DNA of 64,000 bases from a virus (taxonomy: Duplodnaviria; Caudoviricetes). Position 1 is the first letter of the stretch. Each line of letters opens with the position of its first letter. Positions 1 through 64,000 of the stretch are shown here, one piece after another. A program made the translations under genes and the position numbers. The stretch lies in the IMG/VR virus record IMGVR_UViG_3300031998_000008, positions 143,930 to 207,929 of that record; one strand, given 5' to 3'. The notes beneath the pieces are model-generated. The model did no database searches and was not told the DNA's origin. It saw only the letters and a list, made by a program, of their open reading frames with translations.

Positions 1-1606
1 GGATGAAATCAAGAAATATAGGAATTTCATTTTATTCATGGATAATATTGGTGCAATTCTTGCTGATAAAGGTAAGAATGACTATGAAATCTCTTCAATG
101 CTTTCACGTGGTCTTGAAACCGGTGAAATCCAAGTAATCGGTACTTCAGATTTTGCTTCTTATAGAAAGACATTCGATAAAGACCCAAGTTTGGCAAGAC
201 GTTTCCAAAAGATTATTGTTGAATCACCAAGTATTGATGAATCAATTAGAATTTTGGATGGCATTAAGGAATCATATGAGACCTACCATAAGGTTAGATA
301 TGAAGATGGTGTTATCGAAGCATGTGTAAAACTTGCGGATAAGTACATTTCAGAACGTAATTTGCCTGATTCAGCAATTGATATTCTTGATGAAATTGGT
401 TCATTGAATGGTACATCAAACGAGCCTACTGCTCTTAAAGAACTGAAGGCCCGTATTACGTTATTTGAGGATAAGATGGATGAAGCAAAGAGGGAAAAGG
501 ATTATGAAAGTGCTGATGCTATTTCAAAAGAAATTATTTTGTTGAAGAAACAATATAACGAGGAAAAGGATAGTTACGAAAAGGACCGTAACGAAAACCA
601 TATTCCTGTAACTGTTAATGACATTCTTAACCTTATTTCAGTTAAAACAGGTATTCCTGTAAGCAATCTTAATTCAGATGACAAGAAGAAATTGTCAGGA
701 ATGAATGATAGGCTTAAAGAAAGTGTTGTTGGTCAAGATGAGGCAATTGACACTGTTTGCAAGGCGTTGAAACGTAATAGAGTTGGCCTTAGCAATAATG
801 GTTGCATGTATAGTTACATGGCAATTGGTAAAACAGGTACAGGTAAAACCTTGTTGGCAAAGAAACTTGCTAAAGAGTTATTCGGTGATGAAAAGGCCCT
901 TGTTAGATTTGATATGTCTGAATATTCAGATAAGGTTTCAGTAAACAAACTTATTGGCTCAAATCCTGGTTATGTTGGATATGAAGAGGGTGGACAATTG
1001 ACTGAAACAATCAAAAATAAGAAACATTGCGTTCTTTTGCTTGATGAAATTGAAAAGGCTGACCCTGAGGTTTACAACATTTTCTTACAGGTTCTTGATG
1101 AAGGATTCTTAACAGATAACTCTGGCCAGCGTGTGGATTTCAAGAATGTAATCGTGGTATTTACATCAAACGTTGGTGCAAAGGCTGCAAGTGAATTTGG
1201 TAAAGGAATCGGATTTGCTAACGATGAGGAAGAAAATACAAAGAGAATCTTGTTGAAACAACTTAAAAATAGATTTCCACCTGAATTTCTTAACCGTATC
1301 AATGATGTTATATACTTTAACACATTGAATGACGATGACCTTAATTCAATTATTAAGATTGAAATTGGTAAACTTGAGAGCAGGTTAAATGGAATGGGAT
1401 ATTCCATGGAATATGACAACGATGTTGTTCAATACATTCTTAAAGAAATACAAGATGAAAAAGACTTCGGTGCAAGACCTATTATTAGGTGTATTCAAGA
1501 AAACATCGAAGACAAACTAACGGACAAACTTCTTGAGAATGATTACGAAAAAGGATATGTGTTCAAAATTTCTTGTCCTGAATTAAGTGCCGTAACAGTC
1601 GCTTAA
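1..1606 (+). CDS. clpC: ClpC-like AAA+ unfoldase (5' truncated by window)
   Basis: Frame open from window start; DPSLARRFQ, ERNLPDSAID, UVR-like coil (EKDYESAD), NBD2 Walker A GKTGTGKT, LLLDEIEKA, IGF ClpP-docking loop (GKGIGF), GARP. Confidence 0.9.
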   Translation, partial: DEIKKYRNFILFMDNIGAILADKGKNDYEISSMLSRGLETGEIQVIGTSDFASYRKTFDKDPSLARRFQKIIVESPSIDESIRILDGIKESYETYHKVRYEDGVIEACVKLADKYISERNLPDSAIDILDEIGSLNGTSNEPTALKELKARITLFEDKMDEAKREKDYESADAISKEIILLKKQYNEEKDSYEKDRNENHIPVTVNDILNLISVKTGIPVSNLNSDDKKKLSGMNDRLKESVVGQDEAIDTVCKALKRNRVGLSNNGCMYSYMAIGKTGTGKTLLAKKLAKELFGDEKALVRFDMSEYSDKVSVNKLIGSNPGYVGYEEGGQLTETIKNKKHCVLLLDEIEKADPEVYNIFLQVLDEGFLTDNSGQRVDFKNVIVVFTSNVGAKAASEFGKGIGFANDEEENTKRILLKQLKNRFPPEFLNRINDVIYFNTLNDDDLNSIIKIEIGKLESRLNGMGYSMEYDNDVVQYILKEIQDEKDFGARPIIRCIQENIEDKLTDKLLENDYEKGYVFKISCPELSAVTVA

Positions 1607-1608
1607 TA

Positions 1609-1638
1609 AAAAAGCCCGATTTAGTTCGGGCTTTTTTT
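1609..1638. terminator. Bidirectional intrinsic terminator
   Basis: AAAAAGCCCGA-TTTAGT-TCGGGCTTTTTT between convergent genes. Confidence 0.8.
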
Positions 1639-4148
1639 TATTTCATTCTTGCTCTTTTTGGAATTTCAAAACTAAAATTCTTATTTTGAGGAACAAATAA
1701 TGTATTAGTTGATAGAACATTTGTTAATTCCTTGAAAGCTGAAGAATTTGCTGAATGTATATAATACATTGGTATTTGTTCACCATGCTTTTTGCAATAA
1801 TTCACTAAGAATATAGCACAATCTTTTGAACTTTTCCCATCAGTTGATGCAGCGCCTAAATCCCTATCAAATGATATGAATTCAGGAACACCATTTTTCT
1901 GTATGTATTCAACAAACTCAGTGTAATTATGCACACAGTCAAACATTATATTATATTTTTTCATTAGTTCAACAAACGCAATTTGGTTGTTCATTCCAAC
2001 TTTACTTGTTTGTTTTCCTTGTGCGGCTAATTCAAATTGTTTGAATGGCTTTCTTGTATCATCAACCCATAATATTTTTAGGTTTTGCTTTCTCTTGCTG
2101 TATCCATTTACAAACTCTGAGCCGTATTCAATGTTCGTTGACAATTTCTTTATTTCTTGTTCTTCAGGTGAAACTTCACGTCTTGACGGTGATAAAGATG
2201 GGTCGTTTGTAAAATTAAATCCACCTTCAGGTTTAAATAATGGTATTCTTCCAAGAGTCCAACTTTCTGACATTTGTCCAAAAGTTATCGGAAGCATATA
2301 TCTCTTTTCTATTCCTTTTTGCATAAATTGATAGCAAACATCAGATAATGTTGAACCACCGCTTATGTTATCATCAAAAACAATAAATAATGTTCCTTTT
2401 ATTCTTTCCAATTCTTCTTGTACATGCTTTATTGTCTCAGGACTTGTTGTGTGTGGGTCATCATCAAATCTGTATATGTTTCTAAGTCCCATTCTTTCAC
2501 CGTTTGATATTTTTTTGATTTCAAATGGTGATGGCCTCCATTCACATATTTCATATGGGTTTTTCAAATAAGGTTCACCATCAATTTCACTTCTTTCACC
2601 CCATAGGCGTGTTTTAATCATTTCAATAATTTTTCTTGTTCTGTTTTCTATTGATGGGCCTTTTGAATATTTGATAGGTTTAATTATCTTATATAAAGTA
2701 ACTTTTGAGTCTTCATCAGTTATTTCGTTGTGATAATGTGCATCACGTATTATTTGCTTTATGTAATCAGCATAAAGTTTGTAATGTTCTGCAATTCTGT
2801 CTATTGCGGTTTCTTGATTTTTTGCATATTTTAAGTTTTGGATACAATGAAGTATTTTTTTCGTTTGTAAGTTTACTAAATTAATTGTTTGTTGTGCTTT
2901 TTGTATGTTTGTGCTTCTGTTTATATCGTTTTGTAGGAAGTTCATAACAGAAGTTTCTCTCTTTGACCTTGGTGAATCATAAAATCCTTGATTCATTCTA
3001 ACAAAATCTGAGTCAATTTGAAGATTGTTCAAGTCTTTTGTGAGTATATTTGTGTCAATTGCTTGAATTGGCATTCCACATACTTGTAACTTTGATAATT
3101 CTTGTGCCATTTTTACATTAAAGTTGCTTGAACTTTTTATTGGATAAATTGATATGGCCCTAAATTCTGTATCAGGACGCATTCTTAAATCCTTCATATA
3201 ATCTTCAACGACAATTTCAATTTTTCTTTTGAATTGATTCATGAAATCATTAAACTCGTTTGCTTCCATGTCCATTTCATATTCCTTGCCACCAATTTCT
3301 GCTTTTGCCTTTTGTGAATCAAAATAGTGTTTGAAATATTGCATTACGTATTCACCTTTAATTGATGTTATGTTATATGACATCAATCCGCCTTTTAATT
3401 GTACTTTGTATGTGTCGTTGTTTGATTTATCCATTAAGTCGGTTTTAAGTTTTTCACCACTTAAAAGATTTCCTTTTGCACGGTCAGTTCCGTTATCACC
3501 GTTTTTCTCATAATGAATCATTGCTTTTTTACCTTTAATCCTGTCAATATATGCAGATTCATTAAGTTTACTTTCTTCTAATTTTTTCTTTTGGATTTCA
3601 ACGTAGTCAGCGAAAGGTTTTCTTTGCTTATTGCCCCTGTAAAGCCATTTTTTGAATAGTCTTAAAGAAACACCAGTAATAGACCTAAACCCAGTCCAAC
3701 CTTTATTGTAGTTTGATAAATATGCACTTTTTGCTTCTTCTTTTGACTTGAAGCCAATCATAACTTTACTTTCGTCAAATTCACCATCTTTGTTGTTTTG
3801 GTCAATGACATATACTTTATCAAAGTCATCTGGATATGGGCCAATGAAAACATCAACGGCATCACCGTCTTTTCCGTTACCACTTGTGTTCCTAAAGTAT
3901 CCATAGTGATTTTGCATGGTTACTTCACCATATCCTTTATCGTTTTTGTATTTTCTAACTGAGCCTTTGGGGTTTTCTATTGAAATTGGCATGCCTTTAA
4001 CTGAAAAATGACCCATTTTATAGTTTCCGGCTTCTTTTTGCGCATCCGTTGGGGTCAAATTAACATTCTTGCACTCAGCGTCAATTTCTGACGTTGAAAC
4101 TTCAGATATAAGGTGTTTGAACTGTTCTTCTGTCAATATAATTTTCAT
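1638..4148 (-). CDS. Multidomain protein: inorganic-pyrophosphatase-like domain + PRTase-like domain + cyclic-phosphate-processing receiver-like domain
   Basis: ISIENPKGSVR..HYGY..DGDAVDVFIG..FDESKVMIGF; IVFDDNISGGSTL; ILWVDDTR..ISFDRDLG..YIHSAN. Confidence 0.7.
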   Translation of the reverse strand: MKIILTEEQFKHLISEVSTSEIDAECKNVNLTPTDAQKEAGNYKMGHFSVKGMPISIENPKGSVRKYKNDKGYGEVTMQNHYGYFRNTSGNGKDGDAVDVFIGPYPDDFDKVYVIDQNNKDGEFDESKVMIGFKSKEEAKSAYLSNYNKGWTGFRSITGVSLRLFKKWLYRGNKQRKPFADYVEIQKKKLEESKLNESAYIDRIKGKKAMIHYEKNGDNGTDRAKGNLLSGEKLKTDLMDKSNNDTYKVQLKGGLMSYNITSIKGEYVMQYFKHYFDSQKAKAEIGGKEYEMDMEANEFNDFMNQFKRKIEIVVEDYMKDLRMRPDTEFRAISIYPIKSSSNFNVKMAQELSKLQVCGMPIQAIDTNILTKDLNNLQIDSDFVRMNQGFYDSPRSKRETSVMNFLQNDINRSTNIQKAQQTINLVNLQTKKILHCIQNLKYAKNQETAIDRIAEHYKLYADYIKQIIRDAHYHNEITDEDSKVTLYKIIKPIKYSKGPSIENRTRKIIEMIKTRLWGERSEIDGEPYLKNPYEICEWRPSPFEIKKISNGERMGLRNIYRFDDDPHTTSPETIKHVQEELERIKGTLFIVFDDNISGGSTLSDVCYQFMQKGIEKRYMLPITFGQMSESWTLGRIPLFKPEGGFNFTNDPSLSPSRREVSPEEQEIKKLSTNIEYGSEFVNGYSKRKQNLKILWVDDTRKPFKQFELAAQGKQTSKVGMNNQIAFVELMKKYNIMFDCVHNYTEFVEYIQKNGVPEFISFDRDLGAASTDGKSSKDCAIFLVNYCKKHGEQIPMYYIHSANSSAFKELTNVLSTNTLFVPQNKNFSFEIPKRARMK

Positions 4149-4150
4149 TT

Positions 4151-5140
4151 TTACATCAAAAAATTACTGTCAAGCGTTCCATGTACGCCAATTTTATTAT
4201 TCAACCAAGCATCCATGACTTTTGTCAAGAATAACTCACGTTCTGTTTTATCCAAGAACATTTTTTGGAATGTATCAATAAGATAATCTTTCAAATCGTC
4301 AGTGTACATATATTTTAACACATTATCACCATCCATCATACCGACAATTTTGATTTTCTTTTTCTTACCACCTTCCAATGTTGTATAATTGAATTGTCTG
4401 AAGTTGTTATCAAGGTGTTTTTTGACTATAAGAACCTTTTCAGGGTCTATACAATACGGCTTGTTCATTTTTTTATCAACAGGCATTTGCGCTTTTTGTA
4501 TATCTGATTCTTTTAGAAGTTCTATAAGTCTTTTTTCCTGTTCTTCTGATATTATGAGTTTTTTACATTCGTTCATTTGTCTTGCTTGTTGTATTTTTGC
4601 TAACCTTTCTCTGCATTGTTGTAATTCAGCGAACATTTTTTGTGCTGTTTCATTGAAATCAGAACCATTCATTATTTTGTCACCTTGGTTTTCCTTATCA
4701 TTTAAAATGTCAGGTATTTTTTCACCTTGGATTAATATGTCTGTGTCGCTTTTATCGTTTTTTTCTGATATTTGCCAACCGTCTTGGTTAATTTTTTCCG
4801 CCAATTGGTTAAACTCTTGTCCATGTTCTGGAACAATTTTCAAAACGAATAAACAATACATGTGAATCATTTCATGGAGCAATGAGTTTTGTATTGATGA
4901 TTCGGTCCTGTAATATCTGTTTGTAAATGCCATTTCACCTGATGATGTGACGTTGGTGATTTTGTTTCCATTATACTCAGCCGTTTCGTTATTATAACAG
5001 GCCCAATTATTAGCAGGACACCTATAACTAAATTTTGGCATTGGTAATTTACCACCAAAATACTTGGTATTAAATGCCTTGAAATTAGTTACAAGCCACT
5101 GTGTATTTGGGACCATTTTATTTTTATCGTATTGCTCCAT
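4151..5140 (-). CDS. SprT-like zinc metalloprotease domain protein
   Basis: FNTKYFGGKLP, LLHEMIH, HGQEF; start likely at MEQY. Confidence 0.75.
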   Translation of the reverse strand: MEQYDKNKMVPNTQWLVTNFKAFNTKYFGGKLPMPKFSYRCPANNWACYNNETAEYNGNKITNVTSSGEMAFTNRYYRTESSIQNSLLHEMIHMYCLFVLKIVPEHGQEFNQLAEKINQDGWQISEKNDKSDTDILIQGEKIPDILNDKENQGDKIMNGSDFNETAQKMFAELQQCRERLAKIQQARQMNECKKLIISEEQEKRLIELLKESDIQKAQMPVDKKMNKPYCIDPEKVLIVKKHLDNNFRQFNYTTLEGGKKKKIKIVGMMDGDNVLKYMYTDDLKDYLIDTFQKMFLDKTERELFLTKVMDAWLNNKIGVHGTLDSNFLM

Positions 5141-5346
5141 GCAAATTTTCGGTTTTATCTTTAAGTATAAATAGTTTAAGGGCATAAAAAAAGCAGACCG
5201 AAGTCTGCTAAAAACTATTCGAGTAAACGGCGCTCGGTAACATACTTTAATATGCGCTCACTATACTAAATGTTTTGCTATAATTATCATTTACTTTGTA
5301 AAAAGATATTTTTTTTGTATAATTTATATGAAAATTTTTAAAAAGA

Positions 5347-6075
5347 ATGAAATATCAGGGAAATAAGAATAGAATTGTTGATGATATATTGCCTATCTTG
5401 TTGAAAAACAGAAAGGAAGGCCAATGGTATGTTGAGCCTTTTTGTGGAAGTTGTTCTGTGATTCAGCGTGTTAGTGGAAATAGGCTTGCGTCTGATAAGA
5501 ACAAGTATTTGGTTGCTATGTGGAAATCTTTAATTGAAGGAAAAGAAATGCCAACAAACATACCAAAGGAATATTATGATGATGTTAGAGATTGTTTCCA
5601 TGGAAGAAATGATAGGTACACTGATGATATAATCGGATGGGTTGGATATATGGCATCATTTAATGGCAGATTTTTCGATGGAGGATATTCTGGCCACAAT
5701 GTTGTTGGTAAAAACGGAAAGGCGAGAGATTATATTGCTGAGAACATTGCAAACACAATGAAGCAGCCTGAATATCTTAAAGACGTTGTGTTTACAAGTG
5801 GCGATTATGATACAATAGAAATTCCTGATAATTCAATTATATATTGTGACCCACCTTACAGGAACACGAAACAATATCAATTTTCAAGAGATTTTGATTT
5901 TGATAAATTCTATATATGGTTAGTTGAAATGGCAAAGAAAGGACATGAGGTTTATATATCAGAGTATGCAATGCCTGATAATTTTGAATGTATATGGTCA
6001 AAGGAAGTGACTAATGCCATGAATCCAACAATCACAAAACAAACAGTTGAAAAATTATTTATACCAAAAATATAA
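5347..6075 (+). CDS. DNA adenine methyltransferase (Dam/D12 class)
   Basis: MKYQGNK, YVEPFCGSCSV, IYCDPPY. Confidence 0.9.
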   Translation: MKYQGNKNRIVDDILPILLKNRKEGQWYVEPFCGSCSVIQRVSGNRLASDKNKYLVAMWKSLIEGKEMPTNIPKEYYDDVRDCFHGRNDRYTDDIIGWVGYMASFNGRFFDGGYSGHNVVGKNGKARDYIAENIANTMKQPEYLKDVVFTSGDYDTIEIPDNSIIYCDPPYRNTKQYQFSRDFDFDKFYIWLVEMAKKGHEVYISEYAMPDNFECIWSKEVTNAMNPTITKQTVEKLFIPKI

Positions 6076-6077
6076 TA

Positions 6078-7667
6078 ATGGGAGAAATAAAGTTTAGTGA
6101 AGAGCAAAACGCAATATTTGATTTTGCTGAGCATGGTATATTAAACATGATTATTCAGGCAGTTGCAGGTGCAGGAAAAACAACAACACTGGTTGAATGC
6201 GCAAATAGGATTAAGACTGATAAGCGTGTTATGCTTTTGGCCCACAATAGGTCAACAAGAGATACCTTAGTTGAAAAGATTGGGGATAGAAAGAATGTGA
6301 AGGTATATACAATCCATGGACTTGCATATAGAATGTTTGTTGAACATTTTGAATTCAATCCAAATATTGATGATGACAAATACAGGAACTACATAAACAA
6401 AAACATGGATGAACTTGCAAGCGAAGAATATTTGGCAATGCCAAGGAATGCAAGGATGATGTATAAGTCCAATGTTTTTGATTTGATAAATAAGGCCCGC
6501 CATAATCTCAAAAAGTCTGAGCGTGAGTTAAAAAGACTTGCCGAAAAGAAATATGGAATGATATTGCTTGCAGATGAATGTGCATTTGTCAGCAAGATTC
6601 TTGATTGGGGGTATAAAACAACAGACATTGTTGATTTTCAGGATTTGCTTTGGTATCCAAGCCAATATGGATATTATACAAAGAAATATACGGCAGACAT
6701 AATAATGCTTGATGAAGCACAAGATGCTTCTATAGCACAACAAGACGTTATTAGTAGGTGTTTTAAGCGTGAAACAAGAATGTTCTCTTTTGGCGATAGG
6801 GACCAAACAATCAATTCATGGTGCGGAAGTGATACTGCATCATTTGAGCATCTTAAAGATAAGGATTTGTTCAGGCGTGACTCTAAAGAGTTTCCATTGA
6901 CAACAAATTATAGGTGTGGAACGAGAATCATAGATTATGCAAAACAATATACAAATAACAATATCCATGCAAGGGAAGATGCTCCTGAAGGTGAAATAGT
7001 GTTTGGGGCCCATGTAAGCGACATTAAGAATGGCGATATGGTGTTGTGTAGAAACATATCTCCATTGATGGAGTTTTACAGAATGGGCGTTGCAAACGGT
7101 AAAAAGATGTATTTCAAAGGTGAAGAACTTGGTAAATCAATTATCACAGCAATAGACTGTTCATATGGTGATACACCTGCTGAAATATTGGATAGTTTGA
7201 AGCGTAGGCTTATTGCTACATGGGATTTTCTAACTGAGGAAACTGGCCTTGATAAACATGAAACAATGTCAAATCCAATTATAATTTCACTATTGGATAC
7301 GATAAAAACTATAGAAAATTTTCCAAAAACAGTTGAAAATAGAGAAGATATTGAGAAATTTATAAATGAGATATTTTCAAATGAGGAAAATGGCGGTATT
7401 GAATTATCAACCATACACAGGGCAAAGGGACTTGAATCTGAAAATGTATTTATAATATGCCCGTCATTGATTCCAAGTAAACTTGCTGAAAGCGATTGGG
7501 AAATAGAAGAGGAAAAGCATCTTCAATATGTTATGTGTACAAGGGCCAAGAATAGTCTTAATTTTGTATCCGAACAAGAAATAAAGCCAAGAACGTTCTT
7601 TTCAGAAAAGAACATACTATATAAAGAATTAGAAACAATTAGAACAGAAATATCAAAAAATGAGTAA
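6078..7667 (+). CDS. UvrD/Rep-like SF1 helicase
   Basis: AVAGAGKTTT, LDEAQD, GDRDQTI, LTTNYRC, STIHRAKGLE, YVMCTRAK. Confidence 0.9.
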   Translation: MGEIKFSEEQNAIFDFAEHGILNMIIQAVAGAGKTTTLVECANRIKTDKRVMLLAHNRSTRDTLVEKIGDRKNVKVYTIHGLAYRMFVEHFEFNPNIDDDKYRNYINKNMDELASEEYLAMPRNARMMYKSNVFDLINKARHNLKKSERELKRLAEKKYGMILLADECAFVSKILDWGYKTTDIVDFQDLLWYPSQYGYYTKKYTADIIMLDEAQDASIAQQDVISRCFKRETRMFSFGDRDQTINSWCGSDTASFEHLKDKDLFRRDSKEFPLTTNYRCGTRIIDYAKQYTNNNIHAREDAPEGEIVFGAHVSDIKNGDMVLCRNISPLMEFYRMGVANGKKMYFKGEELGKSIITAIDCSYGDTPAEILDSLKRRLIATWDFLTEETGLDKHETMSNPIIISLLDTIKTIENFPKTVENREDIEKFINEIFSNEENGGIELSTIHRAKGLESENVFIICPSLIPSKLAESDWEIEEEKHLQYVMCTRAKNSLNFVSEQEIKPRTFFSEKNILYKELETIRTEISKNE

Positions 7668-7890
7668 GTTAATAAGACGTGCTAAAAAACTAAATTCTGA
7701 CACCGAAAACCATTTTATATATGAAGAAGGTGAGGTTGCAAAGATAGGGCCAGTTCCCTATGATGGCGATTATGATTTTAGTAAAAATGGCGCATCATAT
7801 ATAACTGAAGGCTTGTATTTTTCTGATAATAACTTTTTCCCAAGAAGAAGCTTCGAGGGAAATGACATAAAACATCCATATAAGATATGA
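7660..7890 (+). CDS. hypothetical protein
   Basis: ORF overlapping helicase stop, operon-like. Confidence 0.55.
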   Translation: MSKLIRRAKKLNSDTENHFIYEEGEVAKIGPVPYDGDYDFSKNGASYITEGLYFSDNNFFPRRSFEGNDIKHPYKI

Positions 7891-8111
7891 AATCAAAAAA
7901 AGAGTATGCAATGACCGATAACATGTATTCGGTTTACATGTACGAAGAAAATCATTATCAGTATAAGCATATATTTATGCCGAATGCAATATCTGGGAGA
8001 AATTCAGCAAGTCATATAATAAATGGAAACGGGTTTAATGGCCCACAAAGAGCACGTAGCCTTTTTGATTTAACAAGATGGCTTCTTTATGAATCTTGGG
8101 AAAAAATTTGA
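7887..8111 (+). CDS. hypothetical protein
   Basis: ATGA overlap with previous ORF. Confidence 0.55.
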   Translation: MKSKKEYAMTDNMYSVYMYEENHYQYKHIFMPNAISGRNSASHIINGNGFNGPQRARSLFDLTRWLLYESWEKI

Positions 8112-8316
8112 TAATATGAAATGCGAAAAACTTATAAAAGATTCTCCATGCTATGTTATTACATATGACTTTGTAAAGAATAAACTGAAATGGGGCCCGA
8201 TAAAAAGATTCTCATTTTCAAATGTGAAAAGCTCATTAAAGAATATTCTTGAATATAAGAACTTATATAAGGTACATGGAATTGGGGATTACAATAAAAT
8301 CAATAAAAGATTTTGA
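8089..8316 (+). CDS. hypothetical protein
   Basis: Operon-like packing. Confidence 0.5.
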   Translation: MNLGKKFDNMKCEKLIKDSPCYVITYDFVKNKLKWGPIKRFSFSNVKSSLKNILEYKNLYKVHGIGDYNKINKRF

Positions 8317-8318
8317 CC

Positions 8319-8504
8319 ATGGGAAAATTTGTTAGGGATAACCTCCATTATTCATATAGATTAGGAAAAAGAAAACCTGTCGTGTCAAAATATAGCGGGT
8401 CGTTTTTTCAAATAAGGGATGAAGTATCTTTTGAAAGAAACGGAAACAGATTCTCAATTGAAGATAATTACTACAAAGTGTATAGGATAAGAAAAAGAGT
8501 TTAA
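8319..8504 (+). CDS. hypothetical protein
   Basis: Operon-like packing; ATG at 8319. Confidence 0.45.
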   Translation: MGKFVRDNLHYSYRLGKRKPVVSKYSGSFFQIRDEVSFERNGNRFSIEDNYYKVYRIRKRV

Positions 8505-8562
8505 TTAATTTTGAAAAAATAATTTTTATTTGTATAATATAGTAAATAATTTTGATTAACAC

Positions 8563-9678
8563 ATGATTGAAGGAATTAAAAAGATTGAAAACATCAAATT
8601 ACCATTCGAAAGTTCAGGCAGATATGGCGATGTTGATGGAATTTCATTACAAAACTTATTTTACGCTAAGAATGGCTATTTTCCTGGATGCTATCTATTC
8701 GATTATGAATCAAGAACAAACGGTGACTACAAGTTTGATACCAAGAAAATAGCAAAGTACCTTTTGGAAAATACGCCAAAAGATGAAAACATTGAATTTA
8801 CTCCTTATTTTACAACAGTTCTTGGAAACAAGGAAGATAAGACAAATCTTGGTTTCTGTATTATTTTGAATAAAAGTAACATTTATGCAAGATTTGAAAC
8901 CTCAGTAACGGAATCATATGTTCTTTTTGACAACAAGCACATTGATGAATTGAATTCATTTGTTGAATCAGTTCTTCAATTCTATATTGCTCCTGAGGGT
9001 GAAGAAAACAATATTTGGAGATTGTGCAGTAGTCAATCTGGATATTATCTTGATAAGGGTAAGGTTAAGATTTATCAAAACTTTGATATTAATAAACTTT
9101 ACAACGATGGATTTGAAGTTGAGGATGAAAAAATCCGTAATTTCATTGCTGAAGATGATAAAAGTGGTCTTGTTATTCTCCATGGAGAAAAGGGTACAGG
9201 AAAAACTTCATACATCAAACACCTTGTCAATTTATTCCCGAATAGAAAGTTTGTGTATGTTCCTGCAAGTATGATTAGCCTTTTGGGTGAACCATCATTC
9301 GGCTCATTCCTTATCACATTGAACAACCATGTTATTGTTCTTGAAGACTGTGAGAATGCAATTAGGGATAGAAGAGAAAATGGTAGTGCATCTGCCGTTT
9401 CATTGCTTCTTAACATGACCGATGGATTGCTTTCAGATGACCTTGGAATGAAATTCATCTGCACATTCAACGAAGACATGAAGAATATTGACCCTGCTCT
9501 TTTGAGAAAAGGTAGATTGATGTCAAAATATGAGTTTAAGGAGTTGGCAACAGATAAGGCTGAGGCAATTCTTAGTGAACGTGGAATTGAAACAACACTT
9601 ACAAAACCAATTACTCTTGCAGAAATTTTCCACTATGGAGAAGCTGGCTATGAGACTGTTAAAAAATCAATTATTTAA
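8563..9678 (+). CDS. AAA+ ATPase
   Basis: [35 protein letters not shown]. Confidence 0.85.
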
Positions 9679-9896
9679 TGGGTAAGAAAGATTTAATAGT
9701 ACAGGAAGGATTAGTAATACAAGCATTACCAAATGCCATGTTCAAGGTTGAACTTGATGATAGTGGTATAGTGTTGTTATGTGTTATAAGTGGGAAGATT
9801 AGGCAAAACTATATAAAGATACTTGAAGGTGATAGGGTGAGGGTTGAAATTTCACCCTATGACCTAACAAGAGGTCGTATTGTAACAAGATTATAA
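9678..9896 (+). CDS. infA: Translation initiation factor IF-1
   Basis: [43 protein letters not shown]. Confidence 0.95.
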
Positions 9897-9917
9897 ACTT
9901 TTTTAAATATTAGTACT

Positions 9918-10283
9918 ATGTTAGAAAGATTATTTAATTTACTTCAAAGTAAGTCATTTGAAGATGAAATGGCTTCAATGTTTGACAATGTAAAACTTAT
10001 TGCTCCATTTTGGGGCGTATCAACGTTTAACAATGTTTCAAACTTTGCATTAAAAGATGGCGTTTATGAACTTTCAATGGATGTTGATGACAACGCCACA
10101 GCAGACAATGTTGAAATCAATCTTGACAAGAAAAATGTGTTGAGCATTAAGTATTCAGTTAAGACTGTTTCATCAGAACGCATGGTAAGCGTAAGAGAAT
10201 CACTTCCTGAAGATTGTGATTCAGACACACTTGATGCATCAATTAAAAATGGTAAACTTGTTGTTACTGTAAACCAAAAGTAA
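9918..10283 (+). CDS. Hsp20/alpha-crystallin small heat-shock protein
   Basis: C-terminal LPEDCD..LDASIKNGKLVVTV. Confidence 0.75.
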   Translation: MLERLFNLLQSKSFEDEMASMFDNVKLIAPFWGVSTFNNVSNFALKDGVYELSMDVDDNATADNVEINLDKKNVLSIKYSVKTVSSERMVSVRESLPEDCDSDTLDASIKNGKLVVTVNQK

Positions 10284-10350
10284 TACAGGAATACTTAAAA
10301 TAAAAAAGGAGAGCTTAACAGCCCTCCTTTTTTTATTTAATATAATTATT

Positions 10351-11187
10351 TTATTTCTTTATTGAATCCAAATATTTTATGATTCCATCAACGTGCGTTT
10401 TGATAACGGCTTCTCTACCTTCATCAGATAAAATGTATTTAACATCATCAACATTGTCATAGAAGAAGTTTTCTGTCAAAACAGCAGGACAATATGTCTT
10501 ATATATGATATAGAAGTTTGATTCCCAATCACTATCTCCATCTGTCTTGTCAGTTCTTATTTGATGACCAACGAAGTTCTTTTTTGCCTCATCATATAGG
10601 CATTCAGCAAAAGCATCACTTTTTGTTGTTCCTTTTGTTGTGAATGCACACCAGCCTCTTGCTGATTTCCATTCTCTTCCGTTTCCTGCGGCATTTGCGT
10701 GAATTGAAATTAGTATTACATTTGATGTACCGACTTCATTACATATTGCATTTGCCCTGTTTGCACGTTCCTTTAATGAAATATCAATTTCCTCAGGTAC
10801 AAGTATTCTTGCGTCATATCCAAGGTCTTTTAGCCTTTTATGGACTTCATTTGATATTTCTCTATTCCATTTGTATTCGTAAAATTCTATTTCAGGTTTA
10901 ACACCGTAGCAAGAATATGGGCTTTTCTTCCCTGGCGTGTTATACCCGTGTCCGTTGTCAATTAAAATAACCATCTTACAATCGTTAGATGTTGGTTCTC
11001 CTGATTGGCCTAAATTTGGTTCATCATTTGGCTCATCATTGGGGTCATCAATGGGCTCATAATTAGGCTCATCATCGTTTACAATCGTGTCATTCTCATT
11101 ACTGATAATCTCAGTGTCTTTAGGCTCTTCCTTTTTACCGAATAGAGACTTAAAAAAATTAATAATAGCCATAAAAATTTTTTTCAT
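10351..11187 (-). CDS. N-acetylmuramoyl-L-alanine amidase (Amidase_3; endolysin candidate)
   Basis: LIDNGHG, E.KWN, LKERANRAN, ISIHANA, PAVLTENFF; N-terminal amphipathic helix and DEPN linker. Confidence 0.9.
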   Translation of the reverse strand: MKKIFMAIINFFKSLFGKKEEPKDTEIISNENDTIVNDDEPNYEPIDDPNDEPNDEPNLGQSGEPTSNDCKMVILIDNGHGYNTPGKKSPYSCYGVKPEIEFYEYKWNREISNEVHKRLKDLGYDARILVPEEIDISLKERANRANAICNEVGTSNVILISIHANAAGNGREWKSARGWCAFTTKGTTKSDAFAECLYDEAKKNFVGHQIRTDKTDGDSDWESNFYIIYKTYCPAVLTENFFYDNVDDVKYILSDEGREAVIKTHVDGIIKYLDSIKK

Positions 11188-11214
11188 TTTTTTTACGTTT
11201 TTTAATAAATAGTG

Positions 11215-13758
11215 TTAAAACTTCACATCGTTTATTCTTTTTAACATTGAGTTGAAACTTTCACGTATTTGATTGATTGGTTGAAATTGTTTAAGCCAAT
11301 TTATATCTTGTTCTTGATTATTTCCACTGTATGAGTTTACTGTAAAAACACCATTTTCGTCAACGCTAAAGTTCATTTTGCTACCTGAAGCAAGTACTAT
11401 TACAAATTGATTCTCATACCTGCATTTAAACGATGCAACAGAGGCCCTATCAATACCATTAATAACTATTTTTGGGTCATAACTTGACCAATAATAAGTG
11501 TATATTTTGTTTCCTTTTATAAAGGTAGTGAAATATCTTGAAGAGCCACCATCAACTAATTCATCATATGCTATTTTATGCGTGAAGTCTGGGCCTTCAT
11601 AATCTGCCAATATCATAATCTTCTCGCCATTTACTAATTCAAATTTTGCAATATTTGAATAATCCATTGAAGACATTTCTTTAATACCTGACAATACAAC
11701 TTTTCTTTGTGGTATGTCATATATGAACTTTGTAGTATCAGGCTTTGTCAATAGCAAGTATTTATAAAAGTTTTTCACTGATAATTTTCTTGGAGCAAAA
11801 TAATGTTCGCTCACCTCTTCTATATTCAAAAACTCTTCATCGAATAATGGCGTAAAATCAAAATTAAGAATAATATAATAACCATTTTTTGATGTTGTCA
11901 CAAAGAATTTTCCTTCTTTACTTACAGAGATAACCATGTCAAAATTTTTCATAAAGTCGCCATTCATGTTTAAAACATCAACCTGAGTTCCTTTGTAACA
12001 AAAATACATGTTAAATCCGTTTTCTTTTTGTGCAGGAATAATGTTTTCATACATTGACGAAACAATTTTGTCATATCTAAAGTTAAATAGGGCCTTTTCA
12101 GAATCATTGAATTTAAGAACCCATGTTTCATCTGTTTTTTCAACGACATCTACTTGTTTGAATGGTTTTTTTAGAATCATTTTTTCTTTTTTACCATTGT
12201 AGATGTTATAAAAATCTTCCCATTCACCACTTGTATATTTTACTATTGCGTGAATACCATCTCCATAACTGTAACTGAAAATGTAGTCAGTTGCATTGCT
12301 CTCTATATTTTCTAATTTATGGGTAAAATATGTTCCACGGATTATTTCTTCACCGTTTTTAACAGTTACGACAAATCCACGTTTTTCATCAATTGGGACA
12401 TCAGACTTTACTATTACTTTAAATTCCATTGCCGTTTCATCAAAAGCCAATAATCCATATGCGCTATCTTGCCTTACTGTTAAGAATGGTGTGTCGGTAT
12501 GTAGTATAGCGCCATTTTCTGAAGGTATCCCCATGGTTATATCTATTCCCTCGTTTGAGTTTTTAGCTGTTACTATTTTGGCACAGTCGTTTGTTTTCAA
12601 GTTAAACGCATAAATACTATTTGGGCCGTTTTGTACAAACAATATGTCACCGATTTGCTCTTGATAATACACACTTTCAAGTGTTTGCCAATTACTGCTA
12701 TATCCGTTTTGTTTTTCAACGTATGCTATGACTTTATCAACATCGTTTCCTGCTACATTTAATTCTATAAGAGAACAACTTTCATAATTCTTGCTTATTG
12801 GCTCGTTAATATTGATGTCAACATATGATATTGGGTCTGTTGAATCCATTCCTGTATCATATAGGTAATAATTGTCATTTACATCGAATACATAATCATT
12901 ATTCCATTCAGGCATAAGTTCCAAGTAGCAACCATCATATTCTTTTAGTAGATATGAATGGTTACTTCTTTCTTCGTCATAGCGTTCATACCTTTCTTCA
13001 TCGCTGATTAATGTATTTTCTAATTTATCTTTATAATTCTCGTTTTGTTCTCCGTAAAATTCAAGAACATCGTCAGGCATTTCAATGTCTTCAATTGAAT
13101 TAATGGATTCATCATTAGAATCTCTAAAATCTCCTGATTCAAAACAGAATTGATACCTTGTATATGGATATTCTTTGTTATTTGTTGGCGATGTTTCTCC
13201 TTTTCTCATGTCAAAGTTAATCCATAGCGGGCCTTGCCTTGTATATTGATTATAATAACTAAGCCCGTTTCTATATGCACCTGCTGTACACCATCTACAT
13301 CCTTGTCCTAATTTTTCAGACGCTTCATATGTGTGTGGTACTGCCACTTTCCAATCAGGCGTATCATAAACAATATCATAATCATCTTCAGGTCCACCGT
13401 TTCCGTTTTTTTCTAAAACGGGGTCAAAATCAGGCATCATTTCTATCGCTTCTTTAACACTTCCAATGTTAACCAAATTCAATCCATTATTTTGTCTTGA
13501 TTGAAAGTATTGGAAAAGCCTTGCAACTTCTTGTTTTTGTACCAAATCAACTATTAACTTTTTCTCACTTTCCCAATGGCTGAGTAGCCACCTTGTGTAT
13601 GATTTTTTCTTTGTAGGGTCAGCACCTAATATATAATAAAATATGCTTTCAGGTACGTTTTTACCTTGAACGAATTGATAGTGTAATATCTTTTGAATTT
13701 CTTCTGGAGATTTTGCCTCAAGAATCAGATTATCATAAAATTCATCTAAACCTAACAT
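11215..13758 (-). CDS. Large hypothetical protein, paralog of 13762-16422
   Basis: Shared N-terminal ~250 aa (ADPTKKKSYT.W, VYDTPDWK.AVPH, LGQGC.WCTAGA, YQF). Confidence 0.85.
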   Translation of the reverse strand: MLGLDEFYDNLILEAKSPEEIQKILHYQFVQGKNVPESIFYYILGADPTKKKSYTRWLLSHWESEKKLIVDLVQKQEVARLFQYFQSRQNNGLNLVNIGSVKEAIEMMPDFDPVLEKNGNGGPEDDYDIVYDTPDWKVAVPHTYEASEKLGQGCRWCTAGAYRNGLSYYNQYTRQGPLWINFDMRKGETSPTNNKEYPYTRYQFCFESGDFRDSNDESINSIEDIEMPDDVLEFYGEQNENYKDKLENTLISDEERYERYDEERSNHSYLLKEYDGCYLELMPEWNNDYVFDVNDNYYLYDTGMDSTDPISYVDININEPISKNYESCSLIELNVAGNDVDKVIAYVEKQNGYSSNWQTLESVYYQEQIGDILFVQNGPNSIYAFNLKTNDCAKIVTAKNSNEGIDITMGIPSENGAILHTDTPFLTVRQDSAYGLLAFDETAMEFKVIVKSDVPIDEKRGFVVTVKNGEEIIRGTYFTHKLENIESNATDYIFSYSYGDGIHAIVKYTSGEWEDFYNIYNGKKEKMILKKPFKQVDVVEKTDETWVLKFNDSEKALFNFRYDKIVSSMYENIIPAQKENGFNMYFCYKGTQVDVLNMNGDFMKNFDMVISVSKEGKFFVTTSKNGYYIILNFDFTPLFDEEFLNIEEVSEHYFAPRKLSVKNFYKYLLLTKPDTTKFIYDIPQRKVVLSGIKEMSSMDYSNIAKFELVNGEKIMILADYEGPDFTHKIAYDELVDGGSSRYFTTFIKGNKIYTYYWSSYDPKIVINGIDRASVASFKCRYENQFVIVLASGSKMNFSVDENGVFTVNSYSGNNQEQDINWLKQFQPINQIRESFNSMLKRINDVKF

Positions 13759-13761
13759 ACA

Positions 13762-16422
13762 TTAAAATTTTGTTTTACTTATTTTGTTGTATATTTTGTT
13801 AAAGTTTTCGGCCATTTGTGTTATCTGACTGTTTACTATGGCATCAACTTTTTGTTGGTTTGCTTGTGTATTTGGTGCGGCAGGTGTTGTTATTGCTGTC
13901 AATCTGTTTTTATCTGCATAGAATCTACATTCAATATCATTACCTGTTTCATCGTCTTGTAAGTTCATTGTTACAAGCATTATACCTGCACCCACATGTA
14001 CATCCTTTATATATTCTTTGTTTATACCGTTTGTTGACGGGAATATTATATTTTTGCTTCCAATTAAAAATAGCCTTGTGTTGAAGAACATAACCTTATT
14101 GTCTGTTGTTGTGAATGCAAATGAGTGGTCTGGAAGTTCTGCTATTATTTTATTTGCTGTCTCAGGTATTAAAAGAGCGCCTTTATAGAAAACGTTCACT
14201 TTTTCATCTTTATATATCTTATATGCATATCCATCAGATATTATGTTACAACCATTCATTCTTTTTATGCCTGTCATTATAATTTTTTGGTATTTTGAAT
14301 CATATATGCACATTTGAAGTTCCTCATTCCAAAATACAATGTATTCACCATAATCACCGATAACGCCATATTTTTCAAAATTATATTCAGATGCATATAG
14401 TTTTGCATCATTGGCATCAAATAGACCGAGGTAAGGTTCTTGTTCGTTAATTTTAACCACGAATCTTCCATTGTGTAATGTTTTTTCTATATTAGCAAAA
14501 CTTCCTATTATTTTACCATTTTCCAAGAATATTGATACCCCATTTTGTATATCGCCATTGTTAAGCATCATATTATACCCAACATAAAAGTCAGTTCCGT
14601 TAACAAAGTCAATTTTTTGAAATCTTTCTTTTCTTAATGTTTTGATGTTTAAGAAATCAACGAAACCTTCTCTAAAATAAACCAAAGCAGAATATGCATT
14701 CTTAGATGGTCTTATTTTACTTGGTAGTTTTTCTATATCGCTTGAATCGTATAAGAATTCATTTTTATCTTTTAGATATATGTTATAATATTTACCGTCA
14801 CCCGAATGTCTGTACCTTACGATATAGGCATTGTCTTGTAATTCTTCTTCAAGGTCATATGAATAATTAACAGGTGTTCCCCAGTGATTTGCACTAAGAT
14901 AATGCACACCAAATCTACCTCTAATATAACACATATCTTTTTCTTCGTCATATTCTATTTTATATCCCTCATCATAGAATGGGGCATCTTTTGAAATGAC
15001 TGTTTCAAAATCGTCTTTTTCAATATAGAACAATGCACTATAGCCATTTGAATAATTTACTTGAATGAATGAGCCATCTGAGTAATAATCAAGGTATCCG
15101 TCACCTCTTGATATTTCGCTATATAAAAATTCGGGATTTACAATGACATCATAATCAGACATTGTATTAAGGTCCCCAACCGGTATCATGTAATCACATT
15201 CACTTTTTTCATCACACACAAACAATGTGTTTCTGTCGGTGATAAACCAAGCAAGACTGCCTGTTCCATATGACTGTTCATTTTTAAGTGGTGATGCTGT
15301 CCAATATGACGAATTTCTGCTTCCATTATTTTCTTTATAGCAAGCAAAAAACTCGTTTGCTGTTGTTCTTAATATAATACATGGATAAGCATCTTCTCCA
15401 TAATATTCATTGTAGAATGGCTCAACAACACAGTCTTCTGGATTGTTTGGCACTGGTTTAAGGCAAATTGGGTCTGATTCATCATCACCATCATAAACAA
15501 ACCATTCACCGTCAGGACTATAAACAGGAACTTCATCGTTTGATTTTACCAATAACAATAATTCATGGTAACTATCTTCACTTCCTTTCAATGTATATCC
15601 GTTTTCACGTCTTATTACATAGTAATCATTCCAATCATCTTCTGTGTATTCTCTTTCTCTTTCATATTCACCGTTGATTACTTGTGCGTATCTTTCATCC
15701 TGTTCACCATAGAAATCAACAACCTCTTGCGGCATGTGAATATTTTCAAATTCAACTCTATTATCTCTTGAATCCATTAACTCGCCATAGAAATTTCTAT
15801 ACTCGAAAAGGAATTGATACCTTTTATATGGATATTCTTTTTTATCAACGGGGCATATTTCGCCTCTTCTCATGTCGAAGTTAATCCATAATGGTCCATA
15901 TTCGGTATATCTTCTATAATATCCTGGCCCATCACCAAATGCACCTGCCGTACACCATTTACACCCTTGTCCTAATTTTACTGATGCTTGATATGAATGA
16001 GGTACTGCTATCTTCCAATCTGGGGTGTCATACACAATTTCATAATTATCCTCAGGACCGCCATTTCCAACTTTTGTTAAAACGGGGTCATTTGTTGGGA
16101 GCATTCTTACGGCTTCCTCTATTGAGCCAACACTTGATAGGTTTAATCCACTGTTTTGTCTTGATTGGAAATACTCAAAAATCTCTCTGAATTTATCTTC
16201 TTTAACTAATTTTACAATTAATTTACTTTCAGAATCCCAATGTATTAAAGCCCATTTTGTATATGATTTTTTCTTTGTTGGGTCAGCGTTTAGTATATTT
16301 TCAAATATTTCCTCAGGAACGCCCTTTCCCTCAACAAATTGATAATGTAATATCCTTTTTATTTCTTCGGGTGATTTTGCTTCGTTCAATAAATCATTAT
16401 AATATTCTTCTAATCCAAACAT
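13762..16422 (-). CDS. Large hypothetical protein, paralog of 11215-13758
   Basis: Same conserved N-terminal domain; divergent beta-rich C-terminus. Confidence 0.85.
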   Translation of the reverse strand: MFGLEEYYNDLLNEAKSPEEIKRILHYQFVEGKGVPEEIFENILNADPTKKKSYTKWALIHWDSESKLIVKLVKEDKFREIFEYFQSRQNSGLNLSSVGSIEEAVRMLPTNDPVLTKVGNGGPEDNYEIVYDTPDWKIAVPHSYQASVKLGQGCKWCTAGAFGDGPGYYRRYTEYGPLWINFDMRRGEICPVDKKEYPYKRYQFLFEYRNFYGELMDSRDNRVEFENIHMPQEVVDFYGEQDERYAQVINGEYEREREYTEDDWNDYYVIRRENGYTLKGSEDSYHELLLLVKSNDEVPVYSPDGEWFVYDGDDESDPICLKPVPNNPEDCVVEPFYNEYYGEDAYPCIILRTTANEFFACYKENNGSRNSSYWTASPLKNEQSYGTGSLAWFITDRNTLFVCDEKSECDYMIPVGDLNTMSDYDVIVNPEFLYSEISRGDGYLDYYSDGSFIQVNYSNGYSALFYIEKDDFETVISKDAPFYDEGYKIEYDEEKDMCYIRGRFGVHYLSANHWGTPVNYSYDLEEELQDNAYIVRYRHSGDGKYYNIYLKDKNEFLYDSSDIEKLPSKIRPSKNAYSALVYFREGFVDFLNIKTLRKERFQKIDFVNGTDFYVGYNMMLNNGDIQNGVSIFLENGKIIGSFANIEKTLHNGRFVVKINEQEPYLGLFDANDAKLYASEYNFEKYGVIGDYGEYIVFWNEELQMCIYDSKYQKIIMTGIKRMNGCNIISDGYAYKIYKDEKVNVFYKGALLIPETANKIIAELPDHSFAFTTTDNKVMFFNTRLFLIGSKNIIFPSTNGINKEYIKDVHVGAGIMLVTMNLQDDETGNDIECRFYADKNRLTAITTPAAPNTQANQQKVDAIVNSQITQMAENFNKIYNKISKTKF

Positions 16423-16520
16423 TCCAAATGCTATATTTAATGATAAATAGTTTTGACAAATGAATTGTTTTTTTTTATGTATTTTATTAAAATAAACTAT
16501 TTATAAAAAAATAAAAAAAT

Positions 16521-16892
16521 ATGAAAAAATACTATATAGATTTTATATGCGCATTACATGGATATTCAATAAGAGTTAAAGAAATCCATTGGAATACAAC
16601 AAGTAATGCGGAACATCTTATATGTGATGAAATAAATAATTGTATTTCTGATTTTGAAGACAATTTCACTGAGTGTTGTATGGGTATTGAAGGTAAACAT
16701 TTTCAAATTGGAAAATTACTACCAATGTTACCAAATTCAGAAAGTCTTATTCCATTGTTAAAGGAGTTAGAAAAAGATATTTTAAAAATGAAAAAATTAT
16801 GTAATGATACAACTGAAAGTGGATTGGTAAATATATTAGATGATGCAATGCAAAATATAAGCAAATATAAGTATAGAGCAAGCCAAAAATAA
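16521..16892 (+). CDS. Ferritin/Dps-like four-helix protein (DUF5856-like)
   Basis: KEIHWNT..AEHLICDE..FTE..MG; C-terminal KYKY. Confidence 0.6.
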   Translation: MKKYYIDFICALHGYSIRVKEIHWNTTSNAEHLICDEINNCISDFEDNFTECCMGIEGKHFQIGKLLPMLPNSESLIPLLKELEKDILKMKKLCNDTTESGLVNILDDAMQNISKYKYRASQK

Positions 16893-16910
16893 AAAAAAAA
16901 CAATAATAAA

Positions 16911-17102
16911 ATGTCTAAATATATAAATGACCCAAGAGAAATTGCCATAAGGCCGGAAAGTGGTGTTACTCTTGAAGAAGACAATAGAATTGAAACCATG
17001 TATCATTGGGGTGCTAAAGTTCTTGATTTGTGTGATTTACCTATTGAAGAATATATGAAACCCATGACTGTAAATATAAATGGTATTAATCCAGAAAGCT
17101 GA
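16911..17102 (+). CDS. hypothetical protein (possibly truncated)
   Basis: 63 aa ORF followed by about 330 nt of AT-rich non-coding sequence. Confidence 0.5.
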   Translation: MSKYINDPREIAIRPESGVTLEEDNRIETMYHWGAKVLDLCDLPIEEYMKPMTVNINGINPES

Positions 17103-17510
17103 TAGACTGGTTCAACATTGTTTATTTATTATTCATTTTATCCAAAATCATAAAAGTATTTTTATTCAAAAATATTAAATTTTACATTTGAAAATGCTAA
17201 AGATGAAGAAGGCGTTGAAATTTTATTAAATACAAACATATCAAATGAATATGTTTCTGAAGCAGAAAAATTTGATAATGAAATAGCCCATTATAATGGA
17301 GATAACGCACAAGAATTATTGTATAAATGGATTTATGACTACAAACTTTTAGATAAATATATTTTAAAGACATATATTCCGTATCAAATTGAAGAAAATA
17401 GAGAATTTTAATCATAGTTAATTATTAAAAAGAAATCCCATGACTTTTAGTTGTGGGATTTTTTGTTTTTTAAGGATTTTATTTGTATTATTAAACAAAA
17501 TGTACATTTA

Positions 17511-18557
17511 ATGCAACGAATTTACAAAATGATAACGAATTTGCTTGGTGAAAGCAAACAAGGTTCTTATGATAACGGCATAACTCAATATCAGTTCAAT
17601 TGTCCTAATTGTGCTGAGGAAAAGGGCTATGTTGATAATAAGTACAATTTGGAAATTTCGTTCTCAATTGGAAAGTATCACTGTTGGTCATGCGGAATCT
17701 CAGGTAATTTATCATCTTTGATAAAATCGTTAGGTGGAAAAGAAATGTACAATGAATATTTTAGGATTATTACTGATATTAAAGAAAGTAAGTATTATAA
17801 TCTTGATTTATTCAAAGATAACGGTGATATTTTTGATGAAAGATTCTTAAAATTACCGCCAACATTCACAAAGATTGACTTGAATACCAATATAAATAAA
17901 AATCTTAGAGCATATCTTGAAAAGAGAAAGATAACTCAGGACATAATTGACTTTTATAATATTGGAATAACAAGATGGGATGGAGAAGAATATAAATGGA
18001 GAAACAGAATTGTAATACCTTCATATAACTCAGCAGGTGACTTGAATTACTTTATTGGTAGAACGTATGCTGAAAACGATAAAAGGCGTAAATACATGAA
18101 CTGTGATGCAAATAAAAACGATATAGTTCTCCATGAAGACAAAATTCAATGGGATTGCGACATTTATCTTGTTGAAGGTGCTATTGACTGTATATATTAT
18201 CCTAATTCAATTGGAATGATGGGTAAATTTATAGATGATGATAGTGAGTTATATAAAAAATTAGTACAAAAGGCTAATGCAAATGTAATAATTTGCCTTG
18301 ATAGTGATACTGATATTAATGATACGAAGAGAATTTATTTAACTCTTAATAAAGGCAGATTATATAATAAGATAAGATATATAAGATTGGGAACAGATGA
18401 ATTGCCATGGAAAGACTTTGGTGAAATATATGAAGAATGTGGCAAGGATGGAATAATAAAAGCCATGAGAACAGCCAAACAATTTAGTACAATAGAATTA
18501 ACAGTTAATTATGATAACAAAAATAAAAAATATAGCAAGTATTTTATGAAAAATTAA
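17511..18557 (+). CDS. DNA primase (zinc finger + TOPRIM)
   Basis: CPNC..HCWSC, YLEKRKIT, RIVIPSY, GRT, LVEGAID, CLDSD, KDFGE. Confidence 0.85.
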   Translation: MQRIYKMITNLLGESKQGSYDNGITQYQFNCPNCAEEKGYVDNKYNLEISFSIGKYHCWSCGISGNLSSLIKSLGGKEMYNEYFRIITDIKESKYYNLDLFKDNGDIFDERFLKLPPTFTKIDLNTNINKNLRAYLEKRKITQDIIDFYNIGITRWDGEEYKWRNRIVIPSYNSAGDLNYFIGRTYAENDKRRKYMNCDANKNDIVLHEDKIQWDCDIYLVEGAIDCIYYPNSIGMMGKFIDDDSELYKKLVQKANANVIICLDSDTDINDTKRIYLTLNKGRLYNKIRYIRLGTDELPWKDFGEIYEECGKDGIIKAMRTAKQFSTIELTVNYDNKNKKYSKYFMKN

Positions 18558-18591
18558 AATTACATAACTATTTATAATAAAATACTTATAT

Positions 18592-19509
18592 ATGAAAAAG
18601 CTTTCTAATATTGAATTTATTGAACGTTCAAAAAAAATACATGGTGATAAATATGACTATTCAAAAGTTGAATATGTAAATAATAAAACGAAAGTATGTA
18701 TAATTTGTCCTGAACATGGAGAATTTTGGCAAAAGCCTGAAATTCATTTAATGGGCTGCGGATGTCATGAATGTAAATCAGAAAATATAAAGAAAAGTAA
18801 AACGACTTCATTTTATGAATTTGTTGAAAAAGCAAATAAAGTGCATAAAGGAAAATATGCTTACCATGAAGATTCGTATAGTAAAATCGCTAATAAAACA
18901 AAAATAACATGTCCAATACATGGAGATTTTTGGCAAGAAGCAAGGAGTCATTTAAATGGGTTTGGCTGTAAAAAATGTTCACATTTATATATGGATAAAG
19001 AAATTTTTATTACAAAAGCAAATATAATACATAATAATAAGTATGATTATTCAAAAGTTGAATATGTTAATGCAAAAACAAAAGTATGTATAATTTGTCC
19101 TGAACATGGCGTGTTTTGGCAATCGCCAGATAAACATATCTCAAGAAAACAAGGATGCCCAATGTGTTATCAGAGTCATTTGGAAGAGGAAACAATGCGT
19201 TTTTTAATTGAAAACAATATAAAATATGAATTTCAAAAAAAATTTGAATGGCTTGGTAAACAAAGTTTAGATTTTTATTTACCTGATTATAATTTAGGTA
19301 TTGAATGCCAAGGAATTCAACATTTTGAGCCTATTGACTTTGCAAATAAAGGGATTGAATGGAGTAAAAATAATTTTGAAAAAATAAAAAATTTTGATAA
19401 ATTAAAAAAAGAAAAATTAAAAGAAAATAATATTAATTTAGAATATATTGATTATAGAGATAATGTTCAAAATAAATTATTAAACATAATAAAAAAATAT
19501 GATAACTAA
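18592..19509 (+). CDS. Putative homing endonuclease (zinc-ribbon repeats + PD-(D/E)XK/Vsr-like domain)
   Basis: Three repeats of KYDYSKVEY..KVCIICPEHGEFWQ..H..GC; LDFYLPDYNLGIECQGIQH. Confidence 0.8.
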   Translation: MKKLSNIEFIERSKKIHGDKYDYSKVEYVNNKTKVCIICPEHGEFWQKPEIHLMGCGCHECKSENIKKSKTTSFYEFVEKANKVHKGKYAYHEDSYSKIANKTKITCPIHGDFWQEARSHLNGFGCKKCSHLYMDKEIFITKANIIHNNKYDYSKVEYVNAKTKVCIICPEHGVFWQSPDKHISRKQGCPMCYQSHLEEETMRFLIENNIKYEFQKKFEWLGKQSLDFYLPDYNLGIECQGIQHFEPIDFANKGIEWSKNNFEKIKNFDKLKKEKLKENNINLEYIDYRDNVQNKLLNIIKKYDN

Positions 19510-20356
19510 AATAATTGCTTGTGCTGATATTCATATTCCTGCTGTTAAGGGAATTGATGAATTAAAGGAAATTTTATCAAATTTCATTGAACAATGTAGA
19601 AAAATTGTTAATGAGGAAGGAAGTAATTGTGTTAGGATTGTTATAGCTGGCGATATACTTCATAATAAAATTTCTATTACAAACGAATCAATTCTTGCGG
19701 CACATTGGTTTTTTTCACAATTGGACCAAATATGTAAAACATATGTTATAATTGGAAATCACGATTTTTTGATGAATAATATGGATAGGGTTGATTCTTT
19801 AAGTCCTCTTTTTAGTATTGCTGGATATAAACAGGTAGTTTTCTTGGATAAAGAATTGGGCTGTCAATCAGGAATCTATGACGATGAAAATGTGTCATGG
19901 TGTCTCTATTCATCATTTAATGGTTTTAATAGGCCCGATATAGACGCACACAAGGTACTTAATGCTGAAACTGATAAAAAGGATAACTTTTATGTCGGAA
20001 TCATCCACGGTGAAGTAAATGGGGCTATAACGGTAACTAATTACGTTTCCGAAACAGGAGTTTCACAGGATATGTTCGATGGATGCGATTTTGTTATTGC
20101 CGGCCATATACACAAGAGACAGGAACTAAAGAAAAACGATGTGAAAATAGTTTATTGTTCAAGCATTAATCAAAAAGAATATGGTGAATCAATTACTGGC
20201 CATGGATTTGTTCTTTGGGATATTGATGTTGATGATAAACTTGATATATCATATAAATATGTTGATGTGCCAAATCCAAATGGTGGGTTCTATAAATTTG
20301 AAATTAACGACATTTCCGATTTGGAAAAAGACGAAGAAGAATTAATAAATTATTAA
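19499..20356 (+). CDS. SbcD/Mre11-like metallophosphoesterase nuclease
   Basis: ADIH, AGDILH, GNHD, IIHG, AGHIH. Confidence 0.85.
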   Translation: MITKIIACADIHIPAVKGIDELKEILSNFIEQCRKIVNEEGSNCVRIVIAGDILHNKISITNESILAAHWFFSQLDQICKTYVIIGNHDFLMNNMDRVDSLSPLFSIAGYKQVVFLDKELGCQSGIYDDENVSWCLYSSFNGFNRPDIDAHKVLNAETDKKDNFYVGIIHGEVNGAITVTNYVSETGVSQDMFDGCDFVIAGHIHKRQELKKNDVKIVYCSSINQKEYGESITGHGFVLWDIDVDDKLDISYKYVDVPNPNGGFYKFEINDISDLEKDEEELINY

Positions 20357-20366
20357 AATTTACAAT

Positions 20367-21032
20367 ATGAACGAAGATTTTAGAAAATTTGCAGTTAGCC
20401 AAGGTATTAACGGAAATACCTTTGATGCCTATAAAAAGGCTACAAACGGAATTATAAGTCCAACAATTCTTGAGGAAAGACATCTCAATGTTGCAACAAT
20501 GGACATCTTTTCAAGATTAATGTTCGATAGAATTATTGTTCTTGGTACTGAAATTAATGAAGATGTTGCTAACATTGTAACTTCTCAATTAATGTATTTG
20601 AATTCAGTTGATTCTGATTCAGATATTAAGTTGTTCATCAATTCTCCTGGCGGAAGTGTTATTGATGGCCTTGCAATCTATGACATTATGAACTGGGTTG
20701 AGCCTGATGTTGCAACATACACAATGGGTATGGCTGCTTCTATGGGTTCTATTTTGCTTTCTTCAGGTGCAAAAGGTAAAAGATATTCCTTACCGCACAG
20801 CAAAATTATGATTCACCAAGTAAGCGGTTACGCAGGTGGTCAATATTCAGACATTAAGATTTGGGCTGAAGAAATTAAGAAGCACCAAAGCGAACTTTAC
20901 AACATCCTTGCTGAAAACACAGGAAAATCATTTGAGCAAATTGAAAAGGATGCTGACCGTGACCATTGGTTCACAGCAAAAGAGGCTCTTGAATATGGCC
21001 TTATTGACGAAATAATTGAGAAAAAGAAATGA
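20367..21032 (+). CDS. clpP: ATP-dependent Clp protease proteolytic subunit
   Basis: DIFSRLMFDRII, INSPGGSV, GMAASMGS, IMIHQ, ADRDHWF. Confidence 0.95.
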   Translation: MNEDFRKFAVSQGINGNTFDAYKKATNGIISPTILEERHLNVATMDIFSRLMFDRIIVLGTEINEDVANIVTSQLMYLNSVDSDSDIKLFINSPGGSVIDGLAIYDIMNWVEPDVATYTMGMAASMGSILLSSGAKGKRYSLPHSKIMIHQVSGYAGGQYSDIKIWAEEIKKHQSELYNILAENTGKSFEQIEKDADRDHWFTAKEALEYGLIDEIIEKKK

Positions 21033-21036
21033 TTGA

Positions 21037-22050
21037 ATGAATTTAATTGAACCAAAGGCTGAATATATTTCACAAGGATATAGCCTTGAAGACATTTATA
21101 AAAAAATAGAATTTTGCGGAAGAACTTGTTATAAATCAGAAGATAAAATAACAGACACATCATCAACTGATTTTGTCAATAGAATGATTAAATCAGGACA
21201 TGGAGCAATGCTTGAACATGGAACAATTTACTTGAAGTGTGATGACATGGGTCCTGATGAATATGGTCATGTTAATTGTATAATACCGTTAAAGGGAAAT
21301 TATTCAAAGAATCCATATTCAAAAGTTAATTTTGTTAATTGGGAACAAGAGCCTGATGAATTACAAAAAGAGTTCTGTAAGGTAATTCCAAGAACAACAT
21401 TATATATTACTACAAACTTCCGTGTTATTGTTGAAAACGGATGGGAAGAAGACTTGAAATACATTTGTGAGCCAACGGAATTCCATGAAAAGAGATACAC
21501 AGTAAAATTAACTACCGACATTGGCGTAACAAGAGAAGGAAACAGGCATAGAAAAAATTCAATTGCTGAAGAATCAACAAGGTATTGTAATTATACTAAG
21601 GAAAAATTCGGCGGAGAAATAAAAGTTGCAAAACACGCTTGGTTTACTGATGAAGATGTTGATTTCTTGACATCAGAAGATAGAGACTCTATAAAAGATT
21701 TGGAAAATTATTTCAGAATTGTTCTTGAAGAAATTAGAACAGAGAAAACTTTAATGCACCCAATAGATTATTGGTATTTCTCAATGCTTGTTTCAAATTA
21801 CAATTACAACAAACTCATTGAAACCGGGTGGATTGCACAACAAGCACGTACCGTATTAACATTATCAACTAAGTCTGATATTGTTTATACAGCATTTGCA
21901 TCAGATTGGAAGCATTTCTTTAATTTAAGATTGTATGGTACGACTGGAAAACCGCATCCTGATATGTTAGCATTGGCTGAAAAAATGAAGGATGAGTTTG
22001 AAAAGAATGGTGTGTTTGATGACATTATCAATGGCTTCAAATGCCAATGA
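21037..22050 (+). CDS. thyX: Flavin-dependent thymidylate synthase
   Basis: GRTCYKS, GHGAMLEH, RE.NRHR..S..EESTRY, QARTVL, HPDM. Confidence 0.9.
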   Translation: MNLIEPKAEYISQGYSLEDIYKKIEFCGRTCYKSEDKITDTSSTDFVNRMIKSGHGAMLEHGTIYLKCDDMGPDEYGHVNCIIPLKGNYSKNPYSKVNFVNWEQEPDELQKEFCKVIPRTTLYITTNFRVIVENGWEEDLKYICEPTEFHEKRYTVKLTTDIGVTREGNRHRKNSIAEESTRYCNYTKEKFGGEIKVAKHAWFTDEDVDFLTSEDRDSIKDLENYFRIVLEEIRTEKTLMHPIDYWYFSMLVSNYNYNKLIETGWIAQQARTVLTLSTKSDIVYTAFASDWKHFFNLRLYGTTGKPHPDMLALAEKMKDEFEKNGVFDDIINGFKCQ

Positions 22051-22051
22051 A

Positions 22052-22201
22052 TTACATGTGAGACTTAAAAACTATTTGTCTCTTTTGTGTTCTTGAACCT
22101 CTTCTTGTACCATTTGAATAGGTTTGTGCAGGTTTCTTTACAATCTGTTTAACAGATGTAACCTGTCTTGATGATGAAGTATTTCCTTTACATGCGCACA
22201 T
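22052..22201 (-). CDS. Small basic protein (MCACKGNT..., 49 aa)
   Basis: ORF read by eye; preceded by the ACTATTTAT motif seen before other genes. Confidence 0.5.
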   Translation of the reverse strand: MCACKGNTSSSRQVTSVKQIVKKPAQTYSNGTRRGSRTQKRQIVFKSHM

Positions 22202-22347
22202 AATTTAATAATTTTAATTATAAATAGTGTATGTGCTTGATTTTTTGGAAGAAAATTTGTATATTATGATAAAATCAAGGTAATTCCTTGCGTTGCTTTG
22301 GTTTTTGACATTAGCAAGGTAATAATAATTTAATAATTTTTAAAGTT

Positions 22348-22377
22348 ATGAGATACTAGGTTTTGTGGCCCCCTTAA
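22348..22377 (+). promoter_or_regulatory. Putative amber-containing leader ORF MRY(TAG)VLWPP
   Basis: ATG AGA TAC TAG GTT TTG TGG CCC CCT TAA after an A/T-rich leader, upstream of the Pth-like gene and suppressor tRNA. Confidence 0.45.
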
Positions 22378-22452
22378 TCGTTAATTCTTATTATGTTGGG
22401 TTAAAAAATATGTGAAAACAAAAAATAATAATTACAAATAAAAAGATTAACG

Positions 22453-22857
22453 ATGAAAGAAGAAGTAAAACAATTAAGAGAAGAAATTGCAGCCTTGGAA
22501 AAAGAACAAATCAACATGAAGGCTCAAAGAAAGACCGTCAATTTGAAAGTTGAAAGAACGGTCAACCCATTTGAAGCAGCAGATAACGTAAGATACAATA
22601 GAGGTAAATTAAGAGTTATGTATGCTGCATACGGACTGATGAGAGGTAAACGATTCGAGCAAATCGAAAACCACTATGACAAAGAAAATAACGAGATTCA
22701 CCCATTATACGGGCTTGCATCTAACATAAACGACATATTGAAGAAGTATGGCTACACGATGGAGTACGAAGAAGTACAGACATGGTACGGTAAGAGGAAA
22801 GAATTTAAAAAAGATTGCGATGAAAAGATTGTACGTATTGGTGAACAGGAGGCTTAA
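22453..22857 (+). CDS. hypothetical protein
   Basis: 134 aa ORF; LR..Y.AYGLMRGK.F.QIE. Confidence 0.75.
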   Translation: MKEEVKQLREEIAALEKEQINMKAQRKTVNLKVERTVNPFEAADNVRYNRGKLRVMYAAYGLMRGKRFEQIENHYDKENNEIHPLYGLASNINDILKKYGYTMEYEEVQTWYGKRKEFKKDCDEKIVRIGEQEA

Positions 22858-23107
22858 TCCTGTTTATGGATGTGTACAAGGCGGTCATGCAGTCGCTCAG
22901 TTTATGATAGACAACCCTAATCAGGATTGGGGAAACGAGTTTTTGATTTATTTGTACGCAGACGTTGATAGGTGGGCTGATAAATTGAAGAATATGGGTG
23001 TTAAACATTCAATCTTCAAAGAGCCTGATTTGAACAATTCCATAACAGCAATCGCTTGTCAAGATGATTCTGGGGAGTTATTCAAAAATTTAAGCGTAGT
23101 TAAATAA
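22820..23107 (+). CDS. Peptidyl-tRNA hydrolase 2-like protein
   Basis: LYVLV...L.....VQGGHAVAQF..F.EPDLNNSITAIA resembles the Pth2 fold. Confidence 0.65.
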   Translation: MKRLYVLVNRRLNPVYGCVQGGHAVAQFMIDNPNQDWGNEFLIYLYADVDRWADKLKNMGVKHSIFKEPDLNNSITAIACQDDSGELFKNLSVVK

Positions 23108-23146
23108 CTTAAAAAAGGTATATGGGGAACCTATAATCCCCATAAT

Positions 23147-23217
23147 GGTTCATTGGGCCATCGGTTGGCCAGGCGTCTCTAAAACGCTAAAGAAGGGTTC
23201 GACTCCCTTATGAGCCG
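23147..23217 (+). tRNA. Amber suppressor tRNA, anticodon CTA
   Basis: Acceptor GGTTCAT/ATGAGCC, D stem GGCC/GGCC, anticodon GGCGT-CTCTAAA-ACGCT, T arm AAGGG-TTCGACT-CCCTT. Confidence 0.9.
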
Positions 23218-23247
23218 CTACCAATAAGATTAAACAAATACTATGAA

Positions 23248-23655
23248 ATGGGTAGAGCGTGTAAGAAAACTGCTTCAAAAAAGCAAGTTGTAGATGATGA
23301 TTATGAAGATTATGATGACTATGAAGATGATGACAAATTAAAGGATTATAGTTGTTATAATGAAGAAGATGCAAAGAACAAACATGGTATTGAATTCAAT
23401 ATTTCTGTAAATTCTAAAGACGCTGACGCTGTTCGTAATGCGCTTATTAAGGCTGGCCATGTTAAAATAGCAGACAAACTCGAAATAAAACGTGAACTTT
23501 CAATAATGCATGAAGTTATGGCTTGTGAAGGTAGTAATATCTTGCAAAAGGCCGATAATTGCATTGAAAAGTGGAGAAAAGCAAACGATTATAACGTTTC
23601 AACAGACACAAGAGAGCCAAAATATAAAATGGTACATAAGGTTCTTGCAAAATAA
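23248..23655 (+). CDS. hypothetical protein
   Basis: 135 aa ORF with acidic tract. Confidence 0.7.
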   Translation: MGRACKKTASKKQVVDDDYEDYDDYEDDDKLKDYSCYNEEDAKNKHGIEFNISVNSKDADAVRNALIKAGHVKIADKLEIKRELSIMHEVMACEGSNILQKADNCIEKWRKANDYNVSTDTREPKYKMVHKVLAK

Positions 23656-24242
23656 TGAAACATCAAGGGACTACATCAAATGACTATTGGTATGCGCCCG
23701 ATGGAGATAGATATAATTTTGTTAGAATGAAAACCTTACCAGGATACGAATCAAATGATTGTTTTGGCGATTTTGATTTATACAGAGCAAATCCTTATGT
23801 CGGGCCTGTTATTGTAAGTGATATAACATGCGATTATGCTGCACATTCACCTTATGTTGCATCACTTGACTATGATGACTATTTCTATACAAGAGAACAT
23901 TATGGTCCATGTTATAATATGACATTGACTTGCAACAATCCACTTATATTAAGACGAATTCTTGAATTGATAAGAGAATATGATTTTTCAGATTGTGGAA
24001 TTGATTATAAAAAATGTCTAAATACAACTTTAACATATGTTGGTAAAGTTGATAAAGAAGAAGATTTGCCAAAAATTGCAAAACTCGGAGAGGTTTGTAT
24101 TGCAGACAATAAAATGTTTGTTTACGGAGGTGATGGATGGGAAATGATAACTGATATGGTCCAAGAGGAAGAAGAAACTGAATGTAAAATGGAAATCTGT
24201 AAATATAAGAGAAGACATAGAGTTTTGTATGGAGCAATGTAA
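23655..24242 (+). CDS. hypothetical protein
   Basis: TAATG coupling to previous ORF. Confidence 0.7.
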   Translation: MKHQGTTSNDYWYAPDGDRYNFVRMKTLPGYESNDCFGDFDLYRANPYVGPVIVSDITCDYAAHSPYVASLDYDDYFYTREHYGPCYNMTLTCNNPLILRRILELIREYDFSDCGIDYKKCLNTTLTYVGKVDKEEDLPKIAKLGEVCIADNKMFVYGGDGWEMITDMVQEEEETECKMEICKYKRRHRVLYGAM

Positions 24243-24385
24243 ATATTCAATTGGAAAGCCTGAAATAAAAAAGGAAGAAAAAGAAGCATATGACAAAATA
24301 GTATCAGACCTTTCACATTACGTTGATGGCGAGATATTAAAAGAAATAAAAGAATACTATAATAATTATTAAAACACAATTAACT

Positions 24386-24706
24386 ATGAGTAAATTTAAC
24401 AAAATGTTGACCACAACTGGTTCTGACCTTATCGAAAAAAGAGCGCAAAACAGAACCAAGGATGCACAAGAGGCATTTAACGCTGAAAAGCAAGAAACTG
24501 AAAGAAGAATCAGAGAAATCGAAACTGAAGTTTCAGAAATGGAAGACATGGCAGTCCGTTCAACAGATGCACTTGTCGTTGGTGAAAACATCAATATGGT
24601 AGAGTGGACAAGAAAAAGAATCAACCATGAACTTGAATTGAATGACTTGAGAGTTGAACTTGAAATCATCAACAAACTCATCAAGGAATATTTTGAAGAG
24701 GATTAA
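24386..24706 (+). CDS. Coiled-coil hypothetical protein
   Basis: 106 aa, heptad-like and charged. Confidence 0.75.
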   Translation: MSKFNKMLTTTGSDLIEKRAQNRTKDAQEAFNAEKQETERRIREIETEVSEMEDMAVRSTDALVVGENINMVEWTRKRINHELELNDLRVELEIINKLIKEYFEED

Positions 24707-24710
24707 TTTG

Positions 24711-24968
24711 ATGGATTCAGAGAAAGAAATAAAGGAAAATGTGAGCCTCACGTATTTATTCCATGAGGCTCCTGAAATCCTACCACACTTGGCTTGTCAT
24801 CCAGATTACGATGGGACAATTCCATGCTTAGTGCAAAGAGAAGGTTGCAAATTCTACGAAATATTGTACTATGATTGCCATTATAAATGTTGGAATGATG
24901 CTGAAGATGATGACTATGCATATGGCAATGATATAAAATTGAAATATATACAACTTATCGAAGATTAA
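24711..24968 (+). CDS. hypothetical protein
   Basis: ATG at 24711 just after the previous stop. Confidence 0.6.
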   Translation: MDSEKEIKENVSLTYLFHEAPEILPHLACHPDYDGTIPCLVQREGCKFYEILYYDCHYKCWNDAEDDDYAYGNDIKLKYIQLIED

Positions 24969-25038
24969 AATTTTTGAAAAATATTTGCTTTTTTGAAATA
25001 AAGTTTGTATATTAGAATGTGAAACAAAGGTTTCTGAT

Positions 25039-25139
25039 GCCCGCACGATGCGAAGGCGGCAGGTAAAACTGCTAACCCTACGGAGTACAACATGCCACGT
25101 TGAAGTGGAGGTTCTCAGGTTCGAATCCTGATACGGGCA
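25039..25139 (+). ncRNA. tRNA-like element (aberrant D and anticodon region)
   Basis: GCCCGCA/TACGGGC acceptor, TCAGG-TTCGAAT-CCTGA T arm. Confidence 0.55.
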
Positions 25140-25329
25140 CAAGGGAAATGCGGTCCATGAAGCAAGCCGTATTCGTGTGTTAATGAACGAGACAACTCAT
25201 AGGTGAACACGAATTAGTTTAATAGCGAAGAAAAAACGCCCTTTTTTAAAATTTTTTTATTGGTTTTTGAATTTTTTTAAAAAAAAGTATATTTATAAGT
25301 GTAAAATATCGAAAAATTAAAAAGGATTT

Positions 25330-25562
25330 ATGCAAATGATGAGTAAACATATTAATTTGACAGAAAATACATGCGGTAATCTCAAAGGCTACGGCAAGGG
25401 CTCATCATATGCATGCTCACCAAGAGAAGATTGGCACTTTAGGAGTAAAGGGAAACGAGCGATAGGAAGTTGAAAATAAAAAGCACATAGGTTTCTAACC
25501 ACAACATATTCCCGACCTCTGAAAAGTTTCCCAATCAACAAAAACTACTCAGAGGTTTTTTT
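25330..25562 (+). promoter_or_regulatory. Putative leader peptide (47 aa) and attenuator
   Basis: ORF 25330-25473, then ACCTCTGA..TCAGAGGT-T7; GGGAAAC in the ORF complementary to GTTTCCC in the loop. Confidence 0.4.
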
Positions 25563-25598
25563 ATTGCTCAAAATAATAAAAAAATAATCCGAAAATCA

Positions 25599-25844
25599 AT
25601 GAAAGACACATTAAAACAAATCGTAACAGGTAGCGCAAAACTTGACTGCATGAGAAGTGGCGGAATCGCAGAGTATATAATTACTTCAAGCACAGGCAAC
25701 AGATACCTATTGGAGATTGACTTGTCAGACAAATTTGATTGTGGAGAAACGGCAACTTTTAGTCCATACTACGAAAAGGCTATTATATTAATGAGGTGGA
25801 TTAGAAGGGCCATGGAAAAAGAAAATTTGATAGAATTATCATAA
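25599..25844 (+). CDS. hypothetical protein
   Basis: 81 aa ORF. Confidence 0.7.
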   Translation: MKDTLKQIVTGSAKLDCMRSGGIAEYIITSSTGNRYLLEIDLSDKFDCGETATFSPYYEKAIILMRWIRRAMEKENLIELS

Positions 25845-25887
25845 TTTTGAAAGTTTGGCACGATATTTGATAAGTTTCATCACAAAT

Positions 25888-25959
25888 GGGTTTGTAGCTC
25901 AAAGGCAGAGCAACGGTCTGTTAAACCGTAGGTTGAGATTTCGAAATTCTCCATTCCCT
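25888..25959 (+). tRNA. tRNA-Asn(GTT), mismatched acceptor
   Basis: ACGGT-CTGTTAA-ACCGT. Confidence 0.65.
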
Positions 25960-25984
25960 CAATGTTAAACTAAAAATTAAAAAA

Positions 25985-26218
25985 ATGGGAGTGAGAAACA
26001 GAACATATCGGTCACACTACAAAATAGGAATAAATGGTGAATACGAAGAAAAGAAATCGTATGAGACCGAAAAAGAGGCCCTGAAAGTGGCAAGATTCTT
26101 GAATACAAGAGAAAACATAATCCACAAGATGGTAGCCTACAAATGCGTAAAATGCGGCAAGTGGCACGTTGGAAGCAACAACACCGTGCTTGATGAAGAG
26201 GAAAGAAAAAAAATATAA
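25985..26218 (+). CDS. Small zinc-ribbon-like protein
   Basis: K.SY.T..EA...AYKC.KCGKWHVG. Confidence 0.7.
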   Translation: MGVRNRTYRSHYKIGINGEYEEKKSYETEKEALKVARFLNTRENIIHKMVAYKCVKCGKWHVGSNNTVLDEEERKKI

Positions 26219-26289
26219 AAAAAAGTTGCAGAAAAATTTGTGATATTCAAAAATAGTTTGTATATTCACAATGTTCTTTGAAAACAAAT

Positions 26290-26400
26290 GGGCTGTAAAT
26301 CCGAACAAAATAGCGGAGTGACCTGCTGGTCGAAGTATTATGCATAAGAAGACCATACGGTGGCAATGCGGCCACTGGGGTTCGAGTCCCCAACAGTCCA
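26290..26400 (+). ncRNA. tRNA-like element with G3:U70/A73 acceptor
   Basis: GGGCTGT/ACAGTCC-A, TGGGG-TTCGAGT-CCCCA; no normal anticodon arm. Confidence 0.55.
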
Positions 26401-26405
26401 CATAT

Positions 26406-26476
26406 AGGTGGTTGGTGTAACGGTAACATAGCGGTCTCCAAAACCGTTGTTGAGGGTTCGAATCCTTCACCACCTG
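26406..26476 (+). tRNA. tRNA-Trp(CCA)
   Basis: GCGGT-CTCCAAA-ACCGT; full cloverleaf. Confidence 0.92.
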
Positions 26477-26594
26477 CAAATACTGAAGAGTGCTCTTCGG
26501 TACAGAGTGGATAGTTTAAAAGAAGCACTTGGAAAAACATATGGAGTCCAATCCGTAAGATACAAGTTCGAGTCTTGTTCTGCTTGCAAATAAC

Positions 26595-26675
26595 GCTCGT
26601 TAGGTCGTATAGGGGATTAGTACACTATAAGCGGGACGCTAAGAAACACTGGTTCGAAACCAGTCCAAACGAGCA
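26595..26675 (+). ncRNA. tRNA-like element
   Basis: GCTCGTT/AACGAGC with T arm ACTGG-TTCGAAA-CCAGT; no anticodon arm. Confidence 0.45.
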
Positions 26676-26680
26676 AAAAT

Positions 26681-26755
26681 GCACCTGTGGTCGAGTGGTC
26701 AAAGGCAATGGTCTGCAAAACCATACAATCGTTGGTTCGAATCCAACCAGGTGCT
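26681..26755 (+). tRNA. tRNA-Cys(GCA)
   Basis: ATGGT-CTGCAAA-ACCAT. Confidence 0.92.
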
Positions 26756-26764
26756 CAAGAATAT

Positions 26765-26864
26765 GGAGGATGTGATGTAATGGTAGGCATAGCAGGGTAG
26801 ACCTGTCGGGTGTAATAAATTGGCCATGAATAAGCCCGTGAAAGTTCGAATCTTTCCGCCTCCG
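26765..26864 (+). ncRNA. tRNA-like element (Ser/Tyr-type body, 5-nt anticodon loop)
   Basis: GGAGG/CCTCC-G, GCAGG-GTAGA-CCTGT, T arm. Confidence 0.45.
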
Positions 26865-26887
26865 CAAAGAAGTTCTTTGAAAAACAT

Positions 26888-27023
26888 TGAAGCGTGGTGA
26901 AATGGTAGACACGGCGGTAGTAAACAAAACGCTTACAGTGTATGTAAGTTAACAGCAGTTGGTATTACGTTTCAGGTAGAACCGCTGCCAGTGGCGTTGG
27001 AGGTTCGAATCCTTCCGCTTCAA
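26888..27023 (+). tRNA. tRNA-Leu-type gene with ACAGCA-module insert in the anticodon arm (anticodon uncertain, CAG or TAG)
   Basis: Leu D arm GTGAAATGGTAGACAC, long variable arm, GCGGT/ACCGC stem around a ~60 nt insert with GCTTACA/TGTAAGT-TAACAGCAG. Confidence 0.7.
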
Positions 27024-27075
27024 CAAAAAAGTTTGGCACGATTTTTGATATAGTGCTTATGTTCTTTGAAATTAT

Positions 27076-27148
27076 CGGGATGTAGTTCAGTTGGTAGAAC
27101 GCATGGTTTGGGACCACGAGGTCGCAGGTTCGAGTCCTGTCATCCCGA
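27076..27148 (+). tRNA. tRNA-Pro(TGG)
   Basis: CATGG-TTTGGGA-CCACG. Confidence 0.9.
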
Positions 27149-27262
27149 CAGAAAGATGAAGGCAACTGCATGGACATAATCAATGCCACTATGTTGAGCA
27201 CTAGAAAATATGGCAGATAAAGGTCCTTGGACAAACTCAACTACGGTTAAACTTCATCAAAT

Positions 27263-27432
27263 GGTGCTCTGGCAGATATGGTATATGCACCGGACTGAAT
27301 ACAGAATAAACTGTAAATTAAACTTCGTGTTGGCGAAGAGGAAAACGCAAGACGCTAATCGTCTAACTCATCGGTTCAAATCCGATACACGGAGCAAATC
27401 CGGCTAAGGTGGTTCGAGTCCACTGGGCACCA
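27263..27432 (+). tRNA. tRNA-Phe(GAA) with 97-nt anticodon-loop insert containing a nested tRNA-like gene
   Basis: CCGGA-CTGAA[27300-27396]AA-TCCGG; acceptor GGTGCTC/GGGCACC-A. Confidence 0.75.
27324..27394 (+). ncRNA. Nested tRNA-like element (5-nt anticodon loop CTAAT)
   Basis: TTCGTGT/ACACGGA, GCG/CGC D stem, AGACG/CGTCT, ATCGG-TTCAAAT-CCGAT. Confidence 0.7.
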
Positions 27433-27483
27433 CAGAAAATTTGATAATAAAATAGAAATTAAAATAAAAAAATAGGTAATACG

Positions 27484-27519
27484 ATGACACGATTTAAGAA
27501 ACACATAAAACGACTGTAA
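27484..27519 (+). promoter_or_regulatory. Mini-ORF MTRFKKHIKRL followed by a 10-bp hairpin
   Basis: A-rich leader then ATG; hairpin AATGATGGTA/TACCATCATT at 27522-27554. Confidence 0.4.
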
Positions 27520-27566
27520 GTAATGATGGTACACCTTGTAGTTTTACCATCATTCGGGAAGACTAT

Positions 27567-27639
27567 GGGGATGTAGCAGACACGGTTGTTGCGTGTGACT
27601 GAAAATCACAAGAAGTTGGGTCAGCACCAACCATCCCCA
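27567..27639 (+). tRNA. tRNA-Phe(GAA), atypical T loop
   Basis: TGTGA-CTGAAAA-TCACA; T loop GTCAGCA. Confidence 0.75.
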
Positions 27640-27645
27640 CAATAG

Positions 27646-27719
27646 GGGCTCATAGCATAATTGGTAGTTGCACCTGACTTTTAATCAGGGGGTTCTGGGT
27701 TCGAGTCCCAGTGGGCCCA
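27646..27719 (+). tRNA. tRNA-Lys(TTT)
   Basis: CCTGA-CTTTTAA-TCAGG. Confidence 0.92.
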
Positions 27720-27728
27720 CAAGCAAAT

Positions 27729-27804
27729 GCGCTTGTAACTCAGTGGTTTTCAGAGTACTTGACTTTTAATCAAGGAGTCGTGGGTTCGAGTCCCACCAGG
27801 CGCA
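27729..27804 (+). tRNA. tRNA-Lys(TTT)
   Basis: CTTGA-CTTTTAA-TCAAG. Confidence 0.92.
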
Positions 27805-27810
27805 CTAAAT

Positions 27811-27882
27811 GCCCCAATGGTGTAATGGATAGCACTAAAGTCCACGGAACTTTCAGTGAGGGTTCGAATCCTTCTTGGGGTA
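27811..27882 (+). tRNA. tRNA-Arg(ACG), C33
   Basis: AAAGT-CCACGGA-ACTTT. Confidence 0.85.
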
Positions 27883-27894
27883 CTTTTGACAAAC

Positions 27895-27965
27895 GTCCCT
27901 GTAGGTCAACGGTAGACTAGGTGACTCTTAATCATCGGATTTGGGTTCGAATCCCAGCGGGGGCA
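27895..27965 (+). tRNA. tRNA-Lys(CTT)
   Basis: GGTGA-CTCTTAA-TCATC. Confidence 0.9.
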
Positions 27966-28015
27966 CAAAACTTGGCACGGTTTTTGATAATGTGCAAACG
28001 TTCTTTGAAAAACAT

Positions 28016-28087
28016 GGCTCCATAGTTCAAGGGATAGAACGAGTGCCTTCTAAGCACCAAATCTAGGTTCGAGTCCTAGTGGGGCTA
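28016..28087 (+). tRNA. tRNA-Arg(TCT)
   Basis: AGTGC-CTTCTAA-GCACC. Confidence 0.9.
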
Positions 28088-28095
28088 CAAAACAT

Positions 28096-28167
28096 GCTCC
28101 TATAGTTCAAGGGAGAGAATAGAAGTTTCCTAAACTTTTGATTTAGGTTCGAGTCCTAATAGGAGTA
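28096..28167 (+). tRNA. tRNA-Arg(CCT)
   Basis: GAAGT-TTCCTAA-ACTTT. Confidence 0.9.
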
Positions 28168-28188
28168 CAAACTTAAATTAAATAGAAT

Positions 28189-28359
28189 ATGGGACTTACA
28201 TATGGCGAAGAGCCTGAACCTTGGATGAATAGCGATGCCCATAACAGGCATTGTTCACGTAAAAAAATTAAACGTGAGAGACATAAAAAACTCAGAAGAA
28301 TACCTCTTGACAAAGATGTCAGGTCAATGTTAAAAAGGTACTCAGGCTGGGAATGGTAA
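28189..28359 (+). CDS. Small basic hypothetical protein (56 aa)
   Basis: MGLTYGEEPEPW...RYSGWEW read by eye. Confidence 0.5.
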   Translation: MGLTYGEEPEPWMNSDAHNRHCSRKKIKRERHKKLRRIPLDKDVRSMLKRYSGWEW

Positions 28360-28363
28360 ATAT

Positions 28364-28435
28364 GCGGCGTTAGTACAACGGTTAGTATATCAGCTTGCCA
28401 TGCTGAAGATGTCGGTTCGATTCCGATACGCCGCT
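28364..28435 (+). tRNA. tRNA-Gly(GCC)
   Basis: TCAGC-TTGCCAT-GCTGA. Confidence 0.92.
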
Positions 28436-28557
28436 CTAAGGTAACTTTAGATTACCTGAAGGTGATATGTGGCATCCTCAAGTACAAGGGACACACCATA
28501 CTTTAGATGGTTATCGCTTTCCCTAGGGCGATTTTAAAATAGCACAGTAGGGGTGTA

Positions 28558-28628
28558 GGCGATGTAGTCTAACGGTAGAACGGGGCTCTCATAAGGCCCA
28601 TACGGAAGTTCAACTCTTCCCATCGCCA
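28558..28628 (+). tRNA. tRNA-Met/Ile2(CAT)
   Basis: GGGCT-CTCATAA-GGCCC. Confidence 0.85.
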
Positions 28629-28951
28629 CAAAAAAAAATAAAAAAAAAAGATTTGCTTTTTACAAATTCAATTTGTATATTTGCAATATCAAAAGTTCTT
28701 TGAAAGAATATATCAAGCCGCCCAGTCGGTAGTCGCAGATTACGGTTTGCGATAAAAGTGGTACTTGGAAGCTAATCCGCTCAGTCGGTAAAAGGTAAGG
28801 TGAGAGAGGTCATCTTTAAAACGTCAATTCGTAAGCCTGAAAAGTGATACTTAGCGTTTTCTCAAAAGGACAGAGTTCTTTGACATATTGTGAAATCTGA
28901 ATAAATACAACTTCTAAAGGTTGTCTGTAGTGATACACGCAACCTTCTTAC

Positions 28952-29038
28952 GGAGGCGTGGCTGAGTGGTTTAAGGCGGCGGTCTTGAAAACCGTTGGCC
29001 TCGTAAGGGGCCCGCAGGTTCGAATCCTGCCGCCTCCG
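28952..29038 (+). tRNA. tRNA-Ser(TGA)
   Basis: GCGGT-CTTGAAA-ACCGT, long variable arm. Confidence 0.93.
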
Positions 29039-29105
29039 CAAAAAAAATCTATAACGAGAATACGACATCCTGTAGTAGAGCACTTAGTATTTAAGTTATA
29101 GTAAT

Positions 29106-29233
29106 GCTGGAATCGTCTAATGGATTAGGACACGTAGCAAACAAAATGATTTCAGTCGGAAATGAAATTTAACAGCAGAATTTAGCAATGAAATTCCAAT
29201 TCCGAAATGGGGGTTCGAATCCCTCTTCCAGCT
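29106..29233 (+). tRNA. tRNA-Gly(TCC) with 55-nt ACAGCA-module insert (29135-29189)
   Basis: Removing the insert gives CGGAA-ATTCCAA-TTCCG; acceptor GCTGGAA/TTCCAGC-T. Confidence 0.8.
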
Positions 29234-29235
29234 CT

Positions 29236-29361
29236 TGCAAGTTGGTGTAGTGGCAGCACACGTAGCGACTAATTAGATTTCAGACATGGAATTAGACAGC
29301 AATATTTAAAATGCGATGAAACCATAATTCCGTGACAGAGGTTCGATTCCTCTACTTGCAA
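29236..29361 (+). tRNA. tRNA-Met/Ile2(CAT) with 55-nt ACAGCA-module insert (29263-29317)
   Basis: Removing the insert gives CGGAA-ACCATAA-TTCCG. Confidence 0.78.
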
Positions 29362-29373
29362 CTATTTAAGATT

Positions 29374-29495
29374 TGGGATGTGGTGTAACGGTAGCACACG
29401 TAGCACTTTATGATTTCAGACACGGAATTTTACAGCAATTATTTTAGCGATGAATTTGGGTTTCCGTGGTTTTGGTTCGACTCCAGACGTCCCGA
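29374..29495 (+). tRNA. tRNA-Pro(TGG) with 51-nt ACAGCA-module insert (29401-29451)
   Basis: Removing the insert gives CGGAA-TTTGGGT-TTCCG. Confidence 0.8.
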
Positions 29496-29517
29496 CATGT
29501 TTTTCAGGTTAAGGTAA

Positions 29518-30029
29518 TGAAATCCCAAGTGGGGCCCAATATATAACAGTCCTTGCTATATGGCGTGAGGATAAAGTTGGGAAAATATAGGTAAAAAATG
29601 CATTCTTACGCCCTAATGGTTGATATATTGTGGTATCAATGGTGTGTTTTTATGTGTGTGACTACGCAAATCACACAGATTTCAATCTAATGAAATACCA
29701 AGTGGGTCCTGATATAGCATATTCACAAAAAATGGTTTGTGAAGAAGTCAGGAAAATAGTGGTGAAGATGATTATTCAGTTAATCCTTAACGTTGGCATA
29801 TCGTGGAGCCAACTGTTCGTCTTTGTGTGCGTGACTACGCAAGTCGCACATATTTCGTCATAATGAAACCCCAAGTGGGACCCAATATACAATAGCCTTT
29901 GCTATATGGCGTAAAGGTAAAGTTGGGGTAATATAGGTAAAAATGCTTGGTTGCGCCCTAATGGTTGATATATCGTGGTATCAACAGTGTGTTTTTATGT
30001 GTGTGACTCCGCAAATCACACAGGTTTCA
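29518..30029 (+). ncRNA. Three tandem copies of a ~167-nt structured RNA (29518-29684, 29691-29857, 29864-30029)
   Basis: 173-nt period; closing stems TGAAATC/GATTTCA, TGAAATA/TATTTCG, TGAAACC/GGTTTCA; conserved CCAAGTGGG and GTGACT(A/C)CGCAA. Confidence 0.8.
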
Positions 30030-30116
30030 TTTTTTTTTGGTACACGTTAAAATGTTTTTTTTTATTCGCCTTTACTAATTTTTAAATTTCATTATATTTA
30101 TATAAAAATATTTATA

Positions 30117-30686
30117 ATGAAAAAGAATTTTAGAACAAAAGAAGAATATATTGAGGCTGCAAAGATGGCTCATAGTGTTGCTGAAATGTGCAGATTACTT
30201 GGTAGAAATCCATGTGGCGCTGGATATTATATTATGAAAAAGAAAATCAAAGAATATGATATAGATATAAGTCATTTTCTTGGGCAAGGATGGAATAAGG
30301 GTTTAAAGATGAACCCTAATGAGGGAAAAATTAAAAAATTAGAAGAAATATTAGTAGAAAATTCCACATATGCTAATTGTAATTGTTTAAAAAAAAGGTT
30401 ATTAAAAGAAGGTGTTAAAGAATATAGGTGTGAGTGTTGTGGGTTGACTGAGTGGAACGGTAAAGAAATTCCTTTAGAAATACATCACATAAATGGTGTT
30501 AGAAATGATAACAGGATTGAAAATCTTCAATTATTATGCCCAAATTGCCATGCTCAAACAGATAATTATTGTTCTAAAAATATGAAGAATGGCGGAGTGG
30601 TGGAATTGGTAGACACGACTGTCCCAAAAGCAGTTGCCGAGAGGCGTGTGGGTCCGACTCCCACCTCCGCTACAGAACTTAAATAA
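30117..30686 (+). CDS. HNH homing endonuclease
   Basis: CECCG..EWNG..LEIHHING..NDNRIENLQLLCPNCH. Confidence 0.9.
   Translation: MKKNFRTKEEYIEAAKMAHSVAEMCRLLGRNPCGAGYYIMKKKIKEYDIDISHFLGQGWNKGLKMNPNEGKIKKLEEILVENSTYANCNCLKKRLLKEGVKEYRCECCGLTEWNGKEIPLEIHHINGVRNDNRIENLQLLCPNCHAQTDNYCSKNMKNGGVVELVDTTVPKAVAERRVGPTPTSATELK
30591..30672 (+). tRNA. tRNA-Leu(CAA), C33, T loop TCCGA; lies inside the HNH ORF 3' end
   Basis: ACTGT-CCCAAAA-GCAGT; Leu D and variable arms. Confidence 0.85.
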
Positions 30687-30704
30687 TAATTAAAAATTAA
30701 CAAA

Positions 30705-31340
30705 ATGAAGAAAGTATTTATTTTATTGATGGCAATTTCTTTGATGTTTTCATTCAATTCTTGCGATTGGTTTAACAAGAACAAGGATAATGAGAAAAAA
30801 GAAATTATCGTGGAAAACGTAGTTAAAGCAGACAGAGACTACATGACAGAAAATTATGGTAATACCTACGTATGGTATGAAACACAAATTTCTTTGAATG
30901 ACTATCTTGATGAAGAATGCGATGGCTCATTCTCAGAGATTGTAGATGTGTTCCAAGTTATCACTACAACTGACAGTGTAACATTTGATACCAAAGTAAT
31001 TAAGATGTACCATGTTGCTGATTCTTCATACATTGAAGAAATTGAAGGTTTCTGGGTTGAAGACATGAATATGAACGATGAAATCATTTCAGTCACTTAC
31101 AAACAAGCATTCCAACTTATTAATGAAGTAAACTTCCCAAAACCACATTCAAAGAATTGTGTTTTGAGAAAAGAAGTTGGCCCAATTGAAGCTAATCCTC
31201 AGTATATCTTTGGCAACATTGAATCACAATTGTATGTTGATGCATTGACAGGTGATGTAACTGATGAAAGCCCAAGTTTCTGTGACGAAGTTATTGAAAA
31301 CGACAGCATCGAAGATGTAAACACTCAATTTGGTGAGTAG
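30705..31340 (+). CDS. Putative lipoprotein
   Basis: MKK + hydrophobic stretch + FNSC lipobox; acidic mature part. Confidence 0.75.
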   Translation: MKKVFILLMAISLMFSFNSCDWFNKNKDNEKKEIIVENVVKADRDYMTENYGNTYVWYETQISLNDYLDEECDGSFSEIVDVFQVITTTDSVTFDTKVIKMYHVADSSYIEEIEGFWVEDMNMNDEIISVTYKQAFQLINEVNFPKPHSKNCVLRKEVGPIEANPQYIFGNIESQLYVDALTGDVTDESPSFCDEVIENDSIEDVNTQFGE

Positions 31341-31372
31341 CCGTAATTAAATAAAAAAAGATATAAAAATTA

Positions 31373-31439
31373 GAAAACCTAACAGCAACTTTTAGTAATA
31401 ATCAGGACTTTCATTCCCGACAATAAACTAATGGTTTTC
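31373..31439 (+). ncRNA. ACAGCA-stem RNA displaying a Glu(TTC) anticodon arm
   Basis: GAAAACC-TAACAGCAA ... CAGGA-CTTTCAT-TCCCG ... GGTTTTC. Confidence 0.7.
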
Positions 31440-31458
31440 GTTTTTTAGAACCCATATA

Positions 31459-31529
31459 AGTAATCCTACAGCAACATTTCAACAAAACCTTTGATTGCAA
31501 TTCAAAACCATGTTAACAAACGGATTACT
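31459..31529 (+). ncRNA. ACAGCA-stem RNA displaying a Cys(GCA) anticodon arm
   Basis: AGTAATCC-TACAGCAA ... TTTGA-TTGCAAT-TCAAA ... GGATTACT. Confidence 0.75.
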
Positions 31530-31535
31530 GTAAAT

Positions 31536-31607
31536 GCCTCCTTAGTATAACGGTTATTATATCGGCTTTGTAACCCGAAGATGGCAGTCCGATTCTGCCA
31601 GGGGGCT
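31536..31607 (+). tRNA. tRNA-Thr(TGT), T loop TCCGA
   Basis: TCGGC-TTTGTAA-CCCGA. Confidence 0.82.
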
Positions 31608-31729
31608 CAAAACATTCGAGGGATTGAGGCTTGGTTTCCTATTCTGACCTTTTGACGAATTGTGTTGGAATACGAATAAGGAGCAAGAGGCTTGCATGCA
31701 CCTGGCTTGCTGTGTAGAGTGTTTTTAAT

Positions 31730-31813
31730 GGGAGCGTAACCGGTAATTGGTAGCCGCACGGACTGTAAATCCGTTCCCTTTTGGGACTGGTGGTTCGAGT
31801 CCACCCGCTCCCA
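31730..31813 (+). tRNA. tRNA-Tyr(GTA)
   Basis: ACGGA-CTGTAAA-TCCGT. Confidence 0.92.
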
Positions 31814-31905
31814 CAACAAGCACAAGTCTTTAGGCCCCCACACACATGGCAGCATAAGACTATATAAGTGGGAATACAAGCAAGAATTCTAAAGTGTTTG
31901 TTAAT

Positions 31906-31976
31906 GCGTTGTTAGTACAACGGCAGTATATTGGCTTCCCAAGCCGAAGATGTCAGTTCGATTCTGATACAGCGCT
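31906..31976 (+). tRNA. tRNA-Gly(CCC)
   Basis: TTGGC-TTCCCAA-GCCGA. Confidence 0.9.
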
Positions 31977-31984
31977 CATGTTTT

Positions 31985-32066
31985 CGGCTTGTGGTGGAAC
32001 TGGTAGACACGCATGTCTTAGGAACATGTGCCGAAAGGCGTGTGGGTTCGACTCCCACCTTGCCGA
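31985..32066 (+). tRNA. tRNA-Leu(TAG)
   Basis: CATGT-CTTAGGA-ACATG; two T-T mismatches in acceptor. Confidence 0.85.
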
Positions 32067-32192
32067 CTGAAAATATATCAACGAAGCTTTGACTAATGAA
32101 GCCATGGATTTTACTGTGAGAAGTCCTATTGTGGACCGTTGATTTTTTAGATTATACTTTTTAGTTGATTATACTTTTTAGTTGAAAATATA

Positions 32193-32283
32193 AGGAAACT
32201 TGCAGCAAATTTAATTAGGTTCAATAAATTTAACTTCCAATTAGATTTTAGATGGTTCGAGTCCATTACAAACAAGGTTTCCT
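32193..32283 (+). ncRNA. GCAGCA-stem RNA with Gly(TCC) anticodon arm and T arm
   Basis: AGGAAACTT-GCAGCAA ... TTTAA-CTTCCAA-TTAGA ... GATGG-TTCGAGT-CCATT ... AGGTTTCCT. Confidence 0.75.
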
Positions 32284-32289
32284 GAGTTT

Positions 32290-32363
32290 GGGAGAGTAGC
32301 GTAGCTGGTTAGCGCAACGGACTGTTAATCCGTGGGTCGTGGGTTCGATTCCCACCTCTCCCG
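32290..32363 (+). tRNA. tRNA-Asn(GTT)
   Basis: ACGGA-CTGTTAA-TCCGT. Confidence 0.92.
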
Positions 32364-32368
32364 CACAA

Positions 32369-32511
32369 AGTAAGCTTGCAGCAATAATTCAGTTTATTTT
32401 CGCAGATACCGAAGAGATGTCGGTTCGATTCCGGCCCCCCATACAAATTTAACTTTCTTATCATATGGGGGTAGTTTAATGGTAGAATATTACAAACAAC
32501 AAAGGCTTACT
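32369..32511 (+). ncRNA. Circularly permuted tRNA mimic (GAT loop) on a GCAGCA stem
   Basis: Order: stem, anticodon arm, T arm, CCCCCAT, linker, ATGGGGG, D arm, stem (AGTAAGCT/GGCTTACT). Confidence 0.8.
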
Positions 32512-32527
32512 GTCAATACAAAGCAAA

Positions 32528-32620
32528 AGAAATCTTACAGCAAATATCAACTTGATTAGTTCGATTCTAATATTAGCCGCCATAAACAGGCTGATTGCAA
32601 AGGTGCAGTTAATGATTTCT
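32528..32620 (+). ncRNA. Permuted tRNA mimic (T arm, closed acceptor, D-like arm; no anticodon) on an ACAGCA stem
   Basis: AGAAATC/GATTTCT; ATTAG-TTCGATT-CTAAT; ATTAGCC-GCCA..GGCTGAT; TGCA/TGCA. Confidence 0.75.
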
Positions 32621-32635
32621 GAATGCTTTTTTTAT

Positions 32636-32709
32636 AGGGGTATGGTTGAATTGGTTACAAGTACCGGCCTGTCACGCCGGTGGTGCGGGTTCGAGTCCCG
32701 TTATCCCTG
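32636..32709 (+). tRNA. tRNA-Asp(GTC)
   Basis: CCGGC-CTGTCAC-GCCGG. Confidence 0.92.
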
Positions 32710-32719
32710 CAATAGATAA

Positions 32720-32849
32720 AGGAATTCAACAGCAACTTTTAATTTCGTTTGACTGTAAATCAAAAGGTTATTGGTTCGAATCCAGTTGTTGCATTAGAGA
32801 AATCGAAGGCGACATAGCTCAATTGGTAGAGTAAGAAAAAGTGATTCCT
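32720..32849 (+). ncRNA. Circularly permuted tRNA-Tyr(GTA) mimic on an ACAGCA stem
   Basis: AGGAATT/GATTCCT; TTTGA-CTGTAAA-TCAAA; T arm; TGTTGC..GCGACA; TAGCTCAATTGGTAGAGT. Confidence 0.82.
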
Positions 32850-32866
32850 GTGCATCTATTTTTTAT

Positions 32867-32940
32867 GGGCCTGTGGTTGAATGGTTTACAATGCCGCCCT
32901 GTCACGGCGTGTGGTGCGGGTTCGAATCCCGTCAGGCCCG
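32867..32940 (+). tRNA. tRNA-Asp(GTC)
   Basis: CGCC-CTGTCAC-GGCG. Confidence 0.9.
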
Positions 32941-32951
32941 CATAGATTGAA

Positions 32952-33106
32952 AGAAATTTAACAGCAAGAGACTTTATGGTAAACACATTTCTCTGCAAAA
33001 GAAAGATTGTTGGTTCGAGTCCAACTGTAGCATTGAAGACGGAGCCCTCATTTAGCGAGGTGCGAGTTTTTGGCTGCATAGTGAAATTGGAAAAAGAATG
33101 ATTTCT
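32952..33106 (+). ncRNA. Circularly permuted tRNA-Cys(GCA) mimic on an ACAGCA stem (break in the D loop)
   Basis: AGAAATT/GATTTCT; TGGTAAACAC; TTTCT-CTGCAAA-AGAAA; T arm; TGTAGC..GCTGCA-TAGTG. Confidence 0.8.
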
Positions 33107-33234
33107 GTAAATCTATAACATAGGAAACAAAGGACACACGTACCTTAAACAAGTACGAAAAGTTAGTGCAAGCCGAATAAAGTCGCCAAGCGTCTCAGGT
33201 CGGTAGCATGATAGTGAAATGTAAATTTCTTAAT

Positions 33235-33307
33235 GGGGAGTTCATTTAGCGGTTTAGGATGCAGGTTCGACAGACCTGTCACTATGGTTCGATTCCATAA
33301 CACCCCA
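33235..33307 (+). tRNA. tRNA-Val(GAC), C33
   Basis: CAGGT-TCGACAG-ACCTG. Confidence 0.7.
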
Positions 33308-33310
33308 CAA

Positions 33311-33661
33311 TCGGATGTTGTTGATATTCAAAGAAAAGTCCGTAAGACGAGGGTTCGACTCCCTCCGGGTCCACCATATTGGGTGCGCCATGTTGAGTAC
33401 CAACCATACTAGTTATACGGTTCTTATGATTCATGGTACAATACCAAGTAATTTGAAAAACTTGGTTCGGGTTTAAAATTGGGGTTCAACTCCCTGGCAT
33501 CCAACAACTTTCAAACATGGGCCCGCTTGGATTTGATTGCGAATGAATACAATGGAAGGAGATATTCGAGAAGCCAATAAATGGCAATGAAAATTATGCA
33601 TATGCAGTTGCAGCCTAAGCTAGGTTAGCAAATGCAGGTTGGCAGCGAACCAAATCGCTGC
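33311..33661 (+). ncRNA. ssrA: Two-piece (circularly permuted) tmRNA
   Basis: Acceptor piece ends T arm-CGGGTCC-ACCA at 33376; coding piece starts GGGCCCG..GGATTTGA at 33519 (G3:U70); tag GNENYAYAVAA-stop at 33583-33618. Confidence 0.88.
33380..33504 (+). ncRNA. tRNA-like element in the tmRNA intervening segment
   Basis: TGGGTGC/GCATCCA-A, TGGGG-TTCAACT-CCCTG, ACCAAGT/ACTTGGT hairpin. Confidence 0.55.
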
Positions 33662-33665
33662 AAAT

Positions 33666-33738
33666 GGCGGGTTCGTATAATAGGTTAGTACGCCACCCTC
33701 TCAAGGTGGAAATAGAGGTTCGAACCCACTACTCGCTA
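33666..33738 (+). tRNA. tRNA-Glu(CTC)
   Basis: CCACC-CTCTCAA-GGTGG. Confidence 0.82.
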
Positions 33739-33748
33739 CAAAATACAT

Positions 33749-33820
33749 CGTGCCATCGAATAATGGTTAGTTCGCTGCCCTTTCACGGCAGTAATACGGG
33801 TTCGAGTCCCGTTGGCACGA
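33749..33820 (+). tRNA. tRNA-Glu(TTC)
   Basis: CTGCC-CTTTCAC-GGCAG. Confidence 0.92.
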
Positions 33821-33894
33821 CTCTCGCCGAGTTAGTTTCTAATCCGGAGCGCTTAACGTACACACGTTAGTAAGTAGGAAACAAGGCGAGTTTT

Positions 33895-33969
33895 CGGCTA
33901 GTGGTGTAATTGGTTAGCACGTCACCCTGATAAGGTGAAAGTTTGGTGGTTCGAGTCCACCCTAGCCGA
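33895..33969 (+). tRNA. tRNA-Ile(GAT)
   Basis: TCACC-CTGATAA-GGTGA. Confidence 0.92.
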
Positions 33970-34167
33970 CAAAATATGCAAAAATTTGTGAAATAATTTA
34001 TTTTTTTGTATATTTATAAAACAAGAAAGTAGTATTCCTGTCAAGGGCGAAACAATTGATGGGTTAGAGCCATACCGTTAGAAACACGGTCATAATGTTA
34101 GGGTACAAGTCGGGTAAAACTGACACCAGTCGGAATGACAAGTTAAATTATGGTTCACTTTCTAAAT

Positions 34168-34242
34168 GGGGCGTTAGCTCAGTCTGGCTAGAGCGGTAGC
34201 TTTGCAAGCTTCAGGTCGTGGGTTCGAATCCCACACGCTCCA
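34168..34242 (+). tRNA. tRNA-Ala(TGC)
   Basis: GGGGCGT/ACGCTCC (G3:U70), loop TTTGCAA. Confidence 0.9.
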
Positions 34243-34608
34243 CAAAACATATTCAGGTATAGAAGACGCAAATTCTAAGAGACTGCTCTGTGTTTTGGAC
34301 GATATATGTGTACCAAACCAATGTTCAAGTTGCGTATTGAACTGAGGGCATGTATAATCGAAAAAAAGTGTCTATGGTGTAAGTGGTGAGCACACCCAAT
34401 GGAGGGAGGTACGGTTCGAGTCCGTGGATTACTTCAATTTTTTTCTTATTATTTAAAAGGATGAAGTTGGTAGCGCCACAACGTAATGTAACAAGTCCCT
34501 GAAATGGTCATTTCAAACTGTGTTCCTTATCGTAGTTAAGGGAAAGTCTTTTACGGTTTCTATAATGCGAAAGCCAAAATGTATCAAAGGAAGCAAACCG
34601 TTTTATTT

Positions 34609-34735
34609 GGAGGTATAGTTTAGTGGTAGAATGACGTAAAATGAAAATAGCATTTTGGTCATTTAAAAATGTTAACAGCATATGAGTTCAATGCCTTTCC
34701 CGCCGTTGATGTAGGTTCGATTCCTGCTGCCTCCG
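34609..34735 (+). tRNA. tRNA (TTC, Glu) with 56-nt ACAGCA-module insert (34637-34692)
   Basis: Removing the insert gives ACGGC-CTTTCCC-GCCGT. Confidence 0.75.
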
Positions 34736-34889
34736 CTATGAGATACCAATAGGTTTACTTAATCATATGTCAGAAGTACAATGACGTTAGAGTATGGGAT
34801 TGCCGGAAGCTAACGGTGTGATACATAACTTCGCACAATTGGTAACAATTCATGTTAGTTGCAAATGACATGATGCTCATTTTTTTTAT

Positions 34890-35021
34890 TGGCCAGTAGC
34901 TCAGTTGGCAGAGCAACGGAATGAAAAGAAAACGCATTTTGGCCTAAAGATGTTAACAGCAATGAAAAATTTTCGACTGTTAATCCGTGGGCCGCAGGTT
35001 CGAGTCCTGCCTGACCAGCCA
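34890..35021 (+). tRNA. tRNA-Asn(GTT) with 56-nt ACAGCA-module insert (34920-34975)
   Basis: Removing the insert gives ACGGA-CTGTTAA-TCCGT; encoded GCCA end. Confidence 0.82.
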
Positions 35022-35131
35022 ATATGTCTTGTGTTGGTGCGTAACCATCGGGCACTAAATGTTGAAACAAACAGGATTAAGTTCCTCGAAAGCCATTAAT
35101 CAGTTCAACTCTGATGGGACATATTTTTTAT

Positions 35132-35207
35132 GCATGTATGAAGCAGATTGGATGTGCTACCAGCGTGATAAGGCTGGGCTATGTTGGTTCGAATCCAACT
35201 GCATGCG
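35132..35207 (+). tRNA. Atypical tRNA-Ile(GAT)-like, 8-nt anticodon loop
   Basis: CCAGC-GTGATAAG-GCTGG; GCATGTA/TGCATGC. Confidence 0.55.
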
Positions 35208-35248
35208 CAAATTACCTGAACACATAGGGTGATTTATCTGTACAGATT

Positions 35249-35402
35249 GGGTGTGTAGACTGAATGGGAAAATTGGTATCAAAAGTACATTCGGATATGA
35301 CTGAAATGCAGATAGGTCATATTGACGGGATGCAACTTGAGAAGATTTGAAGATGCGCCCGGTAAGCTCCGGGAGATACGGGTTCGAATCCCGTCACACT
35401 TA
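35249..35402 (+). ncRNA. tRNA-like element with a large D-arm insertion
   Basis: GGGTGTG/CACACTT, CCCGG-TAAGCT-CCGGG, ACGGG-TTCGAAT-CCCGT. Confidence 0.5.
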
Positions 35403-35407
35403 CAATA

Positions 35408-35474
35408 GGAAAACATACAGCAACTTTAATTCAGTTACAATCTTTTAAATTGTGGGACTAAAATTTCGTTTTCC
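35408..35474 (+). ncRNA. ACAGCA-stem RNA displaying a Lys(TTT) anticodon arm
   Basis: GGAAAAC-ATACAGCAA ... ACAAT-CTTTTAA-ATTGT ... GTTTTCC. Confidence 0.78.
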
Positions 35475-35561
35475 GTTTAATATATGGTTGGCAAAGATGA
35501 GTTAGCTAGCAAACATTACCCCAAAAGTTATTCATACTTAGGTTATAACGCCAATCATTAT

Positions 35562-35643
35562 GGGGAAGTGGTGGAACTGGTAGACACGTATGCCCAAGGA
35601 GCATATGCCGAAAGGCGTGTGGGTTCGACTCCCACCTTCCCTA
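35562..35643 (+). tRNA. tRNA-Leu(AAG), C33
   Basis: TATGC-CCAAGGA-GCATA; Leu D and variable arms. Confidence 0.85.
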
Positions 35644-35793
35644 CTTAATATGCCCTGTAGTCAAAGTTGTAGAACAACTATTACGTATGTCGTTGTTTCT
35701 GTAATTTCTGGTGATTTATTTGACCGTACTTTGTTAATACATGTTAATACGAAGTATGAAGGTTCGATTCCTTTACTGAGGCGCAAGGAGAAA

Positions 35794-35864
35794 GCCTTGT
35801 TAGTTTAGTGGTAGAATGATACCCTCGTAAAGTATAGACGATGGTTCGATTCCATCACTTGGCT
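35794..35864 (+). tRNA. tRNA-Thr(CGT)
   Basis: ATACC-CTCGTAA-AGTAT. Confidence 0.72.
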
Positions 35865-35896
35865 CAATATTTATTAAAGAACAAAAAAGATTATTT

Positions 35897-36157
35897 ATGA
35901 AAAAGTTATTTTTAACAATTACTATTGTTTTTGCATTGCTTACAAGTTGCATTGCACAAAATGGAGGAGGATTATTCCAAAGGGGTGAAAATCCTGAAAG
36001 TGAAAAAACCCAAGTTATTTATAACAGAGAAGGGGGATTTCCTGGTCTTCCGCCACACGGAGAAGAAGGCGACCAACCTGCACCTGTAGGCGCAGGAACT
36101 GTTTTACTTATTGGCTTTGGTGCTGCTTATGCAATGTACAAGAAAAACAAAAAGTAA
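35897..36157 (+). CDS. Small secreted protein with PID-CTERM-like C-terminal sorting signal
   Basis: Signal peptide; PVGAGTVLLIGFGAAYAMYKKNKK. Confidence 0.7.
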   Translation: MKKLFLTITIVFALLTSCIAQNGGGLFQRGENPESEKTQVIYNREGGFPGLPPHGEEGDQPAPVGAGTVLLIGFGAAYAMYKKNKK

Positions 36158-36455
36158 AGAAAACTCAACGCTGATGAGTATAAATAAGACAGCCGTACAG
36201 CCATCGTGAACGGTAGCAGTACTGGACTAAACTGTTAAAATAAAGGCCCTAAGGGAGAGGTAACGTTACTCCTTAAAACTAGCGAATTTCAAGTAGATTC
36301 ATGGGTTATCGAAAGGCTTTAGAAATGTTAAGTAAAAAGACCTTATGCCAGCGATTGACACTCTACACGGGGAGTGTAGGCCACGAAAAATGTGGTGGTT
36401 GAAAAAGTACCAGGGTTCGACTCCTATATCAATCAAGGAAATCCATTTTTCAGAT

Positions 36456-36533
36456 GGTGTCTATAGTGTTAGTGGTCGAGCACGCAAGTTTGTGGCACTT
36501 GTAGCCTCAGTTCGAATCTGAGTAGACACCCCA
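36456..36533 (+). tRNA. tRNA-His(GTG) with G-1
   Basis: CAAGT-TTGTGGC-ACTTG; C73-CCA encoded. Confidence 0.92.
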
Positions 36534-36534
36534 A

Positions 36535-36838
36535 TAGCAAGTACGGACCACATAGTAGTGTTCAGGGTAAGCCGTAAAGGTATCAGCTGTAGGGTTACGG
36601 TGTAGTCAGGGACCCATGTCCCCCAGCCTGATGAAGGAGTGTTGGTAATTTGCGAATCTCGTAAATTAAAGGTGAACTGCAACCGATTCCGTGAGGGGCC
36701 ATAAGATGACAAGCAACAGGAGCGTAAAAGTAGAGAAAAATGTGCAATCTGCATCAAGGTCTAGGTTAGCCCTCTCCCCATTGCACACTTACCACATAGT
36801 GGTTGTTCTCGCCTTGTCTCGTGAATTTACCTTGCTAT
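36535..36838 (+). ncRNA. Unidentified ~300-nt structured RNA
   Basis: GC-rich spacer closed by ATAGCAAG/CTTGCTAT, with internal hairpins. Confidence 0.45.
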
Positions 36839-36843
36839 TTTAT

Positions 36844-36929
36844 GGAGATGTGGCCGAGTGGTTTAAGGCGGCTCTCTGCTAAGGAGTTGGGCCCATAAAG
36901 CCCCGCAGGTTCGAATCCTGCCATCTCCG
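36844..36929 (+). tRNA. tRNA-Ser(GCT)
   Basis: GCTCT-CTGCTAA-GGAGT, long variable arm. Confidence 0.92.
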
Positions 36930-37059
36930 CAGAACGTGGCCAAAGCACGTTTTTAACACAAAAATTAAAGTGTTGGAGTATAATAAAGTGAAAATGTGGT
37001 CTGCAAGCCCATCGGTAAGCCAACGTGCTTTGAAAGTTCTTTGCCTTTGCAGGGGCAAT

Positions 37060-37132
37060 TTGTTTATGGTGTAACAGGGAGCATGCCTGTCGTGAAGACA
37101 GGAGGAGTCGGGTTCGAGACCCACTGAGCAGC
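37060..37132 (+). ncRNA. Atypical tRNA-like element
   Basis: CCTGT-CGTGAAG-ACAGG, GGGTTCGAGACCC. Confidence 0.45.
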
Positions 37133-37312
37133 TAAATAATTGAGAGGGAGTTGTCTGTTGAGAATCAAGCTTACTCAGTGGAAACGGATAGCGGGAAAAT
37201 GGTTACTACCGAAACTTCATTACGGGGTGTGTGACAAAGGAGTATTAGGTGTATGAAGGAAACTAATACGTGTATCAATTATTTTTTATTTCAGATTTCA
37301 CGATGTCAAAAA

Positions 37313-37344
37313 TAAAGGTCGCTGAGTTTTCAACGACCTTTTTT
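37313..37344. terminator. Terminator closing the RNA array
   Basis: AAAGGTCG..CGACCTTTTTT. Confidence 0.7.
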
Positions 37345-37345
37345 G

Positions 37346-39406
37346 TTATTCTATTGTGTTAAGTATCCGAGCAAGTTCACATGAATACATTCCCGTTGCT
37401 TCAGGAAACATATATTCGCCAAATTCTTCACAAAGTTCTTCCTCGTTTATTTCTCCATCATTATAATCGTGTATAAATTCTTCTATTTCTCCATTATCTT
37501 CATCGAAATAGTCAATCAGATAATCAACTAATCCATGGGCTATCTCATGGCCTATAGAAATCCTCGCCTGAGCCTTTATATTGAAATCATCGGTATCTAT
37601 ACCATTTTTAACCATTAATGCGTGTATGAGCCCCAAATTGACCCCTATTGGGATAATTTTCTCACCTATTAAGTTTCTTGAACGCTCGTAAACGGCAAGC
37701 CAATTTTTATCACCAAAATTATAATTGTAATCAAGTTCAACCGAAATACCCAATCTTCTCAAAAATTCATTCTCCAAATCATTAACACACTCATAGGCAT
37801 GTTCCATGAATTTACGTTTCCAAATGTCAAATGAATTAACTGATTCGTTCAATTCTTCTTTACCTTCAAGTCTATCTGCCAAAGTTTGTATGCTGACACA
37901 ATTTTTGTCTTGAAGTGTAAAGTGGCTTCTTTCTATATAGAAATAAATCGGCACTCTTTGGGCAAATTCACTCTTTGATATTTTCAATAATGCCTTTTTG
38001 TCTGCATCAAATTGTTTGAAACCCATCATCAAAGAATCATAATCAGGATAGTATATATCAACACGGTTCAAATAAGCGCTGACGTGAGTAAGGTTATCTC
38101 TATATGGTAGTTGTAATCCTTCTTCTGCTTGGTTTTGGTATTCATGTCTTTGAAGTGAACCAAGATTAAGTTCTTTTGGTAGCCCCAACTTAACAGGTGC
38201 TAAACCCATTCTTCTTTGCTTTTCGTAATAATATTCTTTGTCTTGGTATCTTGACTTGCTTGATTCGTTACCAGGAATTTGTCTGTTGAATGCGGCATCG
38301 TATCTATCTCTCTTTGGAGAATAGTATTCCATTGGCTTAACATTCAATACATCGTGATTTGAATTGAGTTTATCTGTGTTAAATTCAAGCCTTACAAATG
38401 GATGCATTCTATAATATGATGCATTGGCAAATCCCTCAAAGTCACTTCTATGTCTTGTCAATGATATGTGTGAATTACCATCCCAATATTTAGTGTTATA
38501 AAATGCCGAATACAGTTCATCAGATTCAGCAATAAGACTAAATCTGTATAAGGTTGTGAAATGATACAAAGATTTCATGTTTGTGTGCTCGTTCAATGTA
38601 CACTCTTCCAAATCATTTATGTTTCCTAAAAATTTTTCAAACCTCTTTCCATGGATGTCTTTTATGCTTCCATAAGTGTTATTTAGGAATTCAAGCATAT
38701 CTTTTAGTTTTACACAATGCTTGTCCTGCAAAGCAAAATTCCTTGCATTGGTGTAAACAAATATAGGCACGTAATTTGCAAATACGCTATCACCTATTTC
38801 TTGATATTCGGATAATAAGTTATTCCATCCATCGTAATCTTTAAGTACTTCGTTAAATTCTTTAAACAAAATATCTATTCTGTCAATATACTTGTGTATA
38901 TTTTTTAACTTTGGCCTGTATTTATCATTCTTAATTTGCAACCCTTCTTCAGCCTGATTGTGAAACTCAATCCTGTCGCCATTTTCTTCCCTATAAAACG
39001 GGTTCTGATAATGGGCCTTTGACGTTGTGTAATGAGAAAACATATAAGCGCCATGTCTTTTTGGAGAATAAAACTCCATTGGCTTTATGTTCAAAACATC
39101 ATGCTTTGAATTTAATTTTTCTATGTTAAATTGTATCCTTACATTGTTGTTTCTTTCGTTGGCAAAAGCAAACCCCTCAAAATTGCTTTTATGCCTTGTC
39201 AATGATATGTGGCTATTGTTATCCCAATAATCCTTCAGGTAGTTTGCACCCAACAATTCATCAGTGTTAACAATTTCACGTAAACTGTATATTGACGTGA
39301 AATGATACAAAGATTTCATGTTAGTGTGCTCATCAATTATATTCTTAACACACTCGCTTACTATCTTTTCAATGTCTTCTATTGTGTATTCAATCAATTT
39401 TTCCAT
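37346..39406 (-). CDS. Two tandem ADP-ribosyltransferase-like domains + C-terminal HEXXH domain
   Basis: Duplicated NMKSLYHFT..HISLTRH..FN..KLNS.H..NQAEE; GHEIAH. Confidence 0.55.
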   Translation of the reverse strand: MEKLIEYTIEDIEKIVSECVKNIIDEHTNMKSLYHFTSIYSLREIVNTDELLGANYLKDYWDNNSHISLTRHKSNFEGFAFANERNNNVRIQFNIEKLNSKHDVLNIKPMEFYSPKRHGAYMFSHYTTSKAHYQNPFYREENGDRIEFHNQAEEGLQIKNDKYRPKLKNIHKYIDRIDILFKEFNEVLKDYDGWNNLLSEYQEIGDSVFANYVPIFVYTNARNFALQDKHCVKLKDMLEFLNNTYGSIKDIHGKRFEKFLGNINDLEECTLNEHTNMKSLYHFTTLYRFSLIAESDELYSAFYNTKYWDGNSHISLTRHRSDFEGFANASYYRMHPFVRLEFNTDKLNSNHDVLNVKPMEYYSPKRDRYDAAFNRQIPGNESSKSRYQDKEYYYEKQRRMGLAPVKLGLPKELNLGSLQRHEYQNQAEEGLQLPYRDNLTHVSAYLNRVDIYYPDYDSLMMGFKQFDADKKALLKISKSEFAQRVPIYFYIERSHFTLQDKNCVSIQTLADRLEGKEELNESVNSFDIWKRKFMEHAYECVNDLENEFLRRLGISVELDYNYNFGDKNWLAVYERSRNLIGEKIIPIGVNLGLIHALMVKNGIDTDDFNIKAQARISIGHEIAHGLVDYLIDYFDEDNGEIEEFIHDYNDGEINEEELCEEFGEYMFPEATGMYSCELARILNTIE

Positions 39407-39407
39407 A

Positions 39408-40370
39408 TTAAACCTTCAATGGGTCATAATCTACTATTTCATCAAATGAGTTTGATAATTCTTTTTTTGCAATTTCAACCAAGTCGTTTGAACTTACAAA
39501 CAATCCAGAATCTTTCTTGACTTCAACTTTTGCCATGTCGTTTATATAGTAATATGGTTTTCCGTTAACTGTTGCAACAATTGACAATATCTTGTCCAAA
39601 TTGAATGCTTTTCCTTGGAATGTCTTATCCAATTCTGCCTTTTCTTTCATGTATAGTTCAAGTGCTTCACCTGACAACACATCGGTAACGGCTTTTTCAG
39701 GCTTTGGCGCTTGGAAAGGTGTGCTCATTGCATTTACAACGCTTGATGGTATTTCACCAATTACTTGTCCATTTGTTCCGATTACATAGAATTTTGATTT
39801 TGATGCTGGACTACCTGCTGCATTGAAACGCTTTTCAACATCACCTCTTGTGTTTGTTACAACATTTGATGATGCATCGTTCTTTTCTACTTGATGCATT
39901 GGGTCCCCTAAAATACCTGCTGTTTGAATACCAACTCCGTTTCTCATTCTCAAATCACGTAATTTGTCGGCATATGCTCCATATGCTTTTCCATAGTTCT
40001 TTTCTGTTGTCCAATGCAAAACATATCTTGTAACCATGATAATACCTGCAATTCCTTGAAGTTTCTTAATTTTGCCTTCAGCATCGTCATTGAATTGCTT
40101 TATTTGTGGATACCAATGCTCGTTGCCTTCTTCACCATATCCATTAAGTGCTTTTGTCATATCGTCAGTTCTCCAACTTCTCTTTGTTCCATAGAATGAC
40201 TTACCTGTTACATATGTTAATGAAACATAACATCCTGCATTTGTTTCATCTTGTGCATCCAAAATATCTATAATATCGTTCCTGCCGACTTGCTTTCTTT
40301 CAATTTTAACCCCCTCATATAAGTTCATTCTATTCATGAGACTTAGGGCTTCATTCAACTGTTTATCCAT
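39408..40370 (-). CDS. hypothetical protein (probably virion-associated)
   Basis: 320 aa; ACTATTTAT upstream; QLNE N-terminus. Confidence 0.8.
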   Translation of the reverse strand: MDKQLNEALSLMNRMNLYEGVKIERKQVGRNDIIDILDAQDETNAGCYVSLTYVTGKSFYGTKRSWRTDDMTKALNGYGEEGNEHWYPQIKQFNDDAEGKIKKLQGIAGIIMVTRYVLHWTTEKNYGKAYGAYADKLRDLRMRNGVGIQTAGILGDPMHQVEKNDASSNVVTNTRGDVEKRFNAAGSPASKSKFYVIGTNGQVIGEIPSSVVNAMSTPFQAPKPEKAVTDVLSGEALELYMKEKAELDKTFQGKAFNLDKILSIVATVNGKPYYYINDMAKVEVKKDSGLFVSSNDLVEIAKKELSNSFDEIVDYDPLKV

Positions 40371-40465
40371 AATCTACTCTATATTTTAAAATAAATAGTT
40401 TGAAAGTTTTGTTATTACATTTTTTATTTGTATATTCAACATGTTAAATGATAAAATTTTAATAA

Positions 40466-40711
40466 ATGATTACATTCCATTTTGTGTTCATGTCAACAAT
40501 TCAATTGTTCTTCTTATTCATTGTATTCGTTGCCATAGTCTATATAACGAAATGTATTGACTTATGGCTTGATTCAAGGAAGAAAGAACATTTTACCATT
40601 AGGTTTATTAACTTATTGATTTGTGACATGGCATCAAACCTTGCAATCATTATGCCTTTCTTAATAGTTGCGTATATTTTGATAATGACAGTAGTATTAA
40701 TTTGTTTGTAA
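40466..40711 (+). CDS. Small membrane protein
   Basis: Two hydrophobic segments. Confidence 0.6.
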   Translation: MITFHFVFMSTIQLFFLFIVFVAIVYITKCIDLWLDSRKKEHFTIRFINLLICDMASNLAIIMPFLIVAYILIMTVVLICL

Positions 40712-40712
40712 T

Positions 40713-41234
40713 ATGTGTTTATACAGTAAAACGGGAAAACTTGAAGTAGCAGAAAAAGACCTTGACTGCTACAAAGTAGTATGTAAATCAAAGTTTGTTG
40801 AATTCGATGAATTTGGCTTAGGAATTATTCCATGGATTAGCCCAATAAAAAAGTTCTTTAAAAGGCTAAGAAGGTCAAGGTACTTTACACCGTATCAACA
40901 AAAGAGAATAACAAATTCAGTTATTAAAGGTAATGAAAATCTAATTGCAGAAGGTAACGAGGTAATTGAAGACCCAAGATATAGTTGGAACAACACTTAC
41001 AGCGTATCAGAAGGCTTTATCCACTCATTTAGGGGCCTTTCAGTAATACTAAAACACTTTGAAAACGCAAGTTTATTCATGTCAAGAGACGATAAGTCAT
41101 ATGAACTGTATAAATGTGTAATTCCTAAAGGAACAACATATATTTCAGGCGTTGATAATGATGGAGTTACTTGTTATGCATCCAAAGAAATTAAGTTTGT
41201 TGAAAAAATTGCAGAAAGATTAATCGAAAAATAA
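40713..41234 (+). CDS. Paralog 1 of MC..IPKGT family
   Basis: MCL..CYK..TP..GFIHS..KCVIPKGT.Y..YAS. Confidence 0.8.
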   Translation: MCLYSKTGKLEVAEKDLDCYKVVCKSKFVEFDEFGLGIIPWISPIKKFFKRLRRSRYFTPYQQKRITNSVIKGNENLIAEGNEVIEDPRYSWNNTYSVSEGFIHSFRGLSVILKHFENASLFMSRDDKSYELYKCVIPKGTTYISGVDNDGVTCYASKEIKFVEKIAERLIEK

Positions 41235-41240
41235 AATACC

Positions 41241-41678
41241 ATGTGTACAATTGTTAAAAGCAGAATTTCAAAACGTAGTGAAGGAGATTTAGTATGCTAC
41301 AAAATTCTTGAAATTGAGTTTGGAAATAGAGTTTATCAAACTCCTTTCACTTATTTTCCTGTTTCAACGGATATTATTAATGGTAAAGAGCCTTTAATTG
41401 CCAAAAATAAGAAGCCATTAAGAAAGTGTCAGTTTGAAAATGGAGCATATTGGAGTGTTAATAGCGGATATATCCACACATATATGGATTTGGAATGTGC
41501 TAAAAACAAAATCTTATCATTAAGAGAAACATATGACACCTCAATATTCACTTTGTTCAAATGTGTCATTCCAAAAGGAACAAAATACTATGTTGGATTT
41601 AATGATGGATTCCTGCTTGAAGAAGCGGAAACATATGCATCTGAGAAAATTTCATTTGTTGAGCAAGTAGATTTTTAA
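41241..41678 (+). CDS. Paralog 2 of MC..IPKGT family
   Basis: Same motifs. Confidence 0.8.
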   Translation: MCTIVKSRISKRSEGDLVCYKILEIEFGNRVYQTPFTYFPVSTDIINGKEPLIAKNKKPLRKCQFENGAYWSVNSGYIHTYMDLECAKNKILSLRETYDTSIFTLFKCVIPKGTKYYVGFNDGFLLEEAETYASEKISFVEQVDF

Positions 41679-41680
41679 TT

Positions 41681-42112
41681 ATGTGCTTATTTTCAAGAAT
41701 TAAAACAAACGCAAAAAAAGATTTGATTTGCTATAAAATTATTGAACGTTACAAGAATTTTTATGGCGAATATTGCTATAAAACGCCATTCCAAGGCACT
41801 CCTGTTTCCATTAAAGTGATAGAGGGTCAAGAATTTAAGCCTGACCCATTTATATCTATAGGTGCTGATAGAAAATCAGATGGTCATTATGAGGTTTATG
41901 ATGGATTTATCCACTCATATAAAACAAGATGGAAAGCAAGAAAAATGGCAAAATACATACGAGAAACCCTTTTTAAAGGTGAAGATAGATGGTATGACGT
42001 GTATAAATGCATTATTCCAAAAGGAACTGAATATTTTGATGGCGTTGATGAAAACGGGTTCGGTGCTTATGCTTCAAAATCAATTAAAATTATCAAAAAG
42101 ACATGTGCTTAA
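41681..42112 (+). CDS. Paralog 3 of MC..IPKGT family
   Basis: Same motifs. Confidence 0.8.
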   Translation: MCLFSRIKTNAKKDLICYKIIERYKNFYGEYCYKTPFQGTPVSIKVIEGQEFKPDPFISIGADRKSDGHYEVYDGFIHSYKTRWKARKMAKYIRETLFKGEDRWYDVYKCIIPKGTEYFDGVDENGFGAYASKSIKIIKKTCA

Positions 42113-42591
42113 TTTGTACTGATTCAATAAGAAGAGAAGCGTTTGAAGACATTATGTGCTTCAAAGTGCTTAAACTGTCATCAATTGGCTACATGACACC
42201 TTGTGTAGAGGCTGTAATTTATGATGAAGACAATGTTTTGCACCATAAAAAGCCATTTGTCGCATCTGACGAAGTTGAAATAGTACACACACAAAATGGC
42301 CTTGAAATAAATAACGGATATATCCATGTATTCCGAAAATTGGAAGATGCTGCCGTATATTCAAAGTATCTTGAAAGTATTGATGACACCAATTCGCCAA
42401 TGAGAGTGTTCAGGTGTATGATTCCGAAAGGAACTGTATATTTCCAAGGATATTATGAACACTATGGACCAAGAGATTCATTTGCAGCAAAGCAGATTGT
42501 ATTTATTGAGCAAATGCAATTGAATTTTTTAAACTGTGATGAATTTGGGTATAACCTAAATATGCCACGAAGAGATTTCTATTATAACTAA
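42103..42591 (+). CDS. Paralog 4 of MC..IPKGT family
   Basis: Same motifs. Confidence 0.8.
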   Translation: MCLICTDSIRREAFEDIMCFKVLKLSSIGYMTPCVEAVIYDEDNVLHHKKPFVASDEVEIVHTQNGLEINNGYIHVFRKLEDAAVYSKYLESIDDTNSPMRVFRCMIPKGTVYFQGYYEHYGPRDSFAAKQIVFIEQMQLNFLNCDEFGYNLNMPRRDFYYN

Positions 42592-42695
42592 AAAGGCAAC
42601 TAACAATTGCCTTTCTTTTTTTTAAATAAGGTGCTATTTAATTGCGCTTAATTAGATATTTATATAAAAAATAAGATTAAAACAAAAAGATAAAT

Positions 42696-44177
42696 ATGCC
42701 AGGATTTGTAAGAAGAGGATGGGGACAAGGCGCTCAACAAAAGCCAGCCGGTGCTCCACAAGATGACAGATGGTCTTTAAACGCAAAATTTGCACAATAT
42801 ACAGATAAAGGAAACCTTGTATTCAAATTATCAGGTTTCAAATACGAAGACATTGAAAAAGTAAACAAAATCAAGCCTGATGTTTTCAAGGTTTTGAAGA
42901 ACGAAAAGACAGGTTCAATTTGCTTAATTGTAAAACCAACGGCACTTGAAGATTTCAAGAACGTATTGCCTACATTGGTTGATGAATTGAGAAAGTTCAA
43001 TCACTATAACGACAAGTCTCTTGATGAGTTTGAAGAAAAGATTCTTTCAATTATTGAAAAAACTCCTACACAAGAAGAACTTGCAGCAAACGAAAAGACA
43101 GTTATTTCCAACTGGAAACAATTGCTTGAAACATTGAATGACCCTGAAACTAAAAAGAAATTCTTGGCATTCCAAACAACTTATATTTGCCAAAACTCAT
43201 TCAGTGATGCTGCTTTGTCACCATCAAACGTTGTTGAAGTTAGATTGGCAGACCCACAAGCATCATTCGTTACAGATGCTGCTACATGGAAAAACAGATT
43301 TAACCGTGTAATCACACCAGGTTCACCTTTTGTTATTATTACAAAGCCTGAGCAATCAATCCCGCCAATTAAGTTATTGGAAGCAGACCCTGTTGTAAGA
43401 GGTAAAGGTGGATGGAACAAATTGTGTAAAGATTCAGGTGGTCCATGGTACGGTGAAGCATGGGCAGCAATCAAGCGTGTTAGAATCAAGAACAACTTGA
43501 GAACAACTTACTATAAATCAAAAGTTTATGACGTTAGATTCACACAGCCTATTGACCCTAATAATGACCCGTTCTTGAAAGTTGCTAACTTGGTCAATAA
43601 CTTGACAGGTGAACTTAACCAAGTTGCTAAGGAAATGATGATGAAGAACGCTGCACTTACTGGTCAAGAAAAGCCTGACTTTGAAGCAAAGAAAGAAGGT
43701 CTTCAAACAAGTGATGAATTGATGAAATATAAACAATATATTTTGGCAAAATGTAAGTCAAAGAAAATTGATATTCCTGAAGTCGGTTCAGACAATGAAA
43801 TCATTGCAAGCGCAATTTATGCATACGCATACAAGATTGCTGAGGAATACAATGTTTTGTCACCAAAGGCTAAAGGTGCTTTCGCATCAGCAGTTCTTTA
43901 CAGTGTCGCTTACAGCATCGGCCTTGAATCATCAAAGGTTTCACAAGCAGCTGACATCTTCGGAAAGATTAGTCCTGAAGAAGGTGAGGAATTAATTCAA
44001 AAGACTTTTGAAATATACAAACAATTGGCAACACACCAAGTAAATGAATCAATGGGTAATGGCATCATGTCATTTGAACAATACCATGAACTTATGTCTA
44101 AGTTATTGCCAAGCAGAGAAACCATCAAACAAAGATTTGATGAAATGAATGACAGATTAAACAACGTTGAATTTTAA
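42696..44177 (+). CDS. hypothetical protein (possible ArdC-like ssDNA-binding segment)
   Basis: 493 aa; S.SN....LADPQASFV....WKNRFNRVI..G. Confidence 0.75.
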   Translation: MPGFVRRGWGQGAQQKPAGAPQDDRWSLNAKFAQYTDKGNLVFKLSGFKYEDIEKVNKIKPDVFKVLKNEKTGSICLIVKPTALEDFKNVLPTLVDELRKFNHYNDKSLDEFEEKILSIIEKTPTQEELAANEKTVISNWKQLLETLNDPETKKKFLAFQTTYICQNSFSDAALSPSNVVEVRLADPQASFVTDAATWKNRFNRVITPGSPFVIITKPEQSIPPIKLLEADPVVRGKGGWNKLCKDSGGPWYGEAWAAIKRVRIKNNLRTTYYKSKVYDVRFTQPIDPNNDPFLKVANLVNNLTGELNQVAKEMMMKNAALTGQEKPDFEAKKEGLQTSDELMKYKQYILAKCKSKKIDIPEVGSDNEIIASAIYAYAYKIAEEYNVLSPKAKGAFASAVLYSVAYSIGLESSKVSQAADIFGKISPEEGEELIQKTFEIYKQLATHQVNESMGNGIMSFEQYHELMSKLLPSRETIKQRFDEMNDRLNNVEF

Positions 44178-46177
44178 TGTACACATATACAGTAGGTAAG
44201 AAAAGTCAAATAGATAGCGTATTCACTAATGGTTATAGCAGACAATTCGCAGGTGAGGCTGAAGGAGTTGACTATGGCATTGGTGTATATTGCAATATTT
44301 CCTACAATGACAAAGAAACGCCTGTTGAATCTTTAGCAAGGTACAGAAGAGACCCACAAAACAACTGCATATTCAGAAATGAATTGAAAGGTGGTCTTGA
44401 CAGATTCTTGATTTTCGATGAAAGATTTGCAAGAAAAGTATATGGAGAACATTATCTTATAAAGGACCAAGTATTTGCTTTGTTCCCTGAGAATGTGGCT
44501 AAAAATTTATGGAATGACATGAAATATTACATGTCTCTTGATACGTCACCTGAAGGTAATGGAAACCATATGAAAGGCAGAACAGCAGGATTGCTTCAAT
44601 TCATGATGTCAAAACACCTTAGAGGAAATGTTGCAAACCCAAAGAAATACGAAAGCATCTTTGGACAATACAATGTAAGAGGCGCTATCTATAGAGGTAG
44701 GGGTGATGGTTTCTGCATGGTTGTTTATAACTATGATGAAATCGTTCCTGTTGGATATTCTCTTGACGGTGGTAGAACCTACAAAATGAAAACCGTTCAA
44801 TATACATATCCTGATGTCGTAAGGAAATTAAGGCATAAATACAGAAAAGTAGATTATCCAATTGCATTGCAAGGCGATGATAGGGTATATTATTTTGCAA
44901 AAGTCCAAAAAGAAAACGGCAAATGGAATTACATTGACGCATCAACTGGCCAGGAAATATCAGTTGTTGATTTTGATTCTTGTACGTCAATAAATCCAAA
45001 TGATGGAATGTTCCAAGTTGAATATAAAGGAAAATTCTACCAAGCATGCCCTGATGGTTTTTTCGATGAGAACGATGAGGGCCATACATGGGATGAGTTA
45101 CCAATGTTCGATGAAGAATTTTTAGGTGATATTGATGAAGAGACAAAACAATATGATAAGATGCTAACAGAAAGCATTAAAAATGTTCTTGGAGAATTTT
45201 CCATGTATTATAATATGTTAAATGAAGATATTGACGAAAATATGGAAGATGAAATAGCATATTATCATTATGACGTTCCGGATAAGTCATATTTCGATTC
45301 GCCAAAAATTCCATCTATCTACCATGTAACAGAATCAAACGTAGTGAATGACATCTTCAGAAATGGACTTGACAGAGAGTTTTTGAGAACATTCGTATAT
45401 GGTAAAGGCGTTTATGCCGCATACAGTGTCGAAGATTCTAAGAACCAATTAGGGCCTTACGGAAATGTAATTCTTCAATTGAAATTAATCGGTGGCTATG
45501 ACAGATTCATAATATTCCCAAATAGCGAACAGACAAAGAGAATTGCTATGAAATATTATGGCCATAACATTGATATATTCGACCAACTCAAATCATTCTT
45601 GCCATATAAAGAAGCAAAGGATTTGTACGAAAGATGTGGTAATAGAATTGAAGCATATTCACACTATGCATCAAAATACCATCTAAGAGGCGCAATATAT
45701 CAATGGGGACCAACCGTTGCTGTATTGCCTTATGACTTTTCTTCAGTTGTCCCATATGCGGTATCAATGGATAGAGGAATGACTTTCAAAAAGAAATTCG
45801 ATGAAAGAACTTGGGAAAGATTCCTTACAAACGTTGATGTTGAATGGAGATACGGAAGAAAGTACAAGAAAGTGGAAAAGCCAATTCTTGGATATAACGC
45901 TGATGGACAAAAGACAGGCTATTCAAGAGCCCAAAAACATAACGGAAAATGGAATATCATAGACATACAGACAGGAAATGAAGAATTGCCATTTGACTTC
46001 GATTCATTAACAACCATGAATCCAAACAACGGTGAATTCCAAGCAGAATACAACGGAGAAATATTCAATGCATGCCTTGACGGTTTCTATGACAATAACG
46101 GTGATGGACACCCATGGGATGAACTTGAAGAATACTTGGCGAACAACAAAGAAGATTTTAGCGACATAGATTTCTAA
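44177..46177 (+). CDS. Internally duplicated protein: (ART-like domain + WG-like repeat) x2
   Basis: YHVT..IF.NG..YGKGVY / YGIGVY; GKWN.ID..TG.E...DFDS.T..NP..G.FQ.EY.G. Confidence 0.6.
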   Translation: MYTYTVGKKSQIDSVFTNGYSRQFAGEAEGVDYGIGVYCNISYNDKETPVESLARYRRDPQNNCIFRNELKGGLDRFLIFDERFARKVYGEHYLIKDQVFALFPENVAKNLWNDMKYYMSLDTSPEGNGNHMKGRTAGLLQFMMSKHLRGNVANPKKYESIFGQYNVRGAIYRGRGDGFCMVVYNYDEIVPVGYSLDGGRTYKMKTVQYTYPDVVRKLRHKYRKVDYPIALQGDDRVYYFAKVQKENGKWNYIDASTGQEISVVDFDSCTSINPNDGMFQVEYKGKFYQACPDGFFDENDEGHTWDELPMFDEEFLGDIDEETKQYDKMLTESIKNVLGEFSMYYNMLNEDIDENMEDEIAYYHYDVPDKSYFDSPKIPSIYHVTESNVVNDIFRNGLDREFLRTFVYGKGVYAAYSVEDSKNQLGPYGNVILQLKLIGGYDRFIIFPNSEQTKRIAMKYYGHNIDIFDQLKSFLPYKEAKDLYERCGNRIEAYSHYASKYHLRGAIYQWGPTVAVLPYDFSSVVPYAVSMDRGMTFKKKFDERTWERFLTNVDVEWRYGRKYKKVEKPILGYNADGQKTGYSRAQKHNGKWNIIDIQTGNEELPFDFDSLTTMNPNNGEFQAEYNGEIFNACLDGFYDNNGDGHPWDELEEYLANNKEDFSDIDF

Positions 46178-46274
46178 CATGTATATTATAAATGTAAGGT
46201 CAGTCTTGTAAAAGGCTGACTTTTTTTTGTTTTATTCAAATTTGTTTTGTATATTAAAAGCAAATATGTGAATT

Positions 46275-46478
46275 ATGACAATAGAATTCAGGAATAGAGA
46301 CGATGATTATATCAAGCAGTGGCCAAATTGGACAGGAGCAATTCCGCTTAAAGGCGATACAGTTGTCATTCACTTTGGAGATTATGCTGAGGCATCATAT
46401 TCATACGAGGTAGAAGAACGAATCATTGACGGAACAAATCCTGATAAGGTAGTTCTTATTATTAATTATGAAATTTAA
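46275..46478 (+). CDS. hypothetical protein
   Basis: 67 aa after TTTGTATATT motif. Confidence 0.6.
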   Translation: MTIEFRNRDDDYIKQWPNWTGAIPLKGDTVVIHFGDYAEASYSYEVEERIIDGTNPDKVVLIINYEI

Positions 46479-46512
46479 TAAATTATTTTTTAATATTAAA
46501 AATTTTAATAGA

Positions 46513-47073
46513 ATGAAAAATGTTTTAGATTCAAAATTTGAAGAACTTCATCGCCTTATTATTAAAGAAGGCAAAAAAGACAGCAAAATTGAAAAAAAGC
46601 AAATTGAGATTTTATCTACTATTCTTGGTAAACTAAAATCTTATTATGGAAGAAAAGTTGAAATTGATTACACTAGATTCAACACTAAACTTAAAGAAAA
46701 TTGGTATAGAATTGACCAAAATGGAGTTATTAAGCAAGGTGACTACAAAGATTGTGGAAACAAATGGTATGATTCAAAAACATTTGATGCAATTATTGAT
46801 TTAATAATTGGAAACAAAGAATATTCATTATTTTTTGTTTTAAAAAGCGCACAAGAAGCAGGTGGCACACAAGATTATGCAATTAAAGAAATTGGACAAT
46901 ATTCAAAATCAATGCAAAAAAACACAGATGAAAACTTACATTTTGTTTTTGTACTTGATGGCGAGTACATAAATTCAGAAATAGACAAACTGGATAAAAG
47001 CAATAAATACGAAACTTGTACTTCTGAAACATTAGAGAATTCACTTAAATCATTCATCAACTCAAAACTTTAA
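46513..47073 (+). CDS. Putative PD-(D/E)XK restriction-like endonuclease
   Basis: SKTFD....LK...EAGGTQD...E...FVLDG. Confidence 0.5.
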   Translation: MKNVLDSKFEELHRLIIKEGKKDSKIEKKQIEILSTILGKLKSYYGRKVEIDYTRFNTKLKENWYRIDQNGVIKQGDYKDCGNKWYDSKTFDAIIDLIIGNKEYSLFFVLKSAQEAGGTQDYAIKEIGQYSKSMQKNTDENLHFVFVLDGEYINSEIDKLDKSNKYETCTSETLENSLKSFINSKL

Positions 47074-47078
47074 TCACA

Positions 47079-48380
47079 ATGGCAAAAATTAAAAATAAGC
47101 TTGAAAACGATAATAGCCATTATTTTACACAATGGGGCTCTAGAAATGTAAAACTTACATTTAACGAAGAAATGGACAATATACTTGGCGCAAAGCCTAC
47201 CATTGCAGGTGTGTCATTTAAAGAAGAAATTGTTGGAAATACGAATACAATGGAAACATTTAATGACGGGATGATTCCAAGCCATACTAGAGTTAGAGAT
47301 ATGTACAAAATTGGACGAACCATGTCTGATAATCATGGCGTTTCAATTTGCGGTGTTGGACAAATTGAGTCAATTGTGGCCGGTAGAAAATCGGCAAAGG
47401 CAATTGGAACTTTAACAGTAAAAGTTGTGTATAATGGCGAATATAGCGTTTTTACTTGCATAGCAAATGGAAAAGATTTTTCAATTAACTGTGAATATGA
47501 TGAGCCAAAACCATGTGACGAACCGAATTGCATAAAGAAAACATTCGAAGGCCAAAAAAAACTTACAAAAAAAGAATTGGAAGAATTAAAAATAATTGCT
47601 GCGATAAAAATTTATCCATATTCTTTAGAAAATCCAAATTTTAAATTTTATTTTAATAACGAACTACTTGACCCATTTGATGTTATGTATGGTGATGTTG
47701 TTGATGACAGATTGAAAAGGTTCAAAAAGGATTATAATCTTAAATTTCATAACAAAACAATATCTTGTAAACTACATATGATTGATTGTGCAAGATATGT
47801 AAAACCAAACGGGTTTGAAATTGACGAAGATAACGCAAACGATTTTGACAAATTTTATAGAATGTCAAGTGATTGCACCGGCGCTTTTGTTAACTATGAC
47901 AATAATCTTGTTATGTATGGCGGTGAATCTTCGTGGGGGTTCTTTGGAGATAAATACCATTCAACACACAACGGGCAAAAAGTAATGCTTACTTTTGGAT
48001 GTAATAATGACTTAAAATCTGAAATATTTTCAGAAAGTCCCGACAAGAAAAATGTAAAATTCGGAATTCAAGATGTTGTTGATTACGATGGAACAAAAAT
48101 CTTTGAAGAGGTTATTTCAGATATTAACGAACATATTGAACAATGGACAGAAGAACGTTCAAAAGTTGATGAAAATGGTGAAAAAATAGATAGTGAAAGT
48201 GAAAAGAAAATATACGAAAGCATTTTACAAGATGAAAAAATTGCAAATTTATTAAAAAATTTGTACACTTCTTTAAGTAAAGAACAGTTTTTCGTTTTTT
48301 CAAAGAAAAAAATGAACACCATTTTCAATGATACAGGGTGTACTAAAAATAAGTGTGTACAATGCAAATTAAATGTCTAA
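47079..48380 (+). CDS. GHKL/MORC-like ATPase-fold protein (degenerate)
   Basis: FNEEMDNI, FNDGM, HGVSICGVG. Confidence 0.45.
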   Translation: MAKIKNKLENDNSHYFTQWGSRNVKLTFNEEMDNILGAKPTIAGVSFKEEIVGNTNTMETFNDGMIPSHTRVRDMYKIGRTMSDNHGVSICGVGQIESIVAGRKSAKAIGTLTVKVVYNGEYSVFTCIANGKDFSINCEYDEPKPCDEPNCIKKTFEGQKKLTKKELEELKIIAAIKIYPYSLENPNFKFYFNNELLDPFDVMYGDVVDDRLKRFKKDYNLKFHNKTISCKLHMIDCARYVKPNGFEIDEDNANDFDKFYRMSSDCTGAFVNYDNNLVMYGGESSWGFFGDKYHSTHNGQKVMLTFGCNNDLKSEIFSESPDKKNVKFGIQDVVDYDGTKIFEEVISDINEHIEQWTEERSKVDENGEKIDSESEKKIYESILQDEKIANLLKNLYTSLSKEQFFVFSKKKMNTIFNDTGCTKNKCVQCKLNV

Positions 48381-49353
48381 TAAACGTGAATTAGGACAAT
48401 ACTATACAATAGAAAATCCATTTAACCATCCACTCTTTCATGAATGGATGGATTTTGTGGATAAAAACATTCAAATATTGGAACCGTTTGCTGGTGCAAA
48501 CAATATTTTGAAACTTGTTGAAGAAAGTGGATATAATTTAAATTGGTCATGTTATGACATTAGTCCATCAGACAAACCTGTATATGAATGTAACATAACA
48601 AAACAAGACACAATAGAGAATTTTCCATTAGGATATGAAACTTGTATAACAAATCCACCATATCTTGGAAAAAGTTCAGCAAGAAGAAGGCACATAGATT
48701 ATCCATGGGAAGAAGATGACCTATATAAAGTATGCATGAATCTTATTTTGGACAATTGCAATTATGCTGCATTAATCATACCTGAAAGTTTCATAACATC
48801 AGACATTCATCACAAGACTGAAAACACAAAAAGACTATGGGGAGTTATATCACTTACAAACAAAATGTTTAATGACACTAATTGCCCTGTTTGCCTTGCA
48901 ATGTTTACACCTGAAGGAACTGATAACGTAAAAGTATATTCAAATGACATTTTTCTTGGAACGTTGTCAGAATTGCAAAATATTGATGTAACAGGATGTA
49001 CAACTTCAAATCAGTGGGTGTTCAATGATAAAGAAGGAAATATAGGAGTTAAAACAGTTGACGGTCAAATAGAATCTGATTGCAAATTTTTCCATGGAGA
49101 AGAAATAGACCCATCATTGATTAAAATATCAAGTAGAGCATTCTCAAGAATATCCGGCCTACCATCAAACATTGACCGTGATGAATTTATCCATGAATGT
49201 AACAATATACTCAACGAATACAGGGAACAGACAAAAGACGTAATGCTTACATCATTCAAGGGCCTTAGAAAAGATGGAAAATATAGAAGAAGACTTGACT
49301 TCAAAACAGTTAAATGCATAATGAATAAAGCATTAATAAATTTGAAAAAGTAA
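48373..49353 (+). CDS. N6-adenine DNA methyltransferase
   Basis: LGQYYT, LEPFAGAN, ITNPPY, IIPESF. Confidence 0.85.
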   Translation: MSNKRELGQYYTIENPFNHPLFHEWMDFVDKNIQILEPFAGANNILKLVEESGYNLNWSCYDISPSDKPVYECNITKQDTIENFPLGYETCITNPPYLGKSSARRRHIDYPWEEDDLYKVCMNLILDNCNYAALIIPESFITSDIHHKTENTKRLWGVISLTNKMFNDTNCPVCLAMFTPEGTDNVKVYSNDIFLGTLSELQNIDVTGCTTSNQWVFNDKEGNIGVKTVDGQIESDCKFFHGEEIDPSLIKISSRAFSRISGLPSNIDRDEFIHECNNILNEYREQTKDVMLTSFKGLRKDGKYRRRLDFKTVKCIMNKALINLKK

Positions 49354-49411
49354 AAACAATAATCCCTAATAGAGTACTGTTAATTCAGTTTTTCTATTAG
49401 GGATTTTTTCT

Positions 49412-50554
49412 TTATTGAAGCGGTGAGTATAAACCTAAATTCATATCAGGTGTAATCTCGGCATCACCATTCATTTCCATGTTCTTCATACCCTCGTTGG
49501 CAATAAACTCATCTATGACTTCGTTTATTATGCTTTTCATGTCTTTTTTGCCCTCGCTGACATAATTTGACGGGTTGCTTATAATCCTACTAACTGTTTC
49601 GTCACTCATCTTTGGAAAACGTTCCTTAATTTTGCTTATTAATTCGCTCTCAGACGTGAATTCACATTCAAATGACCCATTAGTCGTTTTTATCACAAAA
49701 ATGCGTCTGGGGGCCATTTCTGCGTCTATATCGGCATTATTATCATTATCATTTCCATCATCTTCTCCAATATTCAATAATTTTTTCAATTCATCTATCC
49801 AAGGCTTGTCTGTAATATCCCAATATCTCCATGTTCTCATTATTTTAGTATAGCCTTTTGAAAACAAAAAATCAATTACATCTGAATTGTTTGTAACAAT
49901 ACTTGGTTCACCTTTTTTTGAATGATGAAGACTTATTGAATTAACCAAATTTTGGTCCTTTGAAATTGTCAAACGTATTTCTCCATTTTTAAGGAACGTA
50001 ACAACAGCATATGATGCTGATTTCTTATTTGCAAGCCTCTTTTCTTTTCTTGCTTTCATTTCATCGTTCAATTCCAATTCTGACATCTGTTCGGCGCTTG
50101 CAAGCCTTTGTATGGTAAACAAGCCATTGGACCTTGCTGATACAATTTGGCCTATCTCCCTAAATTCCCTACCATGGGCTTGTGTAGGAGCCCAACCATA
50201 CATATATGTATAATAGTGGCACATCTCATGGGCCAAAGTACAAAGGAATCCATGTTCAGTACCTGAATAATTTCCATTCAATTCAATTTTAGGAATACAT
50301 ATATTAACAAAATTATCTTTGTCAATATATTCCCTATTGTAATAATTGTCTTGGTACATTCTCCTTGTACGCCTGTCTATCCTAATTCTGCTTCCTGTAA
50401 TCTTAAACCAACCAAGAACACCACCACCTGAGCCTCTTCCTGTTGTGAATATTCCAAATTTACACTCCATCAAACGCCCATTGAATAATGTGGCATTTAA
50501 TTCATCATACTTCTCAGACATCCATTGCTCGTTTGGAACAAAATTCTTTTCCAT
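49412..50554 (-). CDS. SprT-like zinc metalloprotease domain protein
   Basis: LNATLFNGRL, TLAHEMCH, AHGREF. Confidence 0.8.
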   Translation of the reverse strand: MEKNFVPNEQWMSEKYDELNATLFNGRLMECKFGIFTTGRGSGGGVLGWFKITGSRIRIDRRTRRMYQDNYYNREYIDKDNFVNICIPKIELNGNYSGTEHGFLCTLAHEMCHYYTYMYGWAPTQAHGREFREIGQIVSARSNGLFTIQRLASAEQMSELELNDEMKARKEKRLANKKSASYAVVTFLKNGEIRLTISKDQNLVNSISLHHSKKGEPSIVTNNSDVIDFLFSKGYTKIMRTWRYWDITDKPWIDELKKLLNIGEDDGNDNDNNADIDAEMAPRRIFVIKTTNGSFECEFTSESELISKIKERFPKMSDETVSRIISNPSNYVSEGKKDMKSIINEVIDEFIANEGMKNMEMNGDAEITPDMNLGLYSPLQ

Positions 50555-50563
50555 ATAAAAATT

Positions 50564-50884
50564 TTATTTATTCAATCCATTATATTTTTCACCTAACATA
50601 TCAGATACTATAGTTTCACAATATTCCTTGAATCCACCAGGATATTGTGATTTATATTCGTCATCCAAATCATTTTCCCATTCCTCTAATAAATGACGAT
50701 AGAACTGAAATATTTCTTCCTCATCATCCCTGTACCTGTCTTCTATCTCTCTGTACATAGACAAAAAATCTTCAGGAGAATAATCATCATCATTATCATT
50801 GTTAAAATAGTTCTCATTTAACAATTTAATAACAGACCCTGAAATAACACGTGCCAATCGTGATTCATTTATATTAATTTTCAT
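50564..50884 (-). CDS. hypothetical acidic protein (probably virion-associated)
   Basis: MKININESRL...KLLNE leader; ACTATTTAT upstream. Confidence 0.7.
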   Translation of the reverse strand: MKININESRLARVISGSVIKLLNENYFNNDNDDDYSPEDFLSMYREIEDRYRDDEEEIFQFYRHLLEEWENDLDDEYKSQYPGGFKEYCETIVSDMLGEKYNGLNK

Positions 50885-51350
50885 TATATTTCATTTTCAC
50901 ATAAATAGTCTAATTTTACACTAAAAAAATATATGGAAAAATTTTTTCGAAAAGTAGTACCTACTGAAAAAAAAGACCCCCCCCTCATGGAAAATCGTTT
51001 TTTTTAGGTGTTATCCGTGGAATTTTTTTTGAATTTTAATTTTAATTGGTCTTACCCTACGTTTGGCCGAAATTTCCGGAAAAAATTTTCACACGCAATT
51101 GTGCGGGCCTATTTGAAAAAAGTGCCGTGGGGGACTCGGTGAGGGGGATAACGCCACCACATAGCCCCCATATAGCCCCCACAAGTATATTTTTTTCTTC
51201 CATATTGTTGCAGTTTGGCACGATTGTTGCAGTGTATTGTAGTGTTCATTCTGTTCTTGATTAAGGAAACAAAAAAAAAGTTTCAAGCCGTGAGCAGTTT
51301 GGCACAATTATTGTAAGAGTAATAGTATAACCAATTAAAATTAAAAAGTC

Positions 51351-51932
51351 ATGGAAACAACCGCAAGAAAGTACAAGAAAGAAACCTTCATTGAATATGC
51401 CAAGCACATTGTAGAAGGATATAAGACAATCATTGCAGCCTACGGAGTAATTTCGAAGGTTGGCTTGACGATGCACGGAAAAGTTTTCAACAAGCGTTTT
51501 GAAAGTGAGATTGAAAAACACTGCAAGGAAGAAGGTATCAATGTTTCTATTTGGGTGAACGACCAATATAATATGGGGTATAAAGATTTGAAGATTTACC
51601 TCCAAGACAGGTCTTTCAATGGCGGCGATTGTTGGATTTACTTCGACAATGACATCTACCACAACAACATTCACAACTGCAACAATGCCTTCGTTGATGG
51701 CGACAATAGAATCATTGGCGTTAAGGTTGCCGAAACTTGCAATGAATATATTGAACTTTGCAAGAAAGACATGACAAAGTGGCAGGATGCGGCAGACAAC
51801 TATGACAAATATGCAGAGCAGGTGACAGCCGCTTTGAAGCAGTTGAATGAAGCCTTTGAAGGTCTTAACTCACTTTTCAAGCCTTACACCATTTCCCAAT
51901 ATGATTGGGAGAATGAAGCGAAGAAAAAATAA
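51351..51932 (+). CDS. hypothetical protein
   Basis: Follows promoter motif and A-rich leader. Confidence 0.8.
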   Translation: METTARKYKKETFIEYAKHIVEGYKTIIAAYGVISKVGLTMHGKVFNKRFESEIEKHCKEEGINVSIWVNDQYNMGYKDLKIYLQDRSFNGGDCWIYFDNDIYHNNIHNCNNAFVDGDNRIIGVKVAETCNEYIELCKKDMTKWQDAADNYDKYAEQVTAALKQLNEAFEGLNSLFKPYTISQYDWENEAKKK

Positions 51933-52073
51933 TATACGCAAATGCGTACTTTGGCACGGAATTTGTAAGTAGTAATATCGAAACAATCAATAACCCAAAA
52001 CACTGACGGAGGCGGTTGGTGTCCACAAACAAAGTGGTTTAATTACCTTGAAGGAAGGATAGCCTAAAACAAC

Positions 52074-52403
52074 ATGGTTAAAATGATTCTCGTTGCTATG
52101 GTTGGAAAACTCGCTCAAACCATTATGAACATGATGGGCGTTCCGAACTCCACTGAAAACACCGAAAAAGCCCTCGCCATTGCCGAATGCGTTGTTTCGG
52201 TTGAAATGGGTGAAAAGAAAACGAAGGCAATCTCAAAACTCTATCGTGACCTCGGCTTGAATGGTTGGCGCAACGAAGCCATGACACACGCCACCATCGA
52301 AGCCTACGAGAATGTCAAAAAGTCAGGCGGTGACGAATTGGCAGTTTTGCTCGAAGTTGAGCGATTGAGAACGGGAGCCGACTTTGTGGGTCTTGAACTC
52401 TAA
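52074..52403 (+). CDS. hypothetical protein
   Basis: Follows promoter motif; terminator after. Confidence 0.75.
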   Translation: MVKMILVAMVGKLAQTIMNMMGVPNSTENTEKALAIAECVVSVEMGEKKTKAISKLYRDLGLNGWRNEAMTHATIEAYENVKKSGGDELAVLLEVERLRTGADFVGLEL

Positions 52404-52528
52404 ACGAACAAGGGAAAAGGGGAAGCAAAAAAAAGTTTCCCCTTTTTTCGTTTTTTGAAAATCCTGGCACAATTATTGCTTATATTGTAGTGAACATTAT
52501 TTATTAACCCAATTAAAAACACAAAACT

Positions 52529-52804
52529 ATGAAAATGAAAGCCACTTTTTTCGTAATGTCAATGACTGAATTTGTTGATGGAGTTGAATACCACAACAAG
52601 CCGACAGCGCACAGCAACGAACAAGAAGCCGAAGCAGCCATGAACAAAAAGGCTGATGAATGGATTTCAACATTCAAGGGGATTGATGATTTCAAGCCGA
52701 AAGATGCAAGAACTTGCGACACCATCGAAGTCAAAGATGAAAACGCACCCGACACCTACATCAAGATTTGGATTGACAAGGTGAGTTTGGAAGTTGAAAT
52801 TTAA
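52529..52804 (+). CDS. hypothetical protein
   Basis: Follows promoter motif; terminator after. Confidence 0.75.
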   Translation: MKMKATFFVMSMTEFVDGVEYHNKPTAHSNEQEAEAAMNKKADEWISTFKGIDDFKPKDARTCDTIEVKDENAPDTYIKIWIDKVSLEVEI

Positions 52805-52907
52805 TCAACAAAAAAAAATAATGGCGGTGCTAAAAAAAGTGCCGCCATTTTTCATTTTTGGAATGGTTTTTGTATTCTATTGTAGTGAACACTAAAACAC
52901 AAATGCT

Positions 52908-53195
52908 ATGTTTACGAAGTATCGCAAAAGAAACAATCAAAGACTTCTATTCATTGACAACACAATAATGATTGAAGAGGGCAGTACTATCATTGCCATT
53001 GGCAGAGAGAACAAAATGTTTTCAACTGAAAAGACCATTGCCTTTGACATTGCCACCATTGAGGGAGCAGACAAGAATATGATAAAAAGGTTTGTCAAGA
53101 CCGCATTACTTTACAATAACGATAAACGGATTTTAAATTATAATTTTTTGGAAGAAAAAGAATTAAATTACAAGCCAAAACTTACATTTTCGTGA
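52908..53195 (+). CDS. hypothetical protein
   Basis: Follows variant promoter motif. Confidence 0.7.
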   Translation: MFTKYRKRNNQRLLFIDNTIMIEEGSTIIAIGRENKMFSTEKTIAFDIATIEGADKNMIKRFVKTALLYNNDKRILNYNFLEEKELNYKPKLTFS

Positions 53196-53243
53196 ATTTT
53201 TGGCATGATATTTGTGTATTATTATAGTGAACATTAAAAACGA

Positions 53244-53480
53244 ATGACTATGAACTACGAAGAACTTGTTTCCAAAGTTGGCGAAGAGAACGTACATTGC
53301 TGCAACATTTGTGGCAAACCGCTTGAATGGGACGATAACATTTGGATAAATTCCAATTTTGGAGTTTGTGAAGATTGTTACAACAAAATTCCCCAAAGGA
53401 TTCAAGATAAGATAGAAGAAGAATTGTACGAGGAGGAAGAGGTGAAAAATTATCTTGATTCAGTTGGCGCAATCTATTAG
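53244..53480 (+). CDS. Small zinc-finger-like protein
   Basis: CCNICG..VCEDC; TAG stop. Confidence 0.7.
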   Translation: MTMNYEELVSKVGEENVHCCNICGKPLEWDDNIWINSNFGVCEDCYNKIPQRIQDKIEEELYEEEEVKNYLDSVGAIY

Positions 53481-53530
53481 TTTGGCACGATTATTGATGT
53501 ATATTAAAGTGAACGTAAAAACACAAAACC

Positions 53531-53764
53531 ATGAGTAAATTAGTCAATGGCACTTGCCCCGAAAACGAAAAGCGTTTTGCTATCATTAACCCTACATCAT
53601 ATAATTGTGATGGTAATTGGGCGGTCACTATCTGCGAAAGCAATGAACTTGGCGACCTCGGTCTTGACGATGACGAAATCAAGCAGGTTGAGCAGTTGGA
53701 AGTTGGCGAAAGATGGGCGGAATCTTTTTATGGATTGAACGCACAAATTGTTAGGTTGGGATAG
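53531..53764 (+). CDS. hypothetical protein
   Basis: Follows promoter motif; TAG stop. Confidence 0.7.
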   Translation: MSKLVNGTCPENEKRFAIINPTSYNCDGNWAVTICESNELGDLGLDDDEIKQVEQLEVGERWAESFYGLNAQIVRLG

Positions 53765-53956
53765 CAGTTTGGCACGATTGTTGCTTATTATTTCAGTGAA
53801 CAATTAAATAACAAAAGCAATGGGAGAGTTTATACTTGGTTTTTTAGTTGGATTTATGGCAATGTTCTTGATTGCTTGCAAGATGGATGAACCTACAAAA
53901 TAGTTTTGGCACGATTATTGTAAGTAATATAGTGTAACCAATTAAAATTAAATACC

Positions 53957-54133
53957 ATGAGTAAAGTTTATATGAAGGTCACGCTCAACTTGATTGTTGA
54001 TACTGACATTCCCGAAACGGCAGACATTATGGAAGGTCTTGATTTTGAAGTCACTCCTAATGGTGAGGCTGACGATGACATTGAAGTTTACGATGTGGAA
54101 GTGGAAGATTACGAAGTAACCGATTCAAAATAA
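53957..54133 (+). CDS. hypothetical acidic protein (58 aa)
   Basis: MSKVYMKV...VTDSK read by eye after promoter motif. Confidence 0.65.
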   Translation: MSKVYMKVTLNLIVDTDIPETADIMEGLDFEVTPNGEADDDIEVYDVEVEDYEVTDSK

Positions 54134-54139
54134 AAAGCC

Positions 54140-54334
54140 ATGAGACTTAAAATAATAGAATTGATTTGGTCAGCCATTTTGGTAATTGCTTGCATTTCAA
54201 TTTTGATTTGGCAGATTATCATTAAGTCACCGATTTTCGTAATTGGAATGTTCGCTTTCATGGCAATTATGGCCTTGATTATTCTTGTCCATATCATCAA
54301 AGAAATAAAGGAGGAAAAACATGGGAAACAATAG
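54140..54334 (+). CDS. Small membrane protein
   Basis: Two hydrophobic segments. Confidence 0.65.
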   Translation: MRLKIIELIWSAILVIACISILIWQIIIKSPIFVIGMFAFMAIMALIILVHIIKEIKEEKHGKQ

Positions 54335-54593
54335 CCTTTGGATTGTGAAGTTTGCAAGTGAGAAACGGGAGCAGCCGAATTTCCCCAATTTTACGAATCT
54401 CAATGCAGCCAAAACGTACTGCAATTCAGTCCTTTCCGATTACGGCAAGAAAAAGCATTTGGACGGAGGCGAAATTCTCCACGTTGTAAATGGCGAAATC
54501 ATTTCAAAGGTTGCTGTGGACTACGTTGGATTTGATGAATTGTATTACAGCGATGTTCACATTCTCCATAAAAAAATCCCATACAAAGGATAA
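54321..54593 (+). CDS. hypothetical protein
   Basis: Overlaps previous stop. Confidence 0.65.
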   Translation: MGNNSLWIVKFASEKREQPNFPNFTNLNAAKTYCNSVLSDYGKKKHLDGGEILHVVNGEIISKVAVDYVGFDELYYSDVHILHKKIPYKG

Positions 54594-54668
54594 TATATAC
54601 GCAATTGCGTACTACTTTGGCACGATATTTGATTATAATTAAAGTGAAATCATTAAATAATTAGAATT

Positions 54669-54869
54669 ATGACTTTTGTAGCAGCCATTCAATTAATTTT
54701 ATTGTGCATCCAACTAACGTTCTTGGCAGGAACGATTTACTCAACCACTAAAAAGGGCGAGGAACAAATCAAGAAAGAATTTAAAATGGAAACCCAAAAG
54801 TTCAGAAACATTTGCCTATACGGAAACTTGGGTTGCATGGCAATCATTTTGTTGCTGAATCTTTTCTAA
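54669..54869 (+). CDS. Small membrane protein
   Basis: Follows promoter motif. Confidence 0.65.
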   Translation: MTFVAAIQLILLCIQLTFLAGTIYSTTKKGEEQIKKEFKMETQKFRNICLYGNLGCMAIILLLNLF

Positions 54870-55070
54870 AAGTTTGGCACGATATTTGATAAAGAAACAA
54901 TGACGATGTTATCGGGAATGGTAAGTTCGCCCTATGCGAAGGGAGGTCTTTGGTGAGATTCCAAAGGGTAGCGCTAATCGTCATGCTTGCGCAAGCCCCC
55001 CATGTGTCCCTTGGTCGCAATACAAGGGACACCCTTGGGGAATAGAAAACAACAACAAAAACATAAAACT

Positions 55071-55394
55071 ATGAGAATCAATTTCAACATCAAGCCATAC
55101 TCCGATTTTACGGGAATTGGCACTAAAAAAGAAGCACTTGCACGTCTTGAAAGCCGATGGGGACTTCGTGCGGTTCCTAATTGCTTTTCGACTTATGGAG
55201 ATTTCCAACATCGTGGACTTGACAATGATACCGCTTGGCTCTACACCATTCAAGTGTATAAGCACGGCAAGCATCGCAAATGCAAGAATTATCATGTTTG
55301 GGTCTATCGTGTTCCGATTAAGACTTTGGAAGTTCTTGGAATCAAGATGAGCCAAATGCGCAACGGAATCAAGATTGAAAAACTCAATAAGTAA
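55071..55394 (+). CDS. hypothetical basic protein
   Basis: ATG after A-rich leader at 55071. Confidence 0.65.
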   Translation: MRINFNIKPYSDFTGIGTKKEALARLESRWGLRAVPNCFSTYGDFQHRGLDNDTAWLYTIQVYKHGKHRKCKNYHVWVYRVPIKTLEVLGIKMSQMRNGIKIEKLNK

Positions 55395-56014
55395 ACCATG
55401 TTGTTTGCAGGGGAGGGACAAAAAAGTTTCTCCCCTTGCCCATTTTGGCACGATTCTTGTGTATTATTGTAGTGACAATTAAAATTAAAAGCCATGACAA
55501 AAGCAGAATGTATTTCAAGAGGTTGCCCGATGCTCATCAAAAAGAGAGACAAGGTTACGATGTTGCCTTATTGGGTCTGCGGTGTAACCAACCAAGACGT
55601 TAAGAAAGTCCATAACTGCGTAAACAAGCCACATTAAACCATGAACAAAGAAAGATTTATTGAAATTCTATCCAAGCCGATGAGCGAGGTAATGAATGAC
55701 CCAACTATCTCCGATGAAGAGTTTTCATTTTGCATGGAAAACTGCGAAAAAAATATTGACGAAATCGAATTTGACGAATAGTTTGGCATAGATTTTGATT
55801 ATTATTTTAGTGAACATTAAAACAAAACAACATGGGAACAAAGACTTACAAAGTAAACCGAAAAAAGGCAATCGAACTTGCCATGAATCATAACAATGTG
55901 ACAAGGGAGGTTGCTGAACGTTACACCGATAGCGAACTGAAGGAAGTGCTTGCTCATCTTTCGGGCAGATTCTTTAAGATGGAAGCCGATTTCTAACCAT
56001 TAAAACAATTAGCC

Positions 56015-56320
56015 ATGCAATTCAGCGAATTAAGAGAAAACATCATCACCAATCTTTGCACCGACATCATCAATAAGCAATTAGCGGCAATGTTAGCCAT
56101 GAATATTGACATGGAAACTTCGTTTGAAGAAAGCAAGGAGGAAATTGTAATCTTTACCAATTCCCATGTTGGATTTATCGGTGTTTCTTTCATTGAAGGA
56201 AATCTGCGCTTCATCAAAGGCGATGGTACAACCGTGTTGGCAAAAGATTATATTTCAAACGAATATTATTACGAAACCGTACTTCAAATTTGGTATGCTT
56301 TTCGGCACGATAGCAAATAG
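56015..56320 (+). CDS. hypothetical protein
   Basis: 101 aa; TAG stop. Confidence 0.7.
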   Translation: MQFSELRENIITNLCTDIINKQLAAMLAMNIDMETSFEESKEEIVIFTNSHVGFIGVSFIEGNLRFIKGDGTTVLAKDYISNEYYYETVLQIWYAFRHDSK

Positions 56321-56370
56321 TTTGGCATGATTATTGCTATAATTGAAGTGTAACAATTAAAATTATAATT

Positions 56371-56592
56371 ATGGCTACACAATCCGACATTGCGCTGATT
56401 AGTTCTAATCCATTTGTCATTAAAAAGGAGCATGGAACGAGACCTTCATATTTGAAGTCATTGCCGAATCATTTTACCGATGACATTTCGGAAGCGAGAA
56501 AGTTTGCGACTGAAACGGCAGCAAAGAACAATATGCTCAAAATCACAACCTATTCACTGAATCCAAACCATTATTCAATCATTAGGCTATGA
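56371..56592 (+). CDS. hypothetical protein
   Basis: Follows promoter motif. Confidence 0.65.
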   Translation: MATQSDIALISSNPFVIKKEHGTRPSYLKSLPNHFTDDISEARKFATETAAKNNMLKITTYSLNPNHYSIIRL

Positions 56593-56783
56593 GCAAAGAA
56601 AGAGACTTTAAGGGTGAACTGAAAGCCCTTCTTGAAGATGTTGCAAAAAGCGGATGGGAGGCAGCAATCCCCTCATTGATTGCAGAGTGCTTGAAAGACG
56701 GAAAGTTTGAAAATATCTCAAATTGGGATTTGTTGGACTGCACGGCTTATCAATGCCATAAGTATAAAAAGCAAATAAAATAA
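56589..56783 (+). CDS. hypothetical protein
   Basis: ATGA overlap. Confidence 0.65.
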   Translation: MSKERDFKGELKALLEDVAKSGWEAAIPSLIAECLKDGKFENISNWDLLDCTAYQCHKYKKQIK

Positions 56784-57194
56784 GTGTTCATATCTTTTGT
56801 GTTTTTGGCCGGAAATTTCTTGTAAGTTTCCGACTTTTTTTTATTACTTTGGCATGGTTTTTGTGTATTATTGTAGTGTATATTAAAACGAATCACCATG
56901 AACGACACACAAAAGATTGAAGCAATCAAAAAAGAGATTGAAAGCACTCACTTGAATACATTGGAGGATATGGGCGAAATGCTTGATAGCATCATCCGTA
57001 TTGTCTATGGAGTTGAAAAGACAAAACCATTATTTGAAAAGAAAGGGATTTGATTATGGAAATTTTATGTGCTTTTTTGCTTTTGTGTGTTATTGCAATG
57101 ACAATTACCTGCATTTATGTATCAAACAAAAGTCAAAAGGAAAATGATGAATTGAGGAAAGAACTCAATGAATTAAAATCTCAAATAGATAGTT

Positions 57195-57473
57195 ATGGTA
57201 ACGATAGATAGTTTGTTTCACTTGGTAAAGCATTATCATTTGGACGATGATGAAAATTGCTTTGACAAGGCGATAGAAATGGCAAGCAACCAACTTTCCG
57301 ATGTGTTGGAAAAGGAAAGGGAATATCCACCATTTATTTACTATTTGTGCTTGGAGCAAATGGAGAAGAATCCAAAGTACAAGTTTGGCAAAACATTTCA
57401 TTCAATGAATGATGAAGAAAAAACTTGTGTATTCAATGAAACAATTTCAGCATTGAAAGCACTTTTGGCATAG
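57195..57473 (+). CDS. hypothetical protein
   Basis: 92 aa; TAG stop. Confidence 0.65.
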   Translation: MVTIDSLFHLVKHYHLDDDENCFDKAIEMASNQLSDVLEKEREYPPFIYYLCLEQMEKNPKYKFGKTFHSMNDEEKTCVFNETISALKALLA

Positions 57474-57530
57474 TTTTTGATTATAATTTGAGTACAAACA
57501 AACACATTATTAACTTAAATCTAAATTACA

Positions 57531-58040
57531 ATGAAGAAAATCTTTTTTGCTATCGCCATTATTTTTGCCACTACACTTGTTGGCTTCGCACAATCAACGG
57601 CTATCCATTTTGATAATGGAAAATATGACATGATGCTTCACCCGAAAAACCCAACGGGTCAAAACATCGAAGTTGTCACTTTCATTGGCTATGATGCAAT
57701 TTCGCAAACTCGTTCAACGAAGAAAATCGAAGTTGATTACGAAGTTATTGATGGCGTTCAATATGCTTTGGAGAACTCAAAAAGAATGAAAAAGTTTGCT
57801 ACTACTGAACTAATAGGTCTTGGCGTTTGCCTTGCAGGTGGAGAACTAATGCACTATTCATACAAACAATTTGGCAAGCACCCGAATGACCATTATAAAA
57901 ATTTAGCCTATGTTGGAGGTGCGGTTGCTATGGCAGGTGCTTTGACTTGTATTTTAGGCTATATTCCGCTATTGAATGACCATGTTTATGTTACAAACAA
58001 TGGGATTGGAATACGATACAAGATTAAAAGTTTGAATTGA
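57531..58040 (+). CDS. Secreted/membrane protein
   Basis: MKKIFF..GFAQ signal peptide; two C-terminal hydrophobic segments. Confidence 0.75.
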   Translation: MKKIFFAIAIIFATTLVGFAQSTAIHFDNGKYDMMLHPKNPTGQNIEVVTFIGYDAISQTRSTKKIEVDYEVIDGVQYALENSKRMKKFATTELIGLGVCLAGGELMHYSYKQFGKHPNDHYKNLAYVGGAVAMAGALTCILGYIPLLNDHVYVTNNGIGIRYKIKSLN

Positions 58041-58151
58041 CCCCATGCGAGAATGTAAATATTTGTAAAAAAGTCACTTTTCGGAGTGGCTTTTTTCATT
58101 TTTGGCATGGTATTTGTATTATATTGAAGTGAACACTAAACACAAAAGACT

Positions 58152-58457
58152 ATGGCTAATAACATTGAAAATTACCAAAAGTGCCAATGCGGTGCAATAA
58201 CTTTCTACTTTGAAGATGGAAGTTCAAGCAGTATGCGCCAACGCACTGCAAAGAAGATGGGAATTGATTTGAGGCACTATAAGAGCCTTAGACCAACTTG
58301 GAATTGCAATCATTGTGTTAATCATTGGGGAACTGACATCTGCGAATGTGGCAGTGGTGAAAAGGTTGGAAAATGTTCTTGCGGCTCCAATAGACCAATG
58401 CAAGAGTTTGGCATAAATTTTGATTCATTTAGCCGTATAATTCAAAACTTTTGCTAA
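58152..58457 (+). CDS. Cys-rich zinc-binding protein
   Basis: CQCG, CNHCVNH, CECGSG, CSCG. Confidence 0.75.
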   Translation: MANNIENYQKCQCGAITFYFEDGSSSSMRQRTAKKMGIDLRHYKSLRPTWNCNHCVNHWGTDICECGSGEKVGKCSCGSNRPMQEFGINFDSFSRIIQNFC

Positions 58458-58458
58458 C

Positions 58459-58869
58459 ATGGAATTGAACGAGATAAGGAATAAAATGGCTCAACTTTTG
58501 GAAGAGCATAAAGCCCTTGAAGAAGAGTTGAAGAACGCTATGGTGGCTATCATCAATGAGACAGCAGAAGAAAGCCCGAATAAGAAAAAGAGAATAGCCA
58601 AGCATATTTTTATTCTTAATGCTTCTGACATCATGGGTAATCCGTGGAATGTAGAGTTTTACGATTGGGAGGCTTCTGCAAAGGTTGTCTTGGATTATCT
58701 TGAATTGAAACCTATCTACGATTGGAAAGCATTGTTGGAAAAGAAGTTAGAAGAAGCCAAACGTAATGTGGTAGAGTTTAAGAAAATATCATCTTGCATG
58801 GGTTACAAAACTACCTATGTAATTCCAATTAGCAAAGAATTTGTTGAAAAAATTGTAGCCAAAATGTAA
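58459..58869 (+). CDS. hypothetical protein
   Basis: 136 aa. Confidence 0.7.
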   Translation: MELNEIRNKMAQLLEEHKALEEELKNAMVAIINETAEESPNKKKRIAKHIFILNASDIMGNPWNVEFYDWEASAKVVLDYLELKPIYDWKALLEKKLEEAKRNVVEFKKISSCMGYKTTYVIPISKEFVEKIVAKM

Positions 58870-58923
58870 TGTTTTGGCACGATTATTGTTTATTATTATA
58901 GTGTAATCTAAAAACGCAAAAAA

Positions 58924-59259
58924 ATGATACACGCAACTTTTAAAACGATTGATGATATAATCAATAATTTTAATTTGGTTGGTGGAATGAGTTTGTCGTT
59001 TGGTGATAACAGCAAATTTTCCACTTCCCATTTTGACATCAATGCAAATAATGATTCAATTCCATTTAAGGAGGGTTGGATTAAAAACATTAGTCTTTAC
59101 TATGCGGAGAACGAGGAAACGGGTAAAACTGAACTGCGAACTGACATCAAAATTGAACTTAAACTATATTGTTCTTGTGCTGAAAGACCTACAATGATAG
59201 TCAATAAATCTTGGTTTGATAAAAATGTATCAAACATTAGTGTTTGGGGCATCAAATGA
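58924..59259 (+). CDS. hypothetical protein
   Basis: Follows promoter motif. Confidence 0.7.
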   Translation: MIHATFKTIDDIINNFNLVGGMSLSFGDNSKFSTSHFDINANNDSIPFKEGWIKNISLYYAENEETGKTELRTDIKIELKLYCSCAERPTMIVNKSWFDKNVSNISVWGIK

Positions 59260-59316
59260 TTTATTTTGGCATGATTTTTGTGTATTATTTTCAACGTAAA
59301 TTAAAACCAAAATACA

Positions 59317-59628
59317 ATGAGCAAAGTAAGAGAATTAGAAGATAATGTTTCGCAAGACAATTTGTTTACCATTGGTAAGCAACTTATTCAGTGTATTGGG
59401 TTTATGGATTGGTGCTATTGTCAATACAACACCGATAAAAGAACAACCGAGGATTTAGTCCTGCACAATGAAAATGCAAGGTACGATAGTCCCGATAGAT
59501 GGTGGAGGTATCGCTTTTTCCGCCTTTGCCGACTGCCTTTCAAGGTCAAATACAAGTGGGTTGGCTATGACCACGTTTTCAAAGTAAGACCCGAAATTTG
59601 GATTAGGCTTTATCACATCAAAGACTGA
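59317..59628 (+). CDS. hypothetical protein
   Basis: Follows promoter motif. Confidence 0.7.
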   Translation: MSKVRELEDNVSQDNLFTIGKQLIQCIGFMDWCYCQYNTDKRTTEDLVLHNENARYDSPDRWWRYRFFRLCRLPFKVKYKWVGYDHVFKVRPEIWIRLYHIKD

Positions 59629-59679
59629 TTTGGCACGATTCTTGTAGTATATTGTAGTGACAATTAAAATTAAAATACC

Positions 59680-59886
59680 ATGAAAGGAATAGACATTATT
59701 AATTATATCAAAGAGAACAACCTTGAAGATGCAGAGGTAAGTGTGACCGCTACAATCTACCGACAAGGCGACCACGATTGCAGAACAACAACAAATGTTT
59801 CCGTTATGGAATCGTCAGTCTATGACGATGAACAAAGGAAATATGTTCCTGCCATTGATTTCTATGTGGATGATGAATTGTATTGA
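59680..59886 (+). CDS. hypothetical protein
   Basis: Follows promoter motif. Confidence 0.7.
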   Translation: MKGIDIINYIKENNLEDAEVSVTATIYRQGDHDCRTTTNVSVMESSVYDDEQRKYVPAIDFYVDDELY

Positions 59887-59938
59887 GTTTGGCACAAAAT
59901 TTGTAGTAATTGAAGTGTAACCTTAAAAACATCGAACT

Positions 59939-60211
59939 ATGAAAAAGACAGCAAGGATTTCAAGAATCAACGCAATGTTGGATAGTCATTTCAAGTCCAA
60001 TCATGGCGCATGGTGGGTTTCCAACAGCAACGGCTATAAGGAAATGATTGAATTGCACCGAGGTCAAGGTGGCGACAAAATCAATCCCGTTTGGATAGCC
60101 AAATACATTTTCCGCCACGAAGCAAGTGTAAACATCATTCACTTTGCAGGTTGTTGCATGGTCTATACGAGAGAGAGCGTAAAACTTTACGATAGAGCCG
60201 TGAAAAAGTAA
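59939..60211 (+). CDS. hypothetical protein
   Basis: Follows promoter motif. Confidence 0.7.
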   Translation: MKKTARISRINAMLDSHFKSNHGAWWVSNSNGYKEMIELHRGQGGDKINPVWIAKYIFRHEASVNIIHFAGCCMVYTRESVKLYDRAVKK

Positions 60212-60264
60212 AAATTGGCACGATTTTTGATTATAATTGTAGTGTAACCTAAAAACATCGAACT

Positions 60265-60690
60265 ATGAGAAACGAAGTCGTAACCATCCAAGTCCCTAAT
60301 GTTGGAACTATCAACGTTTCCTCCACAATGAGAGGCGAATGTAAGGGAACTAAAATGTTTGACCTGCGCCACTACGTTTATAGGCTGCGCATTTGGAGCG
60401 AACACGATAAAATGACCTGCAATTTCCATGACTGCGCCTTCAATTATCCGAGAGTTAAGAAACTCAATAGGGAGGCTTTGCTCAACGCTTTAGATTGTGT
60501 TTTGTCCGATATTTCCATGTATCTTAACGATGAAATCAAATGGAATTATGACGATGAGGATGCAGCCCTTATGAGAATTGCCGAAAAGGGATGCAAGCGT
60601 GAATCCGAGGCATTTTCAAAAGTCGTTGGCGGTGACGATAATCTTTGGACTGCCATAGAATTTTTGACAGATTACATCAACAACCATTGA
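60265..60690 (+). CDS. hypothetical protein
   Basis: Follows promoter motif. Confidence 0.75.
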   Translation: MRNEVVTIQVPNVGTINVSSTMRGECKGTKMFDLRHYVYRLRIWSEHDKMTCNFHDCAFNYPRVKKLNREALLNALDCVLSDISMYLNDEIKWNYDDEDAALMRIAEKGCKRESEAFSKVVGGDDNLWTAIEFLTDYINNH

Positions 60691-61223
60691 TTTTGGCATA
60701 GTTTTTGTTTATATTTGTAGTGTAAATAAAACTCAAAATTATAGATGAAAAAGAAAAATTAAACGCAATTAGAACTGAAATAGACAAGTGGTTTTCCGAT
60801 GAAGAAAAGTCAGCAGTTGACACCTTGAAAAGAATCTCCAACATTCTCAAAAGGAATGATTTCGATATGGATGAATACTGCGAACAACTTCACGATTCAG
60901 TAAATGTGTAACAATGAAAAAAGAAGAAATCATCAAAATGGCTAAAAGCCTTGCGGAGCGTCATTTGATTGACCCCTATATCCCCGATGTGCTAACTGAT
61001 GGCTCAACGTATGCGGAGGAATTTCTTGCAAAGTTGTCAGTAGCCGAAACCGAAGATGGATTGCTGAAAAGAATCCAAGAGGTAATGAGTTAGAGAATTA
61101 TCATAGTCGAGTTTTTAATATGCGGTTGGGTGTGGAAACTTTCTCCTTTCAATTCCACACCCACGCTGTAAGGTTTGGCACGATTATTGCTTATATTGTA
61201 GTGAACAATTAAAATTAAATACT

Positions 61224-61463
61224 ATGGGTTGGGTAAAAAAAGAAACCATTAAAGATGAAAAACTTTTGAAAGAATTAAAAGAAGTTTTTCCCGACAAATT
61301 TTCCATTTTAAGAGGTGTTACAAGAAGTTGCAGCAGTTCAGTCTATGAGTATCTTACGGACTATATTCGTGACTATTACGATGTAACGTTGGCTCAATGT
61401 GACCGAGTTTCCAAGCGGATTGCTCAACATTACGAAATCAAGCAGTTTTACCATAAACACTAA
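61224..61463 (+). CDS. hypothetical protein
   Basis: Follows promoter motif. Confidence 0.7.
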   Translation: MGWVKKETIKDEKLLKELKEVFPDKFSILRGVTRSCSSSVYEYLTDYIRDYYDVTLAQCDRVSKRIAQHYEIKQFYHKH

Positions 61464-61648
61464 AAAAACGGCTGTAAGTATTCCTATCAAATAAATGAAA
61501 AAGCGGTGCAACAATGTACCGCTTTTTTTGTGCATAAGATTCACAACAATACACCACAATATCCGTGCCAAAGTGGTGAAAATCTTGAAAAAAGTTTGGC
61601 ATGGTTTTTGATGTATATTGTAATGCAAACCAATTAAAATTATAATCC

Positions 61649-61912
61649 ATGAGCAAAACCACCGATGAACTTATCCAAGATAGGATAGACAGCGCAAATA
61701 AAGATTTTAGAGAAAACGAAACAAGCATGATTGCCGAAATCTACGACCTTCAAACAATGGTAGTTTGTATTGTAATTGAATGGGGAGATTGGAAGCATGA
61801 GCATGGCTATGCTGATTATATCATGGAACAGCATGGATTCAAGAAATTAAAGGAAGATGTGACGGAGGAAGATGGAAGCGATTGTTATTCCTCAATTCAT
61901 TATTATAAATGA
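61649..61912 (+). CDS. hypothetical protein
   Basis: WGDWKHEH..EEDGSDCYS. Confidence 0.75.
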   Translation: MSKTTDELIQDRIDSANKDFRENETSMIAEIYDLQTMVVCIVIEWGDWKHEHGYADYIMEQHGFKKLKEDVTEEDGSDCYSSIHYYK

Positions 61913-61967
61913 AAAGTTTGGCATAATTTTTGATATAATAATAGAGTAATCAATTAAAATTAAAGAT

Positions 61968-62327
61968 ATGAAAAACTTTATTCAAAATGAACTTGTTTGC
62001 CTTCGTGCGTTAGAGCCGATTGGCTGCGATAGATACGAGGAACTTTCAAAGGCTATTCAATGGCTTGACGAAAACACCTTGAAAGAGGGAGAGAAAAAAG
62101 AAGAGGTTAATAAGCCCCAATACGCCCATACTACAATCCGTTGGAAAGATGACAATAGCGAAGAGGAAACCATCATTGCCATTGGTTGCCCTTACATTGA
62201 AAAGTACGATGAGCAAATTCTTTTCTACTGCGAAAACCAAGAAGATTTTGAAAACTTGAAGCACTACGAAAACGGACAAGATTTCTACATTGATGGCTGC
62301 ACCATGTTCACTGAAACATTGGATTAG
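61968..62327 (+). CDS. hypothetical acidic protein
   Basis: Follows promoter motif; TAG stop. Confidence 0.75.
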   Translation: MKNFIQNELVCLRALEPIGCDRYEELSKAIQWLDENTLKEGEKKEEVNKPQYAHTTIRWKDDNSEEETIIAIGCPYIEKYDEQILFYCENQEDFENLKHYENGQDFYIDGCTMFTETLD

Positions 62328-62379
62328 TTTGGCACGAAATTTGATGTAGTAAGAGAGTAACCAATTAAAATTAAAAACT

Positions 62380-62829
62380 ATGACTATTGAACTTCAAAAT
62401 CAATTAAAGCCTTTTGAGATTTTCATGGAAAAAATGGAAGTCATTGTTGAGGCTATTAAGAATAATGAAGAGAATATCAAGAATGGTTGGGGAGTTGAAA
62501 GATTTGATTTGAGAGACGATGCAATCGGCATGGTTGGTAGTATTCCAACAACGATTAAAGAATATGCTGAACTTTGGGATTATGTTCAAGAAAGATACAA
62601 AGAATATCTTGCAGGTTGCGAAAATCCGCTTATGCCAAATGAAATGTTCTTTGATGTCTATTGGAATGACCCCGAAGCAAATAGGGCAGAATACGATGAT
62701 TTGACCCTTTGGGTTTTCTTTGACTACGAATATGGCATCTACTATTTGGAAGATGATGAAATCTTGGAAAAGATTAAAAAGAGAGACGAAGAATTAGCAA
62801 AGGCTGAAAATGCCACAAGAGGCTACTAA
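62380..62829 (+). CDS. hypothetical acidic protein
   Basis: Follows promoter motif. Confidence 0.75.
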   Translation: MTIELQNQLKPFEIFMEKMEVIVEAIKNNEENIKNGWGVERFDLRDDAIGMVGSIPTTIKEYAELWDYVQERYKEYLAGCENPLMPNEMFFDVYWNDPEANRAEYDDLTLWVFFDYEYGIYYLEDDEILEKIKKRDEELAKAENATRGY

Positions 62830-62903
62830 TATATACGCAAATGCGTACTGATTTGGCACGATATTTGTAAGATAGTAAGCATAACAAATTAAAATTAAAA
62901 TCC

Positions 62904-63332
62904 ATGAATCAATCCGAGTACAATAGAATTAACGAAGGCAACGTTCTCATTAGTGGTATTATGAGAGATATTCACAGCATGGAGGGCAAGTTGCGCAATA
63001 AGATGGAAACATCTATTTTCGACATGGTTACTGCTATGGGCGGTAGGCTTGAAGTTGATGTTGACAATGACGATATTCCTATCGTAACTTACGATGGCGG
63101 CAGACACCCCGAATATAACGCCACGCCTTGCGCCCAAGTCCAAGTTATTGAGCCATTGGAAAAGAACGGCTTCAAACGTTTTCGTGTGGACATGGACGTT
63201 TGCGAAGAGTACGAATCGGATAGATTTGACATTGAATCAGTCGAAGTCATTTTTGACTATGTTTATTGGAAGTTTGACGATTACTGCGAACAATTAGGTC
63301 TTGCTGTGGAAGTTATCAAAGAGTTTACCTAA
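62904..63332 (+). CDS. hypothetical acidic protein
   Basis: Follows promoter motif. Confidence 0.75.
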   Translation: MNQSEYNRINEGNVLISGIMRDIHSMEGKLRNKMETSIFDMVTAMGGRLEVDVDNDDIPIVTYDGGRHPEYNATPCAQVQVIEPLEKNGFKRFRVDMDVCEEYESDRFDIESVEVIFDYVYWKFDDYCEQLGLAVEVIKEFT

Positions 63333-63396
63333 TAGACCAACTTTGGCACGATTTTTGTTAGTATTATAGTTGTCTAACCAATTAAAAACACGCACT

Positions 63397-63750
63397 ATGA
63401 ATTACATTACCAATTCAAAAGAAGTCCCCTTCACGCTCAATGACTTTTACAATCACACGCATTTTTCCCTTCGTTCAAGCGGAAACGGCTATAAGATTTG
63501 CCATGTATTGCTCAACGACTACAATACAGACCAACAAGGTATTACTACAATGTCAGTAACGATTTGGGAAAGCCTACGCCAACGTGGAAGGCATACTTTA
63601 ACCATCGAAGAGATTTCAAGCAAAATCAACATGAGGGATTTGCTTATGGAAATTTCGGCAAAGTTAGCCCACAATGAATTTGAAGATGGGGATTGCTACA
63701 TTGAAGTAGATATGCCCACATCAAGCGGAAAAAGAAGTTTCACATTCTAA
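63397..63750 (+). CDS. hypothetical protein
   Basis: ATG at 63397 after promoter motif. Confidence 0.7.
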   Translation: MNYITNSKEVPFTLNDFYNHTHFSLRSSGNGYKICHVLLNDYNTDQQGITTMSVTIWESLRQRGRHTLTIEEISSKINMRDLLMEISAKLAHNEFEDGDCYIEVDMPTSSGKRSFTF

Positions 63751-63802
63751 CATTTTGGCACGATTCTTGTACTAATAGACATAACCATTAAAAATTAAAA
63801 TT

Positions 63803-64000
63803 ATGGAAAAAGCAAAAATCCAAGAAATCAAAGACAAGTTAGGTAAGTTTATCAAAGTTGAGCCTATCCTTTCACCCCGAAGTGGTGAAGCAGTCCGTAA
63901 TCAGTACGAAGTTCGTTTTGAAAACGGCAACCTTTTTCAGTCATTCGATACCTTGATTGGTATTCGGACAGGCGGCAAACTCTATCTTACGAGAAGCCAT
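63803..64000 (+). CDS. hypothetical protein (3' truncated)
   Basis: MEKAKIQE... open to the window end. Confidence 0.65.
   Translation, partial: MEKAKIQEIKDKLGKFIKVEPILSPRSGEAVRNQYEVRFENGNLFQSFDTLIGIRTGGKLYLTRSH

What the first reader, a model, noticed from the sequence alone, without database searches (positions are those of the whole stretch)
29518..30029. Triplicated 167-nt structured RNA with compensatory changes
Seen: three copies at a 173-nt period. The closing stem covaries (TGAAATC/GATTTCA, TGAAATA/TATTTCG, TGAAACC/GGTTTCA), as do CCCAA/TTGGG versus CCTGA/TCAGG and TTGATA/TATCAA versus TTGGC/GCCAA. Loops YGTGG and CT(A/C)CG could kiss, and GGCGT/RCGCC could form a pseudoknot in copies 1 and 3. 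Copy 2 has diverged in sequence yet keeps length and pairing. I do not recognise the family. Inference: a protein-sponge, ribozyme or antitoxin-like RNA.
Basis: partly seen in the sequence, partly recalled or inferred. Interest (0 to 1): 0.75.

Follow-up and report, generated by a model that had tools for sequence, protein, structure and literature searches.

The report
Structured RNA genes among phage tRNAs
Three adjacent genes of about 170 bases, in the tRNA gene cluster of an uncultured giant phage whose closest sampled relative comes from cattle rumen, encode a folded non-coding RNA of a family absent from Rfam; the fold is real and conserved, the layout recalls the still unexplained small RNAs of phage T4's tRNA cluster, and the function is unknown.

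Summary
Three head-to-tail units (29518-29685, 29691-29858, 29864-30029, + strand) share one five-helix fold. I found 15 more units in eight other metagenomic phage contigs. Across all 18 units, 37 of 49 base pairs show changes on both sides that keep the pair.

It is not a plain triplication. There are two old paralogue types: A (copy 2) and B (copies 1 and 3). Relatives carry A+B, B alone, or one distant copy. Two otherwise collinear relatives have an empty site. The RNA is therefore an accessory, exchangeable cassette.

It always lies inside a tRNA array. It starts 1-8 nt after a tRNA in every contig where the upstream junction is assembled (about 20 nt in this window). In the close clade it ends 12-25 nt before tRNA-Leu(CAA).

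It matches no Rfam 15 family. It was not found in 41 related phage records or in 150 further genomes of the MAG's order (Bacteroidales by its record title). No conserved neighbouring protein gene was seen.

The closest known analogue in layout is T4 rnaD-rnaC (tRNA, two small stable RNAs, homing endonuclease gene). No homology to these was detected.

Function is unknown. The best guess is a stable trans-acting RNA cut out of the tRNA precursor. Expression could not be tested. The scan had flagged this same stretch before, and similar kinds of RNA in other phages, but not this family on other DNA.

The parts
29518..29685 (+). Unit 1 (type B, extra copy). It is 86% identical to unit 3 and branches at the base of the B clade. 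About 20 nt separate it from the upstream tRNA.
   Evidence: (196.8 bits)
29691..29858 (+). Unit 2 (type A). It is identical over 169 aligned columns to the first unit of L257 and 98% identical to that of L238.
29864..30029 (+). Unit 3 (type B, the unit that always lies last). It is 98% identical to the second unit of L238.
   Evidence: (201.8 bits)
29864..29870 (+). Unit 3, P1 5' strand. It pairs with 30023-30029. The closing helix has a 6-bp core that starts with an invariant G preceded by U or C.
   Evidence: helix 1; 6 of 9 pairs change on both sides
29871..29879 (+). Unit 3, P2: a tiny hairpin or invariant element. It tolerates a 1-nt insertion in its loop in some relatives.
29881..29927 (+). 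Unit 3, P3 (29881-29886 with 29922-29927) enclosing hairpin P3a (29895-29902 with 29911-29918). The UGG in the P3a loop is invariant.
   Evidence: (helices 3 and 4: 14 of 14 pairs change on both sides)
29928..29938 (+). Unit 3, conserved single-stranded junction between P3 and P4.
29939..29996 (+). Unit 3, P4 (29939-29946 with 29989-29996) enclosing a conserved linker (29947-29963) and hairpin P4a (29964-29971 with 29978-29985). A possible 3-4-bp pseudoknot joins 29908-29911 to 29954-29957.
   Evidence: helices 5 and 7; pseudoknot read, weakly supported
29998..30022 (+). Unit 3, P5 hairpin (29998-30003 with 30017-30022) with a 13-nt loop, 10 positions of which are invariant in all 18 units. 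P5 abuts the P1 3' strand with no nucleotide between them.
   Evidence: (helix 8, 100% paired)
30030..30039 (+). Run of T after the last unit. It is present after the last unit in the close clade and absent from the distant homologue in L260.
29374..29495 (+). Upstream neighbour: tRNA(UGG) carrying a mini-insert of about 52 nt in its anticodon stem. In relatives the first unit begins 1-3 nt after this tRNA or a sister tRNA.
28652..28683 (+). Bacteroidota-type promoter-like site (TTTG ... TAnnTTTG) after tRNA-Met. It is conserved at the same place in L257, L244 and L248 and is the probable start of the transcript that holds the units.
   Evidence: the assignment as a promoter is inference
30117..30686 (+). 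HNH homing-endonuclease ORF inserted between unit 3 and tRNA-Leu(CAA). It is absent at this site in all relatives. The 3' end of the ORF as called runs into the tRNA gene.
30591..30673 (+). tRNA-Leu(CAA), the conserved downstream neighbour of the cassette in the close clade.

Best explanation
The three units are genes for a small, compactly folded, non-coding RNA family carried as an accessory cassette in the tRNA operon of a clade of uncultured giant myovirus-like phages. One close relative comes from cattle rumen, and the host is probably in Bacteroidota.

Proposed mechanism:
1. The units are transcribed with the tRNAs from a promoter about 850 nt upstream.
2. They are cut out of the polycistronic precursor by the nucleases that mature the flanking tRNAs. 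Each unit is closed by a 6-8-bp terminal helix that stacks directly on a hairpin, as an acceptor stem stacks on a T arm.
3. They persist as stable RNAs of about 170 nt.
4. Their invariant loops and junctions bind a partner encoded elsewhere: a host or phage protein, or an RNA of the tRNA or translation apparatus.

Shown:
- the fold and its selection;
- the strand and the non-coding nature;
- two paralogue types;
- the position flush with tRNAs;
- presence/absence and exchange among relatives;
- the absence of a linked protein gene.

Inferred: co-transcription, excision by tRNA-processing enzymes, stability, action in trans, and the kind of partner.
For: - Fold under selection: 37 of 49 pairs change on both sides in 18 units, and 94.7% of cells are paired against at most 48% in slid controls.
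- Strand: conserved G-U pairs fix the tRNA strand.
- Non-coding: no open frame is conserved.
- Conserved surface: 41 columns are invariant, 24 of them unpaired and concentrated in the loops of P2, P3a, P4a and P5.
- Position: units start 1-8 nt after a tRNA in L238, L241, L243, L251 and L260, and end 12-25 nt before tRNA-Leu(CAA) in the close clade.
- tRNA-like stacking: P5 abuts P1 with no spacer in all units, and position +1 is G after U or C.
- Promoter: a promoter-like site is conserved upstream.
- Accessory nature: G041 and G042 have the same tRNA-Ser / mini-insert tRNA / tRNA-Leu(CAA) block with 8-11 nt in place of the cassette. Copy number is 1, 2 or 3.
- Exchange: the window's unit 2 is identical to that of L257, while the B units of the two phages are only 83% alike.
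- Older origin: L260 holds a distant homologue after tRNA-Met. All its helices are rewritten and its loops are kept.
- Precedent: T4 has tRNA-Arg, then rnaD 1 nt later, then rnaC 6 nt later, beside the segB homing endonuclease gene. Their roles are unknown (PMC3014915) and both are expressed (PMC9697503).
Against: - There is no expression or end-mapping data.
- The RNA has no T-loop or other detectable tRNA signature. The Rfam tRNA model does not score it.
- Excision by RNase P or RNase Z is argued from geometry only.
- Single-sequence folding energies are only modestly better than shuffles (z = -1.8 to -2.7).
- No partner is identified. No antisense target was found in the phage genome.
- The run of T after the last unit could instead mean that the cassette ends a transcript.
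Confidence: 0.55

Rival explanations
1. Cargo of the same clamp-helix RNA system that fills the rest of this array. These are modules in which a purine-rich/pyrimidine-rich 6-8-bp helix followed by ACAGCAA either sits inside tRNA anticodon stems or joins the ends of RNAs that enclose tRNA parts. Under this reading P1 of the units is that clamp, and one machinery acts on both: a splicing or circularising enzyme, or a Ro60-like protein.
For: - The P1 sequences of the units fall within the range of the clamp helices at 31373-33110, one of which has the same sequence as the P1 of unit 1.
- Both kinds of helix follow an A-rich lead.
- Earlier notes of this scan describe the clamp modules and, in other phages, link similar 'handles' to Ro60-like genes. 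These notes are unchecked leads.
- A relative's contig encodes a weak TROVE match.
Against: - The units lack the ACAGCAA motif that defines those modules.
- Clamp modules and mini-inserts occur in G012, G041 and G042 without the units, so neither needs the other.
- No TROVE or RtcB gene was found in this record or in five relatives that are 93-100% complete.
- A 6-bp AU-rich helix in a 33% G+C genome can look alike by chance.
- L260 uses a different P1.
Confidence: 0.12
2. A cis-acting element of the tRNA operon: a processing platform, an insulator or terminator, or a ligand- or tRNA-sensing leader that controls read-through into tRNA-Leu(CAA) and the genes behind it.
For: - The cassette lies immediately upstream of tRNA-Leu(CAA) in the close clade.
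- A run of T follows the last unit.
- Tandem, related but distinct domains recall tandem riboswitch aptamers.
Against: - tRNA-Leu(CAA) is expressed from the same context without the cassette in G041 and G042.
- In the window a homing-endonuclease gene separates the cassette from tRNA-Leu.
- L260 has the RNA after tRNA-Met, with no T run and no tRNA-Leu.
- The T run does not directly follow a simple hairpin.
- There is no alternative-pairing expression platform that covaries.
Confidence: 0.1
3. A new self-cleaving ribozyme that cuts at unit borders. It would release the upstream tRNA 3' end and unit-length RNAs, as HDV-like 'theta' ribozymes and hammerheads are reported to do next to phage tRNAs (from my own knowledge of that literature).
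For: - The units form a head-to-tail array flush with a tRNA 3' end.
- The core is complex, with a possible pseudoknot and many invariant unpaired nucleotides.
- The unit borders are constant.
Against: - No known ribozyme family matches, even at E up to 10.
- The well-supported nested topology, with the 5' end paired to the 3' end, is not that of HDV-like ribozymes.
- One ribozyme would be enough to trim a tRNA, yet two types are kept.
- New ribozyme classes are rare.
Confidence: 0.08
4. A type III antitoxin-like or pseudo-antitoxin repeat RNA that neutralises a host abortive-infection endoribonuclease.
For: - The repeats are in tandem on a phage.
- Accessory, patchy distribution is typical of counter-defence genes.
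Against: - Units are four to five times longer than known antitoxin repeats.
- They are heterogeneous: two types only 55-69% identical.
- They occur once or twice rather than as multi-copy arrays.
- No toxin gene lies beside them.
- There is no PADLOC-type neighbour to test.
Confidence: 0.03
5. Decayed tRNA genes or DNA-level repeats with no RNA function.
For: - The location is inside a tRNA array.
- The order of helices is cloverleaf-like.
- An 8-nt string is shared with the 5' part of the neighbouring tRNA-Leu in L241 and L243.
Against: - There is pervasive compensatory change in five helices across lineages and paralogues.
- Loops are invariant over units that are only 38-48% identical.
- No tRNA model matches.
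- The shared string is not kept in L238.
Confidence: 0.03

Closest known systems
Phage T4 small stable RNAs rnaD and rnaC (species 2 and species 1 RNAs) of the tRNA gene cluster
   Same: - Two different small structured RNAs lie in tandem on the tRNA strand.
- The first starts 1 nt after a tRNA and the second 6 nt after the first.
- A homing-endonuclease gene sits in the same cluster.
- Function is unknown despite known expression (PMC3014915, PMC9697503).
- Each RNA is closed by pairing of its ends in the minimum-energy fold of rnaC.
   Different: - No sequence or structure homology: model R2 gives 3 bits on rnaC and nothing on rnaD.
- T4 rnaC keeps a canonical T arm. The units have none.
- The units are longer (about 170 nt against 119 and 139 nt).
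- The units are paralogues of each other.
- The host lineages differ.
GOLLD (RF01998) and ROOL (RF03087) RNAs
   Same: - They are phage- or prophage-encoded.
- They often lie near tRNA islands.
- They are elaborately folded, with pseudoknots.
- No protein partner is known and the function is unknown (PMC12286853).
   Different: - They are 3-5 times larger.
- Neither model matches.
- They form homo-oligomeric cages, and nothing here tests oligomerisation.
- The units come as two types and in variable copy number.
Bacterial and phage Y RNAs (YrlA, RF02553) with Ro60/Rsr
   Same: - The ends pair into a closing helix.
- The modular body is placed among tRNA-like RNAs.
- The putative host group has Ro60: the Bacteroides thetaiotaomicron control rings for TROVE.
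   Different: - There is no Rfam match.
- There is no tRNA-like T or D arm.
- No TROVE gene was found in this phage record or in five relatives that are 93-100% complete.
Type III antitoxin RNAs (ToxI, CptI, TenpI) and phage pseudo-ToxI
   Same: Tandem structured RNA repeats that a phage can carry.
   Different: - Unit length is about 170 nt against 34-45 nt.
- There are two divergent types.
- Copy number is 1-3.
- No adjacent endoribonuclease gene is present.

Membership tests
Any Rfam 15 family | Covariance-model match at or near the gathering score | tested here: not met
   There is no match on the units at gathering thresholds over the whole window, at E up to 10 on 29000-30600, or at E up to 5 on three homologous contigs.
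T4 rnaC/rnaD-type small stable RNAs of phage tRNA clusters | Encoded within a tRNA cluster on the tRNA strand, flush with a tRNA and in tandem with short spacers | tested here: met
   for this family; for T4.
T4 rnaC/rnaD-type small stable RNAs of phage tRNA clusters | Homology to rnaC or rnaD in sequence and structure | tested here: not met
   With filters off, R2 gives 3.2 bits (E 6.4) over rnaC and nothing over rnaD. rnaC has a T arm that the units lack.
T4 rnaC/rnaD-type small stable RNAs of phage tRNA clusters | Accumulates as a discrete stable RNA processed from the tRNA precursor | not testable with these tools
tRNA / tRNA-like | Cloverleaf with T loop and D loop, recognised by tRNA models | tested here: not met
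   ARAGORN and the Rfam tRNA model do not call the units. Only the order of helices and the P5-on-P1 stacking resemble a tRNA.
Known self-cleaving ribozymes (hammerhead, HDV-like, twister, twister-sister, pistol, hatchet, glmS) | Match to the family model | tested here: not met
Known self-cleaving ribozymes (hammerhead, HDV-like, twister, twister-sister, pistol, hatchet, glmS) | Site-specific self-cleavage | not testable with these tools
   This needs an in vitro transcription assay.
Type III toxin-antitoxin antitoxin RNA | Short (about 34-45 nt) near-identical tandem repeats next to a toxin endoribonuclease gene | tested here: not met
   Units are 166-179 nt. The two types are 55-69% identical. 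Neighbours in the short contigs L241 and L243 are tRNA genes only.
Y RNA / YrlA with Ro60 | Ro60 (TROVE) gene in the same genome, and a tRNA-like module in the RNA | tested here: not met
   No TROVE match in G000 (56% complete) or in five relatives that are 93-100% complete. There is no YrlA model match. A host-encoded Ro60 is not excluded.
Clamp-helix + ACAGCAA modules of this array | Purine-rich strand of the clamp followed by (A/G)CAGCA(A) | tested here: not met
   The motif is absent from all units. Only the clamp-like P1 is shared.
GOLLD / ROOL | Model match; length over 500 nt | tested here: not met
   Units are about 170 nt each.

The most novel reading that the evidence does not exclude
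The RNA is a tRNA-end mimic or trap. Its terminal helix stacked on P5 imitates an acceptor/T-arm minihelix. Its four conserved loops that carry UGG-type motifs (complementary to CCA ends) capture a host factor that recognises tRNA, or tRNA 3' ends themselves. This would make it an exchangeable RNA counter-defence cassette against tRNA-targeting host immunity. Alternatively, the A and B units assemble into an RNA-only multimer, as ROOL and GOLLD do.
Probability: 0.1. Interest if true: 0.8.

Novelty: new member of a known kind. Interest (0 to 1): 0.5.

Why it matters
Small stable RNAs in phage tRNA clusters have been known since the 1970s (T4 species 1 and 2), and none has a function.

This family adds a case with unusually clean comparative evidence:
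- a five-helix fold with 37 covarying pairs;
- two paralogue types;
- a distant homologue with every helix rewritten;
- natural presence/absence and cassette exchange between otherwise collinear phages.

That combination gives ready-made controls for experiments: isogenic-like genomes with 0, 1, 2 or 3 units. It also gives a well-defined target for structure probing, pull-downs and processing assays.

If such cassettes turn out to be counter-defence or translation-modulating RNAs, this would explain part of why large phages carry tRNA arrays.

Tried and rejected
- **Strict motif scans of IMG/VR**. These gave only chance hits, which were checked by reading them and with the model. The window's own record is left out of that collection.
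- **GenBank phages.** No DNA match and no match to the neighbouring 211-aa protein.
- **Related phage records.** Models R1, R2 and R3 on 27-41 related IMG/VR records (major capsid protein 50-82% identical), including eight estimated complete: nothing. The weak hits were inspected and rejected. The arrays of G012 and G002 were searched with filters off: nothing.
- **Host-order genomes.** 150 further genomes of the MAG's order (Bacteroidales by its record title): not found in those searched.
- **Antisense targets** of the conserved loops in the phage genome: none.
- **Pairing between A and B units** that covaries: none.
- **Splicing cofactor idea.** The idea that the units are the catalytic or guide RNA for the mini-inserts in tRNAs is rejected, because the mini-inserts occur without the units.
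- **Linked protein.** The 211-aa ORF after tRNA-Leu is also present in G042, which lacks the units, and is absent from L241 and L243.
- **RNase P RNA, 6S, SRP, retron ncRNA and omega-RNA readings.** These were considered from architecture and dropped: no model match, no conserved signature blocks, and no reverse transcriptase or TnpB nearby.

Full report
**Where the window lies.** The window is the last 64 kb of a 207,929-bp IMG/VR virus record that CheckV rates 56% complete. The record encodes a tail sheath, portal, large terminase and major head protein. It is therefore a fragment of a giant myovirus-like phage.

Bases 25888-37132 hold an array of 34 tRNA genes plus a permuted tmRNA, all on the + strand. 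The flagged stretch lies inside this array. On one side is a tRNA(UGG) with a short insert in its anticodon stem (29374-29495). On the other is an HNH endonuclease ORF (30117-30686), followed by tRNA-Leu(CAA) at 30591-30673.

**The observation.** Three units start at 29518, 29691 and 29864, a period of 173 nt.
- Units 1 and 3 are 86% identical. Unit 2 is 63-68% identical to them.
- RNAalifold on the three copies alone gives 49 pairs, 14 of them with compensatory change.
- By pair counting, 97% of cells are paired, 15 pairs change on both sides, and slid controls give 37-50% and at most 5 such pairs.
- Single-sequence folds are only modestly better than shuffles (z = -1.8 to -2.7). The evidence is therefore comparative, not thermodynamic.
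- All frames carry stops in most units.
- No further copy exists in the record.

**Known families.** Nothing in Rfam 15 matches:
- at gathering thresholds on the window;
- at E up to 10 on 29000-30600;
- at E up to 5 on three homologous contigs.

**Relatives.** Strict motif scans of IMG/VR gave only chance hits. A three-block pattern on the metagenome collection found true homologues in L238, L241 and L243, each with two tandem units. The genome collection gave the same phage as L238 on a 24.7-kb contig binned into an uncultured Bacteroidales MAG.

I then used the 211-aa ORF that follows tRNA-Leu(CAA) as a handle and fetched further contigs. These added:
- units in L251/L252, L253, L254, L255, L256 and L257/L258 (L254 holds only a partial match and is not in the alignment);
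- one distant homologue in L260.

L257 comes from run ERR2027923 of PRJEB21624, a cattle rumen project (PMC6785717 found).

The alignment of 18 units (A7) gives:

| Measure | Result |
|---|---|
| Cells paired | 94.7% |
| Pairs changed on both sides | 37 of 49 |
| Shuffles reaching the observed values | 0 of 500 |
| Cells paired in slid controls | at most 48% |
| Pairs changed on both sides in slid controls | at most 17 |

A7 was fitted to the model, which favours its structure. An independent MAFFT alignment of nine units (A4) shows the same covarying helix sequences by eye, and RNAalifold on the nine-unit model-fitted alignment (A5) gives the same helices.

L260 is only 38-48% identical to the others. 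It nevertheless keeps every helix with different sequence, including a different 8-bp P1, and it keeps the loop motifs.

**Anatomy.** A unit has these parts:
- a 6-8-bp closing helix P1;
- a tiny invariant hairpin-like element P2;
- P3 enclosing hairpin P3a;
- a conserved 11-nt junction;
- P4 enclosing a conserved linker and hairpin P4a;
- hairpin P5, whose 13-nt loop is invariant at 10 positions.

P5 abuts the 3' strand of P1 with no spacer. Forty-one columns are invariant and 24 of them are unpaired.

Two tertiary contacts have been proposed.
- A contact between the 3' side of the P3a loop and the linker inside P4 has two invariant G-C pairs. A third pair reads C-G, U-G, U-A or U-U, depending on lineage. 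A fourth holds in about half of the units. I read this. It is plausible but not proven.
A second register works for some of the mismatched units, so the kiss remains undecided.

**Two types, variable number, exchange.** Units in the first position (type A) and in the last position (type B) separate on a tree. Each label needs one change, in 96% of bootstrap trees.

| Arrangement | Where |
|---|---|
| A then B | L238, L241, L243, L255, L256, L257 |
| B alone | L251 |
| B, A, B | the window; its unit 1 branches at the base of the B clade |
| a single distant unit | L260 |

The window's A unit is identical to that of L257, yet their B units are only 83% alike. The window's last unit is 98% identical to that of L238. 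Cassettes have therefore been exchanged between phages.

Two relatives (G041, G042) share the same mini-insert tRNA and the same tRNA-Ser / tRNA(UGG) / tRNA-Leu(CAA) order. They have only 8-11 nt where the cassette would be.

Models R1-R3 find nothing in 41 related IMG/VR records. Eight of these are rated at least 90% complete. R3 also finds nothing in 150 further genomes of the MAG's order. The RNA is thus accessory and confined to a sub-clade plus at least one distant lineage.

**Context and transcription.** In relatives the first unit begins 1-3 nt after the upstream tRNA's discriminator region (7-8 nt in L260). The last unit is followed by a T-rich run and, 12-25 nt later, by tRNA-Leu(CAA). 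In the window, unit 1 is set off by about 20 nt, and the HNH gene has been inserted before tRNA-Leu.

A site of the form TTTG ... TAnnTTTG lies after tRNA-Met at 28652-28683. It recurs at the same place in L257, L244 and L248. Similar sites dot the array of G012. From my own knowledge this is the promoter form of Bacteroidota. Together with the MAG binning, it points weakly to a Bacteroidales host.

No protein gene is consistently adjacent. In L241 and L243 the neighbours are tRNAs only. The 211-aa ORF also occurs without the cassette.

**Relation to the other odd RNAs of the array.** Earlier notes of this scan describe two things: mini-inserts in tRNA anticodon stems, and modules in which a clamp helix followed by ACAGCAA encloses tRNA parts. 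I saw both.

The P1 helices of the units resemble those clamps in sequence, but the units lack ACAGCAA. The mini-inserts and clamps occur in G012, G041 and G042 without the units. The units are therefore not a required cofactor of that system.

Other notes link such handles to Ro60-like proteins. I found no TROVE or RtcB gene in this record or in five relatives that are 93-100% complete. One more distant contig has a weak TROVE hit.

**Closest known.** T4 has tRNA-Arg, then rnaD 1 nt later, then rnaC 6 nt later. The segB homing endonuclease gene sits in the same cluster. This is the same layout as here. The roles of these RNAs are unknown (PMC3014915), and both are expressed late (PMC9697503).

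There is no detectable homology, and rnaC has a true T arm. GOLLD and ROOL share the phage and tRNA-island setting and the unknown function (PMC12286853), but they are much larger and do not match.

**Verdict.** The finding is a real, previously uncatalogued structured RNA family. It is a new member of the known but unexplained kind 'small stable RNAs of phage tRNA clusters'.

The mechanism I favour (confidence 0.55) is this: co-transcription with the tRNAs, excision by tRNA-processing nucleases thanks to the P1-on-P5 minihelix, and action in trans through the invariant loops on a partner encoded elsewhere. Only the fold, the setting and the evolutionary behaviour are shown. Expression, processing and partner are inferred.

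The main rivals are cargo of the clamp system (0.12), a cis-acting operon element (0.10) and a new ribozyme (0.08).

Noticed in passing
window 29106-29495; also L229:7120-7245, L249:660-781, L248:1570-1690 (- strand): tRNA genes carry a 51-56-nt insert in the 5' strand of the anticodon stem. The insert holds a conserved hairpin followed by ACAGCAA. The same inserts occur in relatives that lack the structured RNA units.
   Followed up: partly
window 31373-33110: A series of RNAs whose 5' and 3' ends pair into a 6-8-bp purine/pyrimidine clamp followed by ACAGCAA. They enclose anticodon arms or permuted tRNA bodies. One clamp (32530-32615) has the same sequence as the P1 of unit 1.
   Followed up: partly
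L250:4054-4172 (- strand), T4 rnaD: T4 species 2 RNA (rnaD) carries ACAGCAG followed by AAAC near its 3' end. This is reminiscent of the ACAGCA(A) motif of the clamp modules in this window. It was not examined further.
   Followed up: no
L241:900-1540 and L229:6390-6990: In two relatives tRNA-Ser(UGA) is split by an insert of about 500-540 nt after the anticodon loop, possibly a group I-like intron, though no Rfam match was seen in L241. The window's tRNA-Ser (28952-29039) is intact.
   Followed up: no
window 28652-28950: A conserved Bacteroidota-type promoter-like site is followed by a non-coding leader of about 260 nt before tRNA-Ser. The leader holds a repeated 10-nt word and may be another small RNA.
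   Followed up: partly
window 30117-30686: The HNH endonuclease ORF as called overlaps tRNA-Leu(CAA). Its last 31 codons match the tRNA-Leu genes of other contigs in tblastn, so the true stop or the gene call is doubtful. The gene is absent at this site in all relatives.
   Followed up: partly
L267:6751-7940: A more distant relative's contig encodes a 577-aa protein with a weak TROVE (Ro60) match, a few kb from the homologue of the 211-aa ORF.
   Followed up: no
L260:4712-5130 and 5210-5750; L229:7290-7560: Long G+C-rich non-coding stretches lie between tRNA genes in relatives. They look like further structured RNAs.
   Followed up: no
window 33314-33618: A permuted (two-piece) tmRNA lies within the phage tRNA array (Rfam RF04321, 63 bits). 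The same tag peptide is found in L251, and a slightly different one in L257.
   Followed up: no
window 1638-4148 (- strand): An 836-aa protein combines an inorganic pyrophosphatase-like domain with a cyclic-phosphate-processing receiver domain (cREC_REC). This may bear on RNA end chemistry in this phage.
   Followed up: no

What the first reader, a model, noticed from the sequence alone, without database searches (positions are those of the whole stretch)
31373..35474. Minimal anticodon-display RNAs (Glu, Cys, Gly, Lys)
Seen: 67-91 nt RNAs at 31373, 31459, 32193 and 35408 consist of the CAGCA stem, unstructured linkers and a canonical 5-bp stem with a 7-nt Y-T-NNN-A loop (TTC, GCA, TCC, TTT). 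They have no acceptor, so cannot be charged. Known: PrrC cleaves tRNA-Lys(UUU), and other toxins and defence nucleases cut specific anticodon loops. Inference: decoy or bait substrates for anticodon nucleases or modification enzymes.
Basis: partly seen in the sequence, partly recalled or inferred. Interest (0 to 1): 0.8.

Follow-up and report, generated by a model that had tools for sequence, protein, structure and literature searches.

The report
Phage handle RNAs displaying tRNA anticodon arms
Four small RNA genes inside a rumen phage's tRNA cluster each join a conserved "handle" (short clamp helix plus ACAGCAA) to a look-alike of a tRNA anticodon arm. They belong to a widespread phage RNA family, not found in the papers I could search, that travels with a Ro60-shaped protein, so they are probably protein-bound baits and not tRNAs.

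Summary
The four elements are real. Each is closed by a 7-bp Watson-Crick helix followed by (A/G)CAGCAA and carries an anticodon-like hairpin (TTC, GCA, TCC, TTT).

Three have orthologues in other rumen phage contigs. In these the clamp helix, a second short helix and the anticodon stem change by compensatory substitutions, and the loop frame (C/U)U-NNN-A stays. The triplet itself can switch: UUU/GUU in one element, UCC/UCA/GAA in another.

They are 4 of 14 handle copies in this tRNA array. The others sit inside complete tRNAs or around circularly permuted tRNAs.

The handle is widespread: 386 hits against 45 in a control over 116 viral loci. A "mini anticodon arm" subclass recurs in unrelated phages, mostly Lys-UUU and Asn-GUU.

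In other phages the handle lies within 500 nt of a DUF2828/DUF7788 gene. That gene is present in 13 of 15 near-complete handle-bearing records, and its predicted fold matches Ro60. It is absent from the 208 kb held for this phage, a record rated 56% complete.

Best reading: Y-RNA-like partner RNAs whose anticodon arm acts as bait or tether for anticodon-recognising factors. The decoy function itself is untested.

Earlier follow-ups in this scan reported the same handle family on other genomes.

The parts
31373..31439 (+). e1: handle RNA with a Glu-like arm. P1 31373-31379/31433-31439. ACAGCAA 31382-31388. P2 TTAGT 31392-31396 / ACTAA 31427-31431. Arm 31402-31407/31415-31420 with an A.C mismatch. 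Loop CTTTCAT 31408-31414 (TTC).
   Evidence: Orthologue in metagenome locus L129 and a strain variant in RNA-library contigs: compensatory changes in P1 (C-G to T-A), P2 (two pairs) and the arm (G-C to A-T, G-C to C-G), with TTC kept. A covariance model built from foreign mini elements scores it 21.7 bits, E 0.043.
31459..31529 (+). e2: handle RNA with a Cys-like arm. P1 31459-31466/31522-31529. ACAGCAA 31468-31474. Arm TTTGA 31490-31494 / TCAAA 31502-31506. Loop TTGCAAT (GCA 31497-31499).
   Evidence: No orthologue in G001 or L129. Not found by the foreign covariance model at E <= 1. This is the weakest of the four.
32193..32283 (+). e3: handle RNA with a Gly-like arm plus a T-arm. P1 32193-32199/32277-32283. 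GCAGCAA 32202-32208. Arm 32229-32233/32241-32245. Loop CTTCCAA (TCC 32236-32238). T-arm 32252-32266.
   Evidence: Orthologues in G001 (loop CTGAAAA, stem with a compensatory change) and L129 (loop CTTCAAA, one stem mismatch). T-arm and handle are kept. Rfam tRNA 19.9 bits, below the cut-off of 29.
35408..35474 (+). e4: handle RNA with a Lys-like arm. P1 35408-35414/35468-35474. ACAGCAA 35417-35423. P2 AGT 35433-35435 / ACT 35457-35459. Arm ACAAT 35437-35441 / ATTGT 35449-35453. Loop CTTTTAA (TTT 35444-35446).
   Evidence: Orthologues L133/L134 keep the same arm while the linkers differ. G001/L128/L135/L138 have ACAAA-CTGTTAA-TTTGT, a compensatory stem change with a GTT triplet. Foreign covariance model 30.8 bits, E 8e-4.
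29108..29497 (+). Three tandem complete tRNAs (Gly TCC, CAT, Pro TGG). Each has the handle as a 51-56-nt hairpin insert in the 5' strand of the anticodon stem (CAGCA at 29173, 29297, 29433).
Evidence: These genes are seen unspliced in RNA-library contigs.
26888..27020 (+). Long-arm tRNA-like gene with a handle insert (CAGCA at 26953).
32368..32510 (+). Handle closing a circularly permuted tRNA-like RNA (Ile GAT): anticodon arm, T arm, acceptor hairpin, D arm.
32528..32620 (+). Handle RNA whose cargo is a T-arm-like hairpin plus two further hairpins.
   Evidence: 84% identical to the G001 copy. Also present in L129.
32719..32848 (+). Handle closing a circularly permuted tRNA-like RNA (Tyr GTA).
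   Evidence: Weak Rfam YrlA match at 32766-32832, 23.1 bits against a cut-off of 69.
32951..33106 (+). Handle closing a permuted tRNA-like RNA (GCA arm, T arm).
   Evidence: Orthologues in G001 and L129 place the closing strand after ...GTGAAAT....
34609..34735 (+). Complete tRNA (Glu TTC) with a handle hairpin insert (CAGCA at 34676).
   Evidence: Unspliced in an RNA-library contig covering 34471-34728.
34890..35018 (+). Complete tRNA (Asn GTT) with a handle hairpin insert (CAGCA at 34957).

Best explanation
The four elements are small non-coding RNAs of a phage RNA family defined by a handle: a 7-bp helix formed by the RNA's two ends, followed by single-stranded ACAGCAA.

They are probably transcribed with the tRNA array and cut out of it (inferred). 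Each folds into the handle, a short second helix and an anticodon-arm mimic (shown by covariation).

By analogy with Y RNAs, the handle is the docking site of a ring-shaped Ro60-like protein of the DUF2828/DUF7788 family. This is inferred from tight gene linkage in other phages; the protein is not in the part of this genome that is held.

The exposed anticodon arm would then be the working end. It would act as bait or tether for a factor that recognises particular anticodon loops, such as a host anticodon nuclease or a tRNA-modifying enzyme. That factor would be sequestered or brought to the Ro-like protein (inferred, untested).
For: 1. Reality and structure:
- A 7-bp Watson-Crick clamp is present in 4 of 4 elements against 1.9% at random positions.
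- Orthologues of e1, e3 and e4 show compensatory changes in the clamp, the second helix and the anticodon stem. The loop frame is kept while the linkers diverge (strain variant).

2. Family:
- There are 14 copies in this array, all on the + strand.
- A scanner finds 386 handles against 45 in reversed-sequence controls over 116 viral loci.
- Short cargos carry a strict anticodon-like hairpin in 18 of 90 cases against 1.4 by shuffling.
- The loop is CU-NNN-AA in 16 of 20. A flanking helix of 3 bp or more is present in 16 of 20 against 6.7 expected.
- A covariance model built only from foreign minis finds e4 (E 8e-4) and its G001 orthologue (E 4e-6).

3. Partner:
- A DUF2828+DUF7788 gene occurs in 28 of 116 loci.
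- A handle lies within 480 nt of 28 of 29 gene copies, on the same strand in 26.
- The gene is present in 24 of 30 large handle-bearing records and in 13 of 15 that are at least 90% complete. In cultured phages it is in 710 of 50,697 records.
- Handles sit next to the gene in Felix O1-type and Listeria phages.
- The AlphaFold model (pLDDT 81) has Ro60 structures as its ten best PDB matches. The vWA metal-site motif DxSxS is invariant.

4. Literature:
- Y RNAs tether Ro60 to other proteins, and YrlA mimics tRNA (PMC4201824).
- Bas63 gp130, which that preprint calls structurally similar to Ro60 and which I take to be of the DUF2828 family from its position in a Felix O1-type phage (not checked here), counters a defence system. 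Its authors suggested that nearby 'tRNAs' may be Y RNAs (PMC11482910).
Against: - No Ro60-like, TROVE, DUF2828 or DUF7788 gene is in the 208 kb held for this phage. hhalign of all 64 ORFs of 300 aa or more gives at most 2.6% probability. The record is only 56% complete, so this is a gap and not a refutation.
- Handle-protein binding is inferred from linkage only.
- The handle motif differs from the known Ro60 site GNCGAAN0-1G, which is absent from all four elements.
- e2 has no orthologue. One strain variant of e1 has lost a stem pair, and another has a 2-nt loop deletion.
- The triplet of e3 differs in all three relatives, so its identity may be unconstrained.
- In six sister copies, removing the handle insert restores a perfect anticodon arm. 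This fits an intron at least as well as a docking arm. The only full-length Gly-UCC tRNA here carries such an insert.
Confidence: 0.55

Rival explanations
1. The handle is a new kind of tRNA intron or assembly signal. It is cut out and the ends are joined, giving mature tRNAs from interrupted genes and circular intermediates from permuted genes. The four minis would then be decayed or by-product copies, or would give tiny ligated anticodon hairpins.
For: - Removing the 51-56-nt inserts restores canonical anticodon arms in the interrupted genes.
- The same holds in other phages, for example L002, L013 and L018.
- The break point of permuted copies lies at the same place, tRNA positions 26-30.
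- Gly-UCC exists here only as an interrupted gene.
- RtcB and another RNA ligase lie beside the Ro-like gene in a Listeria phage.
Against: - The minis are under structural selection, shown by compensatory changes in three helices, yet no splicing could make a tRNA from them.
- No RtcB, Rnl1, Rnl2 or EndA is in the held 208 kb.
- No known ribozyme matches.
- Most interrupted and permuted copies duplicate intact tRNA genes.
- RNA-library contigs show only the unspliced forms. This is weak, because contigs may derive from DNA.
- The permuted layout is the same as in YrlA (PMC4201824).
Confidence: 0.2
2. They are free-standing decoys. The RNAs alone compete with tRNAs for anticodon nucleases or modification enzymes, and the handle only stabilises the ends.
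For: - The anticodon-arm shape is conserved.
- Triplets are skewed to Lys-UUU and Asn-GUU in the mini class.
- No partner gene is in the held part of this genome.
Against: - The invariant single-stranded ACAGCAA beside a freely covarying helix points to sequence-specific recognition, not mere end protection.
- Handles are strongly linked to the Ro60-like gene elsewhere.
Confidence: 0.1
3. They belong to a tRNA repair or quality-control platform. The Ro-like particle would use tRNA-part mimics to recognise or hold damaged tRNAs or tRNA halves for ligation or decay, as proposed for bacterial Rsr-YrlA-RtcB.
For: - RtcB, an RNA ligase and an HD phosphohydrolase neighbour the Ro-like gene in a Listeria phage.
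- A review of jumbo phages describes TROVE proteins with a tRNA-like partner as an RNA-repair platform (PMC7824862).
Against: - It is not evident how an isolated anticodon arm would help to repair a cleaved tRNA.
- No repair enzymes are found in the held part of this genome.
Confidence: 0.12
4. They are chance hairpins or dead remnants without function.
For: - Folding energies are not better than shuffles.
- e2 lacks orthologues.
- Some short-cargo handles elsewhere carry no anticodon-like hairpin.
Against: - Clamp helices are present in 4 of 4 against 1.9% expected.
- Compensatory changes occur in orthologues.
- Anticodon-like hairpins are enriched about 12-fold in unrelated phages.
Confidence: 0.03

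Closest known systems
Bacterial and phage Y RNAs of the YrlA type bound by Ro60/Rsr (Rfam RF02553; Chen et al. 2014, PMC4201824)
   Same: - A terminal stem formed by the 5' and 3' ends, with a short conserved motif next to the 5' strand.
- A cargo that mimics tRNA, in the permuted order T arm, closed acceptor hairpin, D arm.
- Genes lie on the same strand next to a ring-shaped HEAT-repeat plus vWA protein.
   Different: - The motif is ACAGCAA, not GNCGAAN0-1G.
- The protein is DUF2828/DUF7788. It matches Ro60 only by fold, at 11-13% identity.
- There are up to 14 copies per genome, scattered in tRNA arrays.
- The minis carry only an anticodon arm, the one tRNA part that YrlA lacks.
- Rfam YrlA is not matched: 23 bits against a cut-off of 69, and only on a permuted sister copy.
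Thermus phage phiLo Ro60 with Yrl1/Yrl2 (PMC12135203)
   Same: A phage-encoded Ro60-fold protein with phage-encoded partner RNAs next to its gene. A role against host defence was proposed there too.
   Different: phiLo's protein is a recognisable TROVE protein and its RNAs carry the CGAA motif. No anticodon-arm cargo was described there.
Bas63 gp130 (Felix O1-type phage), described as structurally similar to Ro60 and found to counter the ppl defence (PhageMaP preprint, PMC11482910)
   Same: It sits directly upstream of the tRNA stretch of a Felix O1-type phage, as does the DUF2828/DUF7788 gene gp42 of Salmonella phage FO1a. I therefore take it to be the same family, but I did not compare gp130 itself. 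The authors guessed that some neighbouring 'tRNAs' are Y RNAs. I find four ACAGCAA handles just downstream of FO1a gp42.
   Different: The RNAs, their handle and their cargo classes were not defined there. This rumen phage record lacks the gene in the held part.
Permuted and intron-containing tRNA genes processed at bulge-helix-bulge sites (Cyanidioschyzon merolae, archaea; general knowledge)
   Same: The order of the tRNA halves is permuted, and short inserts lie in or near the anticodon stem.
   Different: I recognised no bulge-helix-bulge motif. No splicing endonuclease was found. The conserved hairpin plus ACAGCAA is unlike those introns. The minis cannot yield a tRNA.
Phage tRNAs that replace or resist host anticodon-nuclease targets (e.g. 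T5 tRNA-Lys against PARIS, T4 repair of PrrC-cut tRNA-Lys; general knowledge)
   Same: Both concern the same battleground, anticodon loops of Lys and related tRNAs. They are a possible functional analogue for a decoy reading.
   Different: Those are complete, chargeable tRNAs or repair enzymes. Here only the anticodon arm is displayed, on a protein-docking handle.

Membership tests
ACAGCAA-handle phage RNAs (Y-RNA-like; not found in the papers searched) | A terminal helix of 6-8 bp made by the two ends, or a hairpin when inserted in a tRNA | tested here: met
   A 7-8-bp Watson-Crick helix in all four. Compensatory change in the e1 variant.
ACAGCAA-handle phage RNAs (Y-RNA-like; not found in the papers searched) | A spacer of 0-3 nt, then (A/G)CAGCA(A), directly 3' of the 5' strand | tested here: met
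   TA-ACAGCAA, T-ACAGCAA, TT-GCAGCAA and AT-ACAGCAA.
ACAGCAA-handle phage RNAs (Y-RNA-like; not found in the papers searched) | tRNA-derived cargo, located in a tRNA array on the tRNA strand | tested here: met
   Anticodon-arm mimics (plus a T-arm in e3), lying between + strand tRNA genes.
ACAGCAA-handle phage RNAs (Y-RNA-like; not found in the papers searched) | The genome encodes the DUF2828/DUF7788 Ro60-fold protein | tested here: inconclusive
   Not found in the 208 kb held, but the record is 56% complete. The gene is present in 13 of 15 near-complete handle-bearing records.
YrlA / Y RNA (Rfam RF02553) | GNCGAAN0-1G (Ro60 site) near the 5' end | tested here: not met
   No match, and not even CGAA, in any of the four.
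YrlA / Y RNA (Rfam RF02553) | A tRNA-like domain with T and D arms, scoring above the Rfam cut-off | tested here: not met
   No YrlA match on the four elements at E <= 5. Only e3 has a T arm.
YrlA / Y RNA (Rfam RF02553) | A neighbouring TROVE-domain Ro60 gene | tested here: not met
   PF05731 has no match in the genome at E <= 1.
tRNA (RF00005) | A cloverleaf with an acceptor stem with free ends, a D arm and a T arm | tested here: not met
   ARAGORN finds none at these sites. Rfam gives only 19.9 bits on e3 against a cut-off of 29.
Archaeal/eukaryal-type tRNA introns and permuted tRNA genes | A bulge-helix-bulge motif at the junctions and a splicing endonuclease (EndA) with a ligase | tested here: inconclusive
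   EndA, RtcB, Rnl1 and Rnl2 are not found in the held part. I looked for a bulge-helix-bulge motif only by eye and did not recognise one. No junction reads were listed (contigs only).
Small self-cleaving ribozymes (Rfam families) | A match to a curated ribozyme model | tested here: not met
   No ribozyme family matches at E <= 5 over 22800-37600.

The most novel reading that the evidence does not exclude
The particle is a programmable anti-defence decoy. A Ro60-like ring would hold a set of interchangeable anticodon-arm 'cassettes' that trap or mis-direct host anticodon nucleases. The triplet would be swapped between phage lineages to follow the specificity of the local defence systems. Swaps seen here are UUU/GUU in e4 and UCC/UCA/GAA in e3.
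Probability: 0.25. Interest if true: 0.9.

Novelty: new variant of a known kind. Interest (0 to 1): 0.78.

Why it matters
Phage tRNA clusters are usually read as codon-usage helpers or as spare parts against tRNA-cutting defences. This finding shows that part of such clusters is not tRNA at all. It is a modular RNA family that offers tRNA pieces, here bare anticodon arms, on a common docking handle linked to a Ro60-like protein.

That gives a concrete RNA partner set for a widespread phage protein. The protein is in about 1.4% of cultured phages, including Felix O1-type and Listeria phages, and a preprint reports that a likely member, Bas63 gp130, counters a bacterial defence.

It also gives a directly testable idea for how phages might neutralise anticodon-directed nucleases. 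In addition, it extends the Ro/Y-RNA principle to a second protein family and a second recognition motif.

Tried and rejected
- Known RNA families: Rfam at gathering and at E <= 5 gave only tRNAs, a permuted tmRNA and noise. There was no ribozyme and no Y RNA on the four elements.
- Single-sequence folding: energies were no better than shuffles. I dropped this as evidence.
- Cultured-phage DNA search with the region: only ordinary tRNA matches.
- Relatives through the flanking 686-aa protein: none. An exact 27-mer of a sister element found only G001.
- Enzymes in this genome: RtcB, TROVE, DUF7788, DUF2828, the Ro-like profile, Rnl2, Rnl1 and EndA were all negative. hhalign of 64 ORFs against the Ro-like alignment was negative. 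The Rnl1 search rang nowhere, not even in the controls, so it shows nothing.
- RNA-library runs: only assembled contigs were available, so expression, ends and strand cannot be read. Interrupted tRNAs appear unspliced and no intron-sized joint was listed, but DNA carry-over cannot be excluded.
- Searching the 302-kb metagenome contig behind L133 for the Ro-like gene: the record is not held.
- The MAFFT alignment of foreign minis (A1) aligns the arm but not the clamp or the second helix in register. I therefore parsed segments by script instead of using formal pair counts.
- My first scanner, with unlimited G-U pairs, was too permissive: 18% of random positions passed. I replaced it by a Watson-Crick-only test.
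- Sequence search of the Ro-like profile against PDB chains: only a marginal Ro60 match, E 0.4. The likeness is at the level of fold.
- Literature: I found no paper that describes the ACAGCAA handle or anticodon-arm RNAs in phages.

Full report
**Setting**

The window is the last 64 kb of a 207,929-bp viral record rated 56% complete. DNA runs from cattle and goat gut hold it. From about 23 to 37 kb it carries 34 tRNA genes on the + strand, a suppressor-type tRNA and a permuted tmRNA. The four elements lie between these genes.

**Observation**

Each element has (A/G)CAGCAA preceded, after 1-2 nt, by a 7-nt strand. The perfect Watson-Crick complement of that strand closes the element 67-91 nt downstream. 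Such a helix is found at 1.9% of random positions of the array region, yet all four have it. ACAGCAA is enriched in the window, 26 against 10.4 expected.

Each element also holds a hairpin with a 7-nt loop:
- CTTTCAT in e1.
- TTGCAAT in e2.
- CTTCCAA in e3.
- CTTTTAA in e4.

The e1 stem has an A.C mismatch. Folding energies alone are unremarkable. None of the four is called as a tRNA.

**Sister copies**

CAGCA with an adjacent helix occurs 14 times in the array, always on the + strand.
- In six copies the helix is a hairpin inside an otherwise complete tRNA, inserted in the 5' strand of the anticodon stem. Removing the insert restores the arm.
- In the others the helix is formed by the ends and encloses either a circularly permuted tRNA-like body, in the order anticodon arm, T arm, closed acceptor hairpin, D arm, or a smaller cargo.
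- The four elements are the small-cargo end of this series.

**Orthologues**

A related viral record, G001, and several rumen metagenome contigs carry the same array. Segment-by-segment comparison gives the following.
- e4: L133 and L134 keep the arm ACAAT-CTTTTAA-ATTGT and the flanking AGT/ACT helix while the linkers differ. The G001 type has ACAAA-CTGTTAA-TTTGT, a compensatory stem change with triplet GTT in place of TTT.
- e3: the handle and T-arm are kept. The stem changes TTTAA/TTAGA to TTTTA/TAAAA in G001. The loop stays CT-NNN-AA while the triplet reads TCC, TCA or GAA.
- e1: L129 has a G-C to A-T change in the arm and keeps TTC. A strain variant seen in RNA-library contigs has compensatory changes in the clamp (C-G to T-A), in the second helix (TTAGT/ACTAA to TTAAC/GTTAA) and in the arm (G-C to C-G), but loses one arm pair. 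Another variant has a 2-nt loop deletion.
- e2: no orthologue was found.

The structure is therefore selected in three of the four. The triplet is conserved in e1 and variable in e3 and e4.

**Spread**

A pattern joining AACAGCAA to a T-loop hit more than 116 viral contigs. Many show the same interrupted or permuted tRNA designs.

A scanner for 'helix, short spacer, RCAGCA' found 386 elements in these loci against 45 in reversed-sequence controls.

Among permuted-type elements with short cargo, a strict 5-bp stem with a 7-nt YU-NNN-RN loop is present in 18 of 90 against 1.4 expected from shuffles. Of 20 distinct minis:
- 16 have the loop frame CU-NNN-AA.
- 16 have a flanking helix of 3 bp or more, against 6.7 expected.
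- The triplets are UUU (6), GUU (5), UUG (2) and GCA (2), plus five others once each.

Some of these phages are related to each other, so the counts are not independent.

A covariance model built from 16 foreign minis finds e4 at 30.8 bits, its G001 orthologue at 42.8, e1 at 21.7 and e3 at 19.3. It does not find e2.

**Partner**

Earlier notes of this scan pointed to a Ro60-like protein, and I tested this myself.
- Clustering all ORFs of the 116 loci gave one dominant family, present in 28 loci. It carries DUF2828 and DUF7788, the latter vWA-like, with an invariant DxSxS metal-site motif.
- A handle lies within 480 nt of 28 of 29 gene copies, on the same strand in 26.
- The domain is present in 24 of 30 large handle-bearing records and in 13 of 15 that are at least 90% complete. 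The two complete records without it had no convincing handle in my scan.
- In cultured phages it occurs in 710 of 50,697 records, some annotated 'Ro-like RNA binding protein'.
- In Salmonella phage FO1a, four handles follow gp42. In Listeria phage LMTA-148, three handles precede the gene, and RtcB and an RNA ligase lie nearby.
- The AlphaFold model (pLDDT 81, pTM 0.81) has Ro60 from frog, human, Deinococcus and Thermus phage phiLo as its ten best PDB matches, aligned over the full length with TM about 0.5.
- Sequence alone barely sees the likeness.

**What is missing here**

No such gene, no TROVE protein and no RNA ligase or splicing endonuclease is in the 208 kb held for this phage. G001, rated 29% complete, also lacks the gene. 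The partner is therefore inferred for this lineage and not shown.

**Comparison with the known**

The design follows the Y-RNA principle of Ro60 partners: a terminal stem with an adjacent conserved motif, a tRNA-mimicking cargo, and a gene next to a Ro60-fold protein. YrlA even has the same permuted tRNA-like layout (PMC4201824).

These RNAs are not members of that family, for four reasons:
- The Ro60 site GNCGAAN0-1G is absent.
- Rfam YrlA is not matched.
- The protein belongs to another sequence family.
- The mini cargo is the anticodon arm, which YrlA lacks.

The PhageMaP preprint reports that Bas63 gp130, a protein structurally similar to Ro60 that lies upstream of that phage's tRNAs, counters the ppl defence. 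It guesses that nearby 'tRNAs' are Y RNAs (PMC11482910). From its position in a Felix O1-type phage I take gp130 to be of the same family, but I did not compare its sequence. I found no paper that describes the handle or the anticodon-arm RNAs.

**Mechanism and rivals**

I think a handle-docked particle that presents an anticodon arm as bait or tether is the most likely reading. The main rival is that the handle is an excised intron or assembly signal. The exact restoration of anticodon arms in the interrupted genes supports that rival, and the only full-length Gly-UCC tRNA here is of that type.

The rival does not explain why minis that can never yield a tRNA are kept in shape. RNA-library contigs show only unspliced forms, which is weak evidence. 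The two ideas could also be combined, with a Ro-like particle that works together with a ligase.

**Verdict**

The decoy idea is compatible with the evidence but untested. The better-grounded statement is that these are Y-RNA-like handle RNAs with anticodon-arm cargo, a new variant of a known kind of particle.

Noticed in passing
window 25856, 27034, 27973, 53483, 54618, 54875, 60216, 61597, 62330, 63344 (+ strand): The motif TGGCACG-N4-TTGAT occurs 10 times on the + strand against 0.08 expected. It resembles sigma-54 type -24/-12 promoters (TGGCAC-N5-TTGC). Three copies precede tRNA clusters. It may be this phage's promoter type.
   Followed up: partly
window 33314-33618: A two-piece (permuted) tmRNA with tag GNENYAYAVAA lies inside the phage tRNA array (Rfam tmRNA_permuted, 63.4 bits).
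   Followed up: no
window 29518-30029: Three tandem structured units of about 173 nt of unknown kind. Relatives in RNA-library and other contigs lack one unit (joint 29495 to 29687).
   Followed up: no
window 23147-23218: A tRNA with anticodon CTA, which reads TAG, suggesting stop-codon suppression or recoding in this phage.
   Followed up: no
window 25020-25140, 26280-26400, 26590-26675, 26765-26870: Several RNAs with a good T arm and a 7-bp acceptor-like stem but oversized or odd middles. They have no ACAGCA handle and are not called as tRNAs.
   Followed up: no
window 30117-30686: An HNH endonuclease gene sits inside the tRNA array. The neighbouring 211-aa ORF (30705-31340) is absent at this place in the relative G001.
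   Followed up: partly
L127 (Listeria phage LMTA-148) 5650-12554; L126 (Salmonella phage FO1a) 7750-8600: In cultured phages the ACAGCAA handles sit directly beside the DUF2828 'RNA-binding protein' gene. In the Listeria phage an HD phosphohydrolase, a split RtcB and another RNA ligase follow within 5 kb.
   Followed up: partly
L129 5982 and L137 982: The same handle sequence as e4 (GGAAAAC-AT-ACAGCAA) carries quite different cargos in two other metagenome contigs. This suggests that cargo is exchanged behind a fixed handle.
   Followed up: no
viral loci L006, L015, L046, L062, L087, L088, L107 and L127: Many short-cargo handles have no anticodon-like hairpin but share other short motifs, such as ...TTGGATA... 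or ...GGTGAAAA.... These may be further cargo classes.
   Followed up: no

What the first reader, a model, noticed from the sequence alone, without database searches (positions are those of the whole stretch)
32369..33106. Four circularly permuted tRNA genes with loop-closed acceptor stems
Seen: the order is (anticodon arm), T arm, acceptor 3' strand, linker, acceptor 5' strand, D arm at 32369 (GAT loop), 32528 (no anticodon; linker begins GCCA), 32720 (Tyr GTA) and 32952 (Cys GCA, break inside the D loop). Known: permuted tRNA genes occur in some algae and archaea; YrlA RNAs have the T-acceptor-D order but lack an anticodon arm. Inference: these could be opened at the linker by RNase P and 3' nucleases into two-piece tRNAs, or stay as unchargeable mimics. 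Standard tRNA finders would miss them.
Basis: partly seen in the sequence, partly recalled or inferred. Interest (0 to 1): 0.85.

Follow-up and report, generated by a model that had tools for sequence, protein, structure and literature searches.

The report
Phage Y-like RNAs carrying permuted tRNAs
Four small RNA genes in a giant phage's tRNA cluster each hold a back-to-front tRNA clamped by a short conserved "handle"; in many other phages that handle sits just in front of the gene for a Ro60-like ring protein, so they are most likely tRNA-mimicking partner RNAs, an undescribed cousin of bacterial Y RNAs, and not ordinary tRNA genes.

Summary
At 32369-32511, 32528-32620, 32720-32849 and 32952-33106 the order is (anticodon arm), T arm, acceptor 3' strand, linker, acceptor 5' strand, D arm. 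Re-joined halves are called tRNA-Ile, Tyr and Cys by ARAGORN, and mismatched or shuffled halves are not. Orthologues in 57%- and 56%-related phages keep every helix through compensatory changes.

Each element is closed by a 6-8 bp end-to-end stem followed by (U)UACAGCAA. This "handle" marks at least 14 RNAs in this tRNA array. Some carry only an anticodon arm, and six colinear tRNAs carry it as a hairpin insert.

In IMG/VR the handle is widespread. In 21 of 80 loci it lies 49-977 nt upstream, same strand, of a DUF2828/DUF7788 protein whose predicted fold matches Ro60. This protein is present in 15 of 18 handle-bearing records against 2 of 12 without.

Best reading (0.55): Y-RNA-like tRNA mimics, YrlA-like in topology but not members of that family. 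Splicing and circularisation into real tRNAs remains possible (about 0.2). No Ro60-like gene lies in the 56% of this phage's genome that is held.

The scan has met this family before on other genomes. I re-tested its Ro60 claim independently and it held.

The parts
32369..32511 (+). E1: handle-clamped permuted tRNA-like RNA (anticodon GAT). Handle 5' strand 32369-32375, motif 32376-32384, anticodon arm 32398-32414, T arm 32419-32435, acceptor 3' strand 32436-32442, discriminator A 32443, linker 32444-32464, acceptor 5' strand 32465-32471, D arm 32472-32489, A-rich linker 32490-32504, handle 3' strand 32505-32511.
   Evidence: ARAGORN calls the re-join as tRNA-Ile. Present in the 98% relative L005 and absent from the 86% relative L001.
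32528..32620 (+). E2: handle-clamped T arm, closed acceptor and short D-like hairpin, with no anticodon arm. Handle 32528-32534 with 32614-32620, motif 32535-32543, T arm 32555-32571, acceptor 3' strand 32572-32578, G+CCA 32579-32582, acceptor 5' strand 32589-32595.
   Evidence: The acceptor shows a compensatory G:C to A:U change in L001. Rfam Class I RNA model 18.6 bits over the full model length.
32720..32849 (+). E3: handle-clamped complete permuted tRNA (anticodon GTA). Handle 32720-32726 with 32843-32849, motif 32727-32735, anticodon arm 32748-32764, T arm 32770-32786, acceptor 32787-32793 with 32808-32814, D arm 32815-32833.
   Evidence: The L012 orthologue has a 7/7 acceptor, two compensatory T-stem changes and one handle change. 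The L005 orthologue has anticodon GAA.
32952..33106 (+). E4: handle-clamped permuted tRNA (anticodon GCA) with the break in the D loop. Handle 32952-32958 with 33100-33106, motif 32959-32967, D-loop 3' half and D-stem 3' strand 32978-32987, anticodon arm 32988-33004, T arm 33009-33025, acceptor 33026-33032 with 33072-33078, linker 33033-33071, D 5' half 33079-33090.
   Evidence: Orthologues in L012 and L009 sit at the syntenic place, with compensatory changes in acceptor (2), anticodon stem (1) and handle (1). Their anticodon loops differ: GCA, GTG and ACA.
32193..32283 (+). E0: same handle enclosing an anticodon arm and a T arm only.
   Evidence: Orthologues in L005, L001, L009 and L012. The anticodon is GTA in three of them and TCC here.
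35408..35474 (+). E5: same handle enclosing only a Lys(UUU)-type anticodon stem-loop.
   Evidence: Conserved in L005, L001 and L012.
31373..31530 (+). Two more handle RNAs that carry only an anticodon arm: 31373-31439 (UUC-like loop) and 31459-31530 (GCA).
   Evidence: Rfam Class I alignment. Orthologues of the second carry GTC, GTC and GAA.
29107..29498 (+). Three colinear tRNAs (Gly TCC, Met CAT, Pro TGG), each with the same handle as a 51-55 nt hairpin insert in the 5' strand of the anticodon stem. Further ones lie at about 26887-27024, 34609-34735 and 34890-35018.
   Evidence: Removing the insert rebuilds a 5-bp stem and a 7-nt loop.

Best explanation
The four elements are stable small RNAs of a phage family built on one conserved handle. 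The RNA starts near AAG. A 6-8 bp stem joins its two ends. The stem's 5' strand is followed by (U)UACAGCAA. The RNA ends near CUGU.

Because both ends are locked in the handle, a whole tRNA body attached through its D/anticodon junction has to be encoded in permuted order, with its acceptor stem closed by a linker. This is the same logic as in YrlA.

By inference from gene neighbourhood in other phages, the handle is the docking site of a divergent Ro60-like ring protein (DUF2828 + DUF7788/vWA). The tRNA or anticodon-arm cargo is a mimic that the particle displays. It could recruit or titrate factors that read tRNAs or anticodon loops, or gate the ring.

Shown here:
- the anatomy
- selection on every helix
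- the family
- the handle-protein linkage in other phages

Inferred only: binding, stability, and the role of the cargo. Whether RNase P also opens the acceptor linker is open.
For: 1. Anatomy and controls.

2. One family. A stem plus ACAGCA enclosing an anticodon arm or T arm was found 42 times on the + strand of the loci against 4 times on the - strand. In this genome 6 of 7 such hits lie in the tRNA array. Cargo runs from anticodon arm only, through anticodon arm plus T arm, to a full permuted tRNA.

3. Selection. Compensatory double changes occur in the acceptor (E2 one, E4 two), T stem (E3 two), anticodon stem (E4 one) and handle (E3 one, E4 one).

4. Wide spread. The pattern handle + 8-22 nt + anticodon arm hits at least 114 IMG/VR contigs. 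The spacing peaks at 10-11 nt. Of 80 loci, 67 have the closing stem and 65 carry an anticodon arm only.

5. Partner protein.
- One protein family lies within 5 kb of the handle in 26 of 80 loci, always on the same strand. It starts 49-977 nt downstream of the RNA in 21 loci.
- Its Pfam domains are DUF2828 + DUF7788.
- hhalign against the phage TROVE/vWA family gives probability 97.3%.
- The AF2 model (pLDDT 81.6) has Ro60 structures as its 12 best Foldseek hits, led by phiLo Ro60 9KOP at E 1.7e-9.
- The protein is present in 15 of 18 handle-bearing records against 2 of 12 without the handle. In relative G003 it lies directly upstream of the handle/tRNA array.

6. Precedent. Y RNAs are encoded beside Ro60 and YrlA has the T-acceptor-D order (PMC4201824). 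Phage phiLo Ro60 binds stem-plus-motif RNAs (PMC12135203).

7. Anticodons switch between near-identical phages in one scaffold (E3 GTA/GAA; 31459 family GCA/GTC/GAA). E1 and the L012 orthologue of E4 lack U33. All three anticodons are also served by normal tRNAs in the array.
Against: - No Ro60-like gene was found in the 208 kb held for this phage (CheckV 56%), nor in the 82%-complete relative G001. Tests were tblastn, profile search, and hhalign against all ORFs of 300-900 aa, with a maximum probability of 1.2%.
- The co-occurrence table is not corrected for relatedness.
- No RNA data exist.
- Removing the handle insert from six colinear tRNAs rebuilds perfect anticodon arms. In permuted genes of relatives (L053 His, L025 Gln) the anticodon stem is split across the two ends at the same site. 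That is what a splicing signal would look like.
- The 7-bp acceptor stems, the discriminators (A for the GAT element and for E3's L012 orthologue; in E3 and E4 here position 72 is unpaired and the register is ambiguous) and E2's encoded CCA look like parts meant to be used.
Confidence: 0.55

Rival explanations
1. True permuted tRNA genes. The handle is a splice and ligation signal, the phage counterpart of the BHB motif. Leader and trailer are cut off and the ends joined to give a circular pre-tRNA. RNase P, 3' trimming and CCA addition then remove the acceptor linker, yielding normal tRNA-Ile, Tyr and Cys. The same machinery would splice the six colinear tRNAs.
For: - The module in permuted genes is the same as the 51-56 nt inserts, and deleting those inserts rebuilds exact anticodon arms. 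The Asn arm becomes identical to the intact Asn gene.
- Gly(UCC) exists only in interrupted form among the tRNAs called in the array.
- L053 His and L025 Gln have the anticodon stem split at the same site. The E4 family has the D loop split.
- The cargo starts 9-15 nt after the motif in nearly all members.
- Relative G003 encodes a T4-type PNKP and ligase-like genes.
- The C. merolae pathway is a precedent (PMC3978253).
- Enigmatic tRNA introns have been reported in Lak phages (PMC6784885).
Against: - Most family members carry only an anticodon arm and cannot give a tRNA.
- The handle is encoded as a free-standing RNA in front of Ro60-like genes.
- No EndA, RtcB or Rnl1 was found in the record.
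- The distances from splice site to handle vary.
- There are non-canonical loops (A33), a mismatched acceptor in E3, and fast anticodon switching.
- No insert-free allele of Gly(UCC) exists in IMG/VR.
Confidence: 0.2
2. Two-piece, chargeable tRNA-like RNAs. The handle is kept. RNase P and 3' nucleases open the acceptor linker and CCA is added or exposed, as in two-piece tmRNA and M. smegmatis YrlA. The two pieces are held together by the acceptor stem and the handle stem.
For: - The acceptor stems are 7 bp, the main RNase P determinant. M. smegmatis YrlA is cleaved and gets CCA (PMC4201824).
- E2 encodes G+CCA.
- Linkers of 6-39 nt are unconserved while the stems covary.
- A permuted, two-piece tmRNA gene lies 200 nt downstream at 33314-33618.
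Against: - Relatives have 3-6 nt acceptor loops (L036, L025).
- E3 here has a mismatched first pair.
- An extra arm at the D/anticodon junction should hinder decoding.
- There is no end-mapping data.
Confidence: 0.12
3. Anticodon-arm and tRNA decoys that act without any Ro60-like partner, for example as sponges for host anticodon nucleases or tRNA-modifying enzymes. In this reading the handle serves only to stabilise the ends.
For: - No Ro60-like gene was found in this record or in G001.
- Anticodon loops are canonical while anticodons switch between close relatives. Lys(UUU) dominates in IMG/VR with 28 of 80.
- E1, E3 and E4 are present or absent between close relatives.
Against: - A motif conserved in sequence from phages to dictyostelid Class I RNAs argues for a specific binder.
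- There is strong adjacency to the Ro60-like gene elsewhere.
- My search pattern was biased towards Lys-like stems.
Confidence: 0.08
4. Non-functional debris of tandem duplications and deletions among intron-bearing tRNA genes.
For: - Tandem arrays of interrupted tRNAs exist (29107-29498).
- E1, E3 and E4 are absent from the 86% relative L001.
Against: - There are compensatory changes in all helices over 56-57% relatives.
- E4 is syntenic in L009 and L012.
- The boundaries fall precisely at the handle in every copy.
- Independent examples occur in unrelated phages (L084, L053, L025).
Confidence: 0.03

Closest known systems
YrlA-type Y RNAs with Ro60/Rsr (Rfam RF02553; Chen et al. 2014, PMC4201824; Thermus phage phiLo Ro60 with Yrl1/2, PMC12135203)
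   Same: - The 5' and 3' ends are paired in a stem next to a conserved single-stranded motif.
- The tRNA-like domain is in the order T arm, closed acceptor, D arm.
- In other phages the RNA is encoded next to a Ro60-fold protein gene.
- Some members have 7-bp acceptors that RNase P could open.
   Different: - The motif is ACAGCAA, not GNCGAA(N)G.
- The Rfam score is 24.8 bits against a cut-off of 69.
- The protein is DUF2828/DUF7788, which Pfam TROVE misses.
- A full anticodon arm is present and is often the only cargo.
- The elements lie inside a tRNA array.
- The handle also occurs as an internal arm in colinear tRNAs.
Class I RNAs of dictyostelid social amoebae (Rfam RF01414; Kjellin et al. 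2021, PMC7919456)
   Same: - A short terminal stem of about 6 bp, kept by covariation.
- An 11-nt motif (consensus CUUACAGCAA) directly after the 5' strand.
- Start near AAG and end near CUG(U).
- About 60 nt for the minimal members, with a variable remainder.
   Different: - Scores are only 15.6-18.6 bits against a cut-off of 41.5.
- This is a phage, not an amoeba.
- The cargo is tRNA-derived.
- Class I function is itself unknown and its known binder is an RRM protein.
Circularly permuted tRNA genes of Cyanidioschyzon merolae, green algae and Thermofilum pendens (Soma 2014 review, PMC3978253)
   Same: - The 3' half precedes the 5' half.
- The intervening sequence closes the acceptor.
- Junctions fall in the D loop or the anticodon region.
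- The same flanking signal also occurs in colinear, interrupted tRNA genes.
   Different: - No BHB motif was seen.
- No splicing endonuclease gene was found.
- The host should be bacterial.
- The flanking signal is a Y-RNA-like handle shared with non-tRNA cargo.
Two-piece (permuted) tmRNA
   Same: The gene is permuted with the T arm and acceptor 3' strand first, and the linker is removed at the acceptor. One such gene lies next door at 33314-33618.
   Different: There is no mRNA-like part, no ACAGCAA handle in the tmRNA, and no G3:U70.
'Enigmatic' tRNA introns of Lak megaphages (Devoto et al. 2019, PMC6784885)
   Same: Short, highly conserved inserts in the tRNA genes of huge phages, belonging to no known intron class.
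   Different: I could not compare sequences. No permuted genes or handle were described there.

Membership tests
YrlA / Y RNA (RF02553) | tRNA-like domain in the order T arm, acceptor-like stem-loop, D arm, closed by a 5'-3' stem | tested here: met
YrlA / Y RNA (RF02553) | Conserved Ro60-binding motif GNCGAA(N0-1)G in the stem region | tested here: not met
   Absent from E0-E4. The motif definition is from PMC4201824.
YrlA / Y RNA (RF02553) | Reaches the Rfam gathering score | tested here: not met
   24.8 and 23.1 bits against 69. No YrlA hit in seven related loci.
YrlA / Y RNA (RF02553) | Encoded beside a Ro60 (TROVE) gene | tested here: not met
   There is no TROVE or Ro60-like ORF in this 208-kb record. 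Pfam TROVE hits 0 of 54 handle-bearing records. However, the handle family as a whole sits beside a Ro60-fold DUF2828/DUF7788 gene in 21-23 of 80 loci.
Dictyostelid Class I RNA (RF01414) | Short terminal stem with covariation, followed by the 11-nt motif; start AAG and end CUGU | tested here: met
   Alignment to the model consensus, flanks read, features from PMC7919456.
Dictyostelid Class I RNA (RF01414) | Reaches the Rfam gathering score; dictyostelid origin with a DUSE promoter | tested here: not met
   15.6 and 18.6 bits against 41.5. This is a virus record. DUSE was not looked for.
Circularly permuted tRNA genes (algal/archaeal type) | [quoted passage not shown] | tested here: met
   ARAGORN calls with controls. 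E2 is excepted because it has no anticodon arm.
Circularly permuted tRNA genes (algal/archaeal type) | BHB motif at the termini and a tRNA splicing endonuclease | tested here: not met
   No bulge-helix-bulge was seen on reading the junctions (by eye only). PF01974 is absent from the record.
Circularly permuted tRNA genes (algal/archaeal type) | Circular RNA intermediate and a mature, aminoacylated tRNA | not testable with these tools
   Needs RNA data.
Ro60-like handle-binding protein (DUF2828 + DUF7788) | HEAT-repeat ring plus vWA domain, i.e. the Ro60 fold | tested here: met
   This is for the family in other phages. AF2 model pLDDT 81.6; the top 12 Foldseek hits are all Ro60. hhalign probability 97.3%.

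The most novel reading that the evidence does not exclude
The ACAGCAA handle is a splice and ligation signal as well as, or instead of, a docking arm. On that reading this phage lineage runs a tRNA splicing and circular pre-tRNA pathway that uses neither group I introns nor BHB motifs. It would assemble working tRNAs from permuted and interrupted genes in a bacterial host, possibly on a Ro60-like ring with PNKP and ligase.
Probability: 0.18. Interest if true: 0.95.

Novelty: new variant of a known kind. Interest (0 to 1): 0.8.

Why it matters
If the best reading is right, Ro60/Y-RNA particles have a second, unrecognised branch.
- It is very common in large phages. The Ro60-like family has more than 1,200 homologues and the handle occurs on more than 114 viral contigs.
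- It uses a different RNA handle.
- It displays tRNA anticodon arms or whole rearranged tRNAs whose anticodons change between near-identical phages. That pattern is expected for a weapon in the tRNA-centred conflict between phages and hosts.

It also gives a candidate explanation for the "enigmatic" inserts in tRNA genes of huge phages.

Unexpectedly, it links the phage handle to the orphan Class I RNAs of social amoebae, because the stem, motif and termini are the same. That link offers a testable partner-protein family (DUF2828) for them.

Practically, tRNA counts in huge phages are wrong in both directions unless these RNAs are modelled.

Tried and rejected
- **Pfam TROVE as a test of the Ro60 link.** It gave 0 of 54 handle-bearing records, and the A6 profile of the phage TROVE/vWA family found nothing in G000-G004. 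This looked like a refutation but was an insensitivity of the model. The linked protein is DUF2828/DUF7788 and was found only by clustering the neighbouring ORFs.
- **The 211-aa ORF inside the array (30705-31340) as a tRNA enzyme.** It has 458 homologues. AF2 pLDDT is 84.6 and the best PDB match is a putative lipoprotein at E 0.011. It also occurs outside tRNA arrays. Rejected.
- **RtcB, EndA, Rnl1, Rnl2 and PNKP in this record.** None were found. The record is only 56% complete, so this is weak evidence.
- **A standalone 230-aa vWA protein.** There are two tandem copies at G000:95433-96936. It occurs in G000, G001, G003 and G029, which is probably a kin effect, and its 411-aa neighbour looks like a glycosyltransferase.
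- **RNAalifold on nine inserts.** It gave no structure because the helix registers differ in the alignment. Helix support rests on direct reading.
- **Sigma-70 promoter and terminator scan.** Results were at background.
- **Closest deposited phages.** They share only ordinary tRNAs.
- **Insert-free Gly(UCC) allele in IMG/VR.** None found.
- **Ro60-like gene on the phage's longer assemblies.** No hit in the top 120 lay on contigs of 367 or 395 kb. Inconclusive.
- **The genome search on the ENA contigs of L001 and L006.** It could not reach them.
- **Base pairing between ACAG of the motif and CUGU anticodon loops.** Considered and dropped, because there is no covariation.
Full report
**Setting.** The window is bases 143930-207929 of a 207,929-b IMG/VR virus record that CheckV rates 56% complete. 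Between about 23.1 and 37.2 kb it holds a one-strand array of 34 ARAGORN tRNAs and a permuted tmRNA gene at 33314-33618. About 15 further T-arm motifs belong to no called tRNA.

**The observation.** Reading 31800-33700 and checking every part by coordinate confirms the four elements.
- E1 (32369-32511), E3 (32720-32849) and E4 (32952-33106) each have an anticodon arm, a T arm and a 7-nt strand directly after the T stem. That strand pairs, across a 14-39 nt linker, with a 7-nt strand. The latter is followed after two bases by a D arm, or in E4 by the 5' half of one.
- E2 (32528-32620) has the T arm, a closed acceptor and a short D-like hairpin, but no anticodon arm. Its acceptor 3' strand is followed by G and CCA.
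- ARAGORN finds none of the four in place.
- After re-joining the halves it calls full-length tRNA-Ile(GAT), Tyr(GTA) and Cys(GCA).
- Five of six non-cognate joins fail. The exception pairs the paralogues E3 and E4.
- Shuffled 5' halves give full-length calls in 4, 7 and 10 of 300 trials.
- The bodies are not recent copies of the normal isoacceptors in the array. Best identities are 67-72%, to assorted tRNAs.

Each element is enclosed by a 6-8 bp helix formed by its two ends. The purine-rich 5' strand is followed at once by TTACAGCAA, TTGCAGCAA or a close variant.
- The same module encloses an anticodon arm plus T arm at 32193-32283.
- It encloses a bare anticodon stem-loop at 31373-31439, 31459-31530 and 35408-35474.
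- As a closed hairpin, it sits as a 51-56 nt insert in the 5' strand of the anticodon stem of six otherwise colinear tRNAs (about 26887-27024, 29107-29236, 29236-29360, 29376-29498, 34609-34735, 34890-35018).
- Deleting the insert rebuilds a 5-bp stem and a 7-nt loop each time.
- A stem plus ACAGCA enclosing an anticodon arm or T arm occurs 42 times on the array strand of all loci I fetched and 4 times on the other strand.
- In this genome 6 of 7 such hits lie in the array.

**Relatives.** A 211-aa ORF inside the array gave access to related phages.
- The 98% relative L005 has all four elements at 98-99% identity, yet E3's anticodon is GAA instead of GTA.
- The 86% relative L001 keeps E0 and E2 but cleanly lacks E1, E3 and E4.
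- The 57% and 56% relatives L012 and L009 have E3 and/or E4 at the syntenic places.
- Across these orthologues every helix is kept by compensatory double changes: acceptor (E2 one, E4 two), T stem (E3 two), anticodon stem (E4 one), handle (E3 one, E4 one). L012's E3 has a perfect 7/7 acceptor.
- The linkers are unrelated in sequence and length.
- Anticodon loops keep their canonical frame while the triplet changes. E4 reads GCA, GTG or ACA. The 31459 family reads GCA, GTC, GTC or GAA. E0 reads GTA or TCC.
- Independent permuted examples exist in more distant phages: L053 (His, with the anticodon stem split between the two ends), L025 (Gln, also split, with a 5-6 nt acceptor loop), L084 (Asn, 7/7 acceptor) and L036 (3-5 nt acceptor loops with a different closing helix).

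These results show real RNAs under selection for the permuted tRNA fold, not debris.

**Which known thing is it?**
- *YrlA.* The topology fits. However, the Rfam score is 24.8 bits against 69 and the GNCGAA(N)G motif is absent (definition in PMC4201824). Pfam TROVE is absent from this record and from all 54 handle-bearing virus records I tested. The two TROVE-positive phages in my first sample had no handles. At that point I ranked a splicing model first.
- *Class I RNAs.* The Rfam Class I model of dictyostelids aligns over its full length to E2 and to the 31459 element. It matches the terminal stem, the CUUACAGCAA motif and the CUG end. The scores of 18.6 and 15.6 bits are far below the 41.5 cut-off. 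The published hallmarks are all visible in the phage elements: a 6-bp covarying end stem, an 11-nt motif after its 5' strand, start AAG, end CUGU and a length of about 60 nt (PMC7919456).

**The decisive test.** Notes from earlier agents on other genomes claimed that this handle travels with a Ro60-shaped protein. I tested the claim from scratch.
- In the 80 loci returned the spacing peaks sharply at 10-11 nt. Of these, 67 have the closing stem, 65 carry only the anticodon arm, 2 carry a full permuted tRNA, and 60 have a tRNA within 2 kb.
- Clustering all ORFs within 5 kb gave one dominant family, found in 26 loci and always on the strand of the RNA.
- In 21 loci the gene starts 49-977 nt downstream of the handle RNA.
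- The family is Pfam DUF2828 + DUF7788.
- It matches the phage TROVE/vWA family by hhalign at 97.3% probability.
- It folds (AF2, pLDDT 81.6) into a structure whose 12 best Foldseek hits are all Ro60. These include the Thermus phage phiLo protein at E 1.7e-9.
- A profile of the family is found in 15 of 18 handle-bearing records, including 12 of 13 that are at least 90% complete. It is found in 2 of 12 handle-negative records.
- In the complete relative G003 the gene runs across the contig ends, directly upstream of its handle/tRNA array.

This is the genomic signature of Y RNAs and Ro60.

**Best explanation.** The four elements are Y-RNA-like small RNAs. The handle clamps the ends and, by inference, docks a divergent Ro60-like ring. 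The cargo is a tRNA mimic. Permutation follows from attaching a whole tRNA body to an end-clamping handle through its D/anticodon junction. The colinear tRNAs with the hairpin insert are the other way to attach the same arm. One explanation thus covers all cargo types, which the splicing model cannot do.

The neighbouring tRNAs would let RNase P and the 3' enzymes release each element from the array transcript. This step is inferred.

What the cargo does is unknown. The changing anticodons, the presence or absence of elements between close relatives and the redundancy with normal tRNAs point to a role in tRNA-centred phage-host conflict, but this is also an inference.

**What speaks against it.** No Ro60-like ORF lies in the 208 kb held for this phage or in the 82%-complete G001. 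I could not show that the phage's longer assemblies carry one. The exact restoration of anticodon arms on removing the insert, and the split anticodon stems in L053 and L025, are what a splice signal would give. The related G003 has PNKP and ligase-like genes. I therefore keep splicing and circularisation at about 0.2 and an RNase P-opened two-piece form at about 0.12.

**Novelty.** My literature searches found no description of permuted tRNA genes or ACAGCAA-handle RNAs in phages. Lak phage tRNA introns were called enigmatic (PMC6784885). This scan has met the family before in other genomes. My adjacency, co-occurrence and fold tests were made independently and agree with those notes.

Noticed in passing
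window 33314-33618: Permuted (two-piece) tmRNA gene with tag GNENYAYAVAA, directly after tRNA-Val and about 200 nt from E4. It scores 63.4 bits on Rfam tmRNA_permuted and is conserved in L001 and L012.
   Followed up: partly
window 23147-23218: tRNA with a CUA anticodon (amber suppressor type; ARAGORN calls it 'Pyl') at the head of the array. Table 11 ORFs nonetheless look intact. In L053:9490-9623 a handle encloses a normal-order tRNA-like RNA with a CUA anticodon.
   Followed up: no
window 25118, 26379, 26565, 26651, 26843, 27411, 34413, 35186, 35381, 35761, 36414: T-arm motifs that belong to no called tRNA, so the array holds more odd tRNA-like genes. One example is 35132-35208, with a 6-bp anticodon stem and a weak tRNA-Sec-model hit.
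   Followed up: no
L036:13740-14030: Two adjacent permuted tRNA-like elements with 3-5 nt acceptor loops and canonical D arms. They are closed by 7-8 bp helices preceded by GGCTATT instead of the ACAGCAA motif, so this may be a second handle type.
   Followed up: no
L006:1033-2730 and G005:44075-45262; G023:130004-130333: Two other huge phages encode a Pfam-detectable TROVE/vWA protein, whose family has more than 2,300 homologues. One of them also encodes RtcB. They have no ACAGCAA handles by my model, so two Ro60-like lineages with different RNAs may coexist in huge phages.
   Followed up: partly
L071 (G003:42000-58000): A gene cluster of DNA ligase, an RNA-ligase-like protein, sigma-70, a standalone vWA protein and a T4-type PNKP, in a complete phage genome that has handle RNAs.
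   Followed up: partly
window 30705-31340 and 30117-30686: A conserved 211-aa protein sits inside the array. It has an N-terminal helix and a beta-rich fold, 458 homologues in huge phages and no known family. Next to it is an HNH endonuclease.
   Followed up: yes
Pfam PF11443 (DUF2828): In the literature DUF2828 is mentioned only in eukaryote papers (plants, a tardigrade). The phage handle has the same stem, motif and termini as dictyostelid Class I RNAs. A DUF2828 protein could therefore be the unknown partner of Class I RNAs.
   Followed up: no
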